Assembly: GCA_020632515.1 (NCBI GenBank)
Contig: JACKFK010000004.1
Coordinates: forward strand, 128,068 to 192,067
Reading direction: 5' to 3'
DNA from: Candidatus Omnitrophota bacterium
GTDB lineage: Bacteria > Omnitrophota > Gorgyraeia > Zapsychrales > Zapsychraceae
DNA: 64,000 nucleotides
Part shown: piece by piece, positions 1 through 64,000 of the stretch
How positions within the stretch are numbered: position 1 is the stretch's first letter
Layout of the letters: each line of letters starts with the position of its first letter
Made by a program: the position numbers and the translations under genes
Notes under the pieces: model-generated
Told to the model about the DNA's origin: nothing
The model's input: the letters and a program-made list of their open reading frames with translations, nothing else
The model's database searches: none

Positions 1-329
1 GATTTAAGTCGGTGTATTTACCTAAGGCGTTAGTGCATCATCAAATTCGACCGGAACAAATGAGTCAGCAGTGGCTTTATCAACGGGCATTTCGTTACGG
101 CAGAGCAGACACTTTTCACGAAATCCATCCGCATACTGCAATGTTTTTCGGGGCTCCGCGGTACATGTACCGCTTACTGTTGGAGTTTTTAGTGCTGCGC
201 TGGAAAGCAATCTTGGCAAAGAATGAAAGTGAAGCGTTTAATCTAATGATTAAATATTGGATGACAAAAGGGCGCATTTATCAATATCGTTGTCAGCCGA
301 AAAAAGTTAGAGATAAAGACGATGAATAG
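1..329 (+). CDS. C-terminal fragment of an ORF running off the left edge; function unassigned (possibly another EPS-cluster enzyme)
   Basis: Frame is open from position 3 to the stop at 327-329. The stop overlaps the next start (ATGAATAG), suggesting the same operon. No diagnostic motif recognised. Confidence 0.3.
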   Translation, partial: FKSVYLPKALVHHQIRPEQMSQQWLYQRAFRYGRADTFHEIHPHTAMFFGAPRYMYRLLLEFLVLRWKAILAKNESEAFNLMIKYWMTKGRIYQYRCQPKKVRDKDDE

Positions 330-1248
330 TCGAAACATCGACATGAGTATTGTGATTCCGACGTTTAATAATTGTGAGGAATTACGCTATCTTTTAGAAA
401 GTCTGATAGAACAAAAGGGTGTAGATGATCTCAACTATGAAATTATTGTAATTAACAACAATTCGAAAGATCAAACAGTCGAGGTTGTGGAATCATTTAT
501 TCCTCGATTTTCGGGAAAACTTAAAATGGTTTTTGAAGAAAATCAGGGGATTTCTTTTGCGCGCAATCGTGGAGTAAAGGAATCTGCAGGAGAAATAATT
601 GCTTTTACTGATAGTGATTGCGTAGTAGAAGATCATTGGATTAGTGAAATTATTTTAGCCTATAAAAAATATAATGCTGATGCTATTCAGGGGAAAGTAA
701 TACTAGCAACGCCGATACCCCGTGAAATCTGGTATCCAGAAGAATTTATCCAGCAACGATTGGCTCATGTGGACTATGGAGAGAAAGTTATTGTTTTTGA
801 TAAAGAAGATTTAGTCACGGCGAATGCCAGTTTTCGTCGAGAACTGTTTGATAAGTTTGGAGGATTTAGTTCCTCAATCACTTATAAAGCCAGTGAAGAC
901 ACGGAATTCTCGCTGCGGATTGCTAAAACAGGCGTTAAACGAATATATGTTCCATCCATTAAAGTGTTTCATCATTTCGCGTTAGAGCGGCTAGAAGAAG
1001 CAAAATTAATTCGTCAGTCCTACTATTGGGGAAGAGCTGCTATTCTTTCGGATAAAATTGGAACATCCTATGGAAGATATTTTTTGTATTGTTTAAAAAG
1101 ATTAGTGGTTCTTTATGGAACACTTATAAAACATTACATTAAATATGATCACAAGAAAGTCTTTTTTACGAAATGTAAGATCAATACGTATCGTGGGCGC
1201 TGTATACAACTTCTGGCTAATTGTTTTAGGAAAAATAAGAATGGATAA
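322..1248 (+). CDS. Family 2 glycosyltransferase (GT-A fold)
   Basis: N-terminal 'SIVIPTFNN' motif, 'NNNSKDQT', 'TDSDC' DxD-like motif; typical GT2 layout, 308 aa. Confidence 0.8.
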   Translation: MNSRNIDMSIVIPTFNNCEELRYLLESLIEQKGVDDLNYEIIVINNNSKDQTVEVVESFIPRFSGKLKMVFEENQGISFARNRGVKESAGEIIAFTDSDCVVEDHWISEIILAYKKYNADAIQGKVILATPIPREIWYPEEFIQQRLAHVDYGEKVIVFDKEDLVTANASFRRELFDKFGGFSSSITYKASEDTEFSLRIAKTGVKRIYVPSIKVFHHFALERLEEAKLIRQSYYWGRAAILSDKIGTSYGRYFLYCLKRLVVLYGTLIKHYIKYDHKKVFFTKCKINTYRGRCIQLLANCFRKNKNG

Positions 1249-2449
1249 ACAGAGTTTAACAATTTGTCTGATATCAACCGGATTTTACCCGCATGACGGT
1301 GGAGGAATTGGAACTTATAGTTACAATCTTGCTCAGGGGCTTTCAGCCCAAGGGCATAAAGTGATTGTTATTACACAAACAAAAGAAGAAGATACGGTTG
1401 ATCAGATTGGCGCTGTAACAGTCTATCGATTTAAAAGTCGTTACTATCCTCAATTAGAAAAATTAATTCCTGGTTTAGCTTGGAGCCGGTTTGTTGCCCG
1501 ACAAATTGACGAGTTAAATCAGAAATATCATTTTGATGTTATTGAATTTCCTAATTGGGAAGGTGTTGGGTATTGTTATGTCAATAAGAAAAATCGTAAA
1601 CCTGTTGTGATTCGTTTGCACACACCATATTTTGAGACTTTAGCCATTGATCAAGGCAATCATAGGATGAAATTATCGGATAGATTTATTTGTTGGTTGG
1701 AGAAGCAATCATGTCTTAAGAGCGATCGGTTGGTTTCTTCCACAGAATGTCATAAAACAATGATGAAGGAACAGTATCATTTAGACGAGAAAAAGGTAAC
1801 TATCTTACCGTTAGGAATTGGAACAAATTCAAAAAATGTTGGAAGAATAGAAGACAAATCAGAAAAAATCATTAAAATTTTATATGTAAGTCGATTAGAA
1901 CATCGTAAAGGAACAATGGTTTTATTACAATGTATTCCTGAATTGTTGGCTAAACATGCGAATATTGACTTTGTTATTATTGGAAAAGACCGGCCGCACG
2001 CGCCGGATGGACGGTATCATAAAGAATATTTTGAGCAGACCTATGCGCATTGTAAGGGAAAGGTCCTTTTTTTGGGATATGTATCCAATGAGGAGTTAGA
2101 ACAATATTATACCCAGGCTGATATTTTTGTTGTTCCATCGCTTTATGAATCGTTTGGACTGATTTATGTTGAAGCTATGATGAAAGGGAAAGCCGTTATC
2201 GGAACAAAGGCTGGAGGCATTCCTGAGGTAATTAAAGACGGGGAAACGGGAATTCTTGTTCAACCAGAAAGTGTCGAAGATTTATATCGGGCAGTGGAAT
2301 TATTAATTGCGCATGAAGATTTACGGCAGAATTTAGGACGGTTAGCCAAGGTTCATGCAGAAAAAGAATTTAATACGCCGTTAATGGCACAGCGTTCAGC
2401 GGAGCATTATCGTCAAGCCATAAAGGAGTGCCGTTTCCATGAAGGCTAA
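1241..2449 (+). CDS. Family 4 (GT-B) glycosyltransferase
   Basis: 'FYPHDGGGIGTY' N-terminal motif and C-terminal 'ESFGLIYVEAMMKGKAVIGTKAGGIPEVIKDGETGILV' (EX7E region). Start moved from the track's 1145 to ATG 1241, which overlaps the upstream stop (ATGGATAA). Confidence 0.8.
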   Translation: MDKQSLTICLISTGFYPHDGGGIGTYSYNLAQGLSAQGHKVIVITQTKEEDTVDQIGAVTVYRFKSRYYPQLEKLIPGLAWSRFVARQIDELNQKYHFDVIEFPNWEGVGYCYVNKKNRKPVVIRLHTPYFETLAIDQGNHRMKLSDRFICWLEKQSCLKSDRLVSSTECHKTMMKEQYHLDEKKVTILPLGIGTNSKNVGRIEDKSEKIIKILYVSRLEHRKGTMVLLQCIPELLAKHANIDFVIIGKDRPHAPDGRYHKEYFEQTYAHCKGKVLFLGYVSNEELEQYYTQADIFVVPSLYESFGLIYVEAMMKGKAVIGTKAGGIPEVIKDGETGILVQPESVEDLYRAVELLIAHEDLRQNLGRLAKVHAEKEFNTPLMAQRSAEHYRQAIKECRFHEG

Positions 2450-3353
2450 GTTGCCATTAGTCAGTATTATTATTCCGACTTATAATCATGGGCGATTTAT
2501 TTGTGACGCGGTTGATAGCGTGTTAGCGCAGACCTATAACCCTATGGAAATTATTGTTGTTGATGATGGATCAACCGACAATACGCAACAACAATTGAAG
2601 AAATACAGAAACACGATTATTAATATTCATAAAGCCAATCAGGGGTTATCTGCGGCGCGTAATACTGGATTGCAACACGCTAAAGGGAAAATTATTGCCA
2701 TCCTTGATGCGGATGATATGTGGTATCCGCAAAAATTAGACCAGCAAGTTCAGAAAATGTTGAGTAATCAGAATATTGGTCTTGTTGGGTGCGGGCGAAG
2801 TTACGTAGATGAATATGGTGTTTTGACAGGTGGAGCTAAGAAAAAAACATATCGTTCCAAGAGAGAATTTCTAAGTGAGTTATATTTAAAAAACGCTGTT
2901 GGAACTGGCGGTTCAGGCGCGATTATTTTAAAAGATTGTTTTGATAAGGTCGGTGGGTTTGATGAAACTTTACGTTCCGCGGAAGATTGGGATATGTGGT
3001 TACGCGTAAGTGCTGTCTGGGATGTGGATTTTGTCGAGGAGGAATTAGTCAAGATACGGGTTTTGGAAAATAGTATGAGTTCCCCTGCGCATGCGGCGAG
3101 AATGCTGGAAAATGAATTAAAGATGCTTAATAAAAATTTTCATAATGGTGTTATTCCGGTAAATCCTTTATTAAAACGAAAAATTTTAAGTTACCGTTAC
3201 TTTTCAGCTGCAAGGGCATATAAACAAGCGCAGAATCGTCAGGAAGTTAGAAAATTTATGCGCAAGGCTATTGGTGAAAATCCATTGTGTGTTTTTAATA
3301 AAACTGCAATTGCTTTGATTTTATATGGAATGGGAGGATGCGCGCGTGTATAA
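2439..3353 (+). CDS. Family 2 glycosyltransferase
   Basis: 'VSIIIPTYNHGRFI', 'VVDDGSTD', 'LDADD' DxD motif, 'EDWDMWLR'; classic GT2. Confidence 0.85.
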   Translation: MKAKLPLVSIIIPTYNHGRFICDAVDSVLAQTYNPMEIIVVDDGSTDNTQQQLKKYRNTIINIHKANQGLSAARNTGLQHAKGKIIAILDADDMWYPQKLDQQVQKMLSNQNIGLVGCGRSYVDEYGVLTGGAKKKTYRSKREFLSELYLKNAVGTGGSGAIILKDCFDKVGGFDETLRSAEDWDMWLRVSAVWDVDFVEEELVKIRVLENSMSSPAHAARMLENELKMLNKNFHNGVIPVNPLLKRKILSYRYFSAARAYKQAQNRQEVRKFMRKAIGENPLCVFNKTAIALILYGMGGCARV

Positions 3354-4704
3354 GCTGTTTTATCAAAAATTGCTAAATCCTTTCTTTGAAAATATTCTAA
3401 AGAAACGACAGATGCTCAAATACAAGGCCTTTTTAGAAGAAAGTCAATGGTGGCCTAGAGAAAAACTCTTGGAATACCAATGGAATGAACTTACGAAATT
3501 ATTGCATCATTGTCATTATAATGTTCCGTATTGGAAGGAAAAATTTGACCAGTTGAATATTTCCTGGACCGATATCAAATCCTATGAGGATTTTTTAAAA
3601 TTACCGATTACAACAAAGGATGATATCCGAAAGCATAAAGAACGGATGCTCGCGCGAAATTATATAGGAAAAACCTGGAGTAAGCATACCGGAGGTTCCA
3701 CAGGAGAACCCATGGAGTTAGATTATACCCCAGAAAGTTATGACTGGCGGGTCGCAATCTCCAAACGCGGTTATGCCTGGACGGGGTGTGAAGATGGAAT
3801 GAAACAGTTTTATTTGTGGGGAGTTCCTTTGAAAAAACAATCAGCCATTAAGAGGTTGAAAGAAAATATTTATTATCGGATTCATCGTCAACGTTATTTT
3901 AATTGTTATGAATTTGACCATAAGGCCAAACAACGCTGTTTAAAAACGCTTAATGCGTATAAACCTGAAATTATTGTTGGCTATACAAATCCTTTATACG
4001 CATTAGCCAAATTTATCAGCGAAGAGGGTCGCTTAAATTATCAACCTAAAGCCGTAATCTCAGCGGCAGAAAAACTTCATCCTATTCAACGGGAAAAGAT
4101 TAAATCTGTTTTTAATTGCGATGTCTTTGATACTTATGGATGCCGGGAGTTTATGCTTATTGCAGCGGAAGATAAGGAACATGATGGAATGTATTTAAGT
4201 ATGGAAAACCTTTATGTGGAGATTATTAAAGATAATGGTCAACCAGCGCAGCCTGGCGAGAAAGGGCATTTAATTATTACGGATCTTCATAATTATGGTA
4301 TGCCATTTATCCGGTACCGTATCGGTGATATGGCGTTGGCTATGGAACAGACTCCAGCAAAATCTGGTCGTGGACTATTAAAAATTGCTGACGTGGTAGG
4401 GCGTTCACTGGATATGATAACGACGAAAGAGGGAAAGGAAATTCCAGGAGAATTCTTTATTCGAGTTATGAGGGATAAGCGCGGTATAGATAAGTTTCGG
4501 GTGATTCAGGAAAAAGAGGAAGAATTGATTGTGGAGATGATTAAGAATTCTTATTTTGATAATAAGCAGTTTCATGAAATTAAAGAAACAATAGGTCGTA
4601 TGGTAGGTCCTTCAATGCAGGTTGATTATCAGTTTGTCAATCAGTTGCCTTTAACGCAGACCGGAAAATTTCGTGTGACTGTATCAAAGATTCAGAGAGG
4701 GTAA
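3325..4704 (+). CDS. CapK / phenylacetate-CoA ligase (PaaK, F390-synthetase)-like adenylate-forming enzyme
   Basis: 'HTGGSTGEPMEL' AMP-binding-type motif, 'YGCREF', 'RYRIGD', C-terminal 'TGKFR'. This layout is typical of the CapK-like family found in capsule loci. An alternative GTG start at 3346 is possible. Confidence 0.65.
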   Translation: MEWEDARVYKLFYQKLLNPFFENILKKRQMLKYKAFLEESQWWPREKLLEYQWNELTKLLHHCHYNVPYWKEKFDQLNISWTDIKSYEDFLKLPITTKDDIRKHKERMLARNYIGKTWSKHTGGSTGEPMELDYTPESYDWRVAISKRGYAWTGCEDGMKQFYLWGVPLKKQSAIKRLKENIYYRIHRQRYFNCYEFDHKAKQRCLKTLNAYKPEIIVGYTNPLYALAKFISEEGRLNYQPKAVISAAEKLHPIQREKIKSVFNCDVFDTYGCREFMLIAAEDKEHDGMYLSMENLYVEIIKDNGQPAQPGEKGHLIITDLHNYGMPFIRYRIGDMALAMEQTPAKSGRGLLKIADVVGRSLDMITTKEGKEIPGEFFIRVMRDKRGIDKFRVIQEKEEELIVEMIKNSYFDNKQFHEIKETIGRMVGPSMQVDYQFVNQLPLTQTGKFRVTVSKIQRG

Positions 4705-4707
4705 AAA

Positions 4708-5805
4708 ATGAAAATTATACAAGTGGTTAGTTCTTTAGATTTTGGTGGATTGGAAAAAATGGTGATTCAATTAACGGAACGTTTAAATCAAACTGGTTCT
4801 GAGTGCAGTATTGTCTGTCTTGAAAAAGAAGGTGGTTTGGTTAATGAGGCGTTAAGAAAAAATATTCAAGTGGATGTTTTCTCGAAAAAAGATGGATTTG
4901 ACATGGACTTGATATGGAATTTAAAGAAGTATTTCCAACGAGAAGAAGCGGATATCGTTCATACTCATAATTTCGCGCCATTGATTTATGCAAGTACAGC
5001 TGCAAAATTAGCAGGGGTTCCTTGTATGAATACGCGCCATGGAAGGGCTGATAAAAAAGCTCCCTGGATATTTTGGGCGTTAAATAAAAAAATTGCTGCA
5101 GTATCTAATGATGCTAAAGAACAACTTTTGAAAAATAACAGGATTAAATCTGAAAAAGTGAAGGTGGTCTATAACGGAATTGATATACAGTCGATGCGGG
5201 CAGATTTGCAACCTAATGAAAAAGCACAGTTGCGACAATCGCTCGGAATAAAGGCGGATAGCTTTGTAATCGGAAATATAGGACGATTGGTGCGGGAAAA
5301 AGATCAAGCGACTTTATTAAAAGCGTTTCGTAAGATATCGCAGCGGACTAAGAATGTTGAATTGTTAATTGTGGGCGATGGACCGTTAAAATCCAATTTA
5401 CTTAAGCTAGCAAAGGAACTTGATATTCAAGGAAGTGTAAAGTTTGCTGGATTTCGTGAAGATATCGCGCAGATGTTACAGATTATGGATGTTTTTGTTT
5501 TATCGTCCATTATGGAAGGGATTTCTTTAACGGTATTAGAGGCCATGGCTGCTGGTTTGCCGGTGGTGGCAACGAAAGTTGGTGGGAATCCAGAAATTAT
5601 TAGTGAAGGTAAAACAGGTTTTTTGGTTCCGTTAGGTTATCCGGAAAGAATTGAATCAGCTGTCAAACGGATTATGGCTGATCCTCGGTTAGGACGAAGT
5701 TTAGGAGAGGCTGGACGCTTAAGGGTTCAAGAAAATTCTCAGTTGGAACATATGGTAAGCGTTTATCGAGAGATTTATGACGAAATCAAATCAGAAAAAG
5801 GATAA
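4708..5805 (+). CDS. Family 4 (GT-B) glycosyltransferase
   Basis: 'EGISLTVLEAMAAGLPVVATKVGGNPEIISEGKTGFLV' signature; N-terminal 'GGLEKMV'. Confidence 0.8.
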   Translation: MKIIQVVSSLDFGGLEKMVIQLTERLNQTGSECSIVCLEKEGGLVNEALRKNIQVDVFSKKDGFDMDLIWNLKKYFQREEADIVHTHNFAPLIYASTAAKLAGVPCMNTRHGRADKKAPWIFWALNKKIAAVSNDAKEQLLKNNRIKSEKVKVVYNGIDIQSMRADLQPNEKAQLRQSLGIKADSFVIGNIGRLVREKDQATLLKAFRKISQRTKNVELLIVGDGPLKSNLLKLAKELDIQGSVKFAGFREDIAQMLQIMDVFVLSSIMEGISLTVLEAMAAGLPVVATKVGGNPEIISEGKTGFLVPLGYPERIESAVKRIMADPRLGRSLGEAGRLRVQENSQLEHMVSVYREIYDEIKSEKG

Positions 5806-6976
5806 GCCAAAAGTTTTAATTTTTACTAATATTTTTCCTTCGGCGGAAAATCCAAATGTTGGATTTTATGTTTATGAACAAGTGCAGCGTTTACGGGCGG
5901 TGTACGACATAAAAATTATGATGGCAAAGCCATCAGGGGGAAATAAAAAGAAAGATAATTCTAAGGCTAGTGTAAAAGTTTTTGAAGGTATCGAGATTTT
6001 TGAGCCGCAGTATGTTTCATTACCAAAAATTGGTGTATTTTTTAACGGTTATTCGTATTATCGTGCGATAGAAAAAATTGTTGAATTAATTTATAAAGAA
6101 TTTCCCTTTGTCTTAATTATCGCCTATTGGACCTATCCTGATGGATATGCGGCTGTAAAGATTGCGAAAAAATTTCAAGTACCGGTGATTTTACGACCAC
6201 GGGGATCAGATATCAATGTTTATGCAGATAATCCGGTATTAAGATTCTTATTAAAGAGGCCGTTAAAGAAAGCATACAAGATCATTCCTGTAAGCAATCA
6301 TTTGAAAGAGCGTGTTTTACGGTTAGGTATTAATCAGCATAAGATTTGTTCCATTCTTAACGGGATTAATGCGAAAGACTTCTTTGTTATGGATAAGAAT
6401 AAGTGTCGACAAAATTTGGATTTACCTTTAGATCATAAATTAGTTTTATTTGTCGGTAATTTTATAGCAATTAAAGGGATTGAATATTTTATTGAAGCGA
6501 TACGGGTTTTGGATCAGCCTTCGCAGCAAAATTTAAGCTTTATTTTCTTAGGATCAGGGCCTTTAGCTGATAAACTACAAAAGATAGCGCGGGAACTTAA
6601 ATTTATTTCGATTCGTATAATCGGAGATATTGCGCATAATCAGTTACGTGTTTGGATGAATGCAAGTGATTTACTTTGTCTGCCGAGCTTGCACGAAGGC
6701 TGTCCGAATGTAGTGATTGAAAGTCTGGCCTGTGGGTTGCCAGTTGTCGCCTCAAATGTTGGGGGAATCCCTGAGTTAATTAACAATGATGAATTAGGAA
6801 TTTTGGTACCAGCCAAAGATGAACGTTCTTTAGCTGATGCGATTGAAAAAGGATTGATTAAAAAATGGAATCAAGATTATTTGCTTAACCGTGTAAAAAA
6901 CTTTAGCTGGGATAATGTGGTTGAGAAATTACAGAAGGAATGTGATTTAGCCATTTCTTCTGCGAAGAAGGATTGA
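5777..6976 (+). CDS. Family 4 (GT-B) glycosyltransferase
   Basis: 'HEGCPNVVIESLACGLPVVASNVGGIPELINNDELGILV' signature; overlaps the previous gene by 29 nt. Confidence 0.7.
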   Translation: MTKSNQKKDKPKVLIFTNIFPSAENPNVGFYVYEQVQRLRAVYDIKIMMAKPSGGNKKKDNSKASVKVFEGIEIFEPQYVSLPKIGVFFNGYSYYRAIEKIVELIYKEFPFVLIIAYWTYPDGYAAVKIAKKFQVPVILRPRGSDINVYADNPVLRFLLKRPLKKAYKIIPVSNHLKERVLRLGINQHKICSILNGINAKDFFVMDKNKCRQNLDLPLDHKLVLFVGNFIAIKGIEYFIEAIRVLDQPSQQNLSFIFLGSGPLADKLQKIARELKFISIRIIGDIAHNQLRVWMNASDLLCLPSLHEGCPNVVIESLACGLPVVASNVGGIPELINNDELGILVPAKDERSLADAIEKGLIKKWNQDYLLNRVKNFSWDNVVEKLQKECDLAISSAKKD

Positions 6977-6978
6977 AA

Positions 6979-9078
6979 ATGAGTAAAAAAACGATATTAG
7001 TTACAGGGGCTGCTGGTTTTGTTGGTCGGCATTTGCTTAAACATCTTCAGAGTCGGGATTATGATATTGTAGCTATGGTAAGAGAGAATACGGACGTAGC
7101 TTTTCTTGAGCAAATGGGGATTCGGTATATAAAAGCGGATTTACGCGTCAAGGAAAGTTTATATCCTTTATTCGATAAAGTGGATCATGTCGTTCATTTA
7201 GCGACGACCATGAAAGGACCATGGGAAGAATATGAAGAATCTACTGTTAACGGTACACGACGTTTGCTTGAAATCACCAAAGAAAAAGGAATTCAAGGTT
7301 TTACCTTTATTAGTTCTATCGCGGTTTATGATGTTTTTTCTGCTGATAACGGGGTTTTGACAGAGGGTTCTAAAATTAATGACAATAATTTATCGATGTA
7401 TGAAAAATCAAAAATTCAAGCCGAAGCTCAGGTTCAATCTTTTATTCATGACGGGTTGGCGGGTGTAATTTTAAGATGCGGGGTTATTTATGGTCCTGGC
7501 GGAGCCCTTTTTCCTCCACGGCTTGGGTTCGCCTCGGGGAAAAATAAATATTTAACGATCGGCAGTGGGCTTAATCGGATTCCGTTTGTTTACGTTGAGA
7601 ATTTAGTGGAAGCCATTCGACTAACGATAGAAAATCCATCGAGTCATGGTGAAACATTCAACATTGTTGACGATCAAGACATCGCGCAGTTGGAATATTT
7701 GAATATGGTTAAGACCCATGTCAATCCATCGCTTAAAGTTTGCAAGATACCGTATGGTGTTTGGTTAACATTTAGTCAATGTGTTGGGGTTTTATTAAAA
7801 CTTCTTAAACGGCCGTCACCGTTACGCAAAGTTTATCTTTATCAATGCCGGCAACAGCTAACGTATTCAAATCGGAAGGCTAAAAATAAACTGGGATGGA
7901 AACCATCACAGAATAGCCAATCCGCAATGCTAACAACGATGAAGTGGTTTAAGGATCAACAGACACATCATCGGATTGTTGATCCTAAGTTGGCCCGAAA
8001 AACAGTTCTTTTAAAGAAACCGCAGAATGTCGCATTGATTGGTTGTGGAGTTATCGCGAAAACGCATTTACAGATTTTAAACCGTATTGACGGTGTTAAC
8101 GTGGTTGGTTTATTTGATCAGAACATTCAGGCTGCGGAAGCATTAGTGAAGGAATTCGGGAGGGGGAAAGCGTATGCGTCATTGGATGATCTTTTGAATA
8201 ATGAAAAGATTGATGTGGTGCATATTTTAACGCCACCACAATCCCGTAAAGAAATCGCGCAGAAATGCGCGCAAAAAGGGTGTCATCTTTTTTTAGAAAA
8301 ACCCATGGCGATGGATAGTCATGATGCGAAGGCTATTTTGGCCGCGGCGAACGAATTTAATGTTAAGCTTTGCGTTGGTCATAATCATTTATTTGATCCT
8401 CCAATGATTAAAGCTCGTCAGCTAATAATTGATGGAGAAGTTGGAAAAATTCTTTCGGTTGAAAGCTGGTATGGATTTAACCTTGGCGCGAATTTAACTT
8501 CACGCTATATGGTGCCAGGCGCGGAGAACCATTGGTCGATGCAATTGCCAGGCCAATTGTATCAGAATTTAATTTCACATCCATTATCCGTGTTGAGTGA
8601 CTGTATGGGACGTCCGCAAGAGATTTATGCTCAGACGGTTTCTGCTAATGTGGTCAAGTGCATGAAAAGTGATGAGTTAAAAGTTATGTTAAAGTCTGAC
8701 CATACTGTCGGCAATTTAACAGTATCATTAGCTGTTAATCCGCGGTATCAATTATTGAATATTTATGGAACGAATATGTGTTTGTATGTTGATTTTCTCA
8801 ATAAAACCATGATTAAACACGCGACACCTAAAGGCATTCCCAAAGCAATTTCCCGAGCACTGATGAGTATTGTCGCAGGGTGGGTCTTAATTACATCGAC
8901 ACTGCGCAATGTATTTAAAGTTTTAACAAAGACTTTTACCTACTTTGATGGTACAGAAATTTTAATTAAGGAATTTTATCGACGATTAGAAGACGGTGGG
9001 CCAATGCCGGTTAGTGGTGAGGAAGGTGTTGAGTCGATGGAAATTATGGATGAGATTTGGAGTCAGATTAATATTTGA
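6979..9078 (+). CDS. Fusion protein: N-terminal NAD-dependent sugar epimerase/dehydratase (extended SDR) + C-terminal Gfo/Idh/MocA-family oxidoreductase
   Basis: N-terminal half: 'ILVTGAAGFVGRHL' Rossmann motif and 'YEKSK' YxxxK catalytic motif. C-terminal half, from about aa 345: 'VALIGCGVIAKTHL' second Rossmann motif and 'LFLEKPMA' (the EKP motif of Gfo/Idh/MocA). ATG 6979 is preferred over TTG 6973. Confidence 0.7.
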   Translation: MSKKTILVTGAAGFVGRHLLKHLQSRDYDIVAMVRENTDVAFLEQMGIRYIKADLRVKESLYPLFDKVDHVVHLATTMKGPWEEYEESTVNGTRRLLEITKEKGIQGFTFISSIAVYDVFSADNGVLTEGSKINDNNLSMYEKSKIQAEAQVQSFIHDGLAGVILRCGVIYGPGGALFPPRLGFASGKNKYLTIGSGLNRIPFVYVENLVEAIRLTIENPSSHGETFNIVDDQDIAQLEYLNMVKTHVNPSLKVCKIPYGVWLTFSQCVGVLLKLLKRPSPLRKVYLYQCRQQLTYSNRKAKNKLGWKPSQNSQSAMLTTMKWFKDQQTHHRIVDPKLARKTVLLKKPQNVALIGCGVIAKTHLQILNRIDGVNVVGLFDQNIQAAEALVKEFGRGKAYASLDDLLNNEKIDVVHILTPPQSRKEIAQKCAQKGCHLFLEKPMAMDSHDAKAILAAANEFNVKLCVGHNHLFDPPMIKARQLIIDGEVGKILSVESWYGFNLGANLTSRYMVPGAENHWSMQLPGQLYQNLISHPLSVLSDCMGRPQEIYAQTVSANVVKCMKSDELKVMLKSDHTVGNLTVSLAVNPRYQLLNIYGTNMCLYVDFLNKTMIKHATPKGIPKAISRALMSIVAGWVLITSTLRNVFKVLTKTFTYFDGTEILIKEFYRRLEDGGPMPVSGEEGVESMEIMDEIWSQINI

Positions 9079-9084
9079 AAGGTT

Positions 9085-10275
9085 TTGGTTTTAAGGATTA
9101 TTAAATTGAATATTTTATATCACCATCGCACACATGGAACAGGGGCTGAAGGCGTACACATTGCGTATATAATAAAAGGTCTTCGCGATTTAGGTCATAA
9201 GGTTGATGTGATTTCACCGAACAATATTGATCCGACTCTGACTGCGGGGAACAATCCGTTTGCAGCCGACGGTAAACATAAAAAAAACCGATTTTTACTG
9301 CTAAGCCGTAAATTGCCGCAGATTTTTTTTGAATGGATGGAGATAGGATATAACTTTGTTCTCTTTTTTAAATTATGGCATCAATTGAAAAAAGAATCAT
9401 ATCAATTGATTTATGAACGTCAGGCTTTTTTTTGTTTTGTCGGTGCGTTAAAGGCTAAAAAGTGTAATGTGCCTTTTATTGTGGAAGTTAATGAAGTGGC
9501 AGGGGAGAAAAGAGTAAGAAAGCAGATTTGTGTTGGCTTGGCAAAACGAATCGAGAAATATGTCTTTTCAAAAGCTGACGCGATTATTGTTGTTTCGGAA
9601 TTTCTGAAGAAGAAGATTATTGAATTGGGAATACCGTCAGATAAAATTCATGTAATTCCCAACGGGGTAGATGAGCAGTTATTTAATCCGCAAATTAACG
9701 CAAAGTCAGTTCGTGAAAAATATAATATAAGTGAAGACATGGTGGTTATCGGATTTATCGGTTGGTTCGTACAGTGGCATCAGTTAGACCGTTTGATTGA
9801 TGTATTTGCGCAATTAGCATCAACAAGAGATATCAGGCTGATGTTAGTTGGTGATGGAGATTTAAAAGAGTCGTTAGCTCAAGTAGCAAAAGAAAAAGGG
9901 ATGCTTGATAAATTGATTTTTTCTGGAGCTATAAAATATCAATCAATCCCGGCATATATTCAAGCGATGGATATTTGTGTGATTCCAGCGTCGAATGAGT
10001 ATCGCTCGCCAATTAAATTATTCGAATATATGGCCATGGCTAAGCCCACTGTAGCGCCGCGTTTTCAAGCTATTGAATCTGTTGTGGGTGAAAATGAATA
10101 TGGACTGTTATTTAACGGGGAAGAAGCAGAGGATTTAAAAAATAAACTGGAAGAATTAATCGAAAATAAACAAAGGCGGCAAGAGCTGGGTATGAAGGCG
10201 CGTCAGCATATTGAACAGAATTTTCTTTGGAGGCATAATGCTGAAAAAGTTTTGAATATCTATAAAAATATTTGA
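9085..10275 (+). CDS. Family 4 (GT-B) glycosyltransferase
   Basis: 'HRTHGTGAEGVHI' N-terminus and 'SPIKLFEYMAMAKPTVAP' EX7E-like region. TTG start at 9085 (no nearby ATG). Confidence 0.7.
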   Translation: MVLRIIKLNILYHHRTHGTGAEGVHIAYIIKGLRDLGHKVDVISPNNIDPTLTAGNNPFAADGKHKKNRFLLLSRKLPQIFFEWMEIGYNFVLFFKLWHQLKKESYQLIYERQAFFCFVGALKAKKCNVPFIVEVNEVAGEKRVRKQICVGLAKRIEKYVFSKADAIIVVSEFLKKKIIELGIPSDKIHVIPNGVDEQLFNPQINAKSVREKYNISEDMVVIGFIGWFVQWHQLDRLIDVFAQLASTRDIRLMLVGDGDLKESLAQVAKEKGMLDKLIFSGAIKYQSIPAYIQAMDICVIPASNEYRSPIKLFEYMAMAKPTVAPRFQAIESVVGENEYGLLFNGEEAEDLKNKLEELIENKQRRQELGMKARQHIEQNFLWRHNAEKVLNIYKNI

Positions 10276-10317
10276 TGATGAAGGGTATGAGTAATAAGTA
10301 AGGAGAAAGCCGATATT

Positions 10318-10833
10318 ATGAGAATTTATCATGATCTAAAATTTAAAAGTCAGATGTTTTATGGTAAAAGCAGTTTTATTAGTATTTTGCGCGTGCTTTT
10401 CAGCGATGGAAGCTTAGCCATTGTTTTATATCGAATCACACAATTTCTTTTTAAATATCGGTTGGGATTTGTCGGGTATTTTTTTCAACTGCTGAATAAA
10501 TATCTTAATGGCTGTGTTATCGGCGGTAAAGCGGAATTTGATACAGGTTTTGTGCTGATGCATCCGCATGGCGTGATCATAAATAGTGAAGTTAAAGGCG
10601 GAAAGAATATTGTAATTGAAAGCGGTGTGGTGATTGGAGCTGCGCGTAATGGTCTGCCAGTGGAAGCGCCGTATTTAAAGAATAATATTTTCATCGGCAG
10701 CGGGGCTAAGATTCTCGGGGGTATTTCTATCGGTAACCATGTTAATATCGGCGCCAACGCGGTTGTCTTGCAAAACGTTCCTGATAATAGCACTGCAGTT
10801 GGAGTGCCGGCAAGGATTATTGAAAAGAAATAA
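10318..10833 (+). CDS. Hexapeptide-repeat (LbH) O/N-acetyltransferase, serine-acetyltransferase-like
   Basis: Tandem hexapeptide repeats 'IGSGAKILGGISIGNHVNIGANAVV'; 171 aa, the size and shape of EPS-locus CysE-like acetyltransferases. Confidence 0.7.
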   Translation: MRIYHDLKFKSQMFYGKSSFISILRVLFSDGSLAIVLYRITQFLFKYRLGFVGYFFQLLNKYLNGCVIGGKAEFDTGFVLMHPHGVIINSEVKGGKNIVIESGVVIGAARNGLPVEAPYLKNNIFIGSGAKILGGISIGNHVNIGANAVVLQNVPDNSTAVGVPARIIEKK

Positions 10834-11997
10834 ATGAATATGCCTATAGAAAACTTTATAAAATTTGTATTTTGGTTAGCGTTTTTTTTCGTAGGCTACG
10901 CGTATATTTTATATCCATTTTTATTAATTGTTATTGATAACCTGGCGCCCAAGAAAGATTTTCAACAAAGCGATGAAGCTTTATCAGTTGCTATTCTGGT
11001 AGCTGCCCATAATGAAGAAAAAGTTATTGCGAATAAAATTAAAAATTGTTTAGCGTTAGATTATCCGATGGAATTTTTACAAATTGTGATCGCCTCAGAT
11101 GGATCAGATGACAAGACTAATGAAATTGTGCGAAAACATCAAAGTAAAAATGTGATCCTGATGGATTATCCTCAGCGTCAAGGAAAAATTAATGTGCTGA
11201 ATCAAACGATTCCAAATATTCAAAGCGAGATTGTGGTCTTTAGTGATGCTAACACGCTTTTTCATCATGACGCGGTTAAAAATCTGGTAAGGCATTTTGC
11301 CGATAAAAGAATTGGGTGTGTTTGCGGTGGATTGCATTTTATCAATGCGGATGGGAGTCATACTGCGGATTTAGAAGGGTTTTATTGGCGATATGAGACA
11401 TTTATGAAAAATATCGAAGGTCGACGGGGATCATTGCTAGGTGCTAATGGCGGAATTTACGCTATTCGAAAAACACTTTATGAGCCGTGTCTAGAAGATA
11501 CCATTATCGATGATTTTATGATCCCGATGAAAATCTTAGAAAAGGGATTTAAAGTTATTTACGACCCAAGTGCTAGCGCAAAAGAAGAATCTGCACATAA
11601 AATTGTTCAGGAAAAACAACGACGTATTCGTATTGGTGCCGGAGATTTTCAAGCCTTAACCAGGTTGTCGCATATGCTTAATCCTGTTTTAGGGTTCTCG
11701 GCTTTGGCTTTTTGGTCACATAAGGTTTTACGATGGTTGGCGCCATTCTTTTTGATTACGATATTTTTGACAAATATCCTTTTATTAAAAGATCCTATTT
11801 ACATTTTTATTTTTCTAGGACAATGTCTTTTTTATTTGTCAGCGTTTTTTGGACAACTGCTTAGCTGGGCGGGTATCAAAGTAAAGTTTTTTAATTTATG
11901 CTATTACTTTGTATCAATGAATTTGGCGTTATTATTAGGATTTGTTCGGTTTATTTCTGGTGAACAAGCCGCGACATGGAATAGAACGGAACGATAA
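10834..11997 (+). CDS. Membrane-embedded family 2 glycosyltransferase with synthase-like architecture
   Basis: N-terminal TM helix; 'AILVAAHNEE', 'ASDGSDD', 'FSDAN' (DxD position); 'QEKQRRIRIG' at the position of the QxxRW motif; 3-4 C-terminal TM helices. The layout resembles PgaC/IcaA/BcsA-type synthases. Confidence 0.7.
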   Translation: MNMPIENFIKFVFWLAFFFVGYAYILYPFLLIVIDNLAPKKDFQQSDEALSVAILVAAHNEEKVIANKIKNCLALDYPMEFLQIVIASDGSDDKTNEIVRKHQSKNVILMDYPQRQGKINVLNQTIPNIQSEIVVFSDANTLFHHDAVKNLVRHFADKRIGCVCGGLHFINADGSHTADLEGFYWRYETFMKNIEGRRGSLLGANGGIYAIRKTLYEPCLEDTIIDDFMIPMKILEKGFKVIYDPSASAKEESAHKIVQEKQRRIRIGAGDFQALTRLSHMLNPVLGFSALAFWSHKVLRWLAPFFLITIFLTNILLLKDPIYIFIFLGQCLFYLSAFFGQLLSWAGIKVKFFNLCYYFVSMNLALLLGFVRFISGEQAATWNRTER

Positions 11998-11998
11998 A

Positions 11999-13093
11999 AT
12001 GGCGAAGAATATAAATCGATGGATTGGCAGTTATCTTAAGCAGGAATTAAAGAAAGTTTTTAATACAAAGCGACATCACAAAAAAGTTCATGTTATGTTT
12101 TCGTGTGTGGATCATTATGAGCCCGACTGGCATGACGCTGATGAGAAAACGCAGCTGGAACGTGTACAGCGTTGGGTTGAAAAATATCCTGCATTAGCAA
12201 AAAAGCATAAAGATGCGGATGGATGTCATCCACGGCATACTTTCTTTTATCCTGCGGAAGTTTATAATTCTGTGCATTTAGATTTATTGGCCAAGATTTG
12301 TAAACAAGGTTTTGCGGAAGTAGAAGTTCATTTGCATCATGATAATGATACGGAAGAAACATTAAGAATAAAATTAGAGAAAGCAAAGAAAGATTTTAGT
12401 CAGCATGGATTGTTAAGTCGGCGGAAACTATCAGGACAGATTCGCTTTGGATTTATTCATGGAAATTGGGCGCTTAATAATTCTCGTAAAGACGGCTGTT
12501 GGTGTGGTGTTAATGACGAAGCGCGTATTTTAGCGGATTGCGGATGCTACGCGGATTTTACTTATCCTTCAGCGCCGAGTGAAACACAGCCGAAGATTAT
12601 TAATCGGATTTATTACACGCGGTCGCATCCTTTGAAAGCAAAAACGCATAATTATGGTGTTGACGTAAAAACGGGCCGGCATACTAAAGCGCATTTGCTT
12701 ATGGTGCAGGGGCCGCTAACATTTAATTGGACAAAACGTAAAAAAGGAATTTTTCCCAGGATTGAAAATGGCGATATCACCGGGGCTAATCCCCCCACTA
12801 AAGATCGTGTTGATTTATGGATCAAACAGTATATTAGTGTAAAAGGAAAACCTGATTGGATATTTGTCAAAGTGTACACGCATGGTGCTCCGGAGAAGAA
12901 CGCGCATACCTTATTAGGAAATCCTATGGATGAAATGTTTTCTTATTTGGAAGAAAAATATAATGACGGCATGAATTTTGCTCTTCATTATGTCAGCGCG
13001 CGTGAGATGTTTAATATTATTAAAGCTGCTGAAGCCGGAGAACAAGGCCTGCCCGGGGAATATCGGGATTATATATTAGAAAAAAATATTTAG
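11999..13093 (+). CDS. Conserved hypothetical; His/Asp-rich, possibly a divergent metal-dependent polysaccharide deacetylase/esterase
   Basis: Motifs 'SCVDHYEPDW', 'VEVHLHHDND', 'FIHGNWALNN'. Starts 1 nt after the GT2 stop (start moved from 11942 to ATG 11999). The functional call is based on motif shape and context only. Confidence 0.35.
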   Translation: MAKNINRWIGSYLKQELKKVFNTKRHHKKVHVMFSCVDHYEPDWHDADEKTQLERVQRWVEKYPALAKKHKDADGCHPRHTFFYPAEVYNSVHLDLLAKICKQGFAEVEVHLHHDNDTEETLRIKLEKAKKDFSQHGLLSRRKLSGQIRFGFIHGNWALNNSRKDGCWCGVNDEARILADCGCYADFTYPSAPSETQPKIINRIYYTRSHPLKAKTHNYGVDVKTGRHTKAHLLMVQGPLTFNWTKRKKGIFPRIENGDITGANPPTKDRVDLWIKQYISVKGKPDWIFVKVYTHGAPEKNAHTLLGNPMDEMFSYLEEKYNDGMNFALHYVSAREMFNIIKAAEAGEQGLPGEYRDYILEKNI

Positions 13094-13116
13094 AGAACAA
13101 AGGATAAATTAACTAT

Positions 13117-14223
13117 ATGGACAGAAAAATTGATTTTGATGTGCCAAATATATCAAATGTTGAAAAAGAGTATATTTTAAAGGCATTGGATAGCCGGTTT
13201 GTTTCAACAATCGGACCACATTTAAATGAATTTGAAGAGAAATTTACGCGTTATTTAAAATGTAAAAAATCAGCAGCCACGCAAAGCGGAACCGCGGCTT
13301 TGCATATTTCTCTTTATGAATTAGGAATCGGCCCGGGGGATGAGGTGATTGTGCCGGTTACAACATTTATCGCTTCAATTAATCCATTGCTTTATGTCGG
13401 CGCAAAGCCGGTTTTTGTGGATGTTGATGAAGAAACGTGGAATATGTTGCCGGATCAAATTGAGCAAGCTATTACAGCGAAAACCAAGGCGATTATTCCA
13501 GTGCATCTTTATGGGAATCCTTGTGACATGAACGCGATTATGAAGATCGCAAAAAAACATAATTTATTCGTGATTGAAGACGCTACAGAAAGTTTAGGCG
13601 CGCATATTGACGGCCGGTTTACTGGTACTTTTGGGGATATGGGGTGTTTTAGCTTCAGCGGCAATAAAACGATCACTTCCGGAGACGGCGGCATGGTGGT
13701 TGGCAACAATCATAAGCAGATGGAACATATTAAATATTTGATTAATCAAGCGAAAGACGCGACAGGAGGATATTTTCATTCAGAAGTAGGTTTTAAATAT
13801 GGGATGTCTAATTTGGAAGCCGCATTAGGTTTGGCACAATTCAGCCGGCTGCAAGAATTTTTGGATAAGAAAAAAGAATTTAGTGAAATTTATAAAGAAG
13901 AGTTAAGCGACGTTGCCGGTGTCAAGTTTCAAAAACTTTATGATAAGGCTGTCAGTTCCTGGTGGTTGACGTGTATTACAGTTGATCGGGCAAATCTCCA
14001 GCTTACAGATATCCAGGAGGCGCTGATGAAAAAAGGAATTCCAACAAAACGTTTTTTTGTGCCGATTGTGGAATTTCCACCGTATAAGAATCATCAAAAG
14101 GAAGGTGCTTTTGATAACGCGTATAAAATTTATCATCGAGGGTTATGTCTGCCAAGTACAACCGTGAATTCCCTTGATGATACGCGGTATATTGGCAGAA
14201 CCATTAAAGAATTATTGACATAG
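13117..14223 (+). CDS. DegT/DnrJ/EryC1/StrS-family PLP-dependent sugar aminotransferase
   Basis: 'SGTAALHISL', 'VIEDATESLGA', 'SFSGNKTITSGDGG' (PLP-lysine region); 368 aa. Confidence 0.85.
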   Translation: MDRKIDFDVPNISNVEKEYILKALDSRFVSTIGPHLNEFEEKFTRYLKCKKSAATQSGTAALHISLYELGIGPGDEVIVPVTTFIASINPLLYVGAKPVFVDVDEETWNMLPDQIEQAITAKTKAIIPVHLYGNPCDMNAIMKIAKKHNLFVIEDATESLGAHIDGRFTGTFGDMGCFSFSGNKTITSGDGGMVVGNNHKQMEHIKYLINQAKDATGGYFHSEVGFKYGMSNLEAALGLAQFSRLQEFLDKKKEFSEIYKEELSDVAGVKFQKLYDKAVSSWWLTCITVDRANLQLTDIQEALMKKGIPTKRFFVPIVEFPPYKNHQKEGAFDNAYKIYHRGLCLPSTTVNSLDDTRYIGRTIKELLT

Positions 14224-14260
14224 ATCATCAGTTATCGGTGTTTTGTGTGGAAAGGTATTT

Positions 14261-16858
14261 ATGACGAAATTACAGCAATATTTGATATTGGCAGCGGTGA
14301 TCATTATTGGTTTTATGTTTTTAAATAAAAATGAATCTTCTCTAAAATCAAAACAAGCTAAGAAAATAAGCGAAGAAGTTGTTGTTCTGAGCAATTTTGA
14401 AGATCCAAAAGTGTGGGGTATTTCACCGGAACACGGGTTTTCAATCCGGGTAACGAAAAAACATAGCACACAGGGAAAGTATTCATTAGAGGTGAAATTT
14501 CCGCAAAAAGATTATCCTAGTATCAATACAAAGAAGTTGGAGCAAAATTGGGGAGATTATGAATATTTGTTATTGGACGTTTTTAATCCACAGGATGAGT
14601 CCATTGATTTTCGTATTCGCTTGGACGATTTATCAAAAAAACGTGTCAACATTCCTTATCGGCTTGAGCCTGGCGCCAATGTCATTAAAATAGCCAAATC
14701 TCAGATCGCGGCTAAAATCAACGCGGAAAAAATCCGTTTTGTTGTTTTTTATCTTAATGATCCACGTAAGCGTCTTACATTGTATTTTGATAATCTTCGT
14801 CTGGAGAAATCAGGATTAATTCAGAATATTGAAACGAAATTAAAGAATAAAGATACTGTTCAAACACAAGCCTCAGCGCAACCATTGCCACTGCGAAAAG
14901 CTGTTGACCTGCCATCAAAACCTGTTCTCACACAAGGCGAATTAAAAGTAGCCTTGGCTAAATTAAAGGATGAAAAAGAAAAGGTTGTTTTTATATCTTC
15001 TGGAATCCCATTTGCGCGCGGACAGTTGAAAGCTATTAACGACTTTGTCATAACCGATACGAATGGTCAAGAGATTCCTATCGCTGCGAAGGTTTTGGCT
15101 CGCTGGCCGCAAGATCAATCAATTCGTTCTGTCTTGGTGCAGTTTCAATATCCGATTGAGGCAATTTACGAATATGTTTTATTTCGCTGGGGAGTGGCAA
15201 GAACGACAAAAGATTTAGACATTGTGGAGCCGCGTTGGCAATATCCCGAGGGCGTTGTCGTGATGCCGGCGGAATGGCTGTGTTCGTCGGAAGTGACAGG
15301 GGAACAAGTTCCGTTAGGGATTGGCTATTTTTATGATAAATATGATAAGAAAATATTAAATAATTTTGAAAAAGTAAAAAATAAACCATGGACTGGGAAG
15401 TTAACTGTTGACGGCTTTTATTCGACCCCACATGTGTTTTATCAGTTATACGCCCGCTCAGGTGAATTAAATTATTTCCTTGCGGCGAGAAAAGAGCTGC
15501 TTCATTATCGGGATACGCAACTCATTTTGGATGGAGAAAACCGTGGTCGTAGCACACAAGGGCCTAAAGGGCGGTATGTTTATGTTCAGGCTATGATGGA
15601 TGATTATTTATTAACGGGAGATCCTAAATCATTGGAGGTGGCCAGATACATGGCTGAATACTTAAAGAATTATTTTCCGCCGGAAAAAGCTTTTTATCCC
15701 AAAGGCGCTGAGTATTTTTGGACCGAACGAACCGCGGCATTTCCATTTTTAGGTATTATAACTTACTATGAATTGACGCAGGATAAAGAATATTTAAAAT
15801 TAGCCGACGAGTATATGGAAAACCTCTACAAGATGCAGATGCAGTATCCGGAACGCGGTGGATTTATTCATAACCTTTACGCGCATGATCCAGAAGAAGG
15901 CGCGCGCAAAGATGAGTATGGAGGTTCTCCATTTATGACGGGATTGTTATTAGAGTCGATCATTAAATATCATAAAATTACAAAAAGTGAAAAAGCAGCT
16001 GATTCAATCTTTCGAGTGGTGGATTGGCTGATTAATGAGGGCTTGGTGGCGGATGGGGATTCTTTTAAATATATGACCGCGGATAAATATCTTAATACTG
16101 ACGGTGATCCGGATGTAAATCTTCTCGTTGTTCATGGATTGGGATACGCGTATCGTCTTAGCGGTTATCAAAATGAAGAGTATATAAAAGTCGGACAGAA
16201 GGTTTTTAACCGCGGGGTAAAAGATGGATTTGTTGCCAAACGAAAACATTTTAATCAGAATTTCCGTAACAGCGGGCATTATCTGGCGTATGTTGCGGAT
16301 GGTCTGGAACAGCTTCAAGTTTTAAAACCATTAGCTGAGCAGGACGAGGAGAGAACGATTGAGAATGTGTTATTCTTTGAAGGTTTTGAATATTCTTTAG
16401 GGAAGTTTAAGGGAATGGGCGACGCAGCGCTTGACCTTGATAAGGACGATGTCTATTTAAACGGGAATTCTTTTCACATTAAAAGTAAATTTCAGAAATC
16501 CACTCTGTCTGCTGGTTTTCTTCTGGAAAATTGGAATATGGACGATTTCTCCCGAATCAATTTTGCTTATAAAATTCCATCGGAAACACCGGTAGGGATG
16601 CTGGTCATCACCCAATTTGGCGATAGTATTTGTATCGGCGGGACTTCCCGGTATCAATGCGGGCGTACTCAAGCAAAAGAGGAATTTAAGCTGATCGATG
16701 ATGGTCAGTGGCACGAAGCGAATTTTGATGTTAGACTTGCTGTGCGTAGTGTCTTGCCGCAATTAAAATCATTGACTGGGTTTCAATATTTTACCAATGG
16801 TAACGCGACGGAACATGATGAATTTTGGATTGATGATTTCAAAATAAGACGAGAATAA
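14261..16858 (+). CDS. Large N-terminally anchored extracytoplasmic protein of unknown function: two beta-sandwich (CBM-like) modules flank a helical-repeat core. Candidate glycan-processing enzyme.
   Basis: Signal-anchor 'LILAAVIIIGFMF'. N- and C-terminal segments have the pattern of jelly-roll binding modules ('FE..W....S.G..SL.V.F', terminal 'FWIDDFKI'). The central 350-700 aa is rich in paired helices ('WTERTAAFPFLG', 'GGSPFMTGLLLESI'). ATG 14261 is preferred to TTG 14243. Confidence 0.45.
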   Translation: MTKLQQYLILAAVIIIGFMFLNKNESSLKSKQAKKISEEVVVLSNFEDPKVWGISPEHGFSIRVTKKHSTQGKYSLEVKFPQKDYPSINTKKLEQNWGDYEYLLLDVFNPQDESIDFRIRLDDLSKKRVNIPYRLEPGANVIKIAKSQIAAKINAEKIRFVVFYLNDPRKRLTLYFDNLRLEKSGLIQNIETKLKNKDTVQTQASAQPLPLRKAVDLPSKPVLTQGELKVALAKLKDEKEKVVFISSGIPFARGQLKAINDFVITDTNGQEIPIAAKVLARWPQDQSIRSVLVQFQYPIEAIYEYVLFRWGVARTTKDLDIVEPRWQYPEGVVVMPAEWLCSSEVTGEQVPLGIGYFYDKYDKKILNNFEKVKNKPWTGKLTVDGFYSTPHVFYQLYARSGELNYFLAARKELLHYRDTQLILDGENRGRSTQGPKGRYVYVQAMMDDYLLTGDPKSLEVARYMAEYLKNYFPPEKAFYPKGAEYFWTERTAAFPFLGIITYYELTQDKEYLKLADEYMENLYKMQMQYPERGGFIHNLYAHDPEEGARKDEYGGSPFMTGLLLESIIKYHKITKSEKAADSIFRVVDWLINEGLVADGDSFKYMTADKYLNTDGDPDVNLLVVHGLGYAYRLSGYQNEEYIKVGQKVFNRGVKDGFVAKRKHFNQNFRNSGHYLAYVADGLEQLQVLKPLAEQDEERTIENVLFFEGFEYSLGKFKGMGDAALDLDKDDVYLNGNSFHIKSKFQKSTLSAGFLLENWNMDDFSRINFAYKIPSETPVGMLVITQFGDSICIGGTSRYQCGRTQAKEEFKLIDDGQWHEANFDVRLAVRSVLPQLKSLTGFQYFTNGNATEHDEFWIDDFKIRRE

Positions 16859-16860
16859 CA

Positions 16861-17685
16861 ATGGCATTTATCACGAAAATAAAAGATTTTAAAAAGGAAA
16901 TCGCTGCGTTTTTAATTATGCTTGCCGCGTATTTCCCTACACTTATCTGGATGTGGGATCGTTGGTGGTCAAAGGATTCCTATTATACGCATGGTATTTT
17001 GGTGCCAATTGTTAGCGGATTTTTGGTTTGGCAATTGAAGGATGATTTAGCCAAAATTAAACGCAAAGAATCGGCCTGGGCGATCAGATTAATTGTTATC
17101 GGTTTAGGGGTCCATTTATTCAGTTCTCTTTTCAGGGTTTATTTTTCTTCGGGGTTCTCAATGATTCTCGTGCTGATGGGGTTGATTTTATTTTTCTTCG
17201 GTGGAGAATTTCTGAAGAGAATTATTTTTCCTGTATTATTCTTGCTCTTTATGATTCCTATTCCTCTAGTAGCCATTGCCACAATTAGTTTTAAACTTAA
17301 AATTCTTGCCGCTGAAATCGCAACTGTTGTTTTAAATAATATGCGGATTCCCGCGTTGCGTGAAGGTAGCGTGATTCGTATGCGCGACGCGTATGTGATT
17401 GTCGACGATGTCTGCAGTGGGTTGCGGTCATTAATCGCGTTAACGGCATTAGGCAGTGTCTTTGCCTATTGGATGAAAGATAAAGCTTATAAACGAATAT
17501 TGCTGTTTTTATCCACAATACCTATCGCTATTATTACTAATGTTTGCCGGGTAATATTGTTATGCTGTATCAGTGAAATTTGGGGGCCGAAATACGCGAC
17601 CGGATTTATTCACGATCTTTCCGGATTTATGGTATTTGCCTTAGCGTTTATTTTATTGTTTGTTGTAGGAAAGTTAATTGAATGA
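16861..17685 (+). CDS. Exosortase (EpsH/Xrt family) transpeptidase
   Basis: About 8 TM helices. Carries the family's three signature sites: 'VDDVCSGLRSL' (Cys), 'ITNVCRVILL' (Arg) and 'FIHDLSGF' (His). N-terminal 'WW...SYYTHG'. Confidence 0.85.
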   Translation: MAFITKIKDFKKEIAAFLIMLAAYFPTLIWMWDRWWSKDSYYTHGILVPIVSGFLVWQLKDDLAKIKRKESAWAIRLIVIGLGVHLFSSLFRVYFSSGFSMILVLMGLILFFFGGEFLKRIIFPVLFLLFMIPIPLVAIATISFKLKILAAEIATVVLNNMRIPALREGSVIRMRDAYVIVDDVCSGLRSLIALTALGSVFAYWMKDKAYKRILLFLSTIPIAIITNVCRVILLCCISEIWGPKYATGFIHDLSGFMVFALAFILLFVVGKLIE

Positions 17686-18320
17686 AAAAAGAGAATATCA
17701 GATATTTTTTTATTATTGCTATTTTAATTGTTTCATGTATAATTTCCTGGAATCTATATTTTAAGATTTATCTTCAGGAGGATACGGTCAATATTCACCA
17801 ATTCCCGAAGACATTTGGAGTATGGGAATCCGAGGAATTGCCGATCACAGAAGATGAATATGCTCTTTTAGAAACCCGAAATGCTTTCACCAGACGATAT
17901 TTTACCCAAGATGGTAAGGAAGTTTATATTTTTATCGTGTATTCCCAGCATAATCGCAAGGTTTCGCACCCGCCTGAGGTTTGCTATCTTGGCAATGGGG
18001 TTAGCATTATCAAAAGTGAAATGGAACGGCTTGATGGGCCGAAAGAATATAGTTTATTAAAAACCAATAAATTACTACTTGAAAAGGGCGATTTACGTCA
18101 AGTAGCTTATTATTGGTTTAAAGTTGGTCATTCATTTACAGCGAATTATTGGAAGCAACAGGGACTAATTGCCCTTAAAACGCTGTTAGGAAAACCAGCG
18201 AGTAGTGCCTTGATTAGAGTGTCGGCGTCTGTTAAAGACAGTGCAACGGCTAATGCGGAGCAAGATATGAAGGATTTCATTCAAATCATGATTCCTTTGC
18301 TTTTTAAATACCTCCCTTAA
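17682..18320 (+). CDS. EpsI-family exosortase-associated protein
   Basis: Single N-terminal TM helix, then 'FPKTFGVWESEE...', 'VYIFIVYSQHNRKVSHPPEVCYLGNG'; matches the EpsI family pattern. ATGA overlap with the exosortase stop indicates translational coupling. Confidence 0.7.
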   Translation: MKKENIRYFFIIAILIVSCIISWNLYFKIYLQEDTVNIHQFPKTFGVWESEELPITEDEYALLETRNAFTRRYFTQDGKEVYIFIVYSQHNRKVSHPPEVCYLGNGVSIIKSEMERLDGPKEYSLLKTNKLLLEKGDLRQVAYYWFKVGHSFTANYWKQQGLIALKTLLGKPASSALIRVSASVKDSATANAEQDMKDFIQIMIPLLFKYLP

Positions 18321-18451
18321 AGCGTTAACAAATACGACATAAGCATTGTAAATGTATCCAAATGATTAATTAGGATAAAGCTCCTTATTTTCATCAGATG
18401 GCTCTGCGTTTTGATGTGGTGGAATGGGCGGAAAGAATGTTCATTTTATCC

Positions 18452-18483
18452 ATCATAATGTTTAATTTTATCAACATTATGAT
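18452..18483 (+). promoter_or_regulatory. Perfect 11-bp inverted repeat (ATCATAATGTT-N10-AACATTATGAT); candidate enhancer-binding-protein site (UAS)
   Basis: Read directly from the sequence. Centred about 139 bp upstream of the -24 GG of the sigma-54 promoter at 18605, with very AT-rich DNA in between. Confidence 0.4.
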
Positions 18484-18604
18484 TCCGGAAATAGAGCAGA
18501 GAAGGATATGCTTTTTTTGTAAAAGAAAAATATTTTTAAGTATTTGATAATAAAAGAATTACGAAAAAATTAAAAAGAAAGATAATAGAGTGGTTTTCAA
18601 GATT

Positions 18605-18620
18605 TGGCACGAATTTTGCT
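18605..18620 (+). promoter_or_regulatory. Sigma-54 (RpoN) -24/-12 promoter: TGGCAC-gaatt-TTGCT
   Basis: 11/11 match to the TGGCAC-N5-TTGCW consensus with correct GG-N10-GC spacing. Lies at the 3' end of a 314-bp intergenic gap, just upstream of ATG 18635. Confidence 0.55.
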
Positions 18621-18634
18621 CTAAGAGTCTATAT

Positions 18635-19492
18635 ATGTTAAAACCGAGTTTAAAAAATCAGAAATCAGCAAAAATTATCCTAAGTTCTTTTATTGTAGGG
18701 TTTTATACGCTTTGTGTGGCGTCCGCGTGGGCAACAGTAACCTTTGTGAAGCCTCAAGATGTTACCCATCAAGTGGAAATTGGAAAGAAGTCAGATATTC
18801 CGATGAATGTATCAATGGAAACCAAGGCTTTCGCGCCAGAACCAACGTCTTTAGCACTTTTTGGGGGGGGATTTATTGGCATGATCATGAGTTTTATTCG
18901 TAAAACTTATGCGATTATTAAAAGGCTGTTTGATTTTGTAGCGAGTTTAATTGGCTTTATTATTTTATTGCCTCTTTTTGCGGCTGTAACGTTATTAGTA
19001 AAGTTAACTTCCAAAGGGCCGATTCTTTATTCTCAAATAAGGGTAGGAAAAGATGGCAGTCTATTTCGCATCTTTAAATTTCGTACTATGAAGGTGGACG
19101 CGGAAAAAGAAACCGGACCAGTTTGGGCGGCGGAAAATGATAATCGGCTGACTTCAATCGGAAAGTTTTTGCGAAAAACACATTTGGATGAGATTCCACA
19201 ATTATTTAATGTCCTTAAAGGGGAAATGAGTATTGTTGGGCCTAGACCAGAGCGGCCTGTTTTTGTGGATAAATTTAAAGCTACAATTCCAAGTTATGAA
19301 AAGCGTTTAATGGTTAAGCCTGGAATTACAGGGTTAGCGCAAGTATGGCACAGCTATGATGAAACGATTGAAGATGTAAAGAAGAAATTAAAGTATGATC
19401 TGCTTTATATTAAGAAATTTGGAATTTGGGCAGATTTAGGGATTTTCTTAAGAACATTTCGCGTTGTTGTTACAGGTGAAGGCGCACGTTAA
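18635..19492 (+). CDS. Phosphoglycosyl (undecaprenyl-phosphate sugar) transferase of the small PglC/WbaP-C-terminal type, with an N-terminal extension that is a signal peptide plus a PEP-CTERM-like sorting motif
   Basis: PGT core: 'KRLFDFVASLIGFIILLPLF', 'KGPILYSQIRVGKDG', 'FKFRTM', 'LDEIPQLFNVLKGEMSIVGPRPERP'. The extension has 'IILSSFIVGFYTLCVASAWA' (signal-peptide-like), then 'PEPTSLALFGGGFIGMIMSFIRK' at nt 18836-18904. The start is ambiguous: GTG 18590 (track) or ATG 18635. Confidence 0.8.
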   Translation: MLKPSLKNQKSAKIILSSFIVGFYTLCVASAWATVTFVKPQDVTHQVEIGKKSDIPMNVSMETKAFAPEPTSLALFGGGFIGMIMSFIRKTYAIIKRLFDFVASLIGFIILLPLFAAVTLLVKLTSKGPILYSQIRVGKDGSLFRIFKFRTMKVDAEKETGPVWAAENDNRLTSIGKFLRKTHLDEIPQLFNVLKGEMSIVGPRPERPVFVDKFKATIPSYEKRLMVKPGITGLAQVWHSYDETIEDVKKKLKYDLLYIKKFGIWADLGIFLRTFRVVVTGEGAR

Positions 19493-19538
19493 GATATTGA
19501 ATAGAAGGTTATTCAATTCCGAAAGGAGGTTGAGTCGA

Positions 19539-19808
19539 ATGGTTAAGAAAATTAAAGATTACGCATATAATGCGATGCTTATCGCACTCGTTCCATTGCT
19601 AACAGGTTGTAATGGTGGCGGAGGTGGTTCTACTTCAGGACTAGGCGGTTTATTTGCTTCTTTCGGAGGCGGAGACGGTTCTGGTGGACCTGGCGTTTTA
19701 GGGTCAGCCGGCGATCTTGCCAGCATCAATAACCCTGAGCCAGCTAGTTTATTGCTTATGGGTAGTGGTATGGCCGCATTAGCTTATTACAAAAATAGAA
19801 AAAAATAA
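19539..19808 (+). CDS. 89-aa glycine-rich PEP-CTERM protein with a lipoprotein signal peptide
   Basis: Strong SD 'AAAGGAGG' at 19522-19529. Lipobox 'LLTGC' (Cys24). Gly/Ser-rich core 'NGGGGGSTSGLGGLFASFGGGDGSGGPG'. C-terminal 'NPEPASLLLMGSGMAALAYYKNRKK' is a canonical PEP-CTERM signal. Start moved from the track's 19464. Confidence 0.75.
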   Translation: MVKKIKDYAYNAMLIALVPLLTGCNGGGGGSTSGLGGLFASFGGGDGSGGPGVLGSAGDLASINNPEPASLLLMGSGMAALAYYKNRKK

Positions 19809-19833
19809 GTCGTTAAATTAAAATATACAAAAA

Positions 19834-19866
19834 GCCCTTTGGCAGAGATCTGTCAAAGGGCTTTTT
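19834..19866 (+). terminator. Rho-independent terminator closing the exosortase/PEP-CTERM operon
   Basis: GCCCTTTGGCAGA / TCTGTCAAAGGGC stem (13 bp, including one G-U pair), followed by TTTTT. Confidence 0.8.
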
Positions 19867-20009
19867 CATTTGTCGATAAGAAGATTAACGATATATTTTC
19901 TTTAAAGAAGAAGGATCCATGATGATAAACGATACGCTCAAAAATTAAGTGTTTTTAATTTGTTGGACGGCGTATGATCATAATACGAATTCCAATATAA
20001 TGTTTTGAA

Positions 20010-20519
20010 TCAATCTTCCATCTTACGGATAAAATATGTGCAGCTTGAAATCATCAGGATGGCCGCGCCTAGATAGAGCATTTCCAATGGCGCGCTAAAG
20101 TGTGATGAGAGGATGGTTTTAAAGAAATACACGATTAAGACCATTACAATAACTTTTAGAAGTTTATTCTTTAATCCATCGAGGGTGGTAATTTCTAAGA
20201 TGTTAATCTCAGTATCTTGCCTGGCAGGATCAATCTTGGAAATAAATAATTCATACACGCCAAAGCTGAAAATCAATAGAACAATTCCAATTAAATATAA
20301 ATCAACCGCACCGATGATATGTATAACTAAAGAGGTATAATCGGCTTTGTTGGTGATGGTGCTGAAAAAGTCTTTGATCGCCATAAATATTTGGATACTA
20401 CCGGCGACAAAAAGTGAGAGAGCAGAAAATAAAGAAAAAATCACAGCTAAGAAAGTGATCAACCTTGATTTCCATAATATAATTTCAAAAATGTGTTCAA
20501 ACGGATTTTGTTTTGACAT
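20010..20519 (-). CDS. YqhA-family (UPF0114) inner-membrane protein
   Basis: Pattern 'W.SRL...', 'GAVDLYLIGIVLLIFSFGVYELFISKID', '...LDGLKNKLLKVIV' matches the YqhA family; 169 aa. Confidence 0.65.
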   Translation of the reverse strand: MSKQNPFEHIFEIILWKSRLITFLAVIFSLFSALSLFVAGSIQIFMAIKDFFSTITNKADYTSLVIHIIGAVDLYLIGIVLLIFSFGVYELFISKIDPARQDTEINILEITTLDGLKNKLLKVIVMVLIVYFFKTILSSHFSAPLEMLYLGAAILMISSCTYFIRKMED

Positions 20520-20711
20520 GATGGTCTTATTTTAAGGTAAGAAAAGGACATGTCAACCAAGAAATAACGCGTGCGAATTAGAATTTTTTAACTGTAGTAG
20601 TCTGAAGATTTATGATAAGGTGAAAATTTAAATAATATTAGTTTTAATTGAAAATTATTAAATTGGATAATCATTTTAACTATAAATTTTATAACGATTA
20701 AGCTTGTTTTT

Positions 20712-21755
20712 ATGAAAAAGAATCTTAGATATTGGTTACTCTATTTAATCTTTGTGACGTTAATAACATTGATATTTTGTGAAGGTTTTGCGCGTTTAAT
20801 GCATTTAGCGCCGCTATTGAATTCACAGTATAGTTTTTTCATTCAGGATCCGTATTTACCGTATAAACCGCAGCCATTTAGTGTTGTTGAAGGCCGGACA
20901 AAACTTGATTTATTCGATTATCACTATCAGTATAATCAGTATGGTTTTCGTGATCAAGAGTATTCGTTGGAAAAGAAACCGGGTGTTTACCGCATCTTGG
21001 GAATAGGTGACAGTTTTACTTATGGAATCGGAGCTAATTTTGAAGATACGTTTTTACGTCAATTAGAAGTAAAGTTGAATAATGAGGATTATTCTCGTCA
21101 AGTGGAAATTATTAAGGCTGGTATTCCAGGGTATTTCCCAGAACCAGAAAGGATGTTATTGGAGCATTATGGCGTTGAATTTAAACCGGATTTTATTCTT
21201 GTTGGATTTTTAGCAAATGATATTATGGGAACACATTTAGGTATTGACTACATGTCTTTAGATAAGCAAGGGCATTTAAAAACAAAAGAAGCGCAGACGC
21301 TTGGACGATTAGGAAGCTTTCTTTACATTCATTCTCATGTCGCTAGGATATTCTTACATAAATATGTAGAATATATTCAGGACTCTAAATATAAATTAAA
21401 AATTTATGATGTAATGGATTTTAGCGCGTTTTATGCACCATCTTGGGAAAAGATAGAGAAAGAATTTATAAAGATGATTGACTTAGCAGATTCGATTAAT
21501 GCGAAGATTGGATTTGTTTATATTCCTCAGGATAATGAATGGACAATTAAAAATTCTTATCCACGTAAACGTTTGGCTGGATTTTGTGATACTAATAATG
21601 TTTTTTTTATTGATGTAACTATACCGATGGGGCAAACTGCTCAAACGACTCAAGAATCTTTGTATTGGCAATTTGATGGGCATTGCACAAAGAGTGGCTA
21701 TAAGGTTATTGCGGATACGCTGTATAACTTTTTTCAAAAGAAAGAATATTTATGA
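20712..21755 (+). CDS. Membrane-anchored SGNH/GDSL-family hydrolase (esterase/acyltransferase-like)
   Basis: N-terminal TM helix; block I 'ILGIGDSFTYGIG'; C-terminal 'DGHCTKSGY' (DxxH block V). Confidence 0.7.
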   Translation: MKKNLRYWLLYLIFVTLITLIFCEGFARLMHLAPLLNSQYSFFIQDPYLPYKPQPFSVVEGRTKLDLFDYHYQYNQYGFRDQEYSLEKKPGVYRILGIGDSFTYGIGANFEDTFLRQLEVKLNNEDYSRQVEIIKAGIPGYFPEPERMLLEHYGVEFKPDFILVGFLANDIMGTHLGIDYMSLDKQGHLKTKEAQTLGRLGSFLYIHSHVARIFLHKYVEYIQDSKYKLKIYDVMDFSAFYAPSWEKIEKEFIKMIDLADSINAKIGFVYIPQDNEWTIKNSYPRKRLAGFCDTNNVFFIDVTIPMGQTAQTTQESLYWQFDGHCTKSGYKVIADTLYNFFQKKEYL

Positions 21756-22471
21756 TTCAATCGTTTACAGTTTTTTTATTAAGTTTATTTGTGTTTACTC
21801 AACCATTGTCAGCGCAGGAAATTTATCCTTTTCGTTCAGGCGAGGAGATTGAATACGATATCATTAAATTTCGAATGAAAGTTGGATCAGCTTCTTTAAA
21901 ATATCATGGTGAAATAAAATTAGATGGTCAAGAGGCTTTGTTAATTTATTTCACAGCGACAGCGCCTAAGTTTCTTGACCAGGAAAAAATATATTTAGAT
22001 CCGTTAACTTTTAAACCTATTCGGGTAGATCGTGATTTGGATATTTTTGGTAAGCAAGAGCAAATCAGCGAGTTTTATTCTCAAGACAATGGTTTGGTTA
22101 GGATTGTTAAGAAATCCAAAGGAGAAACATCAACGCAAATGATTGAGAAAAAACAGCGGTTAGATAATATTTACGGATTCCTTTATAAGATTCGTGCGGG
22201 AAAAGATTTTTCGTCGAAACAAGGATATCAGCTTAATTTGCCGACTACCGAGGTCACGGTTACTTTTAAAGAAAAGATAGCGCTTAAAGTTGCTGATCAA
22301 AAATTTCATGCTTATTATTTGGAAAGTGTTCCAAAACAATATAAAATATGGTTCGACCAAGGGGCGCAAAAAATTCCTTTACGAATTGAAGGAGCGTTGG
22401 GTTCATTAAACGCTTCATTGGTGATGAGTAAATATAGAGATAGAGGACAAGCAATACTGAGTGCCCCCTAG
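21752..22471 (+). CDS. Secreted DUF3108-like protein
   Basis: Signal peptide 'FVFTQPLSAQE'; 'GEEIEYDIIKFRMKVGSASL' resembles the N-terminal DUF3108 signature. ATGA overlap with the upstream gene. Confidence 0.4.
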   Translation: MIQSFTVFLLSLFVFTQPLSAQEIYPFRSGEEIEYDIIKFRMKVGSASLKYHGEIKLDGQEALLIYFTATAPKFLDQEKIYLDPLTFKPIRVDRDLDIFGKQEQISEFYSQDNGLVRIVKKSKGETSTQMIEKKQRLDNIYGFLYKIRAGKDFSSKQGYQLNLPTTEVTVTFKEKIALKVADQKFHAYYLESVPKQYKIWFDQGAQKIPLRIEGALGSLNASLVMSKYRDRGQAILSAP

Positions 22472-22488
22472 AAAAAACAGAGGAACAT

Positions 22489-24579
22489 ATGAAAAAATGT
22501 CCTGTTTGTGACGAATCTCCAGAACTTTCTCCGGTTTTAACTAAACAAGGCGTGGAAGTGGATATTTGTTTGCGCTGCGATGGAGTTTGGTTAGACCGAG
22601 ATGAAATTTATCATTTTACCCGCCGACCAGTATTTATCCGTCAGAAATTAAAAGAAGGTTTAGAGAAGAGGTTTATGTCTTCTCGAAAATCGCCTATCAA
22701 TGGTGAACCGATGATGGAGGTTCCGATATTTGATGGAGACGCGCATATTCATTATTGCCCAAATTCGCATGGCATATGGATTGATAAAAACGAATTTGAG
22801 AATTTTCCTAAAGATAAATTTCTGTTGGAGATTGATGAAGGGATTAAGGAGGAGGCGAAATGGATTGCTGTTAGGAAGATGTCTGGCCAGAATACCGCGC
22901 ATGTCGAGCTGACACCCTTGCCGAATTTAGCTTTTAGTTCTGGATCTGTTTTAGTTGGAATGTACGGAATTCTTACTTTCCTTTTAGTTTTCAGTGTGGA
23001 ATTTTTCTTTTTGGATCCTTCGCTTGCGTTGATGATCGGAGCTGTGATGAGTATTATTCATTTTGCTTTGGCTCCGTTTCTGATGGATTTTACACTTAAA
23101 TTTTTATATAAAGTGCAATGGCTAAAAAGTTTGGATATGCCGGGATATTTACAAGAATTTATTGTTGAAACTTGTTCACAGCAAAAGATTAAACAGCCGC
23201 GTATAGGGTTGATACCCGACGGAGCACCCCAAGCCTTTACTTACGGACATACCCCGAGTACGGCGCGTATTGTTATCTCGCAAGGGTTGCTTGATTTATT
23301 AGATGAAGAAGAAGTAGAAGCTGTTATCGCGCATGAATTCGGACATATAATGCACTGGGATATGCTGGTGATGACGTTCGCGCAGCTTGTTCCTTTGGTC
23401 TTGTATTATATTTATCGTGCATTAATAAATCTTGGATCAACAGGGAAAGATAAATCGTCAGGTTTTCGTTACGTGATCGCGATTGGCGCTTATATACTTT
23501 ATATTGTCAGTGAATATGTTGTGTTGTGGTTTTCCCGGATACGAGAATATTACGCGGATCGTTTTGCCGGGCAGATTACAAAGAAACCTAATAAATTGGC
23601 GTCCGCGTTAGTAAAAATCGGCTATGGTTTAGCTGGTGAAGATTCAAAAAAAACACAGGGAGAAAAGAAGCGTTCTGATTTAGCAAGAGGTTTAGAACCC
23701 TTAGGAATTTTTAACACGCGGCAAGCCAGCGCGTTGGCAATTAGTCGGGGGAGCAATTCAGCTAAAGTTGGAGAAGAAATTGATAAGGAGGCGGTGAAAG
23801 ATATTGCTAAGTGGGATTTATGGAATCCATGGGCTAAGTATTACGAACTACATTCCACTCATCCGTTAATTGCCAAACGTATTCAATTATTAGGTAATTT
23901 AGCTAAATCATTAGGTCAGCCGCCTTTTGCAGATCTTAATGACCGTCAGCCGGAAACATATTGGGATGATTTTTTTATTGATTTGTTTGTGCACCTGTTA
24001 CCCACAATTATTTTTATTGTCGGATTGATCGGCGGGATATCGTCAATTATGCATGGAATTAATCATTTCACTTTTAATTCACCGACAATAAATATTAATT
24101 GGACATTTTTTTCATTAATATTTATCGCTTTAGGAATTGTATCATTATTTAAGGTTTGGTATTCTTATCCGAATGTGCAGTTTCCTTTAATGAATATTAA
24201 GGCTCTTTTAAAAAAGATTAAAGTTTCAGCGGTTTCACCTGTGCCTTGTAAAATTAAAGGTAAGATCATTGGACGCGGCATTCCGGGTTTGATTTATTCA
24301 GAAGATTTTGTTTTACAAGATGACACGGGAATTATTTTTCTTGATTATCAACAGCCTTTTGCTTTTGTGAATTTCTTTTTTGGCTTATTACGAGCGGCGC
24401 AGTATCAAAATAAGGAGGCGGAAATTATTGGGTGGTACCGACGGGCACCGATTCCTTATATTGAAATTAAAGAAATGAATGTTGATGGCAAAACATCGTT
24501 GTGTTATGTCTATCATACAAAAGTCATTTTTAGTGTGCTGTCTATCATTTTGGGTATTTACTTGTTTATCTTTTTTTAA
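22489..24579 (+). CDS. M48-family (HtpX-like) zinc metalloprotease with two N-terminal zinc-ribbon modules and a C-terminal TM + beta-rich extension
   Basis: 'CPVCDE...CLRCDGVWLDRDE' and 'YCPNSHGIWIDKNE' (TFIIB-type Zn-ribbon pattern). 'VIAHEFGHIMHWD' HExxH with downstream 'REYYADRF'. Multiple TM helices; 696 aa. Confidence 0.75.
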   Translation: MKKCPVCDESPELSPVLTKQGVEVDICLRCDGVWLDRDEIYHFTRRPVFIRQKLKEGLEKRFMSSRKSPINGEPMMEVPIFDGDAHIHYCPNSHGIWIDKNEFENFPKDKFLLEIDEGIKEEAKWIAVRKMSGQNTAHVELTPLPNLAFSSGSVLVGMYGILTFLLVFSVEFFFLDPSLALMIGAVMSIIHFALAPFLMDFTLKFLYKVQWLKSLDMPGYLQEFIVETCSQQKIKQPRIGLIPDGAPQAFTYGHTPSTARIVISQGLLDLLDEEEVEAVIAHEFGHIMHWDMLVMTFAQLVPLVLYYIYRALINLGSTGKDKSSGFRYVIAIGAYILYIVSEYVVLWFSRIREYYADRFAGQITKKPNKLASALVKIGYGLAGEDSKKTQGEKKRSDLARGLEPLGIFNTRQASALAISRGSNSAKVGEEIDKEAVKDIAKWDLWNPWAKYYELHSTHPLIAKRIQLLGNLAKSLGQPPFADLNDRQPETYWDDFFIDLFVHLLPTIIFIVGLIGGISSIMHGINHFTFNSPTININWTFFSLIFIALGIVSLFKVWYSYPNVQFPLMNIKALLKKIKVSAVSPVPCKIKGKIIGRGIPGLIYSEDFVLQDDTGIIFLDYQQPFAFVNFFFGLLRAAQYQNKEAEIIGWYRRAPIPYIEIKEMNVDGKTSLCYVYHTKVIFSVLSIILGIYLFIFF

Positions 24580-24596
24580 TTTAGAATTCTTGGTGA

Positions 24597-24628
24597 GTAG
24601 GGGACAGGCAATGCTGCCTGTCCCCTAC
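24597..24628 (+). terminator. Perfect 14-bp GC-rich hairpin after the M48 gene (no T-tract)
   Basis: GTAGGGGACAGGCA-atgc-TGCCTGTCCCCTAC. Shares the core GGACAGGC...GCCTGTCC with the hairpin at 37992. Confidence 0.5.
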
Positions 24629-24719
24629 TATTGATTGTTCCCTTTGACTTCTCCAGGAAAATGTGCTTGAATAGGTCTTCATTATATAAACTAATTTCGA
24701 CAGATGAATAAAGAATTTT

Positions 24720-25898
24720 ATGTCACTTCCTGATAAAACTGGACATTTTGGTGAATTTGGTGGGCGTTACGCCCCAGAAACGCTGATGGCGTTGCTGGAA
24801 GATCTTGAACGGATTTTCCATTCTTTAAAGTCTGATAAAGCCTTCCAAAAAGAGTTTCAGCATTATCTCAAAGAGTATGCCGGCCGTCCTACGAATTTAT
24901 ATTCCGCTCAACGTTTAAGCGCGCATTTAAAAACCTTAAAGGTTTATCTTAAGCGAGAAGATTTACTCCATACCGGCGCACATAAGATTAATAACACCCT
25001 TGGGCAAGTGCTTGTTGCTAAAAAAATGGGTAAGACGCGCATCATTGCTGAAACCGGAGCTGGTCAGCATGGGGTAGCGACGGCTACAGCCTGCGCGTTG
25101 ATGGGATTGCAGTGTGAAATTTATATGGGCGCTGAAGATGTGGAACGTCAGGCTCTTAATGTATTTCGCATGAAATTAATGGGAGCGAAGGTTATTCCGG
25201 TGGAAAGTGGATCAAAAACATTAAAAGATGCAATGAATGAAGCTATTCGTGACTGGGTCACGAATGTTCAAAACACTTTTTATATTATCGGTTCTGTCGC
25301 TGGGATGCATCCGTATCCGGTGATGGTGCGGGATTTTCAAGCCGTCATTGGCCGGGAAGCACGAAAACAATTTTTGATAAAAGAGAAGAAATTACCGGAT
25401 TATTTATTAGCTTGTATCGGCGGCGGCAGCAACGCGATGGGGTTATTTCATGCGTTCTATACGGATAAAAAAGTAAAGATGATCGGAGTGGAAGCAGCGG
25501 GCTGCGGGTTAAACACGCAGCAGCATGCCGCCCCGTTAGCCAAGGGAAAAATCGGGGTTCTTCACGGCAGTAAAAGTTTGTTGATGCAGACTCCCGATGG
25601 ACAAATCCAGATTGCGCATTCAATTGCGGCTGGGTTAGACTATCCTGGTGTCGGGCCGGAACACGCATATTATCAACAAAGTGGCCGGGCAGAATACGTA
25701 GCTGTTAATGATCATGAAGCGATTAAGGGGTTAAAACTGCTTTCACAAACCGAAGGAATTATTCCAGCGCTGGAAACAGCGCATGCCATTGCTTATTTAG
25801 AAAAATTAGCTAAGAAGGTTAAAAAGAAAAGCACGGTCATTGTGTGTTTATCTGGTCGTGGCGACAAAGATGTGGCTTCCATTAAAGATTTGATATGA
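24720..25898 (+). CDS. trpB: Tryptophan synthase beta chain
   Basis: '[16 protein letters not shown]', 'HTGAHKINN' (PLP-Lys), 'ETGAGQHG', 'GGGSNA'; 392 aa. Confidence 0.95.
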
Positions 25899-26695
25899 AG
25901 ATTATGAATCGGATTGATATAAAATTTAAAGCATTGCGTAAGGCAAAAAAAAAGGCGTTTATTGCTTTTATTACAGCGGGTGACCCAAATTTAAAAACAA
26001 CAAAAGAATTGGTGTTAGCTTTTGAAAAGGCTGGTGTCGATATTGTGGAATTGGGCGTGCCGTTTTCTGATCCTTTGGCAGATGGCCCCACAATTCAATC
26101 TTCCTCGCAGAGAGCCTTGCAACAGCATGTGACTTTAGAGAAAATTATTCAGTTAGTCAAAGATATTCGGCGGTATTCTGAAATCCCAATTGCGTTGATG
26201 ACTTATTATAATCCAGTTTTTGCTATGGGAGAGGCTGTATTTGTCAAAAAAGCCGCGCAAGCCGGAGTGGATGGGGTTATTATTCCAGATTTACCTCCGG
26301 AAGAAGGAAAGAATTTAATTAAACTCACCGCTGCTTATCAGCTGGCAATGGTGCAATTTTTATCACCCACAACAACTTTAGCCAGAACAAAACGGATAAT
26401 TCAATCCGCCAGCGGGTTTATTTATTTTGTTTCGGTTACCGGTGTTACTGGCGCGCGGACACAAGCACCAGTTGATTTTATGAGTCATGTTAAAAAAGCG
26501 CAACGATTGACAAAAAAACCTATTTGTGTGGGGTTTGGAGTATCAACGCCGCAGCAAGTCCAGAAAATTGCTCAATCCGCGGATGGTGTTATTGTTGGCA
26601 GCGCGATTATTAATCAGATTCTTCAGCAGAAGGGAAAGAAAGATCTGGTAAAGAATACAGCACAATTTGTTCGGAGATTAACAAAAGTACTGTAA
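25895..26695 (+). CDS. trpA: Tryptophan synthase alpha chain
   Basis: 'FITAGDP', '[17 protein letters not shown]', '[10 protein letters not shown]', 'GFGVS'. ATGA overlap with trpB. Confidence 0.95.
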
Positions 26696-26759
26696 AGGTG
26701 AGCTAAGGCTTTACGGCAGGAAGAATATATAATTTTGACAATTTACTGGGAAATTAATT

Positions 26760-28049
26760 ATGTATAAGTTAACGCGGTTAGATAATGGGATTAAAGTTGT
26801 TTCACATGAAATTAAAGACCGGGAAAGTGTTTCTCTCGGTTTTTGGATTGGTGTTGGCGGTCGTTATGAGGAAGATGCAATTAAAGGCGCCGCGCATTTT
26901 TTAGAACATATCGTATTCAAAGGAAGCCGGAAATATTCTTGCGAACAGATCAAAGAAAAAATTGAGGGAATCGGCGGAAATCTTAACGCGTTCACCACAG
27001 AAGAGCAAACATGTTATTACGCGAAAATACCAGCTCAACATGTGGCTGGTACCTTTGACGTATTATCGGATATGGTTGTTCATCCAAAGATTGACACGAA
27101 GGATGTGGCTAAGGAACGGACTGTTATTATTGAAGAGATTAAAATGTATCATGATTTGCCGCAATATTATGTTTTGGATTTGTTAGATTCACTGCTTTGG
27201 CCGCAGCATCCTTTAGGAAAAGGATTAACAGGAACCGCTGAGAGTGTTTCCGGTATTAAGAATAAAGATTTGAAGAGTTTTCATCAAAGATATTATTCTC
27301 CCGAGAATATTATTGTTTCTGCCTGCGGGAAGATTAACCATGATCAATTAGTCCGTTTAACTAAACGTAAATTTAGTGGATTAAAACATTTTCCAAAAGC
27401 TGCATACATTAAAGCCAAACATGAGCAAAACGCTCCGAATATCAAATATGCGGTAAAGAATATTGAACAAATGCATATCGCCATTGGGATGCATGGATAT
27501 AATCAAAAACAGAAAGAACGATACATTTTAACTTTGTTAAGCACTATTTTAGGCGGTAATATGTCTAGCCGGTTATTTGTGGAATTACGTGAGAAAAGAG
27601 GTTTAGCATATTCGATTTACAGTAGTACGAAGTCATTGGAAGATACTGGCGCGTTTTTTGTTCGCGGCGGGGTGGAAAGTGGAAAATTGGTCGCTGCTTT
27701 ACGATTAATTTTAACGGAATTTCGTAAAATTAAAAAAAACGGAGTCTCTGTAAGCGAATTTAAAAGAGCTAAAGATTATATTATCGGACAACTTTTGTTA
27801 GGATTGGAAGATACCATGGATCATATGCTCTGGCTGGGAGAATCTGTTATGTCCAAAGGGAAAACGGTCACCCTTAAGGAAGTGGTAGAAAAATTTCGCA
27901 AGATTCAGATATCAGATATACAGCGCATTGCCAATGAAGTTCTTGATGAAAAGAAATTCAATCTGGCGGTTGTTGGTCCATTAACAGCTGCGCATCAGAC
28001 AGAAATTAATCGACTATTTAAAAGGGCAAATAGATCATCAGCAATGTGA
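26760..28049 (+). CDS. M16-family (pitrilysin/insulinase-like) zinc peptidase
   Basis: Inverted zinc motif 'HFLEHIVFKG' (HxxEH) and downstream 'E..K' region; 429 aa. Confidence 0.85.
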   Translation: MYKLTRLDNGIKVVSHEIKDRESVSLGFWIGVGGRYEEDAIKGAAHFLEHIVFKGSRKYSCEQIKEKIEGIGGNLNAFTTEEQTCYYAKIPAQHVAGTFDVLSDMVVHPKIDTKDVAKERTVIIEEIKMYHDLPQYYVLDLLDSLLWPQHPLGKGLTGTAESVSGIKNKDLKSFHQRYYSPENIIVSACGKINHDQLVRLTKRKFSGLKHFPKAAYIKAKHEQNAPNIKYAVKNIEQMHIAIGMHGYNQKQKERYILTLLSTILGGNMSSRLFVELREKRGLAYSIYSSTKSLEDTGAFFVRGGVESGKLVAALRLILTEFRKIKKNGVSVSEFKRAKDYIIGQLLLGLEDTMDHMLWLGESVMSKGKTVTLKEVVEKFRKIQISDIQRIANEVLDEKKFNLAVVGPLTAAHQTEINRLFKRANRSSAM

Positions 28050-28068
28050 TGAGATTTCCTTTTTTGGT

Positions 28069-28097
28069 TTGACAAGTTATTTAATATCAGCTAGACT
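28069..28097 (+). promoter_or_regulatory. Sigma-70-like promoter (TTGACA-N17-TAGACT)
   Basis: Consensus -35 with 17-nt spacing, about 125 nt upstream of the small ORF at 28222. Confidence 0.4.
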
Positions 28098-28221
28098 CTA
28101 TTTAATATTTAGGGCTTAAATATTTTTTAGATCTTTAAATTGAAATTTACACAATCGAAGCATAGGTAATTCAGCCACGCTTCAGTTTAACCTCATGTCC
28201 TATTAGTAAAGGGGGAGTTTT

Positions 28222-28392
28222 ATGGATGAACTTTCATTCTACGATGTTAAAACCAAGTCAAAGTTTACCACTACCGAATATAGTGTCAAAGAAAAAAGCG
28301 GTCGATTTTTTGCTGTTGCTAAATCTCCAAAAGGAACCCATGAATGCTGGAGAGTTCTTAGCAAAGATCAAGCAAATAAATTAAAAAAGTAA
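28222..28392 (+). CDS. Small (56 aa) basic protein missing from the ORF track; unknown function, possibly nucleic-acid binding
   Basis: My translation: MDELSFYDVKTKSKFTTTEYSVKEKSGRFFAVAKSPKGTHECWRVLSKDQANKLKK. Strong SD 'AAAGGGGGAG' lies 5-6 nt upstream. Sits in an otherwise empty 430-bp gap. Confidence 0.45.
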   Translation: MDELSFYDVKTKSKFTTTEYSVKEKSGRFFAVAKSPKGTHECWRVLSKDQANKLKK

Positions 28393-28481
28393 TAGTATAA
28401 GGCAATACAAGGTCAGTCCGTATGATTTTGGACTTAGTAATTTAAAAGTATCACTGTATTGTGTTTAAGTATTAATCATCG

Positions 28482-28898
28482 ATTGAAAGGTGTTTCACAA
28501 TAGCTACAGCTGCCTTTTCCTCAAGACAATTAGCCAAAAAGATCGCAGATTTAGCCTCAGAAAAAAAAGCGGAAGATATCATTATTCTTGACATGAGAAA
28601 TCTTGTCAATTTTTGTGAATATTTTGTTATTTGTTCCGGAAGTTCCGATCGACAAGTCCGCGCTATTGCTGATTTTATTGACACGGAATTATCCGATTTA
28701 GGAATGAAAATGCGCTTTAAAGAAGGATTAAAGAAGAGCGATTGGATTGTCTTTGATGCCGGTGATGTAATTACGCATATTTTTCAAAAACAGATGCGTG
28801 AGTTTTATCGTTTGGAATATTTATGGCAGGATGCCAAACATGTAACTTGGCCTGATAAGAAATCAGTCAATGCTGCTAAAAGAAAAGCTTCCACATAA
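28482..28898 (+). CDS. rsfS: Ribosomal silencing factor RsfS (iojap family); start codon uncertain
   Basis: 'AEDIIILDMRNLVNFCEYFVICSGSSDRQVRAIADFI', 'DWIVFDAGDVITHIFQKQMREFYRLEYLW'. The conserved N-terminal helix ('SRQLAKKIADLASEKK') lies upstream of the first ATG (28593). The frame is open back to 28476 with no ATG/GTG/TTG. Confidence 0.8.
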   Translation: MERCFTIATAAFSSRQLAKKIADLASEKKAEDIIILDMRNLVNFCEYFVICSGSSDRQVRAIADFIDTELSDLGMKMRFKEGLKKSDWIVFDAGDVITHIFQKQMREFYRLEYLWQDAKHVTWPDKKSVNAAKRKAST

Positions 28899-29017
28899 TC
28901 GTAAATTTATTATCCAAAAGAATATAATAAACGTGTCTCGTTTCTTGTCTTAAGTACTTTAAAACGTAGGTAAGTCAAGCAGCGAGACACGGTACTTTAT
29001 AAGAGATTATCGTTATT

Positions 29018-30691
29018 GTGTTTAATCAAATTAAGGAAAATCTTCAGCAAAGTCTGCAGCAGCTTATTAAAGAGTTCTTTCCGGCCGGCAGTTCTATACC
29101 TCCCATAGAATTAGAAATCCCTTCAGATAAGCAACATGGCGATCTGGCGTGCAATATCGCGTTAAAATCTGCAAAGATTATGAAAAAAGCGCCGATGCTG
29201 ATCGCGCAGGAAATGAAAGATGCTTTTTGGCGGCAAATGCAATCATCTACGTTAAAAGATTATATTCAAAGTATAGAGGTTAAAAATCCGGGATTTATCA
29301 ATTTTCATTTTAGTCAGAAGTTTTTTGAAAGTATTCTTAAAGAGATCATTGAACGGAAAGATCAATTTGGACAAAGCGATTTGGGAAAGCAGACGAAAGT
29401 TTTGTTGGAATTTGTCAGCGCGAACCCTACGGGCCCCTTAAGTATTGCTCATGCGCGACAGGCTGCGGTGGGTGATGCATTGGTTAATATTTTGAATTTT
29501 GTTGGATGTCAGGCTGAAGGGGAATATTATGTGAATGACGGTGGAAATCAAATTAATATTTTGGGACAATCGATCCGTTACCGGGCTCAAGAGATTTTAG
29601 GTCAGTCAGTTGATTTTCCTGAGGATGGGTATCAAGGGGAATATATCCGGGATATGGCCCAAGATTTTATTCGAAAAAACAATATTAAAGATATTACAAC
29701 TTTAAATTCTTTTGATTTAGACGCATTTCGTTCGTATGGAACAACAGAACTGCTGGATATTATTAATAAAGATTTAGAAGATTTTGGTGTAATTTTTAAA
29801 CATTGGGCATATGAATCTAAGATTGCCACATATAATCGTATTGAAGAATTATTGGACTATTTACAGAGAAAGCTTTTAGTTTATAAAAAAGAAGGCGCAT
29901 TATGGTTTAAGTCAACGGATTTTGGAGATGATAAAGATCGTGTTGTAAAAAAAAGTGACGGTAGTTACACGTATCTGACGCCAGACATTGTTTATCATAA
30001 AAATAAATTGGAACGAGGTTATCAGAAGTTGATTAATATTTGGGGACCTGACCATCATGGATATATTCCCCGTTTGAAAGCTTCAGTGGAAGCGTTAGGA
30101 TATGAGGCTGGGGCTCTTGAGGTTTTGATTGTTCAGCTGGCAACGATTTATAAGCAGGGCAAAGCGGTTTCTATGTCGACGCGACGAGGACAATATATTT
30201 CTTTACGTGAAGTTATTGATGAAGTTGGTACTGATGCCGCCCGCTTTTTCTTTTTAATGCGGCATATCAACGCTCATTTGGATTTTGATTTGGAACTGGC
30301 TAAAAAGCAGACACCCGAGAATCCAGTCTATTATATTCAATATGCGCATGCGCGTGTTTACAGCATCAACAATAATGCCAGAGAAGCTCAAGTGAGCGCG
30401 GCGAGCGCGGATTTTACTTTGTTAAAGGAAGAGGAAGAAATTCAGTTGATTAAAAAGTTAGGAGAATTTCCTCTGGCTTTAGCCCATTGTTATCAGCAGC
30501 TAGATCCATTTCCACTTGTCAACTATCTTCAGGAATCTGCCGCTTGTTTTCATCGGTTTTACGATGCCCACCGGGTTATTGTTGATGATAAAGATTTAGC
30601 TTCGCAACGGTTGGCGTTGGTTAACGCGGCCCGGATTGTTTTGGCCAATGGACTAAAACTGTTGGGAGTCAGCACGCCGGAAAAAATGTAA
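29018..30691 (+). CDS. argS: Arginyl-tRNA synthetase
   Basis: 'SANPTGPLSIAHAR' (HIGH-type region), 'MSTRRG' (KMSK-equivalent), C-terminal anticodon-binding domain 'YYIQYAHAR'. GTG start. Confidence 0.95.
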   Translation: MFNQIKENLQQSLQQLIKEFFPAGSSIPPIELEIPSDKQHGDLACNIALKSAKIMKKAPMLIAQEMKDAFWRQMQSSTLKDYIQSIEVKNPGFINFHFSQKFFESILKEIIERKDQFGQSDLGKQTKVLLEFVSANPTGPLSIAHARQAAVGDALVNILNFVGCQAEGEYYVNDGGNQINILGQSIRYRAQEILGQSVDFPEDGYQGEYIRDMAQDFIRKNNIKDITTLNSFDLDAFRSYGTTELLDIINKDLEDFGVIFKHWAYESKIATYNRIEELLDYLQRKLLVYKKEGALWFKSTDFGDDKDRVVKKSDGSYTYLTPDIVYHKNKLERGYQKLINIWGPDHHGYIPRLKASVEALGYEAGALEVLIVQLATIYKQGKAVSMSTRRGQYISLREVIDEVGTDAARFFFLMRHINAHLDFDLELAKKQTPENPVYYIQYAHARVYSINNNAREAQVSAASADFTLLKEEEEIQLIKKLGEFPLALAHCYQQLDPFPLVNYLQESAACFHRFYDAHRVIVDDKDLASQRLALVNAARIVLANGLKLLGVSTPEKM

Positions 30692-30748
30692 AACCCTATT
30701 CAATCAATAAATGATTTAAGGGTAATCGTTATATATGGAGCTCTAACA

Positions 30749-32458
30749 TTGAATTCAACCATAATGCAGAAATCATGGAATATAAAACAACCAGATCCGC
30801 AGCAGAGTGACGCTCTTAGTCAAGAGCTTAAGATTCATCCAATTATTGCGCGATTACTTATTAATCGCAATATTACAGATATTGATGAAGCTAAGATATT
30901 TTTAAGTGCGGATTTAAATTTGCTGCATGATCCTTTTCAATTAAAAGGAATGACAGAAGCTGTCGCGCGAATTCGTTTGGCGTGTGAGCGTAAAGAAAAG
31001 ATTTTAGTGTTTGGAGATTATGATGTGGATGGGGTAACTTCATCCGCATTATTGTATTCGGAGTTATCCCGTATGGGGTTAAATGTTATTAATCATATTC
31101 CTCATCGGATGCACGATGGTTATGGGTTAAATCATGAGATTGCCGATACTGCTGTTAATGAAGGGGTCAGTCTGTTAATTACGGTTGATTGCGGTATTAC
31201 TGCTGTTGAGGAGGTTAAGACGTTAACGAGCAAGGGATTGGATGTGATTATCATTGATCATCATGAACCTGGTGAAGCTGGCGCGCCAGAGGCTTTGGCC
31301 ATTATTAATCCAAAACAGAAAGAATGTCCGTATCCTTTTAAGGAATTAGCCTCTGTTGGGCTAACGGCGAAGGTTTTGCAGGCGTTACGCGGTCAAGTTC
31401 CAGTCGATTGTTTAGATTTAGTAGCGATCGGAACCATTGCGGATATTGTTCCGTTAAGAGGCGAAAATCGGATTTTTGTTAAAGCTGGATTGCCGCTTGT
31501 GAATAAGACAGACAATAAAGGATTGCAAGCCTTGTTAGAGGTGTCCAAGATTAAGGGTAAGAAAATTAGTCCGTTTCATGTTGGGTTTATTTTAGGACCA
31601 CGAATTAACGCGACCGGACGGATGGATTCGGCCCACACATCTTTAGAGTTATTATTAGCTGAAGATTCGCAAAAAGCTTATCAATTAGCTTTTATGCTGG
31701 AACAGCATAATGTGGATCGACAGAAAATGCAGAAGCAAATTACGGATGAAGCCATGGCCTTAGTAGAACAAGAGATAAATTTTAAAACTGAGAAGGTGAT
31801 TGTGGTCAGTAAAGAAGGTTGGCATAAAGGCGTTTTAGGCATTGTGGCTTCTAAGATGGCAGATAAATATTATCGGCCGTCAATCGTTATATCACTGGAA
31901 AACGGCGTAGGCACAGCCTCGGCCCGGTCAATTAATGGATTTCATCTGCATGAAGCCTTGCAGGATTGTTCACAGTGTTTAGAGACTTTTGGTGGGCATG
32001 AAGCCGCGGCTGGGTTAACGATCCGTCAGGAAAACATTGATCTTTTTAAAGACTTGATTAATAAAACAGCCGTTAATATTCTAGAACGAAAAAAACTCTC
32101 GCCTGTAATAACAATTGATTGTGAAATTAGCTTATCGGATATTTCCTTAGATTTAGCTAATATTATTGATACATTAGAGCCTTTTGGAGAAGGTAATCCA
32201 TTGCCGTTATTTTGCACCTATGGGGTGATCGCGAAAAGTTATGGGCAGGCATTGGGGCGGGAGACTTTAAAATTCTGGGTAACGGACGGCAATGCGGCTG
32301 TCTCGGTTGTTGGTTTTGGGATGGCAAAATTCAAGCCGCTGATTAAACCTGGAACACGGCTTGACTTGGTTTTTCAGATTGCTATTGATGATTGGAACAA
32401 AGCGCCTGTTCCGCAGTTACTATTAAAAGATATTAGAGTAAGCGAAGATGCTGAATAA
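30749..32458 (+). CDS. recJ: Single-stranded-DNA-specific exonuclease RecJ
   Basis: DHH motifs 'VFGDYDVDGVTS', 'ITVDCG', 'IIIDHH', and 'GGHEAAAG' (DHHA1). An alternative ATG start at 30764 is possible. Confidence 0.9.
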   Translation: MNSTIMQKSWNIKQPDPQQSDALSQELKIHPIIARLLINRNITDIDEAKIFLSADLNLLHDPFQLKGMTEAVARIRLACERKEKILVFGDYDVDGVTSSALLYSELSRMGLNVINHIPHRMHDGYGLNHEIADTAVNEGVSLLITVDCGITAVEEVKTLTSKGLDVIIIDHHEPGEAGAPEALAIINPKQKECPYPFKELASVGLTAKVLQALRGQVPVDCLDLVAIGTIADIVPLRGENRIFVKAGLPLVNKTDNKGLQALLEVSKIKGKKISPFHVGFILGPRINATGRMDSAHTSLELLLAEDSQKAYQLAFMLEQHNVDRQKMQKQITDEAMALVEQEINFKTEKVIVVSKEGWHKGVLGIVASKMADKYYRPSIVISLENGVGTASARSINGFHLHEALQDCSQCLETFGGHEAAAGLTIRQENIDLFKDLINKTAVNILERKKLSPVITIDCEISLSDISLDLANIIDTLEPFGEGNPLPLFCTYGVIAKSYGQALGRETLKFWVTDGNAAVSVVGFGMAKFKPLIKPGTRLDLVFQIAIDDWNKAPVPQLLLKDIRVSEDAE

Positions 32459-32504
32459 AAAATTTAATAATTATTATTGGAAGAATGAGACAAGAATGAC
32501 GCGA

Positions 32505-32732
32505 TTAAGCTTTAACAATTTTTCCAGCTTGAATACAACTGGTACAAACGCGTACACGCCGGATGGTTCCCTGAAGGTTCACTTTAACACGTTTAATGTT
32601 AGGATAGAAACGGCGAAGGGTTTTTCCAATAATTTTAGAACCCGCCCCGCCAGTTCTTTTGATTTGACCGCGTCGTTTATATTTAATTCCGGGAATGGAT
32701 CCTTTTTGGCAAACACTGCAAATTTTTGACAT
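32505..32732 (-). CDS. rpmB: 50S ribosomal protein L28
   Basis: 'MSKICSVCQKG...RRFYPNIKRVKV...RVRVCTSCIQAGK' matches the L28 pattern. Start trimmed to the MSK methionine. Confidence 0.85.
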   Translation of the reverse strand: MSKICSVCQKGSIPGIKYKRRGQIKRTGGAGSKIIGKTLRRFYPNIKRVKVNLQGTIRRVRVCTSCIQAGKIVKA

Positions 32733-32788
32733 AACAATCACCTACATGAATAATTTTTTTAATATTGAGAAATTGAAACTGAAATAAA

Positions 32789-32816
32789 AGTATAATGAAA
32801 ATAAATGTTTTGTCAA
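32789..32816 (-). promoter_or_regulatory. Sigma-70-like promoter for rpmB (TTGACA-N16-TATACT on the - strand)
   Basis: Reverse complement of 32789-32816 reads TTGACAaaacatttattttcatTATACT, about 55 nt upstream of the rpmB start. Confidence 0.4.
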
Positions 32817-32869
32817 GTTTATATTCTCAATGAGAGAATATTAATTATTTAAAGGAAAAGAGGAGGGGT

Positions 32870-34615
32870 ATGACTACTGCTAGTACACCACAGTTAGATT
32901 TCAGTAATTTGAAACCGTATAAGGCACGAAAATTTATTCCAACCGGGACAAATTTTGATCACCTAGAGGATGTTGTAAAGTTGTTTCAACAAATCCTTAC
33001 CTATGAAATTAACACACCAAAAGATTTTCAACTCTGGTTAGAGAATCGTTCTGAATTAGAAGCTGCGATTGATCAGCATGGGGCTATTTTATATATCCGC
33101 ATGACGTGCCAGACTGATGATAAAGCCCGAGCTGAAGCGTATAAAAATTTTATCGAAAAGATTGTGCCTGCGATTAAACCTATTGAAGACAAAATCAATC
33201 GTAAGTTGTTGGAAGAATCTAAACGGTTTTCTTTAGATCAGGACCGGTATCATGTTTATCTGCGCGGTGTGGAAAATGATGTGAAGCTTTTTGTTCAGGA
33301 AAATGTCGAGCTGCAGACTAAGGTTAGTTTACTTTCACAAGAATATCAAACTATATGCGCGGCCATGACGGTTCAATTTCAAGGTGAAGAAAAGACGTTG
33401 CCGCAGATGTCAAAATTTCTGTTAGAGCCAGACCGTGCTTTACGGGAAGAAGCTTGGCGGGCGACATCAAAACGGAGGTTAGAGGATCAAGCTAAATTGG
33501 ATGATATTTTTGACAAGATGGTAAAGCTACGGCATCAAACAGCTATTAATGCCAAATGTGCCAATTTTTGTGAGTATAAATTTAAATCCATGCATCGGTT
33601 TGATTATACGCCTGGGGATTGCAAAACATATCACCAGACGATTGAAAAGATTGTTTTGCCGATTTGGACAAAGATTTTAAAACGGCGGAAAGAGCAGATG
33701 AAACTTGATACTTTAAAGCCTTGGGATTCAGCTGTTGATCCTTTAGGCCGGCCGCCGCTTAAACCTTTTGATCAAGTGGCGCAGTTAATTAGTGGCTGTC
33801 GAGAGATTTTTACGCATGTTGATCCTGAATTGGGGCAGGCATTTCAGCATATGATGGATTTAGGTGTGCTTGATTTAGCCAGCCGGAAAGGTAAGGCGCC
33901 AGGAGGGTATCAGTCAACGCTTAATGAAGCAAGAAAACCATTTATTTTTATGAATGCGGTGGGTGTTCATGGAGATGTCAGCACGTTGTTGCATGAAGGC
34001 GGACACGCCTTTCATGCTTTGGCTTGCGCGCATGACCCATTAGTGGATTATCGACACGCCCCAATGGAATTTTGCGAGGTTGCGTCAATGGCGATGGAAT
34101 TGTTAGGTGGACATTATTTGTCTGCATTTTATAATGACGATGAACAAAAACGCGCGATTCAATCTCATCTGGAAGATATTGTGTATATCCTTATTTGGGT
34201 GGCCACGATTGATGCGTTTCAGCATTGGATTTATGAAAATCCTGAGCATACAGCTGAACAGCGTGTGCGCGCGTGGTTGGATGTGCGTAAACGTTTTGAC
34301 AGTGATTTAGTCAGTTGGGAAGGGCTAACGCAGGAGCATAGTTATCTTTGGCATCGGCAACTGCATATTTTTGAGGTTCCATTTTATTATATTGAATATG
34401 GGATCGCGCAGTTAGGCGCTTTAGGCGTTTGGTTTAACGCAAAGAAAAATTGGAAAGAAGGGGTTAAGAAGTATCGTGATGCTTTGGCCTTGGGCGGTTC
34501 TAAACCTTTGCCTGTTTTATTTGAAACAGCGGGCATTCGGTTTGATTTTTCAGAAAAGACGATTGCCCCATTAATGGAGGCGGTAGAAAAAGAATTAAGT
34601 GCGATGTATGAATAG
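32870..34615 (+). CDS. pepF: M3-family oligoendopeptidase F
   Basis: 'LLHEGGHAFH' HExxH zinc motif, downstream 'EVASMAMELL', 'YYIEYGIAQLGA'; 581 aa. Confidence 0.85.
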   Translation: MTTASTPQLDFSNLKPYKARKFIPTGTNFDHLEDVVKLFQQILTYEINTPKDFQLWLENRSELEAAIDQHGAILYIRMTCQTDDKARAEAYKNFIEKIVPAIKPIEDKINRKLLEESKRFSLDQDRYHVYLRGVENDVKLFVQENVELQTKVSLLSQEYQTICAAMTVQFQGEEKTLPQMSKFLLEPDRALREEAWRATSKRRLEDQAKLDDIFDKMVKLRHQTAINAKCANFCEYKFKSMHRFDYTPGDCKTYHQTIEKIVLPIWTKILKRRKEQMKLDTLKPWDSAVDPLGRPPLKPFDQVAQLISGCREIFTHVDPELGQAFQHMMDLGVLDLASRKGKAPGGYQSTLNEARKPFIFMNAVGVHGDVSTLLHEGGHAFHALACAHDPLVDYRHAPMEFCEVASMAMELLGGHYLSAFYNDDEQKRAIQSHLEDIVYILIWVATIDAFQHWIYENPEHTAEQRVRAWLDVRKRFDSDLVSWEGLTQEHSYLWHRQLHIFEVPFYYIEYGIAQLGALGVWFNAKKNWKEGVKKYRDALALGGSKPLPVLFETAGIRFDFSEKTIAPLMEAVEKELSAMYE

Positions 34616-34798
34616 ATTAAAAGTCTCATTATTCTCGTGAAGAGTGCATCTTATTGTGCATGTTTAAAAGTTTACGATTTATAAGTAAAAATAATCAAAA
34701 ATATTCCAAAATTTTCCTAAGGAAATTTTTTATTATGTTATAATGAGGTCAAATTTAAAGGACTTTTCATATTTATTTTAAAATAAAGGGGTTAATTT

Positions 34799-35467
34799 AT
34801 GAGACATTCAAAATCTATTTTTCTATGTTTCTTCATTTGTCTGACTATGAGTTCATTAAGCTTGGCACTTGATGGCCGTATATCAACACCTGATGATATT
34901 CAGTTATTAAAGAAAGATATTTTGACCGGAAAAATTCAAGTTGGAACAACACGCTTAAGCGATATTCGCAATATTTATGGCATTGCACCGTCAATTACGG
35001 ATAATGAGAAAAAGCTCGTGATGGATTATGGCGACTTAAAGATTGAATTTGATAAAAAGAAAATTTGGAAAACTTGGGATTATGATACATTTAAAGATCC
35101 TGCGTATACTGATGACATTGATGATTTACGGTTTGATTTGGAAAGTGAAGAATTGATCGGAAAAAATATTACTTTTGATAAGATAATGAAAGATTATGGG
35201 GATCCGACGGAATCAATGCCAACGGATATGGATGGCCAGCTTTCCGTTTATTACTACGGAGATATTAAATTAACATTTGAAAATCTTGTGGTTTTAAAAA
35301 GTTGGCGAGGTAAAGATTTAGATAAGGGTGCGATACTTGAAGGAGATGTTTTAAAGAAAACAGAAACATTTGATCCTCTTAAAGATAATCCTCCAGTTAT
35401 CAAACCTTTACCAGTCGATCAACCGCCTGTTGAAGACGTAACGGCCGCAACTCCTGTTAGTCAATAA
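34799..35467 (+). CDS. Secreted hypothetical protein with an internal duplicated module
   Basis: Signal peptide 'FLCFFICLTMSSLSLA'. Repeated 'YGD(L/I)K(I/L).F......K(T/S)W' module; Pro-rich tail. An extended -10 (TGtTATAAT) lies at 34736-34744. Confidence 0.4.
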   Translation: MRHSKSIFLCFFICLTMSSLSLALDGRISTPDDIQLLKKDILTGKIQVGTTRLSDIRNIYGIAPSITDNEKKLVMDYGDLKIEFDKKKIWKTWDYDTFKDPAYTDDIDDLRFDLESEELIGKNITFDKIMKDYGDPTESMPTDMDGQLSVYYYGDIKLTFENLVVLKSWRGKDLDKGAILEGDVLKKTETFDPLKDNPPVIKPLPVDQPPVEDVTAATPVSQ

Positions 35468-35554
35468 ATCGTTGTTGGAAATCTTCAAAGCCTATCAAAC
35501 CTCTAGTGTTATTGAATGCCGGCTTTCTTTCCAATAAAGAATGAGGATAATTAA

Positions 35555-36178
35555 GTGAATAAATGGATACGAATTACAGCTTTCAGTCTGCTGATTTGGA
35601 CTTGTGTTCCAATAAACGCATTTGTATCAGCGCAATCTTCGTATGAAAATTTAGATCAAAGGCTGCAGTCTGTGGAAGAGTATTTGCAGAATATTCCGGA
35701 TATTTTACAGAATTTTTCGATGACTTTGCAAGATAGCATGAATTCAATGAATGCTGATATTCAAAATAGTATTCAACAACAAGTCCAATATAGCAGTTTT
35801 CGAAAAGTGCTCCTTAATCCTACTTCAACCGCGTTTCAACGTATTGATACCAATGCCGGTGTTTTTTTGATCGCCGTGCAGAAAACAGAAGAAATTGACG
35901 GCGGATATCGGCTGCATTTGAGTGTGGGAAATCCAAATATTGCGGATTACCGGGATTTTAAAATACGATTATCGTGGGGTGAAGAATGGAATCCTAATGC
36001 AAGTATTTCTTACCAACAATGGCGAAATTCATTGACCACAGCAGATTACAGTTTTAAAGGTTCTCTGGTAAAAGGTGTTTGGAGTCCCGTGTCGGTCGAT
36101 GTTGTGCCTTCTACCCGTAGAACATTAGGCGTTTTGGAATGTTCTATGGAAGTCTCTTCCATTGAAATGAGCAATTAA
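35555..36178 (+). CDS. Secreted hypothetical protein (coiled-coil N-terminus, beta-rich C-terminus)
   Basis: GTG start; signal peptide 'LLIWTCVPINAFVSA'. No recognised catalytic motif. Confidence 0.4.
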   Translation: MNKWIRITAFSLLIWTCVPINAFVSAQSSYENLDQRLQSVEEYLQNIPDILQNFSMTLQDSMNSMNADIQNSIQQQVQYSSFRKVLLNPTSTAFQRIDTNAGVFLIAVQKTEEIDGGYRLHLSVGNPNIADYRDFKIRLSWGEEWNPNASISYQQWRNSLTTADYSFKGSLVKGVWSPVSVDVVPSTRRTLGVLECSMEVSSIEMSN

Positions 36179-36222
36179 TTTAATCGGATAAAGCTATTCG
36201 ATATTTTTAAAAAGAGGTTTTG

Positions 36223-36750
36223 ATGTCAGAGGATGTGCGGATTTTAAAAAAAGGGCAGTATATTCATTTTTTGCAAAAAGGGCCGTGGGAATATATAAAA
36301 CGCTGCAATTGTACTGGAATTGTGATTATTGTTGCCATGACAGATGAGAAAAAAGTTATATTTGTGGAGCAGTTTCGACCGCCTGTTGGACAGAATGTGA
36401 TTGAATTTCCTGCTGGTTTGGTCAATGATCAAGTTGAATATGAGAATGAAACTTTCTTAGATGCCGCAAAAAGGGAGCTGTATGAAGAAACTGGATTTGA
36501 GGCGCAGGGTATTGAAAAAATTATGCATGGCCCAGTCTCAGGCGGGTCCAGCGCGGATTTAGTTACTATTGTCCGTGCGCTTGGGTTAAAAAAAATTCAT
36601 CCTGGTGGCGGAAATGAAGATGAAGACATTACGATTCATGAAGTCGATCTTGATAAAGTTGATCACTGGCTGAAAACGCAGGAAGAACGAGGGTGCTTAA
36701 TTGAACCAAAAGTCTACACGGGGCTTTACTTTCTTAGGTTCGGCCGTTAG
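36223..36750 (+). CDS. Nudix hydrolase (ADP-ribose pyrophosphatase-like)
   Basis: Nudix box 'GLVNDQVEYENETFLDAAKRELYEETGF' (GX5EX7REUXEEXGU). SD 'AAAGAGG' lies upstream of ATG 36223. Confidence 0.8.
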   Translation: MSEDVRILKKGQYIHFLQKGPWEYIKRCNCTGIVIIVAMTDEKKVIFVEQFRPPVGQNVIEFPAGLVNDQVEYENETFLDAAKRELYEETGFEAQGIEKIMHGPVSGGSSADLVTIVRALGLKKIHPGGGNEDEDITIHEVDLDKVDHWLKTQEERGCLIEPKVYTGLYFLRFGR

Positions 36751-36889
36751 GGTAAAGTCTGGGATGGTAAAAAAAATCTTGATTTTAGAAGCGATTTCAA
36801 TAGAATGTCTTAGATCTAATTTATAAATTATGTTATAAAAATTGGCGAAATGAAAAATAATCGCTAACCTATTTGAAGGAGAAGATGTT

Positions 36890-37939
36890 ATGAGTAATGT
36901 TTTAGACTATTTGGCGAAAGAAGACAAAAGCTTATTAGAGCATAAATGTAAAACAATCCCGAAAGAAACGCTTAGTTTACCAAGCGGGGATTTTGTTGAC
37001 CGTAACTTTATTCCTTCCGATCGTAACAATAATGTTTTGCGCGGATTGAATTGGCTTTATCAGCATGGCCGTTTAGGGGGAACTGGATACATGTCGATTC
37101 TTCCTGTTGATCAAGGTATTGAACATACTGCCGGGGCTTCATTTGCTCCTAATCCAGAATATTTTGATCCAGAAAATATTGTGAAATTAGCGGTTGAAGG
37201 CGGATGTAATGGAGTTGCTTCAACTTTAGGTGTTTTAGGGTTAGTTTCCCGCAAATATGCGCATAGAATTCCTTTCATTGTAAAGATTAATCATAATGAA
37301 TTATTAACTTATCCGAATAAATTTGATCAGCGTCTTTTTGCAGATGTAGAACAAGCCTACGATATGGGTGCTGTCGGTATTGGCGCGACGATTTATTTTG
37401 GTTCTGAAGAATCTTCACGTCAGATTGAAGAAATTTCATTGGCTTTTAAGCGGGCGCATGAATTAGGATTGTTTACTATTCTCTGGTGTTATACGCGTAA
37501 CAACGCTTTTAAACAAAAAGATAAAGATTATCATGTGGCTGCTGATTTAACAGGGCAGGCGAATCATTTAGGGGTCACTATTGAAGCGGATGTCATCAAA
37601 CAAAAGTTGCCGGAGAATAACGGTGGTTTTAACGCGATTAAGTTTGCGAAAACACATCCTTTTGTTTACGAAAAGTTATCATCAGATAACCCAATTGATC
37701 TTTGCCGGTATCAAGTCGCGAATTGTTATATGGGTAAGATCGGTTTGATTAATTCCGGTGGAGCTTCCGGAGATAACGATTTTGCTGAAGCTGTTAAAAC
37801 AGCCGTAATTAATAAAAGAGCTGGCGGCAGCGGGTTAATTTCTGGAAGAAAAGCGTTTCAACGCCCGATGAAAGAAGGGGTAAATCTTTTAAACGCTATT
37901 CAAGATGTTTATCTTTCTAAAGAAGTAACGATTGCTTAA
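36890..37939 (+). CDS. fbaB: Class I fructose-bisphosphate aldolase, DhnA/FbaB type
   Basis: Near-colinear similarity to E. coli FbaB as I recall it: '[35 protein letters not shown]', '[18 protein letters not shown]', '[12 protein letters not shown]', '[20 protein letters not shown]'. Confidence 0.9.
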
Positions 37940-37991
37940 GTAATTTTTAATGAAAAAGTTACTCGTTGAAAAGTCACTAAGTTGCTAGAAT

Positions 37992-38025
37992 AAAGGACAG
38001 GCGTTTGCCTGTCCTTTCTATTTTT
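37992..38025 (+). terminator. Rho-independent terminator after fbaB
   Basis: AAAGGACAGGC-gttt-GCCTGTCCTTT hairpin followed by CTATTTTT. Confidence 0.75.
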
Positions 38026-38043
38026 GATCCATAAGCGAGTGAC

Positions 38044-39669
38044 ATGATAAATTTCCTTTTTAAATATTGCCTTCATTTTATTTCTTTATTTTGTCTTCTC
38101 ATACTCCTTACTTTTTTCTTTTACCAGCGTGTTAATCTCACCACAGCAGACTTAGGCCGACATATTCAAAACGGTCGGTTGTTTGTTGAACAGAAGCAGA
38201 TCTTACATACAAATTTTTATTCTTATACGGAACCTGAATTTCCCACAGTTACCCATCACTGGGGGACGGGCGTAATCTTTTATCATATTTGGAAATCTTT
38301 TGGATTTTATGGGGTCTCGCTTTTTTATACAGCCATTTTACTGGCAACATTTTTAATATTTTTTTGGCTGGCGCAAAGGTTAAGCAGTTTTTCGTATGCC
38401 TTTATTTTTGCGGTTCTGAGTTTGCCATTGATCACCAGCCGAGTGGAAATCCGTCCGGAAGGTTTTAGCGCTCTTTTGTTAGGGGTATATTTTTTCCTCT
38501 TATATTCTGTTAAGTTAAAGAAAATTTCATTTAAGGTGTTATGGGTTTTACCGTTTCTGCAATTGCTATGGACAAATTTGCATATCTTTTTTATTTTCGG
38601 CCCATTTCTCATTTTACTCTTTCTACTGGATAATCAATGGCAGGAGGAAAGAGTAAGTCAAAAGTTATGGGTGTTTTTATTCTTTGCGACAGCGCTGGTT
38701 TGTTTTATTAATCCTTTTGGGATAAAAGGGGTGTTAACGCCGTTTTTTATTTTAAAGGAATATGGGTACATGCTGGCGGAGAATCAATCGGTTTTTTTTA
38801 TGCAGAAGCGTTTTCCTAAAAATCCTTTATATATTCATTATGAACTGATGATAGGCGTGATTTTTTTCATTACAGTTTTGAATCTATGGATGAAAAAATG
38901 GAAGAGTATTTTTATTGCGTTTATTTTACTTGGGATGTTTTCAGTTTTAGCTTTTAAAAGTATTCGTGCGATTTCTTTTTTCGGGTTTTTATTTATACCT
39001 TGTGGTGCGTTGCTGAGTTTTCAACTGCTTGATCAACTACCTTTTAAACGAAAAAATATTATGGCAGGGATTGTTATGGTTTCATGTTTTGGTTTAGTTT
39101 TAGCTGGGCTGATTGGGAAAAAACATTATTACAGCCCTTATCAAAAATTAAATCTTCCGTTTATTATTGAAGATATTGAGCAGGCTAGACTATGGAGCGG
39201 CGTCGCATTAAAAAATTTTAGAATCTTGCCCGGATTGTTACCGAGGGTAAATCAATCAGCGGAGTTTTTTAAACAAAATCATTTAGAAGGTCCGATTTTT
39301 AACAATTATGATATCGGTGGATATCTCATTTATCATCTGTATCCAACGGAAAAGTTGTTTGTGGATAATCGGCCGGAAAGTTACAGTGTGGATTTTTTTC
39401 AGAAAACGTATATTCCGATGCAGAGTAATGAGAAGGTATGGCAAGCTATGGATCGTCAATATCAATTTAATTGTATTTATTTCTATCGTCATGATATTAC
39501 GCCTTGGGCACAACCCTTTTTGATCCGCCGGATTACGGATCCTGCTTGGGCGCCGGTGTATGTTGATTGGTATACGATTATTTTATTAAAAAGAAATCCA
39601 ATCAATACGAAAGTGATTCAGCAATATGAATTGCCGCAATCTTTATTTAGCGTTTCTACTAATGAATAA
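38044..39669 (+). CDS. Polytopic membrane protein (about 12 TM) with a C-terminal soluble domain; GT-C-like putative glycosyltransferase
   Basis: Hydrophobicity pattern. First-loop motif 'TTADLGRHIQNGR....HTNFYSYTEPEFPTVTHHWG'. The C-terminal ~170 aa are non-hydrophobic. Function inferred from architecture only. Confidence 0.35.
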   Translation: MINFLFKYCLHFISLFCLLILLTFFFYQRVNLTTADLGRHIQNGRLFVEQKQILHTNFYSYTEPEFPTVTHHWGTGVIFYHIWKSFGFYGVSLFYTAILLATFLIFFWLAQRLSSFSYAFIFAVLSLPLITSRVEIRPEGFSALLLGVYFFLLYSVKLKKISFKVLWVLPFLQLLWTNLHIFFIFGPFLILLFLLDNQWQEERVSQKLWVFLFFATALVCFINPFGIKGVLTPFFILKEYGYMLAENQSVFFMQKRFPKNPLYIHYELMIGVIFFITVLNLWMKKWKSIFIAFILLGMFSVLAFKSIRAISFFGFLFIPCGALLSFQLLDQLPFKRKNIMAGIVMVSCFGLVLAGLIGKKHYYSPYQKLNLPFIIEDIEQARLWSGVALKNFRILPGLLPRVNQSAEFFKQNHLEGPIFNNYDIGGYLIYHLYPTEKLFVDNRPESYSVDFFQKTYIPMQSNEKVWQAMDRQYQFNCIYFYRHDITPWAQPFLIRRITDPAWAPVYVDWYTIILLKRNPINTKVIQQYELPQSLFSVSTNE

Positions 39670-39689
39670 ATCTGATATAATTTTGATAT

Positions 39690-40247
39690 ATGAATAAAAA
39701 TTCCTTTCGCGATAAAATCTTTATTACTTTCTTAATTTTTCAAATATGGGGCGTTATTTTTTCTTTCTTTGCTTTCGCGCGGGAGGAAGCGGATGTTCAG
39801 CCAGCGGTTGAGATAGTTAATCTACATACATGTCGTGATGAAAAAATGAAAGTAGAATTCTTATGCTATCCTGATTGGGAACTTAAAACCGAGAATGATA
39901 CGCTATTAATGATTATTTCTGATCAACCATATGTTACTTTTACGATTGCTAAATCTGAATCACCAGTAATTTTTCTAAAACAATTAACAAATTCTGTTTT
40001 ACAAGAGTTAGGCCAGTATCAAGATGGGTTTAAAACGCAGGTGGTCTTATTGGCTGGCGAAGAAGCAATTCAAATTATGGGCGTATCAAAGGAACTCTTA
40101 AGTTCTGGGTTTAATGATTATTATTTAATTCATGATTTGCAGCTTTATAGTTTTCTATTCTCGGTGGATCCGAAAGAACGATGGAAGGATTATGAAGATT
40201 TGATCTATCGGATTAAGGAAAGTATAAAATTTAGTGAGAATAATTAG
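39690..40247 (+). CDS. Secreted hypothetical protein
   Basis: N-terminal hydrophobic signal 'FLIFQIWGVIFSFFAFA'. No recognised motif. Confidence 0.35.
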   Translation: MNKNSFRDKIFITFLIFQIWGVIFSFFAFAREEADVQPAVEIVNLHTCRDEKMKVEFLCYPDWELKTENDTLLMIISDQPYVTFTIAKSESPVIFLKQLTNSVLQELGQYQDGFKTQVVLLAGEEAIQIMGVSKELLSSGFNDYYLIHDLQLYSFLFSVDPKERWKDYEDLIYRIKESIKFSENN

Positions 40248-40283
40248 AACGGCTAAGAAGCCGGCTGTTTAGAAGGAGATCAA

Positions 40284-40883
40284 ATGAATACAATTGATGC
40301 TATTAAACAACGTCGGGCTATTAAACATTATGATTCACAGCATGAGATGTCGAATGAAGAAATTCAAGAATTGATGTCATTGGCAATGTTATCGCCTACT
40401 TCGTTTAATATTCAGAATTGGCGTTTTGTGGTTGTAAAAGATAAGGATCTCCGGCAAAAAATTCGAGTAGCGGCTTGGGATCAGGCGCAGGTGACAGATG
40501 CCTCGTTACTGGTTATCTTATGTGCGCATTTGAAGTCTTGGGCTAATCCGCAGAGATATTGGGTGAATGCGCCCCAGCCGGTACAGGATTTTTTAGTGCC
40601 GATGATTGAAGAATTTTATAAAGAAAAAGAGCAGTTGCAGCGTGATGAAGCCATGCGTTCTTGCGGAATCGCAGCGCAGACATTAATGCTGGCGGCAAAA
40701 TCATTAGGGTATGATTCTTGTCCTATGGTTGGATATGATGCCGAACAAGTGGCTAAGCTTATTAAATTACCCGACGATTATGTGATTTCAATGTTTGTTG
40801 TAATTGGAAAAGCTGTTAAGGCTGCCTGGCCGCGGCCGGGGCAGCTGTCGTCAGAAGAAGTTATTATTGAAAATCATTTCTAA
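40284..40883 (+). CDS. Nitroreductase-family flavoprotein
   Basis: 'IKQRRAIKHY', 'PTSFNIQNWRFVVV', 'GYDSCPMVGYD' typical of the NfnB/NfsA-like fold. Confidence 0.8.
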   Translation: MNTIDAIKQRRAIKHYDSQHEMSNEEIQELMSLAMLSPTSFNIQNWRFVVVKDKDLRQKIRVAAWDQAQVTDASLLVILCAHLKSWANPQRYWVNAPQPVQDFLVPMIEEFYKEKEQLQRDEAMRSCGIAAQTLMLAAKSLGYDSCPMVGYDAEQVAKLIKLPDDYVISMFVVIGKAVKAAWPRPGQLSSEEVIIENHF

Positions 40884-40917
40884 ACCTTATATACACCTTT
40901 AGGAAAGGAGAATCAAG

Positions 40918-41199
40918 ATGTCTACATTTATTATGATTGGCCGGTATTCATTTGAGGCAACCAGTGGAATGAGCCCGGATCGTACATCCAAAGCGATTCA
41001 TTTAATTAAGGAACTTGGAGGGGAAGTTCGTTCAATGTATGCTCTTTTAGGGGATCGGGATCTTTTTCTAAAAGTGGATCTGCCTGATATGAAGACGGCC
41101 ATGAAGGTGTCTTTAGGCCTTAATGTTCTAACAGGGATTTCTTTTACCACCTATCCAGCAGTTGAAATTGATGATTTTGATAAGATGTTTGGGAGGTAA
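40918..41199 (+). CDS. GYD-domain protein
   Basis: 93 aa; 'FIMIGRYS....', 'GGEVRSMYALLGDRDLFLKVDLPD' matches the GYD family pattern (here G-D-R-D). Confidence 0.65.
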   Translation: MSTFIMIGRYSFEATSGMSPDRTSKAIHLIKELGGEVRSMYALLGDRDLFLKVDLPDMKTAMKVSLGLNVLTGISFTTYPAVEIDDFDKMFGR

Positions 41200-41266
41200 A
41201 AGATAATTTAAAAAATATTATTGATTGCTGGAATTCCTAAGAATTTTCTATAAAATAAAATTTGAT

Positions 41267-42034
41267 ATGAATAGTAGATTTTATATAGTTTTTCTTTCCA
41301 TTTTTTTTCTCTGTATTTCTACAAGCGGAGCAATAGCGGCTGATGCGCCTTACGATTATAAAAACTTCAAAAAATATAATCCAGATGTTAACAAATATGA
41401 ATTTGTTAAAAATTATATCATTGCATTATCATATTTAAAAACAATCGTGGAGAGAGAGGAAAAAGCGGTTTCCATGGGGTTTAATGAGCTGCATGATCCG
41501 ATTCATGTTAAAATTTTGATTGGCAATAATGCTAAAGATAATTTGAATTTGCGGATTGCCCGAAATTTGCTTAAGAATTTTAAAAATCAGGAAAATGGAT
41601 TAATTCTTAAAGCCATTGATTTATTTACGCAGGCCTGCAATGTAAAAACTGTAATTAATAATGAAGAAAAAAAATATTTAACGAATCTTTACAACGCTCA
41701 GACGGAAGGGCAAATGGACACCTTTGGCGCGGCAGAATTTAATAAAAACCAGGAAGATTGGTCTAACCGTCGTAAGGAGGCATCAAAAGAAATTCTTGAA
41801 GCTTCCTTATTAGTCCAAAAGGTTCTGATTAGTGCTGAAACAAATTCATATGGTGATTTTGAGAAATTAGCTGTGACCGAAAATGAGCGGGATAATCTTC
41901 TAGATCGGCTTAATGAATTTTATGGAGATGGTTATGATGATGAAGTCCGTGACGGGCAAACTTTTCTTGAAGGCAGTGTATCAGCCATCCGCGAAATTCT
42001 TAAAGATTACAATTGGCAATCTTATGACGGATGA
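41267..42034 (+). CDS. Secreted hypothetical protein
   Basis: ATG 41267 gives the signal peptide 'FLSIFFLCISTSGAIAADA'. Helical, Lys/Glu/Asn-rich; no motif recognised. Confidence 0.35.
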   Translation: MNSRFYIVFLSIFFLCISTSGAIAADAPYDYKNFKKYNPDVNKYEFVKNYIIALSYLKTIVEREEKAVSMGFNELHDPIHVKILIGNNAKDNLNLRIARNLLKNFKNQENGLILKAIDLFTQACNVKTVINNEEKKYLTNLYNAQTEGQMDTFGAAEFNKNQEDWSNRRKEASKEILEASLLVQKVLISAETNSYGDFEKLAVTENERDNLLDRLNEFYGDGYDDEVRDGQTFLEGSVSAIREILKDYNWQSYDG

Positions 42035-42181
42035 GACTTTTTTTTATAAATAATTTTGGATGTTTTTTTCTATTTTAAAATGTAAGAAAGTGTGTAATAA
42101 AGAATTGACAAGAGTAAAGTAAGAATGTTACAATAAAACATTAATTGACAAGTATTTGTATAATTCATGAATATTTAGAAT

Positions 42182-42436
42182 ATGGAAAATAATTTAAAGA
42201 AAAAATTATTAAAAGATCGCAAGGTTGTTGAAGAAATCAACCGCCATTTGTGGATTGAAAGTGAAAAAGCCGGGCATGATATCGGGTTTGATAACGCGGC
42301 CGCTGATTGGCTGGAGCGTTTTTCCAAAGCCTGGCTGGAATATCATATGCCAAAGAAATCTGCAGCAACTACCACGGAATCATCAACAAAAAAAGACAAG
42401 TCTTCCTCCAAGACTGACCATTCAAAAAAGAGTTAA
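42182..42436 (+). CDS. Small conserved-looking protein with an 'HLWIESEKAGHDIGFD..A..DW' motif and a Ser/Lys/Thr-rich tail
   Basis: 84 aa. The motif resembles a recurring small bacterial domain whose name I cannot place. Preceded by TTGACA-N18-TACAAT (42105-42134). Confidence 0.4.
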   Translation: MENNLKKKLLKDRKVVEEINRHLWIESEKAGHDIGFDNAAADWLERFSKAWLEYHMPKKSAATTTESSTKKDKSSSKTDHSKKS

Positions 42437-42490
42437 AAAAAATTAAAGTTATTGCTAAAAAGGGATTTCGCTTTTTTCTAAATATTGAGA

Positions 42491-42545
42491 GCTGATATTT
42501 GAAGGCTGAAAGTGATATATCGAACAAGAGAGCCTTTGTGACTTT
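42491..42545 (+). repeat. Copy of the dispersed intergenic repeat (TGATATTTGAAGGCTGAAAG box + CTTTGTGAC box)
   Basis: GCTGATATTTGAAGGCTGAAAG matches GTTGATATCTGAAGGCTGATAG (47099-47120) at 19 of 22 positions. CTTTGTGACTTT is the reverse complement of the AAAGTCACAAAG motif. Confidence 0.6.
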
Positions 42546-42661
42546 ATCGTTTTAATTATCCTTCACATTTTTTTAAATTTGTGTAGAATGTAAAAGTTAT
42601 TTTAAGCAAGTTAGCAGGAAATTGTTAATTCATTTATTTTAAAGCGAAGGAGTAATTCACG

Positions 42662-43408
42662 ATGATTAAATTAGTTTTATTACGTCATGGAGAAAGTATT
42701 TGGAATAAAGAAAACCGGTTTACCGGATGGAAAGATGTGGATCTTTCGGAAAAAGGTCTGCAAGAAGCAACCGAAGCTGGACGTGTTTTAAAAGAAGCCG
42801 GGTATACATTTGATGTGGCGTATACCTCAGTTTTAAAACGGGCGATACGTACATTATGGATTACATTGGATCAGTTAGATTTAATGTGGATTCCTGTGAT
42901 TCGTTCTTGGAAATTGAATGAGCGTCATTACGGTGCTTTACAAGGATTAAACAAGGCGGAAACCGCTAAACAGTATGGAGAAGAGCAGGTTTTAATTTGG
43001 CGGCGCAGTTATGCCACGCCTCCGCCGGAATTAACAAAAGATGATGAACGCTATCCCGGAAAAGATCCGCGGTATAAAGATGTGAGTGAAGCAGAATTGC
43101 CAGTAACAGAAAGTTTAGATTCAACGGTAAAACGTTTTGTGCCTTATTGGAATGATGTCATAGCAAAAGACGTAAAGGCCGGAAAAAAAGTTGTCATTGC
43201 TGCTCATGGTAATAGTTTGCGTGCTTTGGTCAAGCATTTGGATAATATGTCAGAAGAAGATATTCTGAAATTAAATATTCCGACAGGAATTCCTTTAGTT
43301 TATGAATTAGATGAAAACTTAAAGGCAATCAAGCATTACTATTTGGGTGATCAAAGTAAGATTGAACAAGCTATGAACGCGGTTGCCAATCAGGGGAAGG
43401 CAAAGTAG
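42662..43408 (+). CDS. gpmA: 2,3-bisphosphoglycerate-dependent phosphoglycerate mutase
   Basis: '[20 protein letters not shown]', 'ERHYGALQG', '[10 protein letters not shown]'. Confidence 0.95.
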
Positions 43409-43437
43409 ACACAAAGTCACAAAGTCACAAGAGTTCA
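43401..43437 (+). repeat. Tandem 8-mer array (CAAAGTCA)n straddling the gpmA stop
   Basis: CAAAGTAG-aca-CAAAGTCA-CAAAGTCA-CAAGAGTT, read directly. Confidence 0.6.
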
Positions 43438-43561
43438 GTTTTGATTGTTCGGTTGCATCATGGGTGAGATGTGATATGATGGTTGTTCTCAATTAAATTA
43501 TCTTCCTGTTTTGCCACTCTGGTAATCTAAAATAGGAAAGCAAAACAAAAAGGAGTTTATA

Positions 43562-44551
43562 ATGAAATTTAAAATCCCTGATACGCCGGAAGAATTATTC
43601 CGTCAAGGCGGAAAAATTCCTAATATGAATAAATGGGTGCCGACACTTTTTTTCTTTTTGATCCTTGGCTTTATCGCGGTAACCAGTTTTTATTCAGTAG
43701 AACAGGATGAGGTTGGTGTGATCCGCCGGTTTGGTAAATATTATCAAACAACTCAGCCAGGTCTGCATTGGAAGCTTCCCTTTAATATCGACAAACTTAA
43801 TAAAGTGAAAGTTAAATTTGTTCATAAACAAGAATTTGGATTTAGAACTCTACAGCCTGGAATTCAGACGAAATATTCAGGGAAATCCTATGATGACGAA
43901 GCATTAATGCTCACCGGTGATTTAAACGTGCTTGATGTTTCTTGGATTGTTCAGTTTGTGGTAAAAGATCCGGTTCACTTATTATTTAGTGTGCGTAATC
44001 CAGGAGAAACGGTTCGTGATTTATCAGAATCCACGATGCGCCAGGTGATTGGTGATCATTCCGTGACAGAGGCCTTAACAACGCAGAAAAATGAAATTAG
44101 TCAACAGGCTAAAGAAAAACTACAAGAAGCGTTAGATAGTTATAAAAGTGGTGTTCAAATTGTGAAGTTAGAACTGCAAGAAGTTCTTCCTCCTAAACCA
44201 GTCACAAAATCATTTAATGAAGTTAATGAAGCGGAACAGGAACGGGAAAAGGTCATTAATGAATCTTGGGAAGCGTATAATAAAGTAATCCCGAAAGCGC
44301 GCGGGCAAGCAGAGAAAACAATTCGAGAGGCGGAAGGATACGCCGGCGCCCGGATTGAAAAAGCGCGGGGAGACGCCAATAAATTTATTGAAACTTGGAC
44401 GGCTTATAAAGAAGCCAAAGATGTAACACGGCGGCGTCTTTATTTGGAAACATTAGAAGATATTATCCCTCGGGCTGGAAAAATTTATGTTTTTGAGCCA
44501 GGAGCTAACGCGATTTTACCATTATTAAATTTAAGTGAGGGGGGTAAATAA
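43562..44551 (+). CDS. hflK: HflK (SPFH/band-7 FtsH modulator)
   Basis: N-terminal TM helix; 'SFYSVEQDEVGVIRRFGKY', 'PGLHWKLPF', coiled-coil C-terminus. Followed by hflC with an ATAATG junction. Confidence 0.85.
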   Translation: MKFKIPDTPEELFRQGGKIPNMNKWVPTLFFFLILGFIAVTSFYSVEQDEVGVIRRFGKYYQTTQPGLHWKLPFNIDKLNKVKVKFVHKQEFGFRTLQPGIQTKYSGKSYDDEALMLTGDLNVLDVSWIVQFVVKDPVHLLFSVRNPGETVRDLSESTMRQVIGDHSVTEALTTQKNEISQQAKEKLQEALDSYKSGVQIVKLELQEVLPPKPVTKSFNEVNEAEQEREKVINESWEAYNKVIPKARGQAEKTIREAEGYAGARIEKARGDANKFIETWTAYKEAKDVTRRRLYLETLEDIIPRAGKIYVFEPGANAILPLLNLSEGGK

Positions 44552-45537
44552 TGAATAAAGGCTTTAATCTATTAATAGTTTTTGTTTTTATGGGGATTTT
44601 GTTAGTTGCAAGTGGAGCTTTTTATACTATTGATGAAAAAGAGCAGGTAGTAGTTACGCAATTTGGACGTTTAGTTGATAAGCCCATTACAAAAGCGGGG
44701 CTTTATTTCAAATTGCCTTTTATTCAGAAAGCGAATTATTTTGATAAAAGGATTTTACAATGGGATGGTGATGCTAATCAAATTCCAACGAGGGAAAAAC
44801 GTTTTATATGGGTGGATACAACAGCTCGTTGGCAGATTGTTGATCCGCTCAAATTTATGCAGAAGGTTGGAACAGAATTAAACGCGCAAACGCGCTTGGA
44901 TGATATTATTGATGCGTCTACTCGTGATATTGTTTCAAGTCACCGCCTTGTGGAATTAATCCGCAGCAGTAATCGGTTATTAGAAGAAAATAAAAAAGAA
45001 ATATTAGACAGCAGCGTCATGACGGAATTTGGTAAAACAGTTTTAGAACCTATTAAAGTTGGCCGCGAAGAATTAGCGATTAAAATTCTTCAGCGCGCTC
45101 GCGAGTCAATCGCTGATTACGGGATTGAATTAGTGGATGTCAGGATTAAGCGGTTAAATTATGTTAATGAAGTTCAGGCCAAAGTCTATGAACGGATGAT
45201 TTCTGAACGAAAACGAGCCGCTGAGAAATATCGTTCTGAAGGGCAGGGGAAAAAAGCGGAAATTGAAGGGTTGCGGGAAAAAGAATTAATTGAGATTAAC
45301 GCGGAAGCGTATCGTAAAGCCGAAGAAATTAAAGGAAAAGCTGATGCAGAGGCTATTAAAATTTATGCCGACGCATATAATAAAGATCCTGAGTTTTATA
45401 CTTTTGTTAAAACATTAGAATCTTATCGTAAGACGATTAATCAACAGACAACACTAATGTTATCTACGGAAAATGAGTTTTATGAACATTTAAATGGCAT
45501 AGCAGGATTTAAATCTATTTCACATCAACAACCGTAG
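44551..45537 (+). CDS. hflC: HflC (SPFH/band-7 FtsH modulator)
   Basis: 'FYTIDEKEQVVVTQFGR', 'GLYFKLPFIQ', 'YGIELVDVRIKR', 'ERKRAAEKYRSEG'. Confidence 0.85.
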   Translation: MNKGFNLLIVFVFMGILLVASGAFYTIDEKEQVVVTQFGRLVDKPITKAGLYFKLPFIQKANYFDKRILQWDGDANQIPTREKRFIWVDTTARWQIVDPLKFMQKVGTELNAQTRLDDIIDASTRDIVSSHRLVELIRSSNRLLEENKKEILDSSVMTEFGKTVLEPIKVGREELAIKILQRARESIADYGIELVDVRIKRLNYVNEVQAKVYERMISERKRAAEKYRSEGQGKKAEIEGLREKELIEINAEAYRKAEEIKGKADAEAIKIYADAYNKDPEFYTFVKTLESYRKTINQQTTLMLSTENEFYEHLNGIAGFKSISHQQP

Positions 45538-45602
45538 TATAGAGCCGTAACAATAATAGAGCTTTTTTTGTAAGACGATGGTTAATTCATATTAAATTTT
45601 GA

Positions 45603-45634
45603 GCCGCTGGGAGTATATCCCGGCGGCTTTTTTT
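45603..45634 (+). terminator. Rho-independent terminator after hflC
   Basis: GCCGCTGGGA-gtata-TCCCGGCGGC stem followed by T7. Confidence 0.8.
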
Positions 45635-45679
45635 CTAGAAACCTAAACACTTCTTTATTTTAATTTATTTGTAATTATT

Positions 45680-46552
45680 ATGACGCGTATCCCAACGAAA
45701 AATTATGAAGTTTCATTGAGTGTAGATCGAAATCATCAAGGACAAGAAGAAATTCTCGCGTGCTTGTTTGAAGGCTTAGCCATCGCGCGTGAAGATATTG
45801 TAGAGGAATACACGCCATCTAAACTTCAGGTTAAAGTTTACTGTTCACGTGAAGCAAAAGCTAAACAATTGCTTGCTCAAATAGAACAGTTTAATTTGAA
45901 AAATCTCACAGTAACCTGCCGGGTGTTAACTAAAACAGATTGGCTGACAAAGTGGCATGATGAGTTTAAACCTTTTGCTCTAACTAAAAATATTTGGGTT
46001 GTTCCAGCTTGGTTAAAAAATAAATTTTCAATGCCCAATAAATCATTAATTTATATTGATACAACTGTCGCGTTTGGAACAGGGCTTCATCCAACAACGC
46101 AATATATGGCCAAATTTATTGAACAATCGCGAAAACACTTTAAATCATTTCTTGATATCGGAACAGGAACAGGTATTTTAACGTTGGTGGCTTTATGCTG
46201 TCAGGCCAAAGATGTGTTTGCTCTTGATATCAGCCGAGATGCGATTCGGATTGCCCAGGAGAATTTTAAGAATAACGGTTTTGATACCGTAAAAACGCAT
46301 GCGGTTGATTTCAACAAATTCAAACATGAGAAAACTTATGATTTTGTCGCGGCTAACTTGATCACGCAGGATCTTATTCAATTTAAAAATAAGATTGTTG
46401 CTAAGGTTAAACTTAAAGGATATTTAGCTGTGTCAGGAATTTCAGTGGATAATATAGATAAATTTAGAAAAGAATTTTCTACCTTACCATTGCGATGTAT
46501 TAAAATTAAAAAGGGAAAAGGGTGGAGCGCGTTATTATTTAGGAGAGTATAA
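45680..46552 (+). CDS. prmA: Ribosomal protein L11 methyltransferase
   Basis: 'IDTTVAFGTGLHPTT', 'FLDIGTGTGILT' SAM motif, 'VANL'. Confidence 0.8.
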   Translation: MTRIPTKNYEVSLSVDRNHQGQEEILACLFEGLAIAREDIVEEYTPSKLQVKVYCSREAKAKQLLAQIEQFNLKNLTVTCRVLTKTDWLTKWHDEFKPFALTKNIWVVPAWLKNKFSMPNKSLIYIDTTVAFGTGLHPTTQYMAKFIEQSRKHFKSFLDIGTGTGILTLVALCCQAKDVFALDISRDAIRIAQENFKNNGFDTVKTHAVDFNKFKHEKTYDFVAANLITQDLIQFKNKIVAKVKLKGYLAVSGISVDNIDKFRKEFSTLPLRCIKIKKGKGWSALLFRRV

Positions 46553-46602
46553 GGTTGATCAACTATCAGTTGTCAGTTTTAATTTGAATGTGATTTTAGA
46601 AA

Positions 46603-47010
46603 ATGAATCTTGATAAAAGTAATGAATTAGCCACAAAAATGCGGCAGTTAAAGATTTATGAAAAGGATATTGTTGAACAATTTGTCCGTTCTTCAGGTCC
46701 AGGTGGGCAGAATATTAATAAAGTTGCGACCTGTGTAATGCTTGAACATATTCCAACAGGTATACGGATTAAATGCCAGGAAGGACGGACTCAAGGCGCT
46801 AATAGGATTCAGGCCCGTTGGTTGTTGATTGAACGGATTTTAGAAAATATTGAAAAAGAAAAGCTAGAACGAACGCAAAAATTGGAGAAAAAAAAACGGC
46901 AAAATCGTAAACGGCCGCAATTTTTAAAAGAGGAAATTTTAAAGCAAAAACGTCAGCAATCGCAAAAAAAAGAACAACGACGGAAAATTAAATTAGATAA
47001 TTTGGAATGA
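46603..47010 (+). CDS. arfB: ArfB-type peptidyl-tRNA hydrolase (alternative ribosome-rescue factor, RF-1 domain)
   Basis: '[12 protein letters not shown]' GGQ motif; 135 aa with a highly basic C-terminal tail. Confidence 0.8.
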
Positions 47011-47014
47011 TGTT

Positions 47015-47224
47015 AAAAGTCACAAAGCCACAAAGTCGCCGTGTCAGCTATCAGATTTCAGCTTTCAGTAATCAGTTCTTACTGCTTTTTTTTGATAGTT
47101 GATATCTGAAGGCTGATAGCTAAAATTTGCTTATCCCCCTATAGCGACTGGAGACTGACGACTGACAGTTACGCATCAGATAACTGACATTGCCACTTTG
47201 TGACATTGTGACTTGGTGACTTTT
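47015..47224. repeat. 210-bp intergenic element bounded by imperfect ~45-50-bp inverted repeats built from short tandem motifs (8-mers CAAAGTCA / TTGTGACn; 7-mers CAGnnnT / GACTGAC). MITE- or REP-like.
   Basis: Left arm: AAAAGTCACAAAGCCACAAAGTCGCCGTGTCAGCTATCAGAT. Reverse complement of right arm: AAAAGTCACCAAGTCACAATGTCACAAAGTGGCAATGTCAGTTATCTGAT. The centre carries the TGATATCTGAAGGCTGATAG box shared with 42491. Only a shadow ORF (47120..47329 -) overlaps it. Confidence 0.6.
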
Positions 47225-47237
47225 AAAGGAGGTTTTC

Positions 47238-47705
47238 TTGACCACAAAACATAACAAACAGGCTAAAGGTATGGTCGATATTACGACCAAAGATTCAACC
47301 CATCGAGTAGCAAAAGCAGCAGCCACCATTAAATTTAATCTTGAGGCATTTCAAGCATTCATCAATAATGAATCTCCAAAAGGGAATGTTATTGAAACCG
47401 CCCGCGTGGCTGGTATTATGGCGGCAAAGAATACACCGGCGATTATCCCTTTTTGTCATCCTCTAGAATTAGGAAAAGCGCGAATGGATTTTCAGATTAA
47501 CGAAAGTGAATGTGAGGTGCTGATTACAGCTGAAGTTGGATATCAAGGAAAAACAGGCGTTGAAATGGAAGCGTTAACCGCTGTTTCTGCCGCGGCTTTG
47601 ACAATCTATGACATGATGAAATGGGCCGATAAGGGGATGGTCATTTCCAATGTCATGTTGCTTGAAAAAAGCGGCGGTAAAAACGGAGATTTTCATCGTA
47701 AATGA
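47238..47705 (+). CDS. moaC: Cyclic pyranopterin monophosphate synthase MoaC
   Basis: 'GMVDITTK', 'PKGNVIETARVAGIMAAKNT..IPFCHPL', 'GKTGVEMEALTAVS.AALTIYDM'. TTG start 5 nt after SD AAAGGAGG. Confidence 0.9.
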   Translation: MTTKHNKQAKGMVDITTKDSTHRVAKAAATIKFNLEAFQAFINNESPKGNVIETARVAGIMAAKNTPAIIPFCHPLELGKARMDFQINESECEVLITAEVGYQGKTGVEMEALTAVSAAALTIYDMMKWADKGMVISNVMLLEKSGGKNGDFHRK

Positions 47706-49321
47706 AACTGGCGATTGAATCACTTAAGAAAAGTTTTATCGTAGGATGCTCGCTGCTTATTTTGGCTGGTATTAGCATGCGTTTTTATCAGATCAATGCG
47801 AATATTTTTTTTTATTACGATGAAGGGATGTATTTGACGCATAATATCGGATTTTTGGATTATATGCAGATGCATCCACCTGCAGGGTTTAAACAGTTTA
47901 TCAAATATTTAGAAGTTTGCATGCATGTGGCGTTATCCGACGGCAAAGCTTTGTGGTTTTTTATCGCAAATCTACGAAGTTTTATTTTTGATGTGAATGC
48001 ATGGTTTTTTACCCGTTTAGTCTCGGCAATTTTCGGCACATTAACTCTTTTTCTAACTTATCGTTTTGCCCAGCGTTATTTTCACTCAGCCTGGATAGGT
48101 TTGCTCGCGCTAGGATTGTTAGCGGTATTTCCGAGTCATGTGTATTATTCTCGCTTAGGAATTCAGGAAGCTTTAAGTACGTTTTGTTTTTTGTTAGGGA
48201 TGTATTGGTATATTTTTCCTAAGAAATTTCAATTAAGAACAATCCTTTCTGGTGTTTTTTTTGCTTGTGTTTTTTTCTCTAATTATCGGATGATTGTGAT
48301 TCCGGCTTTGGTATTTTTTGTAGAGATTTTTGGAGCTTTTGCACAAAAGCGTGGAGTTGATTGGCGTAAGTATGTTTATAATACCCTTACATTTTTAGCG
48401 GTTGTTTTTCTCATCGGGAATATTGATCATGGGGCTAATACAAAGATTACCTTTGCCTGGATGTTTTATCAAAAGCATTTGGCTGCGACTCAGGGGAAAG
48501 TAGAGGCAGAGCTTTTTAATCATTTCGCCTATCCGTATTTTATTTTTCGATTTGAAACAATTTTATTTGGATTGTTCTTTTTTGGAAATATTTATCTGAT
48601 CTCCAGAAAAGAATGGAAAAAACTTTTGCCGTTTGCTTTGGCGTGTTGTCATATGGTGATTTTTTCATTTGCGTTGGAAAAATCCGTGCGGTTTTTATGC
48701 GTGGTGATGCCGTTTATGGTCATGGCCGTGGCGGGTTTGATCGGATACAGTTGGCAAAAATTACCAACTGTCCGTTGGAAAAATATTTTGCTTATTGTGG
48801 TGTGTTTAATGGTCGGGCAGCAGTTTTTGAAATCTTATCATATAATGCACTTTCAATCAGATTATGAAAACGCGATGATGGATTTAAAAAAGGATGATTC
48901 TTTACCAACTGTGTTATCGACACAGTTTAAGGTTCAACAATTTTTTGCCATGCCGCGAAATACAGTAGCTGCCATGCCACACCAAATAAATCATTTAGTC
49001 ATGTTCTTTCAACGAGGTTATCGCTATATTGTTATTGATCCGCAGGCTTATGTTTCATACACAAAAGATGGCGCCCGTTTTTCTCAGCCTTTACAAGAGC
49101 CGCTAAATTTTATTTTAACAAATGTACCACCGAAAAGAGTTTATGAACACTTTAGTCCTGCTATGTTAGAGCGGTTTGTTTTAGAGCATAATGTGAATTT
49201 GCGTACATCATTGGCATTTTTACAAAAGAATCAGGATAATAAATTAGGAAAACTTTATGTTTATGATATAAAAGAGTCTTTGGCTATTTTGGCTAAGTAT
49301 ATGCAAAGTCAGGCGAGGTGA
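47702..49321 (+). CDS. Polytopic membrane protein, GT-C fold (ArnT/PMT, GT39/83-like) putative glycosyltransferase
   Basis: More than 10 TM helices. First-loop 'YYDEGMY' acidic motif, 'FGTLTLFLTYRFAQRYF', soluble C-terminal domain. ATGA overlap with moaC. Confidence 0.5.
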   Translation: MKLAIESLKKSFIVGCSLLILAGISMRFYQINANIFFYYDEGMYLTHNIGFLDYMQMHPPAGFKQFIKYLEVCMHVALSDGKALWFFIANLRSFIFDVNAWFFTRLVSAIFGTLTLFLTYRFAQRYFHSAWIGLLALGLLAVFPSHVYYSRLGIQEALSTFCFLLGMYWYIFPKKFQLRTILSGVFFACVFFSNYRMIVIPALVFFVEIFGAFAQKRGVDWRKYVYNTLTFLAVVFLIGNIDHGANTKITFAWMFYQKHLAATQGKVEAELFNHFAYPYFIFRFETILFGLFFFGNIYLISRKEWKKLLPFALACCHMVIFSFALEKSVRFLCVVMPFMVMAVAGLIGYSWQKLPTVRWKNILLIVVCLMVGQQFLKSYHIMHFQSDYENAMMDLKKDDSLPTVLSTQFKVQQFFAMPRNTVAAMPHQINHLVMFFQRGYRYIVIDPQAYVSYTKDGARFSQPLQEPLNFILTNVPPKRVYEHFSPAMLERFVLEHNVNLRTSLAFLQKNQDNKLGKLYVYDIKESLAILAKYMQSQAR

Positions 49322-49325
49322 TTTA

Positions 49326-50381
49326 ATGTTGAATTTTAAGAAACAACAGAAGTTGTGTTTAATTATATTTAGTTGTACGTTTGTTTTTTTCTTTGCCTCT
49401 TGTCGGCCGCATCCAGTTGAAATTTTAATTAAGAAAAGTGAACGTAAATATTTGATGGGTACGCATGTTCAGCTGGATATTTGTGTAGATAAAACAGAAA
49501 GTGAAGAAAATATCGCTGCGGCATTTGCTAAGGCTTGGGAACGCCTTGAGGACATTTCCTGGCGGATGAACATTTTTGATGAGCGTAGTGATCCTAGCGC
49601 GCTTAATAATAGTTTCGATGCGCCTGTAACTGTTGGAGCAGATACTTACTATGTCATTAATCAATCATTATATTATACAAAACTTACCGGCGGAGCATTT
49701 GATATTACGATTCTTCCTTTATTGCAATTTTGGAAGGAAATGGCCCGGACAGCGCATGTTCCAGAAGAAACACAAGTACAACGGGTGAAAAAATCTGTGG
49801 GGAGTAAAAATATTCGATTACTAGAAAACAATCAAATTGAGCGTTTAAATACACAGACAAAGATTGATTTAGGCGGAATTGCTAAAGGATACGCCATTGA
49901 TGAAGCCGCCCGTATTTTCAAAGAATTTAACATTGATAATATGTTTATTGATGCTGGCGGAGATATTTATGCTGGTGGGGTAAATTGTCAAAAAAAACCG
50001 TGGCGGATTGGAATCCGGCATCCTTTAGATATCAATAAATTGATTGATGTGATTGAAATCACAAACATGGCCGTTACAACATCAGGAAATTACGCGCAAT
50101 ATTTTGAGTTAAATAAAAATAAACTGTCGCATATTATTAATCCTGTTACAGGTTATCCGCAACAATATGTGGTCAGTGCGACCGTGATTGCGCCAACAGC
50201 CATGGCTGCGGATGCGCTTTCAACAGCGATGTGCGTTTTGGGGCATCCAAAAGGAACTGGAATTATTGATCAACTTGGAAAAGATTACGCAAGTTTAATT
50301 ATTACGTATGATGAAACACATGGCGATGTGAAATTGTTTAGCCGGGATTATTCGAAATATCAGGTTTCTAGTGGTAAATGA
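49326..50381 (+). CDS. apbE: FAD:protein FMN transferase (ApbE family), lipoprotein-like
   Basis: 'FFFASC' lipobox-like, 'MGT.V', 'GGAFDIT', 'DLGGIAKGYAIDEA', 'AVTTSGNY', 'HIINP.TG'. Confidence 0.85.
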   Translation: MLNFKKQQKLCLIIFSCTFVFFFASCRPHPVEILIKKSERKYLMGTHVQLDICVDKTESEENIAAAFAKAWERLEDISWRMNIFDERSDPSALNNSFDAPVTVGADTYYVINQSLYYTKLTGGAFDITILPLLQFWKEMARTAHVPEETQVQRVKKSVGSKNIRLLENNQIERLNTQTKIDLGGIAKGYAIDEAARIFKEFNIDNMFIDAGGDIYAGGVNCQKKPWRIGIRHPLDINKLIDVIEITNMAVTTSGNYAQYFELNKNKLSHIINPVTGYPQQYVVSATVIAPTAMAADALSTAMCVLGHPKGTGIIDQLGKDYASLIITYDETHGDVKLFSRDYSKYQVSSGK

Positions 50382-50392
50382 TTAATGGAAGT

Positions 50393-50450
50393 GTAAGTCA
50401 GAAAGAAGTCACAAAGAGACCAAGTCATAAGGTCGCAAAGTGTCGAATCC
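50393..50450 (+). repeat. Degenerate array of AAGTCAnAAAG-type motifs downstream of apbE
   Basis: gtAAGTCAGAAAGAAGTCACAAAGagaccAAGTCATAAGGTCGCAAAGtgtcg, read directly. Confidence 0.5.
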
Positions 50451-50528
50451 GGCAAAAGAACCTTAGCTATACATCGGATAATTGAATTTGAGACGGGTGA
50501 CTGATAAACAAACTTAAGGAAACAAAAT

Positions 50529-52544
50529 ATGACAGCCAAAGATTTTTTTGATTCAATTGAAGGTTATCAAACGCAATATCAAAAGGATGTAAATGAGGAA
50601 AGTTATTTTGGTTTTCCTCTGCAACCGATTCTTGATGCGGAAGCACGGTTAAAGTCAAAGCAGACAGCATCAGTTGGATATTTATCGATGGAGTACGGTA
50701 TCGCGCCGAGCATTTATCATCCGTTTAAACTTACCCACCCTATTGATCATCATAATAAGTTTTTTAAACATGCGGTTATTTCAAATTATCCTCAAATCGA
50801 TGATAAGCATAAAATCCAAATTGATAAAATGCTGGATATTCCGATTTACGGTGGAGGTTTAGGAGTTCTGGCCGGCGATATTATAAAAAGTTGTGCTGAT
50901 GAAGGGTTAAGTGTTGTTGGCGTGGGGATTTTATGGAATAAAGGTTATTTTCGGCAAAAATTTTGGTATAAACAAGGGCAAATTCCTAAAGAACTTTCGT
51001 GGGAACCGAAATCTTATCCAGGTTTGATTCCGATGCGAAAGTATATTCAATTTCATACCAAAGAAGGTTTGTTGTTTTTAAGGCTTTGGAAATATTATCT
51101 CTATAGTTATGATAAACGGTTTGCCTGTCCAATCATTTTACTTGATTCCCATCTGCCGCAGAATTTGCCGCATCTGCAAGAATTAACTAATCAATTGTAT
51201 CGCAGTGATCATGACTGGTGGAGGGCTTTTCAAAGAATTATTCTTGGGGTTGGGGGAATGAAGGCTTTAAAAAGTTGTCATTACAATATTGAGCGGTATC
51301 ATTTAAATGAAGGTCATGCCGCGTTTGCGTTACTAGATTCCTATCTGCAGGAACCTGATCGAAGAAAACTTTCGAGAAAATTCGCTTATACCTGTCATAC
51401 GCCTGTTGCCGCCGGACATGATCGCTTTGCCGTTAAAGAAGTGGCGAAAATTTTTGATGAACAGTATTTAAAAGCGGCAAAAAAACTGGGAAAAGATCAA
51501 GAGTATAAAGGTTGTCTTAATTTGACATACATGTGTTTGAAGAATTGTAAGCATGTCAATGCGGTAGCAAAAAAACATCGGGAAATTATGCAGTTACAAT
51601 TTCCTGATTTTGCCGAGAAAGTGGAAGCGATAACCAATGGGGTTCATATCCCGACATGGTTGTCCGGCAGTTTCCGCGATTTATTTAATCGATATAGTGA
51701 GGTTTTAGGCGATTGGCAAAAATCTCCGGAAAATTTGATAAAGGTAACCACATTAATTCAAGATGCGGATTTCCGTGAAGGAATATTTAACGCGCATCAA
51801 ATTAATAAAAATAATTTACTTAATGTCCTTTCTCCTTGGCCATTAAATAAAGATGTATTAACTATTGCCTGGGCGCGCAGGATGACTGGATATAAAAGAC
51901 CGGAACTTATTTTTCATAATGTTGAAAAATTGAGTAGATTGGCATACAATATTGGTCCTTTACAGATTATTTTAGCTGGTAAAGCCCATCCGAATGACAA
52001 TATTGGCGCGGCGCATATTCACGAAATTTTTAAACATATTGAGCAGTTACAAAAACATAATAAATTAATTAAAGTTTTAATTTTAGAAAATTACGATACT
52101 TATTTTGGTAAGTTATTGACTAATTCTGTAGATATCTGGCTTAATAATCCGTTGCCACCTTTTGAAGCCTCCGGCACCAGCGGAATGAAGGCTGTTCTTA
52201 ATGGCGTTTTACAATTGACAACATATGATGGATGGATCGTCGAGGCGGTAAAAGCGGATTTAAAAGGTAAGCCGGGAAAGGCCGTAGATATCGGCTGGGT
52301 GTTCGGATATCAGCATAAAGGACGTAAGATTGGATCTGAACAAGAATTACGCCTGGATGATGATTCGGATAAACTTTATACTACTTTAGGGGAAGCGGCA
52401 GAATTGTATTATCTGATGAATCACAAAGGCCAAATTAATTTTAAAAGTACTTGGATAGATAAGATGATTCATTGCGTGGCGCAGGCCGCATATTTTAACA
52501 CCTCCCGGGCCGTTCGAGAATATCATGAGAATCTATGGAAATAA
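50529..52544 (+). CDS. glgP: Alpha-glucan phosphorylase (GT35, short 'alpha-glucan family' type)
   Basis: 'IYGGGLGVLAGD', 'HLNEGHAAF', 'ITNGVH..TW', 'EASGTSGMKA' (PLP-Lys region); 671 aa. Confidence 0.85.
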   Translation: MTAKDFFDSIEGYQTQYQKDVNEESYFGFPLQPILDAEARLKSKQTASVGYLSMEYGIAPSIYHPFKLTHPIDHHNKFFKHAVISNYPQIDDKHKIQIDKMLDIPIYGGGLGVLAGDIIKSCADEGLSVVGVGILWNKGYFRQKFWYKQGQIPKELSWEPKSYPGLIPMRKYIQFHTKEGLLFLRLWKYYLYSYDKRFACPIILLDSHLPQNLPHLQELTNQLYRSDHDWWRAFQRIILGVGGMKALKSCHYNIERYHLNEGHAAFALLDSYLQEPDRRKLSRKFAYTCHTPVAAGHDRFAVKEVAKIFDEQYLKAAKKLGKDQEYKGCLNLTYMCLKNCKHVNAVAKKHREIMQLQFPDFAEKVEAITNGVHIPTWLSGSFRDLFNRYSEVLGDWQKSPENLIKVTTLIQDADFREGIFNAHQINKNNLLNVLSPWPLNKDVLTIAWARRMTGYKRPELIFHNVEKLSRLAYNIGPLQIILAGKAHPNDNIGAAHIHEIFKHIEQLQKHNKLIKVLILENYDTYFGKLLTNSVDIWLNNPLPPFEASGTSGMKAVLNGVLQLTTYDGWIVEAVKADLKGKPGKAVDIGWVFGYQHKGRKIGSEQELRLDDDSDKLYTTLGEAAELYYLMNHKGQINFKSTWIDKMIHCVAQAAYFNTSRAVREYHENLWK

Positions 52545-52589
52545 TTTCACAAATCCGTGTAATTTTTATTGAATCGGAGTAATTATTTT

Positions 52590-53405
52590 ATGAAACAGTA
52601 TTTAGACTTAGTAGCTCATGTGCTTGAGCATGGTGAAAAAAAGGAAGATCGAACCGGTACCGGAACGATATCAGTATTTGGGTATCAAACTAAATACGAC
52701 TTACGCGATGGTTTTCCATTGTTAACGACTAAAAAAGTTCTTTTTAGCGCCGTAGTATGGGAGCTGTTATGGTTTCTTAAAGGTTCAACAAATATCAATG
52801 ATGACCTTAAGGAGCATACACCAATTTGGAATGCCTGGGCTGATGAGCAGGGAGAGTTAGGTCCGATTTACGGATATCAATGGCGGCAGTGGGAACGTTT
52901 TGTTCCTTTGGCTGAGGAAGGGAAATATCGTAAGGAGTATGTGGATCAGATTCAAAATGCGTTGGAATTGATTAAAAACAAACCAGATTCCCGACGGATT
53001 ATTGTCAGCGCCTGGAATGTGGCTGACATCGACCGGATGGCGTTGCCGCCGTGTCACGCGTTTTTTCAGTTTTATGTGGTGAATGGTCGGCTGGATTGCC
53101 AGCTTTATCAACGTTCTGCAGACATTGCTTTGGGGGTTCCTTTTAATATTGCCAGTTATGCCTTGTTGTTGAGTATGATGGCGCAGGAATGTGGACTAAC
53201 GCCGGGCATCTTTGTTCATACTTTAGGAGACGCACATATTTATTTAAATCACGTCGAAGGATTAAATCTGCAGTTGCAGCGGGCGCCAAAATCTCTGCCG
53301 CAATTGCGTCTGAAAAATAAACCGGTTTTAGAAATGGCTTTTGAGGATATTGAACTTATCGGCTACGAACACGAAGCTTTTATCAAATTTCCGATCGCAG
53401 TTTAA
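52590..53405 (+). CDS. thyA: Thymidylate synthase
   Basis: '[26 protein letters not shown]', '[12 protein letters not shown]', '[19 protein letters not shown]'. Start moved to ATG 52590. Confidence 0.95.
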
Positions 53406-53475
53406 TTTGGCGCAAGTTTTCAGTGCTTAGATAGTTTTTTGGAAATGGACGAGGAGATAGTGGAGAGCTATTTAT

Positions 53476-54018
53476 ATGTCAGACTTTAGCATTATTGTTG
53501 CTTTAGATGAACAAAAGGGGATCGGAAAAGATGGAGGGTTGCCTTGGCATTTAAAAGCCGATCTTCAGCATTTCAAAACCATCACGACTAAAACCGCAGA
53601 TCCACAACAACGCAATGTGGTGATTATGGGGCGTAAGACTTGGGAGTCGTTACCGGAAAGATTCCGGCCATTGCCTGATCGCGTGAATGTGGTGTTAACT
53701 CGAGATTCCAATTACCCTTTGCCGGAAGGTGTTTTTAGAGCAGGATCTTTGGATCAAGCCTTTTCCTCCCTAAAGGGTGACACCCGCCTTTTTGGAGATA
53801 TAGATTCTTTCTTTGTTATTGGTGGGCAGCAGATCTTTGAGGAAGCTATGAAACGGCCTCAATGTCAACATCTTTACTGCACGCATATTGAAGGGGATTT
53901 TCAATGCGACACATTTTTTCCTGATTTTCAGCAGGAATTTCAATTGATAGAAACTTCTTCTAAACTTCAAGAAGGGGCTCTATCCTACCAATTTAGCCAG
54001 TATAAACGGACAACCTAA
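53476..54018 (+). CDS. folA: Dihydrofolate reductase
   Basis: 'IVALDEQKGIGKDGGLPWHL..D...FK..T', 'VIMGRKTWESLP', 'VIGGQQIFEEA'. Confidence 0.9.
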   Translation: MSDFSIIVALDEQKGIGKDGGLPWHLKADLQHFKTITTKTADPQQRNVVIMGRKTWESLPERFRPLPDRVNVVLTRDSNYPLPEGVFRAGSLDQAFSSLKGDTRLFGDIDSFFVIGGQQIFEEAMKRPQCQHLYCTHIEGDFQCDTFFPDFQQEFQLIETSSKLQEGALSYQFSQYKRTT

Positions 54019-54296
54019 CCCTCCCTAAATAGGACAAACCTGGACATTTTACATTCATTTTTTTCTTCAAAATGGGAAGCGCTTTCATTGGAGATTTTTT
54101 TTTGTTAGAACTTGTTGATATTATGGTAGTTGTATAATTGTGAGCATTTGACCAATTTCTAAAATAATCAGCCAGCGGAATCGTATTGGAGCGAGAAATC
54201 TTATATACTTAGAGAAATCGGTAAAATCGCATGAATGCGTGGATGATCTTTATATATATCTTTAATAATAGTAGATAGTAAGGAAATTGGAAGTGT

Positions 54297-55484
54297 ATGT
54301 TAGCCAAACCTAGTCCCAAAAAGAATATCCTGCTCATTGAGGATGATGATTCAGTCGTTCAGATGTTAGCAATGCTGCTTGAAACCAGGGGGTATAACGT
54401 CAAAGCGGTTGCGACAGGTCAAGAAGCTTTGGATAAGATCACAAATGGTGTGGATATTATTTTACTTGATTTAACCCTACCCGATTTTGATGGCTTAGAT
54501 ATTTGCCGAAAATTTAAAGATAATGAATCCATTTGTCATATCCCAATTATTATTTTAAGCGCCAAGATGTTGCCGCAGGCGGTGGTTGACGCTCTTTATT
54601 TAGGCGCAGATGATTATTTAGGCAAACCATTTGACTATGAAGAATTAATCGCCAGGATCGAGGCGGTAACGCGCCGCAGCAAAGGGTATCAAAATGGGAG
54701 CTTTATGAATAGTGGTGAAAGTGATGTGATTGTGGAGTTACGGCAGATTATAAATGATGGAAAGGTTGTTCCTTTTTATCAGCCGATTTTTCAAATCGAA
54801 CCGTTTCAATTATATGGTTTTGAAGCGCTTTGTCGGCCAGATAGCAAAAGCATTCTGATGAATCCTGAGATTTTGTTTAAAGCCGCGATACAGTTTGGTG
54901 TTTATCAGGAATTGGAAATGTTATCTTGGAAATCCGCATTAATTAACTCGCAACAATACCTTAATGGCCATAAGTTGTTTTTAAACTGTAATCCTTATTT
55001 TGTAGAAAGTCCGAAGTTCACAGAGATTCGAAATTTATTCGTTGAACAAAACGTCAATATTGACAATATTATTTTAGAAATTACTGAACGTTCGGCTATG
55101 TCACATGTAGATTTATTTTACGAACAATTAAAACGATATCGCCAAGCCGGTTTCAAATTTGCTGTTGATGATGTCGGTGGTGGTTTTGCCAGTCTGGAAT
55201 CAATTGTTAAAACAAAACCGGAGGTTTTAAAAATCGATAGGCATATTATTGAAGGCATTCATGAAGATGAATATAAGCAAAGTGTGGTTCGTTTTATTAT
55301 TTCTTTTTGTAAGGAAAATAACATTTTTTCAATTGCGGAAGGTTTGGAAACTAAACAAGATTTGCAGATGGTCAAGGAATTAGGGGTTGACGCGGTGCAG
55401 GGGTATTATCTTTCTCGGCCTATGGCGACAGTGAATATGCAGGAAGTGTTCAAAACACGGGAATTGATTGAAGCCATTAAATAA
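54297..55484 (+). CDS. Response-regulator receiver + EAL domain protein (c-di-GMP phosphodiesterase)
   Basis: Receiver: 'ILLIEDDD', 'IILLDLTLPDFDG', 'KP'. EAL domain: 'FEALCRP', 'LNCNP', 'LEITE', 'AVDDVGGGFASL', 'KIDR', 'IAEGLET', 'QGYYLSRP'. Confidence 0.85.
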   Translation: MLAKPSPKKNILLIEDDDSVVQMLAMLLETRGYNVKAVATGQEALDKITNGVDIILLDLTLPDFDGLDICRKFKDNESICHIPIIILSAKMLPQAVVDALYLGADDYLGKPFDYEELIARIEAVTRRSKGYQNGSFMNSGESDVIVELRQIINDGKVVPFYQPIFQIEPFQLYGFEALCRPDSKSILMNPEILFKAAIQFGVYQELEMLSWKSALINSQQYLNGHKLFLNCNPYFVESPKFTEIRNLFVEQNVNIDNIILEITERSAMSHVDLFYEQLKRYRQAGFKFAVDDVGGGFASLESIVKTKPEVLKIDRHIIEGIHEDEYKQSVVRFIISFCKENNIFSIAEGLETKQDLQMVKELGVDAVQGYYLSRPMATVNMQEVFKTRELIEAIK

Positions 55485-55650
55485 GAATTAAATCCATTTA
55501 ATACGGTCCAACTCATTTTTATAATCTATTCTAAGTGTTTATCAATAATTCTATATTTTGAAAAAGTTCGCGATTGATTATGGAAATAGTGTCATATTGG
55601 AATTTTTTAGAAAAAACCGGTTCCCCTGCAGGTAGGAAATCAGTATAATA

Positions 55651-56523
55651 TTGGCTATGTCTAAACATAATGCGGAAAAACGATTATTTCCTCTATTAAT
55701 TACCGCGGTTAATACCATTTTTTGGCATCCGGTCATATTTTTCCCTTTTTTATTAACCGCATTCATTCAGTTTTTTATTTTGGAAATACTTTATTTTTCT
55801 CCGCGAGAACCGTTGAATGTTTTTTTTGGGCCGATCATCAGCAAAATATGGTCTCCTGAATATCTTCATTATCCATTAAATTTGATTTTGCTGCCAAAAC
55901 TATTTCAATACCTTCAATATCCTGTTTTTATTTTGCTGAGCAGCTATTTGGTGAGTGTGTCTATTGTCATTATTAAAAATATTAATGAAGACAAATCAAT
56001 TCATCTAAAACCTTTATTTAAACAAACATTTTCAATGTACGTCCATATTGTTGTATCAGCTTTATTATCCTTTTGTTTGTATATCTGTTTAATGTATTTT
56101 TTTGATATGGTTATTGCGCGGGCCATGGAAATTCGTTCTCAGTCAGGTAAATTTTTTATTTTAAAACGGTTAATTTTAGAAGGGGCACCTTATTTTTATC
56201 TGTTTTTTAGTGTTTTGATTACCACCTTGTTTGCTTATGTGTTTCCAATGATTGCGATTGAACGCAAAAAAGTATTTCATGCGATTTGGGAAAATTTAAA
56301 GTTATTAAAAGGGTCGTTTTTCTTTACTTTTTTTGTTGTATTGATTCCATCGCTTTTTATTATACCCATTTTAATATTGCGCACAACCGTGAGCATTGAT
56401 GGCGCTTTTCCTGAAATAAGCGTTTGGATTCTCGTTTTGAGTATATGTGTTTTATTGTTTATTGATGCGGTTGTTTATACAGCGTTAACGCTTTTTTATT
56501 TAATGTTAAGAGAAAAACAATGA
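55651..56523 (+). CDS. Polytopic membrane protein, unknown function
   Basis: About 7 hydrophobic segments, no motif recognised. TTG 55651 or ATG 55657 start. ATGA overlap with the next gene. Confidence 0.35.
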   Translation: MAMSKHNAEKRLFPLLITAVNTIFWHPVIFFPFLLTAFIQFFILEILYFSPREPLNVFFGPIISKIWSPEYLHYPLNLILLPKLFQYLQYPVFILLSSYLVSVSIVIIKNINEDKSIHLKPLFKQTFSMYVHIVVSALLSFCLYICLMYFFDMVIARAMEIRSQSGKFFILKRLILEGAPYFYLFFSVLITTLFAYVFPMIAIERKKVFHAIWENLKLLKGSFFFTFFVVLIPSLFIIPILILRTTVSIDGAFPEISVWILVLSICVLLFIDAVVYTALTLFYLMLREKQ

Positions 56524-57410
56524 AGAAATCAATTATATTATCGTTGATCATTTTATTATTTACTTTTGTGGTGTTAAGTTTTCTCAGTCGTAATGGGGAA
56601 TATGCCGCCCAGCGAGATTTATGGGGGATTAATTTAAAATTAAAGCAGGCTAGTAAAGATCCCAATAATATGCCGAAAAATGTGTTTAAAGAGATTATGG
56701 ATGATTATGATCAATTTATGATAAAGCATCCTAACTCCAGAATGCGTCCCTACGCGCATCTTATTTCCGGGCGTGTTTATATGCTGCAAAGAAAATTCGA
56801 ACAAGCCAGGCAGGAATTTGAAACAATATTAGAGGAATATCCAAAAGAAACCGCGGCTAATATTCAGGCCTTAGCGGAAATCGGGCGAACTTATTTAAAA
56901 GAAGATAATGGTCCGGCAATTGTGAACACCTATGAAAGAATCTTAGCAAAATATCCTTTAACGGAATTAGGATTAAAGGTGCCGTTATTGAGAGCCGAAT
57001 TTTATCAAAGACAGAACGATGAAACGAAAACCCAGCAAAGTTATCAGAATGCGGCCGATCATTATGAGGAGATTATTAAGCAGAATCCAGATTCTTTGAT
57101 TGAGTACCAGGCTTTAAAGTATTTAGGACAAAGCTCGTTGGTTTTGGAGAATTGGGAAAAAGTGGTGGATTCTTATGGTGAATTATTAATTAAATATCCT
57201 TATCCAAAATATTTAACTGTTTACGAATCGGATAAAATTATTAAAATGATTACCACAATATCTATAACTAAACTTAAGAAATATGATCCAGCAAAGATGA
57301 TTTTTTTGCGGTTTATCGAAAGGCATCCCAAACACCCTTTTAATGAAACTTTTTTTGAAATGATGAAAAGTTTTGAGTTTCTTAAGGAAGAAACGAAAGA
57401 TATAGAATAA
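56520..57410 (+). CDS. Membrane-anchored TPR-repeat protein
   Basis: N-terminal TM helix; repeated 34-aa helical-pair pattern ('A...F..I...YP......A...IG..Y'). Confidence 0.55.
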   Translation: MKKSIILSLIILLFTFVVLSFLSRNGEYAAQRDLWGINLKLKQASKDPNNMPKNVFKEIMDDYDQFMIKHPNSRMRPYAHLISGRVYMLQRKFEQARQEFETILEEYPKETAANIQALAEIGRTYLKEDNGPAIVNTYERILAKYPLTELGLKVPLLRAEFYQRQNDETKTQQSYQNAADHYEEIIKQNPDSLIEYQALKYLGQSSLVLENWEKVVDSYGELLIKYPYPKYLTVYESDKIIKMITTISITKLKKYDPAKMIFLRFIERHPKHPFNETFFEMMKSFEFLKEETKDIE

Positions 57411-57412
57411 TT

Positions 57413-58705
57413 ATGAATGAAGAACAGAAAAAATCTATTACTGAATTTTCACAGGGAGAATTGTTTGAGCGGGTCAATGAAATTTGCGCAGGTGTTAACC
57501 AAGCCTTAGATGAAAAAGAGCTGTTGGAATTTTCCCTTAAGGAAATCATGAGTCTTTACCATGCCAGCCGCGGATCTATTTTTTTATTGGATGAAAAGGG
57601 TGAAAACTTAATTTTAGTATCGTCACAAGGAATGAAAGTGGATGAACAAAACCGAATTACAAAGCGTATGGGCCAGGGAATTGTTGGACAAGTGGCGCAA
57701 AAGAAAGAACCGTTTGTGGTCGATGATATCAGCCAGGATCAAAGGTTTAATAATTTTAAGGCGCGCGGCAGTTACAAAACACCTTCATTTATCTGCGCGC
57801 CGCTGCTTTTTAAAGATACGCTGCTTGGCGTAATTAATATTACGGACAAGACTAATAATACGCGTTTTCGAATTGAAGAATTGCAGATGTTGGATTTTTT
57901 GACTAGTCAAATCGCGCTCAATTATCGTCGGATTGGGTTATATAATAAATTTAAGATGATGGTTCAAGAAACAATGGATTTAAAGGATAAGCTAGGGCAG
58001 ACACATCAGGAAACAAGTAAATTAAAGAAGCAAATTATTAATCAGGAAAAACTCGCGTCCATTGGAAAACTTGCCGGTGGAATTGCGCATGAATTTAATA
58101 ATCCCTTAGATGGCGTAATGCGTTATACTAATTTATGTTTAGAACATACGAAAGAAGACGATGTAGTTCGAGGATATTTGTTGGAAATCAAGCAAGGATT
58201 AAATCGAATGGCCAATATTGTGAAAAATTTACTTGCCTGCTCCCGTAATGAGACTCACAATATGACAGAAAAAGTTTCAGTCAAAGATATTGTTGAGCAT
58301 GTTGTGTATGTAACCCGGTCAGAAATCAATTTAAAAAATATTAGTATCCGACAAGAGATTCAGAATAACATACCGTTAATTCAGGATTTAGGTATCGCAA
58401 GAATCTTAAGTAATCTTTTACGTAATGCTATTGATGCGATGAAAAATGGCGGTGAAATTGTGATCAATGCGCAAAGCGACGGGCAACACTTATATTTAGA
58501 TGTTACAGATACAGGTGAAGGTATGGCCAGTGAGGATATTGAAAAGATTTTTGAACCCTTTTATACTACTAAAGATATTGATAAGGGGTGTGGTTTGGGG
58601 TTAACCGTAGTAAGTGAAATTGTGAAAAGTTATCGTGGAAAGATTTCAGTCATGAGTGAGCCGCGCAAAGGAACGACTTTCTCTATTAATCTTCCAATCC
58701 AATAG
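57413..58705 (+). CDS. Soluble GAF-domain sensor histidine kinase
   Basis: GAF region ('GSIFLLDE', 'GIVGQVA....P..V.D...D.RF', 'LGVINI'). H-box 'GIAHEFNNPL', N-box 'LLRNAIDAM', G1 'DTGEGM', G2 'GCGLGL'. Confidence 0.85.
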   Translation: MNEEQKKSITEFSQGELFERVNEICAGVNQALDEKELLEFSLKEIMSLYHASRGSIFLLDEKGENLILVSSQGMKVDEQNRITKRMGQGIVGQVAQKKEPFVVDDISQDQRFNNFKARGSYKTPSFICAPLLFKDTLLGVINITDKTNNTRFRIEELQMLDFLTSQIALNYRRIGLYNKFKMMVQETMDLKDKLGQTHQETSKLKKQIINQEKLASIGKLAGGIAHEFNNPLDGVMRYTNLCLEHTKEDDVVRGYLLEIKQGLNRMANIVKNLLACSRNETHNMTEKVSVKDIVEHVVYVTRSEINLKNISIRQEIQNNIPLIQDLGIARILSNLLRNAIDAMKNGGEIVINAQSDGQHLYLDVTDTGEGMASEDIEKIFEPFYTTKDIDKGCGLGLTVVSEIVKSYRGKISVMSEPRKGTTFSINLPIQ

Positions 58706-58715
58706 AAGAAAAAGT

Positions 58716-60116
58716 ATGGAAACTAATAAAAATTATCAGATTCTTGTTGTGGATGATGAGCCGTTAATCCGCGAATCTTTGTATGAAATATTACGGATTG
58801 AAGGTTACCGTGTTCAAATGGCGTCGACAGGCGAATCGGCGTTGGAAAAATTGAAAGAAGATAATTTTGATATTATCCTTACAGATTTAAAACTGCCCAA
58901 GATGAGTGGATTGGATCTTTTACGTAAAGTAAAGGAGTATAAATGGGACACGGAATTAATTCTTATTACAGGGTATGGTTCCATTGAATCGGCTGTTGAA
59001 GCGATGAAAGAGGGGGCATACGATTATATAACTAAACCTATTAATGATGGTGAAATTAAGATTATCATGACAAAAATTCTCGAAAAGAGATCCATCATAA
59101 AAGAGAATAAAGATCTCAAAGCCATCATTGCCAAGGAACAACGGCAGTCTTTTTGTGATTTAATCGGCGCTAGTCCATCGATGCAGGATGTTTATAGGGT
59201 CATAGATTCCGTCGCCAGTAGCAACGCGACGATTTTGATTAGTGGTGAAAGTGGTACAGGAAAGTCGATGGTAGCCAAGGCGATTCATCAGAGTGATAAA
59301 AATCGTTGTGGAAATCCTTTTATAGAAGTTAGTTGTGGCGCACTTTCGGAAACGCTTTTGGAAAGTGAACTTTTTGGACACGTGAAGGGTGCGTTTACCG
59401 GAGCAATTAAAGATAAGGAAGGTCGGTTTGAGGCAGCCGGTAACGGAACTGTTTTTCTTGATGAGATTGACGCCTTCTCTCCGAACTTACAGGTGAAATT
59501 GTTGCGTGTTTTACAAGACGGTGTTTATGAACGTGTGGGGGATAATGTCAGTCGAAAAACAAAGGCGAGGATTATTGTGGCCACGAATCAAATTCTAACG
59601 GAGTTAGTGGAAAGTGGCGATTTCCGAGAAGATTTATACTATCGGATCAATGTTATTTCTATTCGCATGCCGTCGTTACGCGAACGTAAAGACGATATTG
59701 AAATGATTACAGAATATTTTGTAAAGAAATATGCTGCGGCCAATAATAAGAACATTACCGGTATCTCTAATGGAGTAAAAGATTTGTTTTTGCAATACAG
59801 CTGGCCTGGGAATATCCGTGAACTTGAAAATGCCATTGAAGGCGCGGTCATTATGTCTAAAGGCGTGGTTATTGAGAAAGATGATTTTCCTAATGCGGAT
59901 CGATTCTTGGCAAATAAACACACAGCAAAGAATGTGAATTCTTCGGAGCAGCCTTTAAAGAAGGTTGTGGAGCAGCCTGAGAAAGAACATATTTTATCTG
60001 TATTGCAGCAGTGCAATTGGAACCGTAATAAAGCCGCGTTGGTGTTAGGTATCAATCGGACAACGTTGTACAATAAAATGAAGAAATACGATATTTTCGA
60101 TAACGAACCACAATAA
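58716..60116 (+). CDS. Sigma-54-dependent (NtrC-family) response regulator / bacterial enhancer-binding protein
   Basis: Receiver 'ILVVDDEP...ILTDLKLPKMSG'. AAA+ domain 'GESGTGKS' Walker A, 'GAFTGA' sigma-54 contact loop, 'FLDEI' Walker B. C-terminal Fis-type HTH 'NRNKAALVLGINRTTLYNKMKKY'. Start moved to ATG 58716. Confidence 0.9.
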   Translation: METNKNYQILVVDDEPLIRESLYEILRIEGYRVQMASTGESALEKLKEDNFDIILTDLKLPKMSGLDLLRKVKEYKWDTELILITGYGSIESAVEAMKEGAYDYITKPINDGEIKIIMTKILEKRSIIKENKDLKAIIAKEQRQSFCDLIGASPSMQDVYRVIDSVASSNATILISGESGTGKSMVAKAIHQSDKNRCGNPFIEVSCGALSETLLESELFGHVKGAFTGAIKDKEGRFEAAGNGTVFLDEIDAFSPNLQVKLLRVLQDGVYERVGDNVSRKTKARIIVATNQILTELVESGDFREDLYYRINVISIRMPSLRERKDDIEMITEYFVKKYAAANNKNITGISNGVKDLFLQYSWPGNIRELENAIEGAVIMSKGVVIEKDDFPNADRFLANKHTAKNVNSSEQPLKKVVEQPEKEHILSVLQQCNWNRNKAALVLGINRTTLYNKMKKYDIFDNEPQ

Positions 60117-60119
60117 CCT

Positions 60120-61145
60120 ATGCACGATTATTCGATTAAAAAAATAGCCTGGCAGATTTTTAATAAAGAAAAATGGTGGGATGTTTTATCTAAATTTATT
60201 TATGTCCTTCGGATGAATATTTTTATTGTGGATAAGTATGGTTATGTCATTCTTCCCCCGGATGAAACGAAATTTGGCGGCCGATTTTATACAGAAAGAA
60301 CTTTGGGCGCGAAACTTTTGCATAATGTTGACGATCCAATCGCGCATTTTACAAAGCATGGTAATTTTTACGAATATGTTGACCGTTTTGATCTTCATGT
60401 TTTTGCTATCCCTGTTATTATCCAACAAGATCAGTTAGTCGCTTATATGATGGTCGGGCCTGTTGCTGTTGCTAAGAAAATGACTAATGAACAATACCGC
60501 GATATGGCAGCTAACGTTGGAGTTGATGCCGATGTTCTGTTGGAATGTATTTATGAAATTCGGACGGTGTCGCACCTTATGATGAATTCAATTCTGGAAT
60601 TGTTAAGTGAAATCATTAAAGATAATATTGAATTGAATAGTAAGATACAGGATTTAGATAAAATGAAAGGCGAAAAAAACGATCCTTTTGTTCAAGAGTT
60701 TAAGGATTTTGCCAAAGACATTTATTCAACGGTACGCTTAGACGAGTTGTTAATTACACTTTTGGATATAGCCTTGTCTATGACTAATACAGAATGCGGA
60801 TCAATTATGGTGATTGACGAGGTTTCCGCGGAAATGTCGATTAAAGCTGCGCGCGGGTTGGATAGTACTGTTATCAGTTCTTCCCGGGTCAAGATCGGGG
60901 AGAGTGTGGCTGGGATCGCTTTTCGCGAGAATAAAGAATTTATTATTAACGGCACACCGATTCACGATGATTTAAGTCCGCATTTATCCCGACCGGAAAT
61001 TCGTAACGCGTTGGTTATGCCGTTGACATCAAAAGATAAAGTTTTTGGCGTTTTGAATTTACACACAAAAACATCCGGCGATACAATACGTGAGAATTTA
61101 GATAACCTTCGCCATCTGACAAAATTATTAGCCTCTGCGTTTTAA
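60120..61145 (+). CDS. PocR-like sensory domain + GAF domain protein (no output domain)
   Basis: N-terminal 'IFIVDKYGYVI....', 'HVFAIPVIIQQDQLVAYMMVGPV' resembles PocR ligand-binding domains. C-terminal 'CGSIMVIDE', 'GESVAGIAFRE', 'VFGVLNL' is GAF-like. Confidence 0.5.
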   Translation: MHDYSIKKIAWQIFNKEKWWDVLSKFIYVLRMNIFIVDKYGYVILPPDETKFGGRFYTERTLGAKLLHNVDDPIAHFTKHGNFYEYVDRFDLHVFAIPVIIQQDQLVAYMMVGPVAVAKKMTNEQYRDMAANVGVDADVLLECIYEIRTVSHLMMNSILELLSEIIKDNIELNSKIQDLDKMKGEKNDPFVQEFKDFAKDIYSTVRLDELLITLLDIALSMTNTECGSIMVIDEVSAEMSIKAARGLDSTVISSSRVKIGESVAGIAFRENKEFIINGTPIHDDLSPHLSRPEIRNALVMPLTSKDKVFGVLNLHTKTSGDTIRENLDNLRHLTKLLASAF

Positions 61146-61166
61146 TAAAAGGAGGTCTGCGTTTTT

Positions 61167-62423
61167 GTGATGAAGAAAATTATTTTTTTCCTTCTTACCT
61201 GTATTGTGACAATTCTCCTGCTGGAAGGTGTTTTATGGATTTTAGCAGTGAGTATTCCGCAAGTTGGCAATATATTATCACGGCAACCGCAATCCAATGA
61301 AATTCCCGCGCAAATTGATGATGATCTTTTAGGGCATCGTCCAAATCCAAATTATCCGGAACATGATCAGCTTGGTTTTCGTAATAAGAGAATTCCAGCG
61401 CGTATTGATATATTGACGTTGGGAGATTCTCAAACCTATGGAACAGGCGTTGCATCACAAGAAACCTGGCCGGCGCAATTAGCGCGAGTATTAAACAAAG
61501 AAGTTTATAATATGGGGTATCCGGGGTATGGTCCGACGCATAGTTTGATTTGGTTGGAAAAAGCCATTGAATTGAAACCCCGCGTTGTGCTGGAAGCATT
61601 TTATGCCGGAAACGATCTCTATGACACCTTTCAGGGGCTTTATAAATATCACCAATTTCCGGAGTTTAAAAATAAAGATTCAAAGGTTGTGAAGATGGTT
61701 GAGGCGCGGGAAGAGCAAAAGGCTTTTAAGAATGAAGTTGATTTGTTGGCTCCGCATCTGGATGAGACAGGCGAAGTGCCGGTGGAGGAAGAAGAAGTTT
61801 ATGTCTCGCCACATGGATTTTTGCGTGAGATGATTGCCGGGTATTCCAAGATTTATGGGGTGATTCGGGCTGCCAAACGGGCCGTGAAGCATTATAAAAA
61901 TCAGCAGAAAGATTTGGCTAATCGCGCGAATTGGGACTTGATTAGGCAGGAAGCCATTGATCGTCCGCAAAAACGGTTGGTGCCAGTTTATGATGATCAG
62001 GTTAAAACTTTGCTCACGCCAGACTATCGTCTGGCACCCCTCAATTTAGATGATCCCCGTGTTCAGGAAGGGCTTCAAGGGTCTCTTTTGGCGTTGAAGC
62101 AGATGCAAACCCGGCTGAATCAGGCAGGGATTGCCTTTCAAGTCGTGTTGATCCCAACAAAGGAATTAGTGTTTAAAGAAAAAGCCTTGCAGGCTAACCA
62201 AACAACAGATTCCATGTTATACTTATTCAGCCTGGAAGAACGTTTCTGGCAGGAGGTTAAAGCTTATCTGACGCAGAATCAGATCCCTTATGTGGACTTA
62301 TTACCGGTTTTGCGTTTACAAACCAACGCAGGGTTTCAATTGTATCCGTTGGATTGGGATGGGCATCCTAACCCTGATGGCTATCGGTTTATGGCCGAAT
62401 ATATAGCCAGTCAAATGCCTTGA
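61167..62423 (+). CDS. Membrane-anchored SGNH/GDSL-like hydrolase; shares architecture with the product of 20712..21755
   Basis: N-terminal TM helix; 'ILTLGDSQTYGTG' block I; C-terminal 'DWDGHPNPDGY' (DxxH-like block V). GTG 61167 or ATG 61170 start. Confidence 0.6.
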   Translation: MMKKIIFFLLTCIVTILLLEGVLWILAVSIPQVGNILSRQPQSNEIPAQIDDDLLGHRPNPNYPEHDQLGFRNKRIPARIDILTLGDSQTYGTGVASQETWPAQLARVLNKEVYNMGYPGYGPTHSLIWLEKAIELKPRVVLEAFYAGNDLYDTFQGLYKYHQFPEFKNKDSKVVKMVEAREEQKAFKNEVDLLAPHLDETGEVPVEEEEVYVSPHGFLREMIAGYSKIYGVIRAAKRAVKHYKNQQKDLANRANWDLIRQEAIDRPQKRLVPVYDDQVKTLLTPDYRLAPLNLDDPRVQEGLQGSLLALKQMQTRLNQAGIAFQVVLIPTKELVFKEKALQANQTTDSMLYLFSLEERFWQEVKAYLTQNQIPYVDLLPVLRLQTNAGFQLYPLDWDGHPNPDGYRFMAEYIASQMP

Positions 62424-62454
62424 ATTTTATAGGTGGTTTAGGATAAAAAAAGAG

Positions 62455-63417
62455 ATGAGACTTGGTAAAAAATGTCAAAAGAGTTTAGGGGAGCGGTATA
62501 TCTTTGTAGGAGGTGTTCCTCGCTCAGGAACGACTCTTGTTCAGAAGATTCTTGATTGTCATCCACAAATCTGCGGCATACCGGAATTTAAGTATACCCA
62601 TCACATTATCCAGCTACGTAATCGAATGCGCCGTTCTGTTGATAATCAAATGATTGATGCGATTTGTTCTGATACGGATGTTGATTGTTATATCCGATCT
62701 TTAATCGATAGTTTTTTTACGCCCATCATTATGAAACATCATGTGAAATATTTAAGTGAAAAAACCCCGTGGAATGTTCTTGTGTTTGAAGAGTTAATGG
62801 AGCTTTATCCTAAAGCTCGATTTATTCATGTCGTGCGAGATCCGCGGGCAGTGATTAATTCCATGATTATGGTGCGAAAGAGGGCGTTAAAGAAAAATCT
62901 TCCTGTACCATATTTTACAAAAACGATTAGTGAATCAATACGGACGACGAGAAAATGTTTAGATGCTGGATTCGATGCCGCTCGAAAATTTCCGGATAGA
63001 GTATTGACAATTTTATATGAACAATTATTAACGGATTTGACAGGAGAAACAAAAAAGATTTGTCAGTTTTTAGCGTTGGATTGGTCTTCGGAAATGATTG
63101 ATTTTAATAAAAGGAATAATTTGGCTGAGCAAAGCATGATGGTCGGCAGCAATGCGGCATATTATAATACGGAAATGTATCACCAAAATCCACTGGCTAA
63201 AGATATTCAAGAATGGAAAGACTTATTATCAGCCAAGGAAAGGGTAGCTATTCAACGGGCTTTTTATAATCATCCAGATTTAAGGAAATTGGGTTATGAA
63301 TTTAATTTAGCGTATTTATCAGGTCTTAGAAAATTTTATGGCCAGAGTGTGTATACAATCGAAGCTTTTCCTCGAGATTTTCTCCGTAGTTTCTTTTCCC
63401 CCGTTAATGCAGGTTAA
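62455..63417 (+). CDS. PAPS-dependent sulfotransferase family protein
   Basis: 5'-PSB loop 'GGVPRSGTTLV', 3'-PB region 'FIHVVRDPRAVINS'; 320 aa. Confidence 0.75.
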   Translation: MRLGKKCQKSLGERYIFVGGVPRSGTTLVQKILDCHPQICGIPEFKYTHHIIQLRNRMRRSVDNQMIDAICSDTDVDCYIRSLIDSFFTPIIMKHHVKYLSEKTPWNVLVFEELMELYPKARFIHVVRDPRAVINSMIMVRKRALKKNLPVPYFTKTISESIRTTRKCLDAGFDAARKFPDRVLTILYEQLLTDLTGETKKICQFLALDWSSEMIDFNKRNNLAEQSMMVGSNAAYYNTEMYHQNPLAKDIQEWKDLLSAKERVAIQRAFYNHPDLRKLGYEFNLAYLSGLRKFYGQSVYTIEAFPRDFLRSFFSPVNAG

Positions 63418-63464
63418 TTATATATATATTTAAATATTTAGTATTTCTCAGTCAAATATTGATA

Positions 63465-63493
63465 TTGACAAGTATCAGGAGTTGTCTTAAAAT
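63465..63493 (+). promoter_or_regulatory. Sigma-70-like promoter P1 (TTGACA-N17-TAAAAT)
   Basis: ATTGACAAGTATcaggagTTGTCTTAAAAT. The 12-mer ATTGACAAGTAT also occurs at 42143-42154. Confidence 0.45.
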
Positions 63494-63577
63494 ATCACAT
63501 TCTCCAAAAAAAATATCTCAAAAAGGAATCTTTTTTCATCGAATTTTTTATCCTGCTAGGGGGTAAGAAGTTATAAA

Positions 63578-63606
63578 TTGACAAATATGGGTTCTTGTCC
63601 TAGAAT
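63578..63606 (+). promoter_or_regulatory. Sigma-70-like promoter P2 (TTGACA-N17-TAGAAT), a near-duplicate of P1
   Basis: ATTGACAAATATgggttcTTGTCCTAGAAT, followed by further TGTCCTAG / TTGTCTCA repeats. Confidence 0.45.
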
Positions 63607-63750
63607 GTACGATTATGTCCTAGTTTGTCTCATTGATAAAAAAAAGACAAAATGGTATACTTGCAATTCGTAGATAGATTTTCATAAGTTGTTTATATCA
63701 ATAAAGATAGGTTTTAATCTAGAATCAATTCAGAAAGAATGGGGGAGAAA

Positions 63751-64000
63751 ATGGGAAGAAATCGAGGTTTGATTGGGACAACGGGTGCAATATTTTTAGT
63801 GTGTATGATGAGCACTCTTAGTTTTGCAGAGTCAAATTGGGATTTTGATATTCAAGGGTCACTTATGGAACAATATGATGATAATATTACAGAAGTTAAT
63901 TCCAATGAAATTGACGATTTTATTACCCGTGCCAATATTGGTTTAGGATTAAATAATGAGGGAAAAACCTATTCTTTGGAATTAGGCGCAAGTATTACGC
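63751..64000 (+). CDS. N-terminal fragment (runs off the right edge) of a secreted protein, probably an outer-membrane beta-barrel
   Basis: SD 'GGGGGAG' at 63741-63747. Signal peptide 'AIFLVCMMSTLSFAES'. Then alternating-polarity strands with 'EQYDDNIT' and 'ANIGLGLNNEGKTYSLELGASIT', typical of EPS-locus beta-barrels. Absent from the ORF track because there is no stop within the window. Confidence 0.5.
   Translation, partial: MGRNRGLIGTTGAIFLVCMMSTLSFAESNWDFDIQGSLMEQYDDNITEVNSNEIDDFITRANIGLGLNNEGKTYSLELGASIT

Follow-up and report, generated by a model that had tools for sequence, protein, structure and literature searches.

Among the known systems closest to the locus studied here is the Prs system of Proteobacteria, in which a sigma-54 motif and an upstream motif (motif 1) were reported before 99 of 167 PEP-CTERM genes (Haft et al. 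2006, PMC1569441). Motif 1 is described there as a 17-nt element with TTTACA at its end, some 63 nt before the sigma-54 motif, and the cis-regulatory region as exclusive to Proteobacteria and sharing its distribution with PrsK, PrsR, and PrsT (PMC1569441). The authors also state that further regulators and motifs for PEP-CTERM genes elsewhere were yet to be found (PMC1569441). Moreover, dependence on RpoN (RpoN1) and a mapped start site have been reported for pepA of Aquincola (PMC9850573).

The locus described here lies in a 64-kb window (the whole stretch of DNA analyzed, 64,000 nucleotides) from a metagenome-assembled genome of a member of the Omnitrophota. It resembles the Prs system in having a -24/-12 site and an upstream motif before PEP-CTERM genes within an exosortase/EpsI exopolysaccharide locus. 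Furthermore, it has a two-component kinase and an NtrC-type activator together with TPR protein(s), and the gene order in its relatives, a sugar transferase followed by the kinase and the activator, parallels epsB2-prsK-prsR. Unlike the Prs system, its host belongs to the phylum Omnitrophota, whereas Haft et al. found their motifs in Proteobacteria alone, and the first regulated gene is the priming sugar transferase itself. Judged from its sequence, this is a variant of the PEP-CTERM/sigma-54 scheme outside Proteobacteria, a system that would work like Prs and yet is no member of it. Positions 18438-18634 probably constitute the sigma-54 regulatory region of a two-gene operon in this Omnitrophota exosortase locus.

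Upstream of the operon lie the genes for an exosortase (16861-17685, plus strand; TIGR02602, 179.4 versus a cut-off of 105.55) and EpsI (17682-18320, plus strand; TIGR02914, 98.9 versus a cut-off of 42.8). The exosortase scores 190.3 with the XrtA-specific model, just below its cut-off of 208. The first gene of the operon (18635-19492, plus strand) encodes a 285-aa polyprenyl-phosphate glycosylphosphotransferase (TIGR03025, 310.8 versus a cut-off of 295.55), in which a signal peptide and a linker are followed by a PEP-CTERM-like segment at residues 68-90 and a Bac_transf domain at residues 96-279 (PF02397, 226.7 bits). The second gene (19539-19808, plus strand), a gene call preceded by the strong Shine-Dalgarno sequence AAAGGAGG, encodes a secreted protein of 89 aa that is rich in Gly and carries a PEP-CTERM signal at its C terminus (PF07589, 22.2 bits; C-terminal motif found by regular expression), and it is probably co-transcribed with the first. 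Downstream, the operon is bounded by a convergent gene on the minus strand (20010-20519). The initial annotation had placed the promoter before PEP-CTERM genes. This is accurate insofar as both products match PF07589 (20.8 bits for the first, with a cut-off of 20.7) and the second carries the signal at its C terminus; the first, however, is a priming sugar transferase whose PEP-CTERM-like segment is internal, and not a classical C-terminal PEP-CTERM protein.

The -24/-12 element TGGCACGAATTTTGCT lies at 18605-18620 on the plus strand and is preceded by a T at 18604. Read as TGGCAC-gaatt-TTGCT, it has every specified base of the consensus and the correct spacing, just as the initial annotation had reported, and no other site in the window, both strands considered, matches TGGCAC-N5-TTGCW perfectly. 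Chance matches of this quality are rare: dinucleotide shuffles of the window gave a mean of 0.05 perfect matches, with at least one in 5 of 100 shuffles, which agrees with the earlier estimate of about 0.06 per window. With a weight matrix built from related loci only, the window promoter reaches 26.0 of a possible 30.4 bits, and the runner-up site on both strands of the window reaches 15.1 bits. A candidate second sigma-54 promoter at 12967-12982 (15 to 16 bits) was set aside as a chance match, as it falls within coding sequence (DGMNFAL) and no dyad precedes it. The distance between promoter and gene is identical in four independent assemblies of the same organism (L001 to L004) and is therefore not an assembly artifact; a stretch identical to the window also occurs in GCA_020430025.1. 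A regular-expression search for the RpoN box in six frames, covering the 64-kb window and all fetched loci, found none; the intact activator described below is an indirect indication that the genome would encode sigma-54.

Related loci were collected from a genome collection, from metagenomes through alignment of the family-specific N terminus, and from the closest database homologs; their proteins are 40 to 71% identical to that of the window, the nearest homolog being at 71%. In all 19 distinct related loci with upstream DNA, the orthologous gene is preceded by a -24/-12 element, with scores of 19.9 to 28.8 bits and the family consensus TTGGCAYG-N4-TTGCT. The window element, at 28.3 bits compared with 28.8 for L090, is among the top scores of the family. 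As a control, 74 non-orthologous loci (871 kb, both strands) contained only two sites of at least 18 bits. Since the element is conserved in noncoding DNA that is otherwise unalignable, this is strong evidence of function, and the promoter is very probably functional. Conservation of the promoter motif in related genomes, on which the initial annotation had staked its reading, is thus upheld. More generally, the observation itself is confirmed: the sigma-54 promoter is real and has a probable enhancer upstream, and the interpretation first given to them is largely supported.

The position of the promoter relative to the gene deserves particular attention. The ATG at 18635 begins 14 nt after the promoter 16-mer and, if -12 is assigned to the C of the GC dinucleotide, transcription is predicted to start at about 18631, giving a leader of about 4 nt, in line with the 4 to 5 nt previously pointed out. 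The initial annotation had offered GTG 18590 as an alternative start codon, which would make the motif intragenic. This start was ruled out, because five orthologs align from ATG 18635 as signal peptides ending AWA/T and the frame upstream is closed by stop codons in the relatives; public gene calls also place the start at ATG 18635. The motif is therefore intergenic. A leader of about 4 nt is unusual, compared both with the 31 to 75 nt of most relatives and with the minimum of 23 nt published for the proteobacterial PEP-CTERM sigma-54 scheme. Such a leader would exclude any Shine-Dalgarno sequence from the transcript, including a weak AAGAG 8 nt before the ATG. A Shine-Dalgarno-like core precedes 25 of 53 window genes, against 17% of random positions; about half of the genes thus lack one, and initiation without such a core is therefore common here. 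Among the relatives, an ATG follows the motif at a distance of 13 nt in L010, whereas L089 has one in frame at 12 nt and a better start at 48 nt. Across the family, 8 of 20 loci have an ATG 9 to 14 nt past the motif, where 2.4 would be expected (post hoc P of about 0.001), and in the relatives this downstream ATG opens mini-ORFs of 7 to 21 codons.

The second component of the regulatory region is a perfect inverted repeat, ATCATAATGTT-N10-AACATTATGAT, with arms at 18452-18462 and 18473-18483, which we propose as the upstream activating sequence for an enhancer-binding protein. Its centre precedes the GG of the -24 element by 139 bp. Both the repeat and the distance of about 139 bp given in the initial annotation therefore agree with the sequence, if the distance is taken from centre to GG. 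The core dyad TGTTTAATTTTATCAACA (TGTT-N10-AACA, 18459-18476) is the conserved part of the repeat. A regular expression for TGTY-N10-RACA matched 14 of the 15 loci with enough upstream DNA, at distances of 139 to 213 bp before the GG; the background rate is 0.016 per 300 nt. Because this expression had been derived from the same data, a Gibbs sampler was run without a prior pattern on the region from -300 to -125 in 18 loci, the window included. The results unveiled the motif rTGTTGA-N6-TCAACAy in all 18 loci, about 140 to 190 bp upstream of the promoter and at 18458-18477 in the window, with an information content of 17.45 bits compared with 10.8 to 11.4 for shuffled sequences. Moreover, a dyad matrix built from the relatives only ranks position 18459 first in the window (18.3 bits; next site 13.0). 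The dyad consensus conserved among the related loci is TGTTGA-N6-TCAACA. The palindrome as a conserved site therefore holds for its inner TGTT...AACA, recovered throughout by the Gibbs search, but not for the rest of its 11-nt arms.

A further, degenerate dyad (TGTT-N10-ATCA, 18438-18455) lies exactly 21 bp upstream of the main dyad. On its own it is weak, scoring 7.7 bits and ranking 10th in the window with the dyad matrix, and it is part of a 21-nt direct repeat; its position mirrors the tandem dyads, 20 to 21 bp apart, of L006, L011, L092, L104, and L107. In the related loci, dyad centres cluster at -146 to -151 and at -168 to -172 from the GG, and both positions are occupied in five loci, 20 to 21 bp apart. 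The window dyads, at -139 (strong) and -160 (degenerate), are each one helical turn closer than in the relatives. The phasing of the dyads at 10.5 bp is of modest significance (Rayleigh P of about 0.03).

This arrangement is familiar from other enhancers. At glnAp2, NtrC, an activator with a Fis-type helix-turn-helix (HTH), uses dyads more than 100 bp upstream of the -24/-12 promoter. Bacterial enhancer dyads frequently come in pairs on the same helical face and are connected to the promoter by bendable or IHF-bound DNA. The dyad itself, a putative activator site, differs from NtrC sites in half-site sequence and geometry, being TGT-N12-ACA compared with TGCACC-N5-GGTGCA for NtrC, and no nitrogen-regulation genes are involved. 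The upstream activating sequence of NifA, TGT-N10-ACA, is likewise a TGT...ACA dyad upstream of a sigma-54 promoter; unlike it, the dyads described here have an N12 spacing in every locus instead of N10, and the activator has a receiver at its N terminus instead of a GAF domain. Compared with the text description of Haft motif 1, the element here is an 18-bp dyad, TGTTGA-N6-TCAACA, and its distance to the -24/-12 element downstream is about 113 to 165 bp, with 128 bp in the window.

Between the two components lies an AT-rich spacer (18484-18604) with several A- and T-tracts, which we propose would bend the DNA for looping. Its A+T content is 76.9%, compared with 62.5% for the whole window; the spacer is thus AT-rich, as the initial annotation had stated, but its word "extremely" was too strong. 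The IHF core consensus WATCAANNNNTTR has one match in the spacer, at 18537-18549 on the minus strand. A similarly placed core on the same strand occurs in only 3 of 17 loci (the window, L010, and L008), with a background of 0.013 per 120 nt. A putative IHF site in the spacer is a hint, not a demonstration.

The initial annotation had named the product of 58716-60116 as the candidate activator, and this choice is supported by a conserved gene neighborhood in nine related loci. In the window, the regulatory cassette is encoded on the plus strand by five genes: a 290-aa protein without a family match (55651-56523); a 296-aa TPR protein (56520-57410); a cytoplasmic histidine kinase with GAF, HisKA, and HATPase domains by Pfam (57413-58705), proposed as the sensor partner; the NtrC-family enhancer-binding protein (58716-60116), with a receiver, a sigma-54-interaction AAA+ domain, and a Fis-type HTH by Pfam, proposed as the activator of the 18605 promoter; and, after it, a PocR-GAF sensory protein (60120-61145; Pfam). 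The activator, the sole cassette protein with a recognized DNA-binding domain, scores 218 bits with Sigma54_activat and has an intact GAFTGA loop. Among its orthologs, the GAFTGA loop, the Walker A motif, and the receiver Asp57 are invariant, and the HTH, NWNRNKAAxxLG(V/I)NRTTLYNKMKKY, is conserved down to 45% overall identity; the invariant recognition helix NRTTLYNKMKKY parallels the conserved dyad.

Nine related loci, namely L007, L008, L009, L010, L011, L088, L096, L106, and L107, carry the orthologous cassette on the strand of the operon, 0.2 to 2.5 kb downstream of it. The kinase is syntenic with the activator in seven of these nine, the exceptions being L010, where a PocR-GAF ortholog before the activator occupies the usual place of the kinase, and L088, whose sequence ends before the kinase position. 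In L106 and L107, the PocR-GAF gene follows the activator, as in the window. The cassette and the operon of the window are separated by 36 kb of housekeeping genes (arginyl-tRNA synthetase, peptidases, and a phosphorylase), and L006 likewise has no adjacent cassette. The motifs are present, and both they and the linkage of regulator and operon are conserved across the relatives. No sigma-54 promoter or dyad was found before the regulator cassette (55485-55650). On balance, we lean toward the view that the 58716-60116 activator would bind the dyad at 18459-18476.

The same annotation had suggested regulation of the PrsR/PrsK type. An NtrC-type activator and a kinase are indeed encoded, but both remain below the NCBIfam cut-offs for PrsR and PrsK: the activator scores 392.2 bits on TIGR02915 (cut-off 502.6), and the kinase scores 99.6 on TIGR02916 (cut-off 300), with a match to the kinase core only. 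In contrast to the transmembrane PrsK, the window kinase is soluble, as its N-terminal GAF domain leaves no room for a membrane domain. The TPR product of 56520-57410 reaches 24.1 bits on TIGR02917, the PrsT model, with a cut-off of 312.2. Membership in PrsR, PrsK, and PrsT was accordingly rejected, all scores being below the NCBIfam cut-offs; the exosortase stays narrowly below the XrtA cut-off. The activator shares the full-length architecture of AtoC (receiver, AAA+, HTH_8), and AtoC is its top NCBIfam model at 464.8 bits; unlike AtoS/AtoC, however, the activator falls short of the equivalog cut-off of 714, its partner kinase reaches 187.7 with a cut-off of 646, and the targets are unrelated.

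We infer a mechanism in which sigma-54 RNA polymerase would be held on TGGCAC-N5-TTGCT (18605-18620) as a closed complex, and the GAF histidine kinase (57413-58705) would phosphorylate the NtrC-family activator (58716-60116). The activator would occupy the dyad at 18459-18476, perhaps also the weak dyad 21 bp upstream, and then oligomerize. Looping of the AT-rich spacer would allow it to contact the polymerase, ATP hydrolysis would open the promoter, and the transcript would begin near 18631.

The alternative that best survives concerns the identity of the enhancer. Between -270 and -30, the strongest motif of the family is a TGTC direct-repeat array, yTGTCmTAG-N2-TGTCm, whose repeats recur every 10 bp at about -111 to -124. 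Among 18 loci (17 relatives and the window), 16 carry it, with two to four repeats in the relatives (in L104, for example, at 3040-3085); the window promoter and L088 lack it. Elsewhere in the window, TGTC arrays occur at two intergenic sites, 63595-63632 and 54030-54047, neither with a -24/-12 element, and three array matches of at least 15 bits were found in the window compared with none in 20 simulations. Given its presence in most loci, the array, and not the dyad, could be the activator site. The promoter would then be real and the dyad would be the site of another factor, such as a CRP/FNR-type or other dimeric regulator, while the enhancer-binding protein would normally use the TGTC array, lost here; the window promoter might be served from solution, by another activator, or weakly. 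PilR, an NtrC-family protein, binds tandem (C/G)TGTC sites upstream of pilA. The TGTC repeats of the relatives (not of the window) are similar in sequence, in their 10-bp period, and in their position upstream of a sigma-54 promoter. Unlike at pilA, there is no pilin gene and the array is missing from the window promoter, so the parallel is a lead only. The array of the relatives also keeps a fixed distance from the promoter, and the dyad consensus holds a TTGA-N6-TCAA core that a CRP/FNR-type factor could recognize. We nevertheless consider this alternative unlikely, in both its parts, because the dyad is the sole upstream element found in all 18 loci, no sigma-54 promoter fires without an activator, and Fis-type HTH activators typically bind dyads as dimers. 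Additionally, tandem dyads two helical turns apart look like known enhancers, and the activator is the only recognized DNA-binding protein of the cassette.

Our preferred reading, an activator acting from the dyad on the sigma-54 promoter, must also be weighed against the module being a decaying relic. According to this explanation, a rearrangement that placed the cassette 36 kb away was followed by deletion of the leader and the TGTC array, and the operon is now expressed mainly by read-through from the exosortase-epsI transcript. The leader of about 4 nt, the loss or degeneration of the TGTC array and the second dyad, and the lack of a terminator-like site after epsI are all compatible with it, as is the weak AAGAG 8 nt before the ATG, which would be present only in a read-through transcript. 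However, the -24/-12 element is a perfect consensus scoring within half a bit of the best in the family (L090), and the palindrome has perfectly matching arms of 11 bp each, whereas decay would be expected in both if they were not under selection; L010, in addition, has its ATG similarly close to the motif. A relic is thus very unlikely.

That the motif is a chance match, or intragenic to a gene starting at GTG 18590, with the palindrome being an epsI RNA hairpin or terminator, is scarcely credible: the frame is open from 18554 and contains that GTG, and the palindrome folds as RNA at -11.4 kcal/mol (z-score of -3.0), but orthologous N termini align from ATG 18635 with stops in the upstream frame of the relatives, public gene calls agree on that start, the motif is conserved in noncoding DNA of 19 loci, the hairpin has no U-tract after it, no terminator call, and no Rfam match, and only the inner bases, 4 to 6 nt per arm, are conserved in the relatives, which is the pattern of a protein-binding site.

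These results outline a candidate Omnitrophota system, seen in the window and 19 related loci, composed of a TTGGCAYG-N4-TTGCT promoter, a TGTTGA-N6-TCAACA dyad, and a syntenic cassette of GAF kinase, NtrC-type activator, and TPR protein. The candidate would fill a gap stated by Haft et al., namely the regulation of PEP-CTERM genes outside Proteobacteria (PMC1569441). Our search of a library of papers returned nothing usable on PilR TGTC repeats, on PEP-CTERM together with phosphoglycosyl transferases, or on exosortases or sigma-54 in Omnitrophota. The finding leaves the understanding of sigma-54 control unchanged; what it adds is a known scheme, built from different parts, in an uncultured phylum, together with two unexplained features: a start codon with almost no leader before it, and a priming enzyme that bears a PEP-CTERM-like segment. 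Omnitrophota are known here from metagenome-assembled genomes only. Since sigma-54 promoters are strictly activator dependent, a heterologous host would suffice for testing the parts, with no need to culture the organism, and the motifs can be used to chart the exosortase regulon across metagenome-assembled genomes.

Locus L090 contains a second full module, with a dyad, TGTC repeats, and TTGGCACGCTATTTGCT, before the gene of a classical PEP-CTERM protein; therefore, the module serves a PEP-CTERM regulon in Omnitrophota too. A bolder and rather doubtful extension is that the module could be a phylum-wide switch of the Omnitrophota exosortase regulon whose first target is itself an exosortase client, with near-leaderless translation of the enzyme in the window. 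As the transferase has a signal peptide and a PEP-CTERM-like segment, such a switch would co-induce an enzyme cleaved or docked by the exosortase and a small PEP-CTERM protein. If true, polysaccharide priming would be physically coupled to protein sorting. The PEP-CTERM-like segment lies exactly 28 residues before the catalytic domain in 104 of the 117 near-full-length homologs of the sugar transferase.

The priming sugar transferase, the first product of the operon (gene 18635-19492), begins with a signal peptide and a linker of ~35 aa, followed by a PEP-CTERM-like segment, APEPTSLALFGGGFIGMIMSFIRK, all within residues 1-95. This segment stands exactly 28 residues before KRxFD, where the catalytic domain starts. 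Across 117 near-full-length transferase homologues, the PEP motif was kept in 110 and the same motif-to-domain distance in 104. The transferase may be a client of the exosortase or a partner on which it docks; our literature search on a PEP-CTERM-like segment in such transferases found no paper.

In the related locus L090 (270-1150), a gene for a classical PEP-CTERM protein (~200 aa) is preceded by a second complete module. This module consists of the dyad TGTCCAAACATGTAAACA, TGTC repeats and, at 449-464, TTGGCACGCTATTTGCT, which scores 28.0 bits. The TGTC direct repeats, which in most relatives lie between the dyad and the promoter, were also detected elsewhere in the window, where three matches of at least 15 bits were obtained versus none in 20 simulations. 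The intergenic array at 63595-63632 (plus strand) overlaps a sigma-70-like TTGACA-N17-TAGAAT promoter that precedes the gene for a secreted protein (start 63752), and a dyad-like site (63694-63711) lies close to it. Another intergenic array, at 54030-54047 on the minus strand, is upstream of a response-regulator-EAL gene (54297-55484), and the third match, at 47614, falls within a coding region. The second-best sigma-54-like site in the window, CGGCATGAATTTTGCT (12967-12982; 15-16 bits), is located 135 nt upstream of a DegT aminotransferase gene (13117-14223). This candidate promoter was rejected as probably a chance match because it lies inside an ORF (11942-13093) and no dyad occurs upstream of it.

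The regulator cassette, which in the window includes the GAF histidine kinase and the NtrC-type activator, adjoins the operon in nine relatives, and the two are 36 kb apart in the window (19809-55650). The intervening genes are housekeeping ones, encoding arginyl-tRNA synthetase, M48, M16 and M3 peptidases and a glycogen-phosphorylase-like product. Directly upstream of the window cassette is the response-regulator-EAL gene, of the c-di-GMP phosphodiesterase type.

An ATG occurs 9-14 nt past the -24/-12 16-mer, that is, at the predicted transcription start, in 8 of the 20 loci, the expected number being 2.4. These loci are the window (18629-18637) and the relatives L006, L008, L009, L010, L086, L089 and L090. 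In the relatives, the start-site ATG opens either a mini-ORF of 7-21 codons or an in-frame N-terminal extension. Within two more distant relatives, L009 (5791-5895) and L010 (5782-5890), the transcript start encodes a conserved ~34-aa peptide with the pattern MKK(M/F)I..F....(A/E)IKK(E/D)(I/L).IY..I.R(I/Y)AR. L009 encodes this peptide in a small ORF of its own; in L010 it is joined to the transferase at the N-terminus. Small ORFs were also observed over the regulatory region itself: a 49-codon ORF overlaps the dyads in the window (18398-18547), and a comparable 78-codon gene has been called across the region in L106 (2133-2369). Most likely, neither is a real gene and the DNA they cover is conserved non-coding sequence.

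Follow-up and report, generated by a model that had tools for sequence, protein, structure and literature searches.

Gene content and order at the locus

The window analysed here, a stretch of 64 kb from an Omnitrophota bacterium, carries at 18635..19492 of its plus strand, on which all features described below also lie, a gene (ATG at 18635, TAA at 19490-19492) of 285 codons plus stop that joins four parts in a single frame: a predicted signal peptide, a linker, a PEP-CTERM signal and a monotopic phosphoglycosyl transferase (PGT). An earlier note on this DNA had described a PEP-CTERM cassette lying in frame before a small PGT, and we found each of these elements at the positions given there within 18635-19492, in the gene that we call PEP-PGT. 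A sigma-54 (-24/-12) promoter, TTGGCACGAATTTTGCT, is located at 18604..18620 with its 3' end 14 nt short of the ATG, and it contains the sole exact match to TGGCAC-N5-TTGC in the 64 kb. Since the alternative start codon, GTG at 18590, sits 5' of this promoter, the ATG at 18635 is the likely start. The element also precedes the orthologous PGT gene in the three loci examined (L001, L003 and L004), which speaks for the explanation favoured below; the predicted leader of about 4 nt here versus 45-50 nt in orthologues counts against it. RpoN dependence of PEP-CTERM genes is known (PMC9850573), and PEP-PGT probably shares a transcript with the gene downstream of it (19539..19808). That gene codes for a small, Gly-rich, canonical PEP-CTERM protein of 89 aa (PF07589, 22.2 bits; TIGR02595, 19.2 bits) with a lipoprotein-like signal, LLTGC, and the C-terminus NNPEPASLLLMGSGMAALAYYKNRKK.

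Upstream, the region 322..16858 holds exopolysaccharide (EPS) biosynthesis genes on one strand, coding for GT2 and GT4 glycosyltransferases, an epimerase/oxidoreductase, a hexapeptide transferase, a DegT aminotransferase and an 871-aa GH127/PcRGLX-like protein. They are followed by the gene for an exosortase of 274 aa (16861..17685; PF09721, 4e-68), which was placed correctly in the earlier note and lies two genes upstream of the PGT. The protein carries the Cys motif DDVCSGLRSL and scores above the cut-offs of both the general exosortase model TIGR02602 (179.4 vs 105.55 bits) and the signature model TIGR04178 (69.8 vs 23); it is near XrtA and XrtD, yet under their cut-offs (190.3 vs 208 bits for TIGR03109, the XrtA model). 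Between the exosortase gene and PEP-PGT sits the gene for an EpsI-family exosortase partner (17682..18320; TIGR02914, 98.9 bits with a cut-off of 42.8; PF11984, 3.5e-33). No second PGT was present among those ORFs of the window that were compared with Pfam.

The order exosortase, EpsI, PEP-PGT and then canonical PEP-CTERM genes was observed in 24 of 26 Omnitrophota species genomes, with one to six canonical PEP-CTERM genes in L001, L003, L004 and L037, and PrsK/PrsR/PrsT-like genes are found near PEP-PGT in orthologous loci. A metagenome scan for further relatives lacking PEP yielded only generic PGTs (<=50% identity), which served as a background control: none of 47 such related loci had a PEP signal or a nearby exosortase. 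This conserved synteny strengthens the link between the PGT and the exosortase. Judging from the homologous sequences, the fusion occurs in a whole clade of relatives, beyond this Omnitrophota bacterium.

Predicted signal peptide, PEP-CTERM-type signal and transferase domain

Residues 1-33 of PEP-PGT (MLKPSLKNQKSAKIILSSFIVGFYTLCVASAWA, 18635..18733) form a predicted signal peptide with a Lys-rich n-region, an h-region and AWA before a putative signal peptidase I site, AWA|T. All three regions, n, h and c with AWA|T, are conserved across the PEP-PGT homologues in a 120-sequence alignment (119 homologues and the window, with overall identity of ~60%), in which the predicted cleavage site has Ala at -3 in 99 sequences, Trp at -2 in 104 and Ala at -1 in 116. 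The N-terminal Cys (TLC|V) was also considered as a lipoprotein site and rejected, as the residue at -1 misfits a lipobox and homologues do not keep the Cys. The predicted periplasmic linker that follows (residues 34-67, 34 aa, 18734..18835) has a semi-conserved mature N-terminus, T-V/L-S-F-V/I-K-P-x-D, and an IP motif, the remainder being variable; the commonest residue reaches a mean frequency of 0.56 at residues 34-43 and 0.34 at residues 44-64. Mean net charge is ~+3.9 in the n-region, ~0 in the linker and ~+3.9 in the segment past the helix, a distribution that fits the positive-inside rule and is consistent with the self-consistent topology proposed earlier.

The PEP-CTERM-type signal itself, PEPTSLALFGGGFIGMIMSFIRK, occupies residues 68-90 (18836..18904) and consists of a PEP motif, a Gly-rich transmembrane helix and a basic cluster. 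PEP (residues 68-70) directly abuts the hydrophobic helix TSLALFGGGFIGMIMSFI, which is followed by R89 and K90 and further on by K96 and R97. The PGT extends for 195 residues beyond the basic cluster, and so the signal is not at the extreme C-terminus of the protein. Scoring against the PEP-CTERM models proposed in the earlier note gave a borderline result, with the curated cut-offs reached only narrowly. The Pfam model PF07589 (cut-off 20.7) gave 20.8 bits for the whole protein and 22.5 bits for the N-terminal 97 aa, and TIGR02595 (cut-off 16) fell short for the whole protein, at 15.5 bits, but passed for the N-terminal piece, at 17.7 bits. These scores, barely at threshold, are counted against the favoured explanation. 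A custom HMM trained on 65 canonical PEP-CTERM signals, all C-terminal and from related loci, gave 27.1 bits for the internal signal of the window, with a median of 27.8 bits over 39 PGT internal signals, and the top score for anything other than a PEP-CTERM signal among ~2,600 six-frame ORFs was 5.9 bits, ~21 bits lower. The likeness of the internal signal to PEP-CTERM exceeds chance.

The same tripartite signal, there preceded by a signal peptide such as is predicted here, was described for the PEP-CTERM/exosortase system (EpsH, XrtA-type; Haft et al. 2006, PMC1569441), and PEP-PGT resembles that system in further respects: location in an EPS locus next to an exosortase and EpsI, adjoining canonical PEP-CTERM genes and probable sigma-54-type control. 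PEP-PGT differs from it in that the signal is internal and an enzyme of 195 aa, predicted to be cytoplasmic, comes after it, in the conserved flavour of the signal, which in the PGTs reads R-A-PEP...GM..SFxRRTY, and in a neighbouring exosortase that stays below the XrtA cut-off (190 vs 208 bits).

Past the signal, the order of the PGT elements is KRLFD...LP in the re-entrant helix, FKFRTM and DEIPQL..GEMSIVGPRPE. Bac_transf (PF02397) matches residues 96-279 with 226.7 bits (1.9e-67), and among solved PGTs the matches were WbaP (8t53, 1.5e-34) and PglC (8e37, 9.5e-29). The junction and the re-entrant membrane helix (18905..19009), delimited by alignment to the PglC and WbaP chains, contain K96-R97 and L112-P113, with a 17-residue spacing equal to that of PglC from Lys7 to Pro24. 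The determinants of such a helix, a Lys-Arg dyad and a break at Ser or a branched-chain residue before Pro, have been described, with Leu as an accepted variant (PMC6133551); ahead of the Pro, most homologues have Ser and the protein of the window has Leu (L112). In the catalytic domain (19010..19489), the dyad Asp185-Glu186 (19187-19192) is invariant in homologues and aligns with lDElPQ of WbaP. Models of larger enzymes match only in part: TIGR03025 (EPS_sugtrans) reaches 310.8 bits (cut-off 295.55) over model positions 208-445 only, TIGR03013 (EpsB_2) 274.9 bits over positions 240-443 only, short of its cut-off of 393.35, and the WbaP model 197 bits, below 403.

PEP-PGT is like the small PGTs (PglC; PDB 8e37, 8g1n; topology rules, PMC6133551) in its Bac_transf domain, in the spacing of the re-entrant determinants and in the Asp-Glu dyad, and it aligns with PglC from PglC residue 9 on. 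While PglC, both of whose termini are cytoplasmic, begins ~8 residues ahead of the Lys-Arg dyad, PEP-PGT has ~87 extra N-terminal residues, comprising the predicted signal peptide, periplasmic segment and membrane-spanning helix. The catalytic domain is the same in the large PGTs WbaP/WcaJ (PDB 8t53) and EpsB2 (TIGR03013), but these enzymes have a four-helix N-terminal membrane domain and a cytoplasmic domain, without signal peptide or PEP. In proteobacterial PEP-CTERM/XrtA EPS loci, priming is the task of EpsB2, which lies beside prsK/prsR (PMC9850573). An AlphaFold2 model from a 30-sequence alignment was of mediocre quality (pLDDT 66), with a disordered linker and with the PEP helix and re-entrant helix as one long helix; it has no bearing on a complex with the exosortase and is counted against the favoured explanation.

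Conservation of the fusion and alternative explanations

A PGT preceded by a secretion signal and a complete PEP-CTERM signal resembles a client of the exosortase coded nearby, and we consider it probable that the anchor of this enzyme is a genuine PEP-CTERM signal, that the protein is recruited by the exosortase and probably processed at PEP, and that EPS priming would in this way be tied to protein sorting. The main alternative is an old fusion of a PEP-CTERM protein to a PGT in which the helix is now a mere membrane anchor or oligomerisation helix, with PEP kept for structural reasons at the membrane interface and with no role for the exosortase. As the earlier note had asked of related genomes, P-E-P, the Gly-rich helix and the basic cluster are retained in homologues. 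E69 and P70 are invariant over the 120 sequences and P68 is kept in 117, and 116 of 120 close homologues have PEP and 3 have SEP; A67 (119/120) and Y92 (120/120) are kept too. Conservation of the signal (0.78) is close to that of the catalytic domain (0.83) and far from that of the linker (0.34), so that at an overall identity of ~60% the signal is constrained nearly like the active-site domain, which argues against an inherited anchor, as does the gene order beside exosortase and EpsI retained in 24 of the 26 species.

Some lineages of the same PGT clade have lost PEP and kept the helix. This favours the old-fusion reading; on the other hand, retention of the helix in these lineages means that it suffices as an anchor by itself, so PEP is dispensable for anchoring and must be kept elsewhere under some other selection. 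The context of the PEP-less relatives, with no exosortase in 3.6 kb at L039 and only 1.3 kb available at L040, is too short to decide between them. The old-fusion reading is also favoured by the N-terminal 'cargo', which in the clade of the window has shrunk to 34 poorly conserved residues, and by the lack of co-variation between the PGT signal and the canonical signals of the same locus in the Omnitrophota clade (same-locus identity 0.416, cross-locus 0.405, p = 0.70). This lack of co-variation is listed against the exosortase-client reading as well, although it leaves recognition by the exosortase neither supported nor excluded. In favour of the client reading, the PGT of L035 has an internal signal, IPEPGTLLLFGTGLLGMIG, that is near-identical to those at the C-termini coded by the two PEP-CTERM genes immediately upstream.

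More divergent relatives carry N-terminal domains of ~200 aa. In one of them, a fusion of 485 aa (P0146), the N-terminal 245 aa are 48-62% identical, over the full length, to stand-alone PEP-CTERM proteins of 266-280 aa, and five of the six examined run no more than a few residues past the basic cluster. Since this domain resembles stand-alone PEP-CTERM cargo, such fusions are genuine cargo joined to a PGT, and the occurrence of large fusions with a known type of PEP-CTERM cargo strengthens the link between PGT and exosortase. Two divergent large fusions (L041 and L042) had no exosortase in the flanks examined, which reach 10 kb downstream and, upstream, 4 kb and 10 kb, a result that favours the inherited anchor and is counted against the exosortase-client reading. 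The N-terminal domain of another relative, P0140, was compared with neighbouring PEP-CTERM proteins, and homology was confined to the signal peptide and the sorting signal. Weighing both sides, we regard an anchor without any exosortase role as unlikely.

Another possibility is that the gene has two products, with a working PGT of 203 aa starting at the near-invariant Met83, by internal initiation or a -1 slip in a G8 homopolymer, and a separate short secreted peptide from the upstream part. The G8 tract (18863..18870) lies within the helix codons (FGGG) and is the longest G or C run of the window. In another assembly of this organism the tract is G7, and the one-base deletion breaks the gene into an ORF of 82 aa and an ordinary 203-aa PGT, the TGA of the first overlapping (ATGA) the Met83 ATG of the second. 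Such an overlap is typical of translational coupling, 203 aa is the canonical length of a PglC-type enzyme, and Met83 is conserved in 115 of the 120 sequences. However, every other homologue is in frame without a stop, the G tract is not conserved, being common to L010 only, and G7 may be a mere sequencing error in a homopolymer. Several large fusions (P0146, P0157 and P0161) have Leu or Ser in place of Met83, and an internal Shine-Dalgarno sequence in the Gly codons ahead of Met83 was rejected, as these codons show no such bias and GGC is the commonest. The upstream product of the G7 form lacks most of the helix, hence it is no separate PEP-CTERM protein. The earlier note had held that a stop or frameshift near 18905, separating a small PEP-CTERM gene from the PGT, would speak against the fusion: a split does exist in one assembly, but it yields no such gene, and the colinearity of the family means that the fused form is the conserved one. 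Two products seem to us quite improbable.

An assembly or annotation artefact, in which a small PEP-CTERM gene and a PGT gene of its own would have been run together by an overlooked stop or a frameshift, could appeal to the homopolymer in the junction region and the one assembly that differs there, but it is effectively refuted by an uninterrupted frame in at least 116 independent, colinear close homologues from many samples and in 26 species genomes with a constant 218 codons from PEP to stop in every orthologue, and by protein-level conservation that follows the frame through the helix. Short matches to the N-terminal profile (P0121-P0135 and others) were considered as small PEP-CTERM genes and rejected as contig-end fragments or frameshifted reads.

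A transferase as probable exosortase client

If PEP-PGT is an exosortase client, the sigma-54 promoter would transcribe it together with the downstream PEP-CTERM gene. By the usual sequence rules, the N-terminal signal peptide would direct Sec insertion and be cut at AWA|T, and the PEP-CTERM helix would act as a stop-transfer segment in an N-out/C-in orientation, with the basic cluster, re-entrant helix and catalytic domain staying in the cytoplasm. The PEP motif would then be presented at the periplasmic face of the membrane, as in any exosortase substrate, where the exosortase/EpsI pair coded two genes upstream may recognise it. Most likely, the exosortase would cut at PEP and strip off what lies before it, in the window a peptide of 34 aa and in the divergent relatives a cargo domain of ~200 aa, and the PGT would remain on the leaving-group helix. 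Recruitment without cleavage would have much the same effect: in both cases, the priming of exopolysaccharide on undecaprenyl phosphate would be tied in space and number to exosortase-dependent sorting.

The sortase A/LPXTG system offers an analogy. There, a C-terminal tripartite signal is cut by a Cys transpeptidase and the cargo is transferred to an undecaprenyl-pyrophosphate-linked precursor, lipid II. The folds of sortase and exosortase are unrelated, but PEP-PGT would similarly join a sorting signal to the maker of an undecaprenyl-linked precursor; we know of no comparable fusion among sortase substrates. A speculative and rather unlikely extension, drawn from this analogy, is that the exosortase would transfer PEP-CTERM cargo onto the undecaprenyl-pyrophosphate glycan primed by the PGT, much as lipid II serves sortase. 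Tethering of the PGT to the exosortase by the PGT's own PEP-CTERM helix would channel acceptor synthesis and cargo transfer, and cleavage of the PGT signal would load a first cargo, peptide or domain, on the nascent polymer. If true, the fusion would be a Rosetta stone for the acceptor of exosortase.

Exosortases were defined by genomics in 2006, and we know of no biochemical demonstration so far of their action on substrates or of the reason for their placement in EPS loci. Our search, whose coverage of the literature was incomplete, found no published description of a PEP-CTERM/PGT fusion, in agreement with the earlier note, which was not aware of one. The protein breaks the strict C-terminal rule for PEP-CTERM signals, which matters for annotation pipelines that demand a terminal position, and it adds to the small, large and bifunctional monotopic PGTs a new architecture of predicted signal peptide, periplasmic segment or domain, spanning helix and re-entrant helix. 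Together with exosortase/EpsI, a small membrane enzyme with assayable activity makes a defined, testable pair. The hosts are Omnitrophota, which are mostly uncultivated and whose surface biology is poorly known, and the union of a sorting signal and a polysaccharide-priming enzyme in one polypeptide may be read as an evolutionary statement that both processes interact.

An internal PEP-CTERM signal in a PglC-type transferase

The ORF running from ATG 18635 to TAA 19492 codes for a 285-aa protein, here called PEP-PGT, that starts with a predicted signal peptide (residues 1-33, with a Lys-rich n-region, a hydrophobic core and an AWA end), followed by a hydrophilic linker of 34 residues and a PEP-CTERM-type segment, PEPTSLALFGGGFIGMIMSFIRK (nt 18836-18904), and that continues stop-free and in the same frame into a phosphoglycosyl transferase (PGT) with KRLFD...LLP..., FKFRTM and DEIPQL...GEMSIVGPRPE. 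An earlier note had described this ORF as a complete PEP-CTERM cassette fused in front of an initiating PGT, and all the elements were found in the order it gave, within a single uninterrupted frame. Pfam Bac_transf matches residues 96-279 at 1.9e-67, TIGR03025 scores 310.8 bits on the whole protein (cut-off 295.55), and the PGT part aligns with the solved WbaP and PglC chains, starting at PglC residue 9. K96-R97 and L112-P113 lie at the spacing of Lys7-Arg8 and Ser23-Pro24, the re-entrant helix determinants of PglC, and Leu-Pro is an accepted variant of this determinant (PMC6133551). The enzyme part belongs to the monotopic PGT superfamily and to TIGR03025, but PEP-PGT falls outside TIGR03013, the family of the large PGT known to go with XrtA.

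Curated models reached their cut-offs for the PEP-CTERM signal only marginally, with PF07589 giving 20.8 bits on the whole protein and 22.5 bits on its N-terminal 97 aa (cut-off 20.7), and TIGR02595 passing its cut-off of 16 with the N-terminal piece only (17.7 bits, against 15.5 for the whole protein); the model search proposed in the earlier note thus came out narrowly for the signal and strongly for Bac_transf. Because these scores were marginal, 65 unique PEP-CTERM signals in the canonical C-terminal position, taken from related loci, were made into a custom HMM, which was run on the full set of 2,596 six-frame ORFs from these loci and the window. The internal signal of PEP-PGT scored 27.1 bits and 39 PGT-internal signals had a median of 27.8 bits, whereas the top ORF lacking a PEP-CTERM signal reached 5.9 bits, which puts the motif far outside what chance would produce. 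Only one other PEP-CTERM signal occurs in the 64 kb, in an 89-aa Gly-rich protein coded directly downstream (19539-19808). This canonical protein has a lipoprotein-type signal, LLTGC, and a body of almost pure Gly/Ser; orthologous loci usually have in its place a ~300-aa protein and a small protein of the 'NPEP...AMAY.KN' type.

The internal signal has all the defining features of PEP-CTERM signals testable here except the terminal position, from which it lies 195 residues away, and the founding paper of 2006 described the domain as C-terminal 'virtually without exception' (PMC1569441). In agreement with the earlier note, which knew of no such fusion, no mention of a PEP-CTERM/exosortase and PGT architecture was found in the searchable full-text literature, which covers subscription papers only in part. 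Many homologues have precomputed PF07589 and PF02397 matches, and the pair is unremarked rather than invisible, since it can be seen in precomputed Pfam tables.

Conservation of the fusion and the G8 tract

Among 5.8 billion proteins searched there were more than 120 homologues with 59-71% identity and ~98% coverage, mostly of ~282 aa, and their named hosts are Candidatus Omnitrophota. In an alignment of 120 sequences (119 homologues and the window), E69, P70 and Y92 are found in 120/120, A67 in 119 and P68 in 117, while F76, G77, G79, G82, M83, F87 and R89 are each kept in 112-119; the P-E-P, Gly-rich helix and basic-cluster residues about which the earlier note had asked are thus retained in orthologues. 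Expressed as the mean frequency of the commonest residue, conservation is 0.44 in the signal-peptide core (h and c regions), 0.34 in the linker, 0.78 in the PEP-CTERM segment, 0.64 in the re-entrant helix and 0.83 in the catalytic domain. At the predicted signal-peptidase site the conserved residues are Ala at -3 (99/120), Trp at -2 (104/120) and Ala at -1 (116/120). The n-region and the segment after the helix each have a net charge of +3.9, against +0.1 for the linker, a pattern that fits an N-in signal and the periplasmic linker and cytoplasmic enzyme proposed in the earlier note. The fusion is neither an artefact nor a one-off. The predicted mature N-terminus, T-[VL]-S-F-[VI]-K-P-x-[DE] (18734-18763, residues 34-43), is semi-conserved in the clade and the remaining linker is not, apart from an 'IP' dipeptide in its middle that is also retained.

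A stop or frameshift near 18905 separating a small PEP-CTERM gene from the PGT would, according to the earlier note, speak against the fusion, and one assembly does differ in frame close to the junction. The helix codons FGGG contain a G8 run (18863-18870); no other G or C run in the window is as long, and chance would give about 0.3 runs of this length. An independent Logan assembly from run SRR17907852 (L043), 100% identical over 400 nt, has G7 at this tract, and its frame gives an 82-aa ORF (331-579) ending ...PEPTSLALFGGDLLA*, whose TGA overlaps the ATG of Met83 (ATGA), from which an ordinary small PGT of 203 aa is called (576-1187; proteins P0135 and P0002). The G7 form could reflect real slippage or phase variation toggling the fused and the plain enzyme, or it could be a homopolymer or sequencing error. 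Against slippage as a mechanism of the family, the tract is not conserved and is shared only by locus L010, and the Gly codons before Met83 show no ribosome-binding-site bias; for these reasons G-tract slippage is not a family-level mechanism. Nor does the split undo the fusion. PEP is found in 116 of the 120 homologues and SEP in 3, the remaining one being the 203-aa call.

Gene neighbourhood and predicted regulation

PEP-PGT lies in an EPS locus (~0.3 to 19.8 kb, all on one strand) that codes for GT2 and GT4 transferases, an epimerase/oxidoreductase, an acetyltransferase-like protein, a DegT aminotransferase and an 871-aa GH127/PcRGLX-like protein, followed by an exosortase (16861-17685), EpsI (17682-18320), PEP-PGT and the small PEP-CTERM protein. 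No second PGT was found among the window ORFs scanned against Pfam. The exosortase is generic, with a score below the XrtA cut-off. The order exosortase, EpsI, PEP-PGT and canonical PEP-CTERM gene(s) was observed in all homologous contigs examined (L001, L003, L004/L005 and L037) and in 24 of 26 Omnitrophota species-representative genomes, the exceptions being L014, without an exosortase in its 6 kb upstream flank, and L025, too short for a call. As a background control, 80 metagenome loci with generic related PGTs were taken, 47 of them with a PGT ORF passing filters; the signal was present in 0/47 and exosortase/EpsI in 0/47 (flanks of <=10 kb, tblastn with one exosortase query, which may miss distant ones).

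The 871-aa protein (14243-16858), directly upstream of the exosortase, has weak GH127 and PcRGLX-like matches (glycoside hydrolase or lyase type), is conserved at the equivalent position in L007, L028 and L031 (50-57% identity), and may modify or degrade EPS as part of this system. In many loci, divergent large fusions included, the PEP-PGT and PEP-CTERM genes are followed by a pair coding for a ~290-aa protein without Pfam match and a TPR protein (L001 10480-12240; L004 10480-12257; L035 9589-11365; L041 5600-7322; L042 13021-15308); the pair is missing at the equivalent place of the window. Elsewhere in the window, 54297-55484 codes for an EAL-domain response regulator (c-di-GMP phosphodiesterase type), which could be relevant to biofilm/EPS control. 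The species genomes of L008, L018, L022-L025, L027 and L030 carry the Omnitrophota-type locus under the title 'uncultured Planctomycetales bacterium', which probably reflects how PVC-group MAGs are labelled.

A sigma-54 -24/-12 element, TTGGCACGAATTTTGCT (18604-18620), contains the sole exact TGGCAC-N5-TTGC match in the window, and perfect elements of this type precede the orthologous gene in L001 (~7934-7950), L003 (~7933-7950) and L004 (~7939-7956), thus in 4/4 loci. Its last base lies 14 nt from ATG 18635, implying a leader of ~4 nt (45-50 nt in orthologues), and given this position the alternative GTG start at 18590 is upstream of the likely transcript. Downstream, L001 and L004 code for a histidine kinase, a sigma-54 activator and a TPR protein, matching the PrsK/PrsR/PrsT set of proteobacterial PEP-CTERM systems, in which a PEP-CTERM gene was shown to be RpoN-dependent (PMC9850573). 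Judged from the predicted promoter and these genes, PEP-PGT would thus be under the same kind of control as an exosortase substrate. L003 has a second TTGGCAC just upstream of the promoter, and L001 (~7765-7785) and L003 (~7765-7790) share an inverted-repeat-like element, 'cctgttcaaca...tgttga', ~170 bp upstream of it, which may serve a PrsR-type activator as an enhancer; no obvious equivalent was seen in the window.

Large fusions and a probable link to the exosortase

A profile of the N-terminal 126 positions, searched against 1.84 billion cluster representatives, found the PEP-helix-basic cluster-KRxxD junction also in much more divergent PGTs with large secreted N-terminal domains: P0140 (458 aa), P0146 (485 aa), P0161 (480 aa), P0175 (428 aa) and P0157 (372 aa, with a PKD domain), three of these five exceeding the PF07589 cut-off (22.9 to 26.4 bits). 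A second search added ~20 clusters of 420-490 aa, one labelled Elusimicrobiota. In the catalytic domain of P0140, P0146, P0161, P0175, P0143 and related proteins of this divergent subfamily, 15-30 Arg-rich residues (NRRRR...DRR) are inserted after the first beta-hairpin and before F.IYKFRTM; the window's clade lacks this insert. Along 100% of their length, the N-terminal 218 residues of P0146 match nine stand-alone proteins (232-277 aa; 48-62% identity), and a tenth of 280 aa at 36%; five of six sequences inspected end within a few residues of the basic cluster, and one bears the annotation 'PEP-CTERM sorting domain-containing protein [Candidatus Omnitrophica bacterium]'. Since the N-terminal part matches stand-alone PEP-CTERM proteins, P0146-type fusions consist of a genuine exosortase cargo and a PGT. 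In L035 the internal signal of the PGT, IPEPGTLLLFGTGLLGMIG, is a near-copy of the terminal signals, IPEPGSMLLFGTGLIGLIG, of two PEP-CTERM genes just upstream, which fits the resemblance of such signals within a genome (PMC1569441).

In a rough neighbour-joining tree of catalytic domains, all PEP-bearing PGTs fall in one clade, interspersed with members whose motif has decayed (PEA, PEV, LQPAG or none) and whose helix is retained. Because these members keep the helix, it suffices alone as an anchor, and some other selection must act where PEP is retained.

Beyond the architecture, conservation, neighbourhood, promoter element and, in one subfamily, cargo-type origin of the N-terminal part established here, we infer that PEP-PGT would be inserted by Sec, with its signal peptide cleaved between AWA and the following T and the PEP helix oriented N-out/C-in, and that the adjacent exosortase would recognise its PEP signal. 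The AlphaFold model was uninformative. Two results count against the PGT being an exosortase client: within the clade its signal did not co-vary with the canonical signals of its own locus, and no exosortase was found beside two large fusions in 4-10 kb of flanking DNA. Processing at PEP nevertheless seems the more likely outcome, because A-PEP is kept as strictly as in substrates and the domains of the large fusions occur elsewhere as ordinary cargo that is cleaved. In the window's clade this 'cargo' is reduced to a poorly conserved segment of 34 aa, which suggests that selection there must be maintaining the relation between PGT and exosortase (recruitment or processing-dependent control) rather than domain delivery. 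Processing and recruitment alike would tie undecaprenyl-phosphate priming to the sorting machine.

Follow-up and report, generated by a model that had tools for sequence, protein, structure and literature searches.

The 89-aa protein encoded at positions 19539-19808 (forward strand) of the 64-kb window, by which we mean the whole stretch of DNA analysed here, is a member of a large and widespread protein family, rather than a peculiarity of one genome. It carries a predicted lipoprotein signal at its N-terminus and a PEP-CTERM sorting signal at its C-terminus, with a glycine-rich core between them. We propose, with our confidence about evenly divided for and against, that this mini-protein is a linker-only lipoprotein substrate of the exosortase and would act as a tether, holding at the membrane the moiety that the exosortase attaches. 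The translation is identical to that quoted in an earlier first-pass annotation of this DNA. The features of the gene and its locus are listed here in order of position.

16861-17685, + strand: exosortase of the EpsH family, of unassigned subtype nearest XrtA/XrtD, the presumed processing enzyme (PF09721, E = 4e-68)
17682-18320, + strand: EpsI (DUF3485), exosortase-associated (TIGR02914, 98.9 vs 42.8; PF11984, E = 3.5e-33)
18605-18619, + strand: predicted sigma-54 (-24/-12) promoter TGGCACGAATTTTGC, 15 nt 5' of the PGT ATG
18635-19492, + strand: phosphoglycosyl transferase (PGT; Bac_transf; PF02397, E = 2e-67; TIGR03025, 310.7 vs 295.6)
19523-19529, + strand: Shine-Dalgarno sequence AAGGAGG, 9 nt 5' of the mini-gene ATG, read directly
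19539-19607, + strand: lipoprotein-type signal peptide, residues 1-23 (...VPLLTG), passing the PS51257-type rule
19608-19610, + strand: TGT codon of Cys24, the predicted lipidation and SPase II site, invariant across the family
19611-19733, + strand: disordered core rich in Gly and Ser (residues 25-65), which includes a CxGGGG tether and a GLGGLF motif (from AlphaFold2 and composition)
19734-19808, + strand: PEP-CTERM sorting domain PEPASLLLMGSGMAALAYYKNRKK and stop codon, above the PF07589 and TIGR02595 cut-offs
19829-19866, + strand: intrinsic terminator at the end of the operon, with a perfect stem of 17 bp and then a U-run (-27.6 kcal/mol)
55651-61145, + strand: displaced regulatory module, with orthologues of five genes that elsewhere lie directly 3' of the mini-gene

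Both ends of the mini-protein bear recognizable processing signals. At the N-terminus, MVKKIKDYAYNAMLIALVPLLTG-C24 fits the PROSITE PS51257-type lipobox rule (Cys at 15-35, a K/R n-region and an uncharged h-region), with K3, K4 and K6, no charge at positions -10 to -5, and an L-L-T-G-C in which Cys is residue 24. This upholds the first-pass annotation, which had named an LTGC lipobox with Cys24 as well as the Shine-Dalgarno sequence that is indeed present upstream. None of lgt, lspA and lnt was found among the open reading frames scanned in the window. An HMM comparison, which the same annotation had suggested as a check on its PEP-CTERM assignment, places residues 66-89 above the cut-offs of both PF07589 (22.2 bits against 20.7) and TIGR02595 (19.2 bits against 16). 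The tripartite C-terminal signal is complete, with PEP at residues 66-68, a hydrophobic helix and a basic end, KNRKK-stop. AlphaFold2 models one helix over residues 2-22 and another over residues 68-88 (pLDDT approximately 90), and confident secondary structure is limited to these two terminal helices.

The core was described at first pass as 41 residues of mostly Gly and Ser, and by count on the translation it contains 17 Gly and 6 Ser, or 56%. Its pLDDT is 52-59, and one helical turn at residues 36-39 is its sole secondary structure in the AlphaFold2 model. Since no fold is predicted for the core, the earlier reading of the product as something other than an enzyme is justified. Among the roles then offered in place of an enzyme, that of an acceptor is disfavoured because the cores of the family are nearly free of Lys and Arg (171 of 246 have none). 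The mature part of the window protein is without Lys, and the near absence of Lys/Arg from the core led us to reject the idea that other PEP-CTERM proteins use its Lys as an acceptor. The GLGGLF of the window protein is the counterpart of a conserved family motif, LGSLF; neither this motif nor the conserved H-N before PEP is accounted for by a pure-spacer model.

A profile search recovered 322 clusters (at 50% identity) at E <= 1e-3, 68 of them at E <= 1e-10, and nearly all of the matches are 80-130 aa long, align over their full length and share the same layout. An alignment of 78 sequences (A2) shows no variation at Cys24, P66, E67, P68 and L73, and 246 of the 248 relatives retrieved combine a Cys after the h-region with a C-terminal PEP tail. 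Within these 246 two-anchor members, the Cys is present in 100%, the signal peptide follows the consensus L-P-[LF]-[LIV]-[YAT]-G, and the PEP-CTERM context is [IV]-H-N-PEP-A-[ST]-M-L-L. The core is far more variable, ranging from 16 to 89 aa with a median of 45, and its composition across the family is 30% Gly, 16% Ser, 6% Thr and about 0.3% each of Lys and Arg. Because the Cys was part of the profile with which the family was collected, some of the evidence for its conservation is circular. Loci retrieved through their exosortases provide a non-circular sample, and all nine small proteins with an xNPEP tail in these 80 loci have the lipobox Cys, with GGG directly after it. The first-pass annotation had held that its reading would fall if homologues were absent or if the Cys were not conserved; instead, homologues are abundant and the Cys is conserved, including in the sample collected via the exosortase. 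The invariant Cys (78 of 78 aligned sequences) and the pairing of signals in 246 of 248 relatives indicate that the two anchors are more than coincidence.

All members found derive from uncultured organisms, with host names that include Omnitrophica/Omnitrophota, one 'Deltaproteobacteria' MAG and one 'Planctomycetales' MAG. A gene identical to that of the window occurs in the sequencing runs SRR12358675/6. A scan of contigs with the family alignment, which rested on PEPAS[ML]LL as the sole usable conserved stretch, returned mostly generic PEP-CTERM proteins and one true member, in locus L009. The mini-gene is tandemly duplicated in locus L005, and Gly-rich coding regions such as those of L005 also yield antisense Pro-rich open reading frames. 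Neither Pfam nor NCBIfam holds a dedicated model for the family, members being annotated at present as 'PEP-CTERM sorting domain-containing protein' or 'hypothetical protein', and a description of it was not found in the literature searched on lipobox or glycine-rich PEP-CTERM proteins and on Omnitrophota exosortases. The family is previously undescribed.

The gene content around the mini-gene is that of an exopolysaccharide (EPS) locus. The exosortase, encoded approximately 1.9 kb 5' of the mini-gene on the same strand, scores 179 against TIGR02602 (cut-off 105.6) and 69.8 against the signature model TIGR04178 (cut-off 23) while staying under the cut-offs of all named subtypes (XrtA, 190 vs 208), and its residues C185, R189, R230 and H251 are invariant in seven orthologues. 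The PGT combines an N-terminal signal peptide, a periplasmic stretch of approximately 50 aa and an internal PEP-CTERM-like helix, APEPTSLALFGGGFIGMIMSFIRK, which scores 20.6 bits against PF07589, just under the cut-off of 20.7 (residues 83-105, counted from a longer GTG start at 18590). This N-terminal PEP module is kept in seven of nine orthologues. The PGT stop codon lies at 19490-19492, which gives the 46-nt spacing to the mini-gene, on the same strand, that had been reported at first pass.

The predicted sigma-54 promoter TGGCACGAATTTTGC is the sole perfect TGGCAC-N5-TTGC match in the window and is placed to drive an operon of the PGT and the mini-gene, so that the latter is positioned for co-transcription with the priming PGT. 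The same element is found 5' of the PGT in L009, L021 and L023, and the related TTGGCAT-N5-xTGC in L025-L028. At the other end of the operon, the terminator noted at first pass, a 17-bp stem with a U-tract 3' of the mini-gene, was missed by a simple pattern scan and detected by folding (z = -7.3; none of 200 shuffles gives an equally good fold). A hairpin at 19496-19517, between the PGT and the mini-gene, was dropped as a candidate regulatory element because it is not significant (z = -0.68). The displaced regulatory module comprises a 290-aa multi-TM protein, a TPR protein, a GAF histidine kinase, a sigma-54 response regulator and a PocR/GAF protein, and orthologues of these (24-68% identity) come immediately after the mini-gene in L009, L021, L023, L025, L028 and L030. 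The response regulator of the window scores 392 bits against the PrsR model TIGR02915, below its cut-off of 502.6. A search of the cluster for a membrane protein of the Wzy, O-antigen-ligase or oligosaccharyltransferase-like kind recognised none; a 383-aa protein encoded there has no predicted transmembrane segment and no family match.

Related mini-genes likewise sit in EPS loci, usually right after the priming PGT or at the end of an array of ordinary PEP-CTERM proteins, and 3' of exosortase, EpsI and the conserved sigma-54 promoter. The former position is seen in the window and in L026, L027, L030, L038, L039, L047, L048 and the P0003 contig, the latter in L009, L021, L023, L025 and L028. 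In L029, the gene immediately 5' encodes a PGT from a different superfamily (Glycos_transf_4). Synteny in related genomes had been proposed earlier as a further check, and the mini-gene does share its loci with exosortase, EpsI and PGT genes in many independent cases. On the other hand, it is present in only about four of the eight complete loci of the window-type exosortase; L032, L037, L054 and L103, which are complete and encode the same exosortase type, have no mini-gene, and their gaps hide no open reading frame. The system must therefore be able to do without the mini-protein, and the idea that the mini-gene is an obligatory part of every locus with this type of exosortase was rejected. 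Instead, the mini-gene is an optional module of such loci.

The pairing of two anchoring signals, which the first-pass annotation had called unusual, sets the mini-protein apart from other proteins of its class. An N-terminal lipobox occurs in 0 of the approximately 26 array PEP-CTERM proteins of the same operons, in 0 of 14 generic PEP-CTERM proteins and in 0 of approximately 37 large PEP-CTERM proteins from exosortase-anchored loci. The array proteins next to the mini-gene have type-I signal peptides, and the lipobox is therefore confined to the mini-protein family.

In the tether role that we propose, Sec export would place both ends of the mini-protein in the inner membrane, and Lgt and LspA (possibly with Lnt) would attach lipid to Cys24 and cleave off residues 1-23. 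The adjacent exosortase would cut at PEP and, acting as a sortase-like transpeptidase, join the C-terminus so formed to the acceptor that it normally uses, presumably exopolysaccharide or some other molecule of the envelope. The mature product would be a lipopeptide of about 40-45 residues and would serve as a flexible, Braun-lipoprotein-like tether that holds matrix polymer on the envelope. The argument for this role is that the only possible job of such a lipopeptide would be to link its N-terminal acyl anchor to the C-terminal moiety added by the exosortase. A more specific suggestion, which we put forward only tentatively, is that the mini-family represents the natural minimal exosortase substrate, a lipid-anchored peptide of 40-50 residues that the enzyme would couple covalently to a polysaccharide, or a lipid-linked intermediate, initiated by the adjacent PGT.

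It should be recorded that some divergent members, those in L029 and L031, have no exosortase within 8 kb, an observation that counts against the tether model.

The dual-signal anatomy would be the same if the product were a doubly lipidated peptide, in which the exosortase adds a lipid head-group, in the manner reported of the archaeosortase ArtA and of rhombosortase, and the resulting bola-type lipopeptide modifies the envelope or staples leaflets or membranes instead of binding polysaccharide. Such an outcome would suit a core without other functional features, and in PMC11980579 ArtA substrates are described with prenyl lipid attachment and related sorting enzymes as leaving membrane-anchored substrates. 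We regard it as unlikely, for the tight linkage to a priming PGT and to EPS genes favours a glycan over bulk lipid, and the invariant N-terminal anchor would become redundant.

Decidedly unlikely is a pseudo-substrate or assembly factor, a lipid-held mini-protein that stays docked on the exosortase, EpsI and the PGT by means of its PEP-CTERM helix and regulates the complex or serves as its scaffold, for instance by holding back its activity until polymer synthesis begins, without being a structural product itself. Half of the otherwise similar loci do without the mini-protein, its P-E-P shows the full conservation seen in genuine substrates, and the tandem duplication in L005 together with the variation in core length fits a product better than a stoichiometric subunit. 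These points weigh against several that would suit a docking role: the mini-gene lies immediately 3' of the PGT, where it is placed to share the predicted sigma-54 promoter; the PGT has a comparable PEP module; the sorting context is HNPEPA[ST]ML, as opposed to [VI]PEPAT[LM]SL in the array substrates of the same operons; and the conserved LGSLF suggests a specific contact.

The Ser and Thr content of the family cores, together with the position of mini-genes next to PGTs from two different superfamilies, could also suggest a glycolipoprotein, with the spacer O-glycosylated by a PGT-started lipid-linked oligosaccharide to form a surface-layer protein and the PEP-CTERM serving export and sorting only. 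Heavy glycosylation has been proposed for PEP-CTERM proteins with Ser/Thr-rich low-complexity regions (bioRxiv 10.1101/2023.06.07.544157), which lends this reading some support. Gly outweighs Ser/Thr in the core, and, as stated above, the cluster has no recognisable gene for an oligosaccharyltransferase or an O-antigen-ligase-like protein, so that we consider the reading quite improbable. It is compatible with the tether model, the two not being mutually exclusive.

Signal peptidase I might instead remove the signal peptide, and the conserved Cys might have another purpose, for instance in a disulfide or in a thioester or thioether bond; in one version, an exposed N-terminal oligo-Gly would act as the nucleophile for head-to-tail polymerisation by the exosortase. 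The run of GGGG after the Cys is almost invariant in the family, and oligo-glycine amines are the classical nucleophile of sortases (sortase A, lipid II); moreover, position -2 is Tyr in 28% of members, a residue that lipoboxes do not typically have there, though PROSITE allows it. On the other side, CGGG(S) is a common lipoprotein tether. With Gly at -1 in 97% of members, hydrophobic residues at -3 and -4, a median Cys position of 24 and 135 of 152 sequences passing the PS51257-type rule, a product that is not a lipoprotein seems highly improbable, and a disulfide is impossible in the 100 of 152 sequences that have a single Cys. Finally, a spurious open reading frame or a chance combination of motifs in low-complexity sequence, which a short, Gly-rich frame and the antisense Pro-rich frames of the kind seen in L005 might bring to mind, has a practically negligible chance of being correct and is refuted by the conservation data, given the Shine-Dalgarno sequence, the terminator and hundreds of diverged homologues with conserved ends and operon position.

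To our knowledge, the nature of the moiety that exosortases attach to cleaved PEP-CTERM C-termini has been an open question since the system was predicted in 2006. The mini-family offers a tractable probe of this question: because the substrate is domain-free, has approximately 40 residues and a lipid handle, and is encoded with a compact exosortase/EpsI/PGT operon, it is suited to heterologous expression and top-down MS. If the lipid-anchored tether that we favour proves true, it would give a molecular account of cell-bound exopolysaccharide in PEP-CTERM flocs and biofilms, and the mini-protein would be the second mini-lipoprotein, after Lpp, to staple an envelope polymer covalently to a membrane. 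The more tentative suggestion of a minimal substrate, if true, would reveal the acceptor of exosortase transpeptidation and, together with the PEP module fused to the PGT, amount to a mechanism coupling priming, sorting and outer-membrane matrix anchoring. At a minimum, the mini-family deserves an annotation model of its own.

The mini-protein has the marks of the PEP-CTERM class, namely HMM scores above the cut-offs, the tripartite tail, a signal peptide and an exosortase encoded nearby, and falls outside the named families within it. Against PepA (NF033554), THxN (NF038125), EDSAP-1 (NF041538) and NF038129 it scores 16-18 bits, compared with cut-offs of 65-100, and these matches span only the 23-residue tail, a result that is the same for the 78 family members. 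With the flocculation protein PepA of Zoogloea and Aquincola it shares the P-E-P, the TM helix, the basic tail and the N-terminal signal peptide, along with a setting in EPS loci with exosortase, EpsI, a sigma-54 promoter and a PrsR-like regulator. PepA-type and array proteins, however, are about 185-300 aa long and have type-I signal peptides and real domains, whereas the mini-family is 80-130 aa and domain-free, with an invariant lipobox Cys and a distinct HNPEP context. Overexpression of PepA in Aquincola lowered released EPS and raised bound EPS (PMC9850573), a result that by analogy speaks for the tether role.

The likeness to Braun's lipoprotein Lpp is one of analogy without homology. 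Both are very small, with an N-terminal acylated Cys (predicted here) and a C-terminus joined covalently to an envelope polymer by a transpeptidase (proposed here), and so form a tether. Lpp is a trimeric coiled coil whose terminal Lys is linked to peptidoglycan by L,D-transpeptidases, whereas the mini-protein is Gly-rich and disordered; no coiled-coil helix is predicted in its core, its Lys-free mature part offers no such residue, and no Lpp model matches it.

Similarly, the ArtA/PGF-CTERM, rhombosortase/GlyGly-CTERM and myxosortase/MYXO-CTERM systems pair a tripartite C-terminal signal with a polytopic membrane enzyme and are proposed to leave a new anchoring moiety at the C-terminus; the view set out in PMC11980579 is that substrates of exosortases, archaeosortases and rhombosortases stay anchored at the surface with a new C-terminal moiety. 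The substrates of ArtA, rhombosortase and myxosortase are large and folded, have ordinary signal peptides, and differ in both motif and enzyme; for none of these three is a linker-only substrate described that bears an N-terminal lipobox as well. Lipoprotein tethers of the CGGGS type resemble the other end of the molecule, where a lipidated Cys (predicted here) is likewise followed by an unstructured Gly/Ser segment. In an ordinary lipoprotein, though, this tether leads to a folded domain, while that of the mini-protein leads only to a second sorting signal.

The open reading frame at 19539-19808, hereafter the mini-gene, encodes an 89-aa protein carrying a sorting signal at each end of a Gly-rich core. 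Its translation on the forward strand (MVKKIKDYAYNAMLIALVPLLTGC NGGGGGSTSGLGGLFASFGGGDGSGGPGVLGSAGDLASINN PEPASLLLMGSGMAALAYYKNRKK) is exactly the sequence reported in the first-pass annotation, and the signals described there hold up: residues 1-24 conform to a lipobox rule of the PROSITE PS51257 type, and the final 24 residues exceed the curated cut-offs of two PEP-CTERM models (PF07589, 22.2 versus 20.7; TIGR02595, 19.2 versus 16). The strong Shine-Dalgarno sequence, the 46-nt gap separating the mini-gene from the upstream phosphoglycosyl transferase (PGT) gene, whose stop codon lies at 19490-19492, and the strong terminator that it had claimed were likewise recovered, the terminator through folding energy and z-score, as a simple pattern scan had not picked it up. 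Because every computable defining feature is present, the mini-protein is a genuine PEP-CTERM-domain protein, and it passes the lipoprotein signal rule as well. Its PEP-CTERM tail is unique among the ORFs of the 64-kb window (37.5% GC), within which no lipoprotein machinery was seen. The features of the locus are as follows.

11942-13093, 383-aa soluble protein without family assignment, in the polysaccharide cluster
14243-16858, GH127/PcRGLX-like protein of 871 aa, just 5' of the exosortase block
16861-17685, forward strand, exosortase passing the general family and signature models
17682-18320, forward strand, EpsI, followed by a 315-nt gap, the PGT and the mini-gene
18605-18619, forward strand, sigma-54 -24/-12 element TGGCACGAATTTTGC, 15 nt 5' of the PGT start codon ATG
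18635-19492, forward strand, Bac_transf PGT, between the 315-nt gap and the mini-gene
19523-19529, forward strand, Shine-Dalgarno AAGGAGG, ending 9 nt 5' of the mini-gene ATG
19539-19808, forward strand, mini-gene
19829-19866, forward strand, terminator 3' of the mini-gene, perfect 17-bp stem and U-run, -27.6 kcal/mol, z = -7.3
55651-61145, regulatory module of five genes: multi-TM 290-aa protein, TPR protein, GAF histidine kinase, sigma-54 response regulator, PocR/GAF protein

A profile built from the three proteins recovered by word-indexed search, all of which keep VPLLTGCxGGG and PEPASLLLMG, was searched against 1.84 billion representatives. Absence of homologues had been named in the first-pass annotation as counting against its reading; the search returned 322 clusters with E <= 1e-3, including 68 with E <= 1e-10, almost all of 80-130 aa and aligned end to end. 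Of 248 retrieved sequences, 246 combine a Cys beyond the h-region with a PEP tail at the C-terminus. A 78-sequence alignment shows no variation at C24, P66, E67, P68 or L73 and hardly any at G23, G75 and G77. The N-terminal consensus of the family is L-P-[LF]-[LIV]-[YAT]-G-C-[GNQ]-G-G-G-G, followed by LGSLF in the core, and the C-terminal one is [LIV]-A-T-[IV]-H-N-P-E-P-A-[ST]-M-L-L-L-G-[SG]-G ... [KR]4-6. The strict lipobox rule is passed by 135/152 sequences, failures mostly reflecting Cys or His at -4 to -2 or truncated N-termini. The core varies from 16 to 89 aa (median 45), with 30% Gly, 16% Ser and about 0.3% each of Lys and Arg, both of which are lacking altogether from 171 of 246 cores. 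AlphaFold2, run with the alignment, predicts terminal helices at residues 2-22 and 68-88 of the mini-protein and a low-confidence core (23-67, pLDDT 52-59), in which the sole secondary structure is one helical turn at the position equivalent to LGSLF.

Neither the query nor any of the 78 members matched anything in Pfam or NCBIfam beyond generic PEP-CTERM tail models, and the mini-protein belongs to none of the named PEP-CTERM protein families. The literature searched gave no account of a lipobox-bearing PEP-CTERM protein or of the mini-family. We rate the family as a distinct and widespread subclass of probable exosortase substrates, with members from uncultured organisms throughout and a taxonomic range that is as yet sketchy. 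One related locus, L005, carries tandem paralogues (71-340 and 401-670) with near-identical ends (VPLLTGCGGGG, PEPASLLLMG) and diverged Gly-rich cores; read on the antisense strand, they give 85-aa Pro-rich pseudo-ORFs. The possibility that the mini-gene is a spurious ORF is excluded.

Conservation of the Cys is partly circular within this family, as the profile itself contained it, and the non-circular test is a sample of 80 metagenomic loci retrieved by exosortase alignment. Small PEP-CTERM ORFs (<= 170 aa) number 13 in these loci. Each of the nine that end in an xNPEP tail also has a lipobox Cys with GGG after it; the remaining four show neither feature and are Pro-rich, G/S/N-rich with VPEP, truncated or unrelated. 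The Cys is thus retained in homologues, contrary to the loss that the first-pass annotation had named as a sign of a coincidental lipobox. None of the roughly 37 larger PEP-CTERM ORFs in these loci has an N-terminal lipobox, nor do any of 14 generic PEP-CTERM proteins from other phyla. Similarly, the PEP-CTERM arrays of mini-gene operons encode proteins of 185-302 aa that all have type-I (AxA) signal peptides (lipobox in 0/26; L009, L021, L023, L025, L027, L028), and the lipobox there is confined to the terminal mini-protein. In these comparisons the lipobox is specific to the mini-protein family.

The mini-gene is the final gene of a ~19.5-kb polysaccharide cluster, all on one strand, that also encodes GT2 and GT4 glycosyltransferases, an acyl-CoA-ligase-like protein, an epimerase/oxidoreductase fusion, a hexapeptide transferase, a PgaC/NodC-like GT2 and a DegT aminotransferase. 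An identical mini-protein is annotated as 'PEP-CTERM sorting domain-containing protein [Candidatus Omnitrophica bacterium]', and it occurs with unchanged gene order on GCA_020430025.1 and three Logan assemblies. The exosortase passes no model of a named subtype (XrtA, 190 versus a cut-off of 208). The EpsI N-terminus (17682-17740, MKKENIRYFFIIAILIVSC...) also fits the lipobox rule, at Cys19, and may be no more than a signal anchor. A large glycoside-hydrolase-like protein with a signal anchor precedes the exosortase block in the window, L030 (2650-5265), L021 (1-2377) and L026 (3300-5510), being GH127/PcRGLX-like in the first two and GH123-like in the others; NCBIfam assigns none of the four. 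In most related loci (L021, L025, L026, L027, L028) a polysaccharide deacetylase (PF01522) adjoins the PgaC/NodC-like GT2 preceding the exosortase. This suggests that the polymer is built of amino sugars and partly de-N-acetylated, and its free amines might in principle serve as acceptor in the transpeptidation. No recognisable deacetylase was found in the window, where the 383-aa soluble protein takes that place.

The mini-gene lies directly 3' of a Bac_transf PGT in the window, L026, L027, L030, L038, L039, L047, L048 and the P0003 contig, closes a post-PGT PEP-CTERM array in L009, L021, L023, L025, L028 and L033, and sits inside such an array in L064. Two divergent members occur elsewhere. 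One (in the region 6910-8282 of L029) directly follows a PGT from another superfamily, Glycos_transf_4 (WecA/MraY-like), in a DegT/PIG-L/WbqC cluster with no exosortase within 8 kb; the other (in the region 3925-8285 of L031) lies in a Wza/Wzc/ABC-type EPS locus with no exosortase nearby, between Wza-, Wzz- and tyrosine-kinase-like genes and an ABC (Wzm/Wzt) exporter. Among eight exosortase-anchored loci (exosortase identity >= 50%) with the whole interval from PGT to next conserved gene available, the mini-gene is present in four and missing from four, with no ORF hidden in the gaps of the latter, which rules it out as an obligatory component.

The sigma-54 element 5' of the PGT is the sole perfect match to TGGCAC-N5-TTGC in the window. 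Equivalents precede the PGT in seven other loci, as TGGCAC-N5-TTGC in L009, L021 and L023 and as TTGGCAT-N5-xTGC in L025, L026, L027 and L028. Its 15-nt spacing from the ATG implies a very short or absent PGT leader. Since no promoter-like element or significant structure divides the PGT from the mini-gene, the two most likely form a single sigma-54-dependent operon, in agreement with the transcription start mapped behind a TGGCAC/CTGCTT promoter for the PEP-CTERM gene pepA of Aquincola (PMC9850573). A perfect 11-bp inverted repeat (ATCATAATGTT-N10-AACATTATGAT, 18452-18483) lies ~125-150 bp 5' of this promoter and is a candidate site for a PrsR-like enhancer-binding protein.

The operon's cognate regulators lie in the module at 55651-61145; its response regulator scores 392 bits against PrsR (TIGR02915), under the cut-off. 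In six other loci, orthologues of these genes (24-68% identity) come immediately after the mini-gene, so that in this genome the module has been displaced by ~36 kb, the locus being split by rearrangement or insertion. Some 6-7 transmembrane segments are predicted in the 290-aa protein (55651-56523), for which neither Pfam nor NCBIfam gives a match even at E = 1. L026 encodes it as a fusion with the TPR protein (9445-11151), and it may partner the soluble GAF kinase as its sensor in the membrane. The module is preceded by a gene for a response-regulator/EAL protein (c-di-GMP phosphodiesterase; 54297-55484) and followed by AlgX/GDSL-like acyl-esterase and sulfotransferase genes (61167-63417), hinting at c-di-GMP control and polymer O-acetylation or sulfation.

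Ahead of its catalytic domain, the PGT itself carries a signal peptide of type I, a periplasmic stretch of ~50 residues and an internal helix that resembles PEP-CTERM (APEPTSLALFGGGFIGMIMSFIRK). This N-terminal module (residues ~1-90; R-A-P-E-P-[ST]-[ST]-[LM]-A-L-F-G-[SG]-G ... R-[RK]) is kept in seven of nine orthologues (window, L009, L021, L023, L025, L027, L030), degenerate (APEF) in L028 and absent from L026. Its role could be to hold the PGT against the exosortase, or it could be an exosortase cleavage target.

What has been computed, then, is two conserved sorting signals, a core without predicted fold, and physical linkage to exosortase and EpsI, in a position that permits co-transcription with the priming transferase. 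Because only a variable spacer separates the signals, the sole conserved 'activity' is to join an acyl anchor to the moiety that exosortase attaches, and we give about even credence to the mini-protein being such a tether. Both termini of the precursor would insert into the inner membrane; following the established Lgt/LspA/Lnt pathway, Cys24 would be acylated and residues 1-23 removed. On the sortase-like model of exosortases (PMC1569441; PMC11980579), the enzyme would then cut at PEP and pass the new C-terminus to an acceptor. The mini-protein is itself disfavoured as an amine acceptor, since its core is almost without Lys or Arg. Position +2 after the family Cys is most often G (33%), N (17%) or Q (15%), with Asp outside the top three, so that by E. 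coli +2 rules, which may not transfer to these phyla, it would not be retained in the inner membrane.

If exosortase instead adds lipid, as ArtA and rhombosortase do, the product would be a doubly lipidated peptide, which we consider unlikely. The LGSLF motif (GLGGLF here) and the H-N before PEP are conserved yet unaccounted for by a tether and would allow for a specific contact with another protein; a role as pseudo-substrate or scaffold in an exosortase-EpsI-PGT complex is nevertheless less probable again. An O-glycosylated lipoprotein seems quite improbable, and a non-lipoprotein whose exposed oligo-Gly acts as nucleophile, disfavoured by the lipobox statistics, is the most doubtful of all.

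The main interest of the mini-protein is as a minimal, MS-friendly substrate for finding what exosortase actually does. As a tether, it would fit its recurrent position beside the polymer-starting enzyme and the finding in Aquincola that EPS moves from the released to the cell-bound fraction under the influence of a PEP-CTERM protein (PMC9850573), and it would resemble Lpp, by analogy alone.
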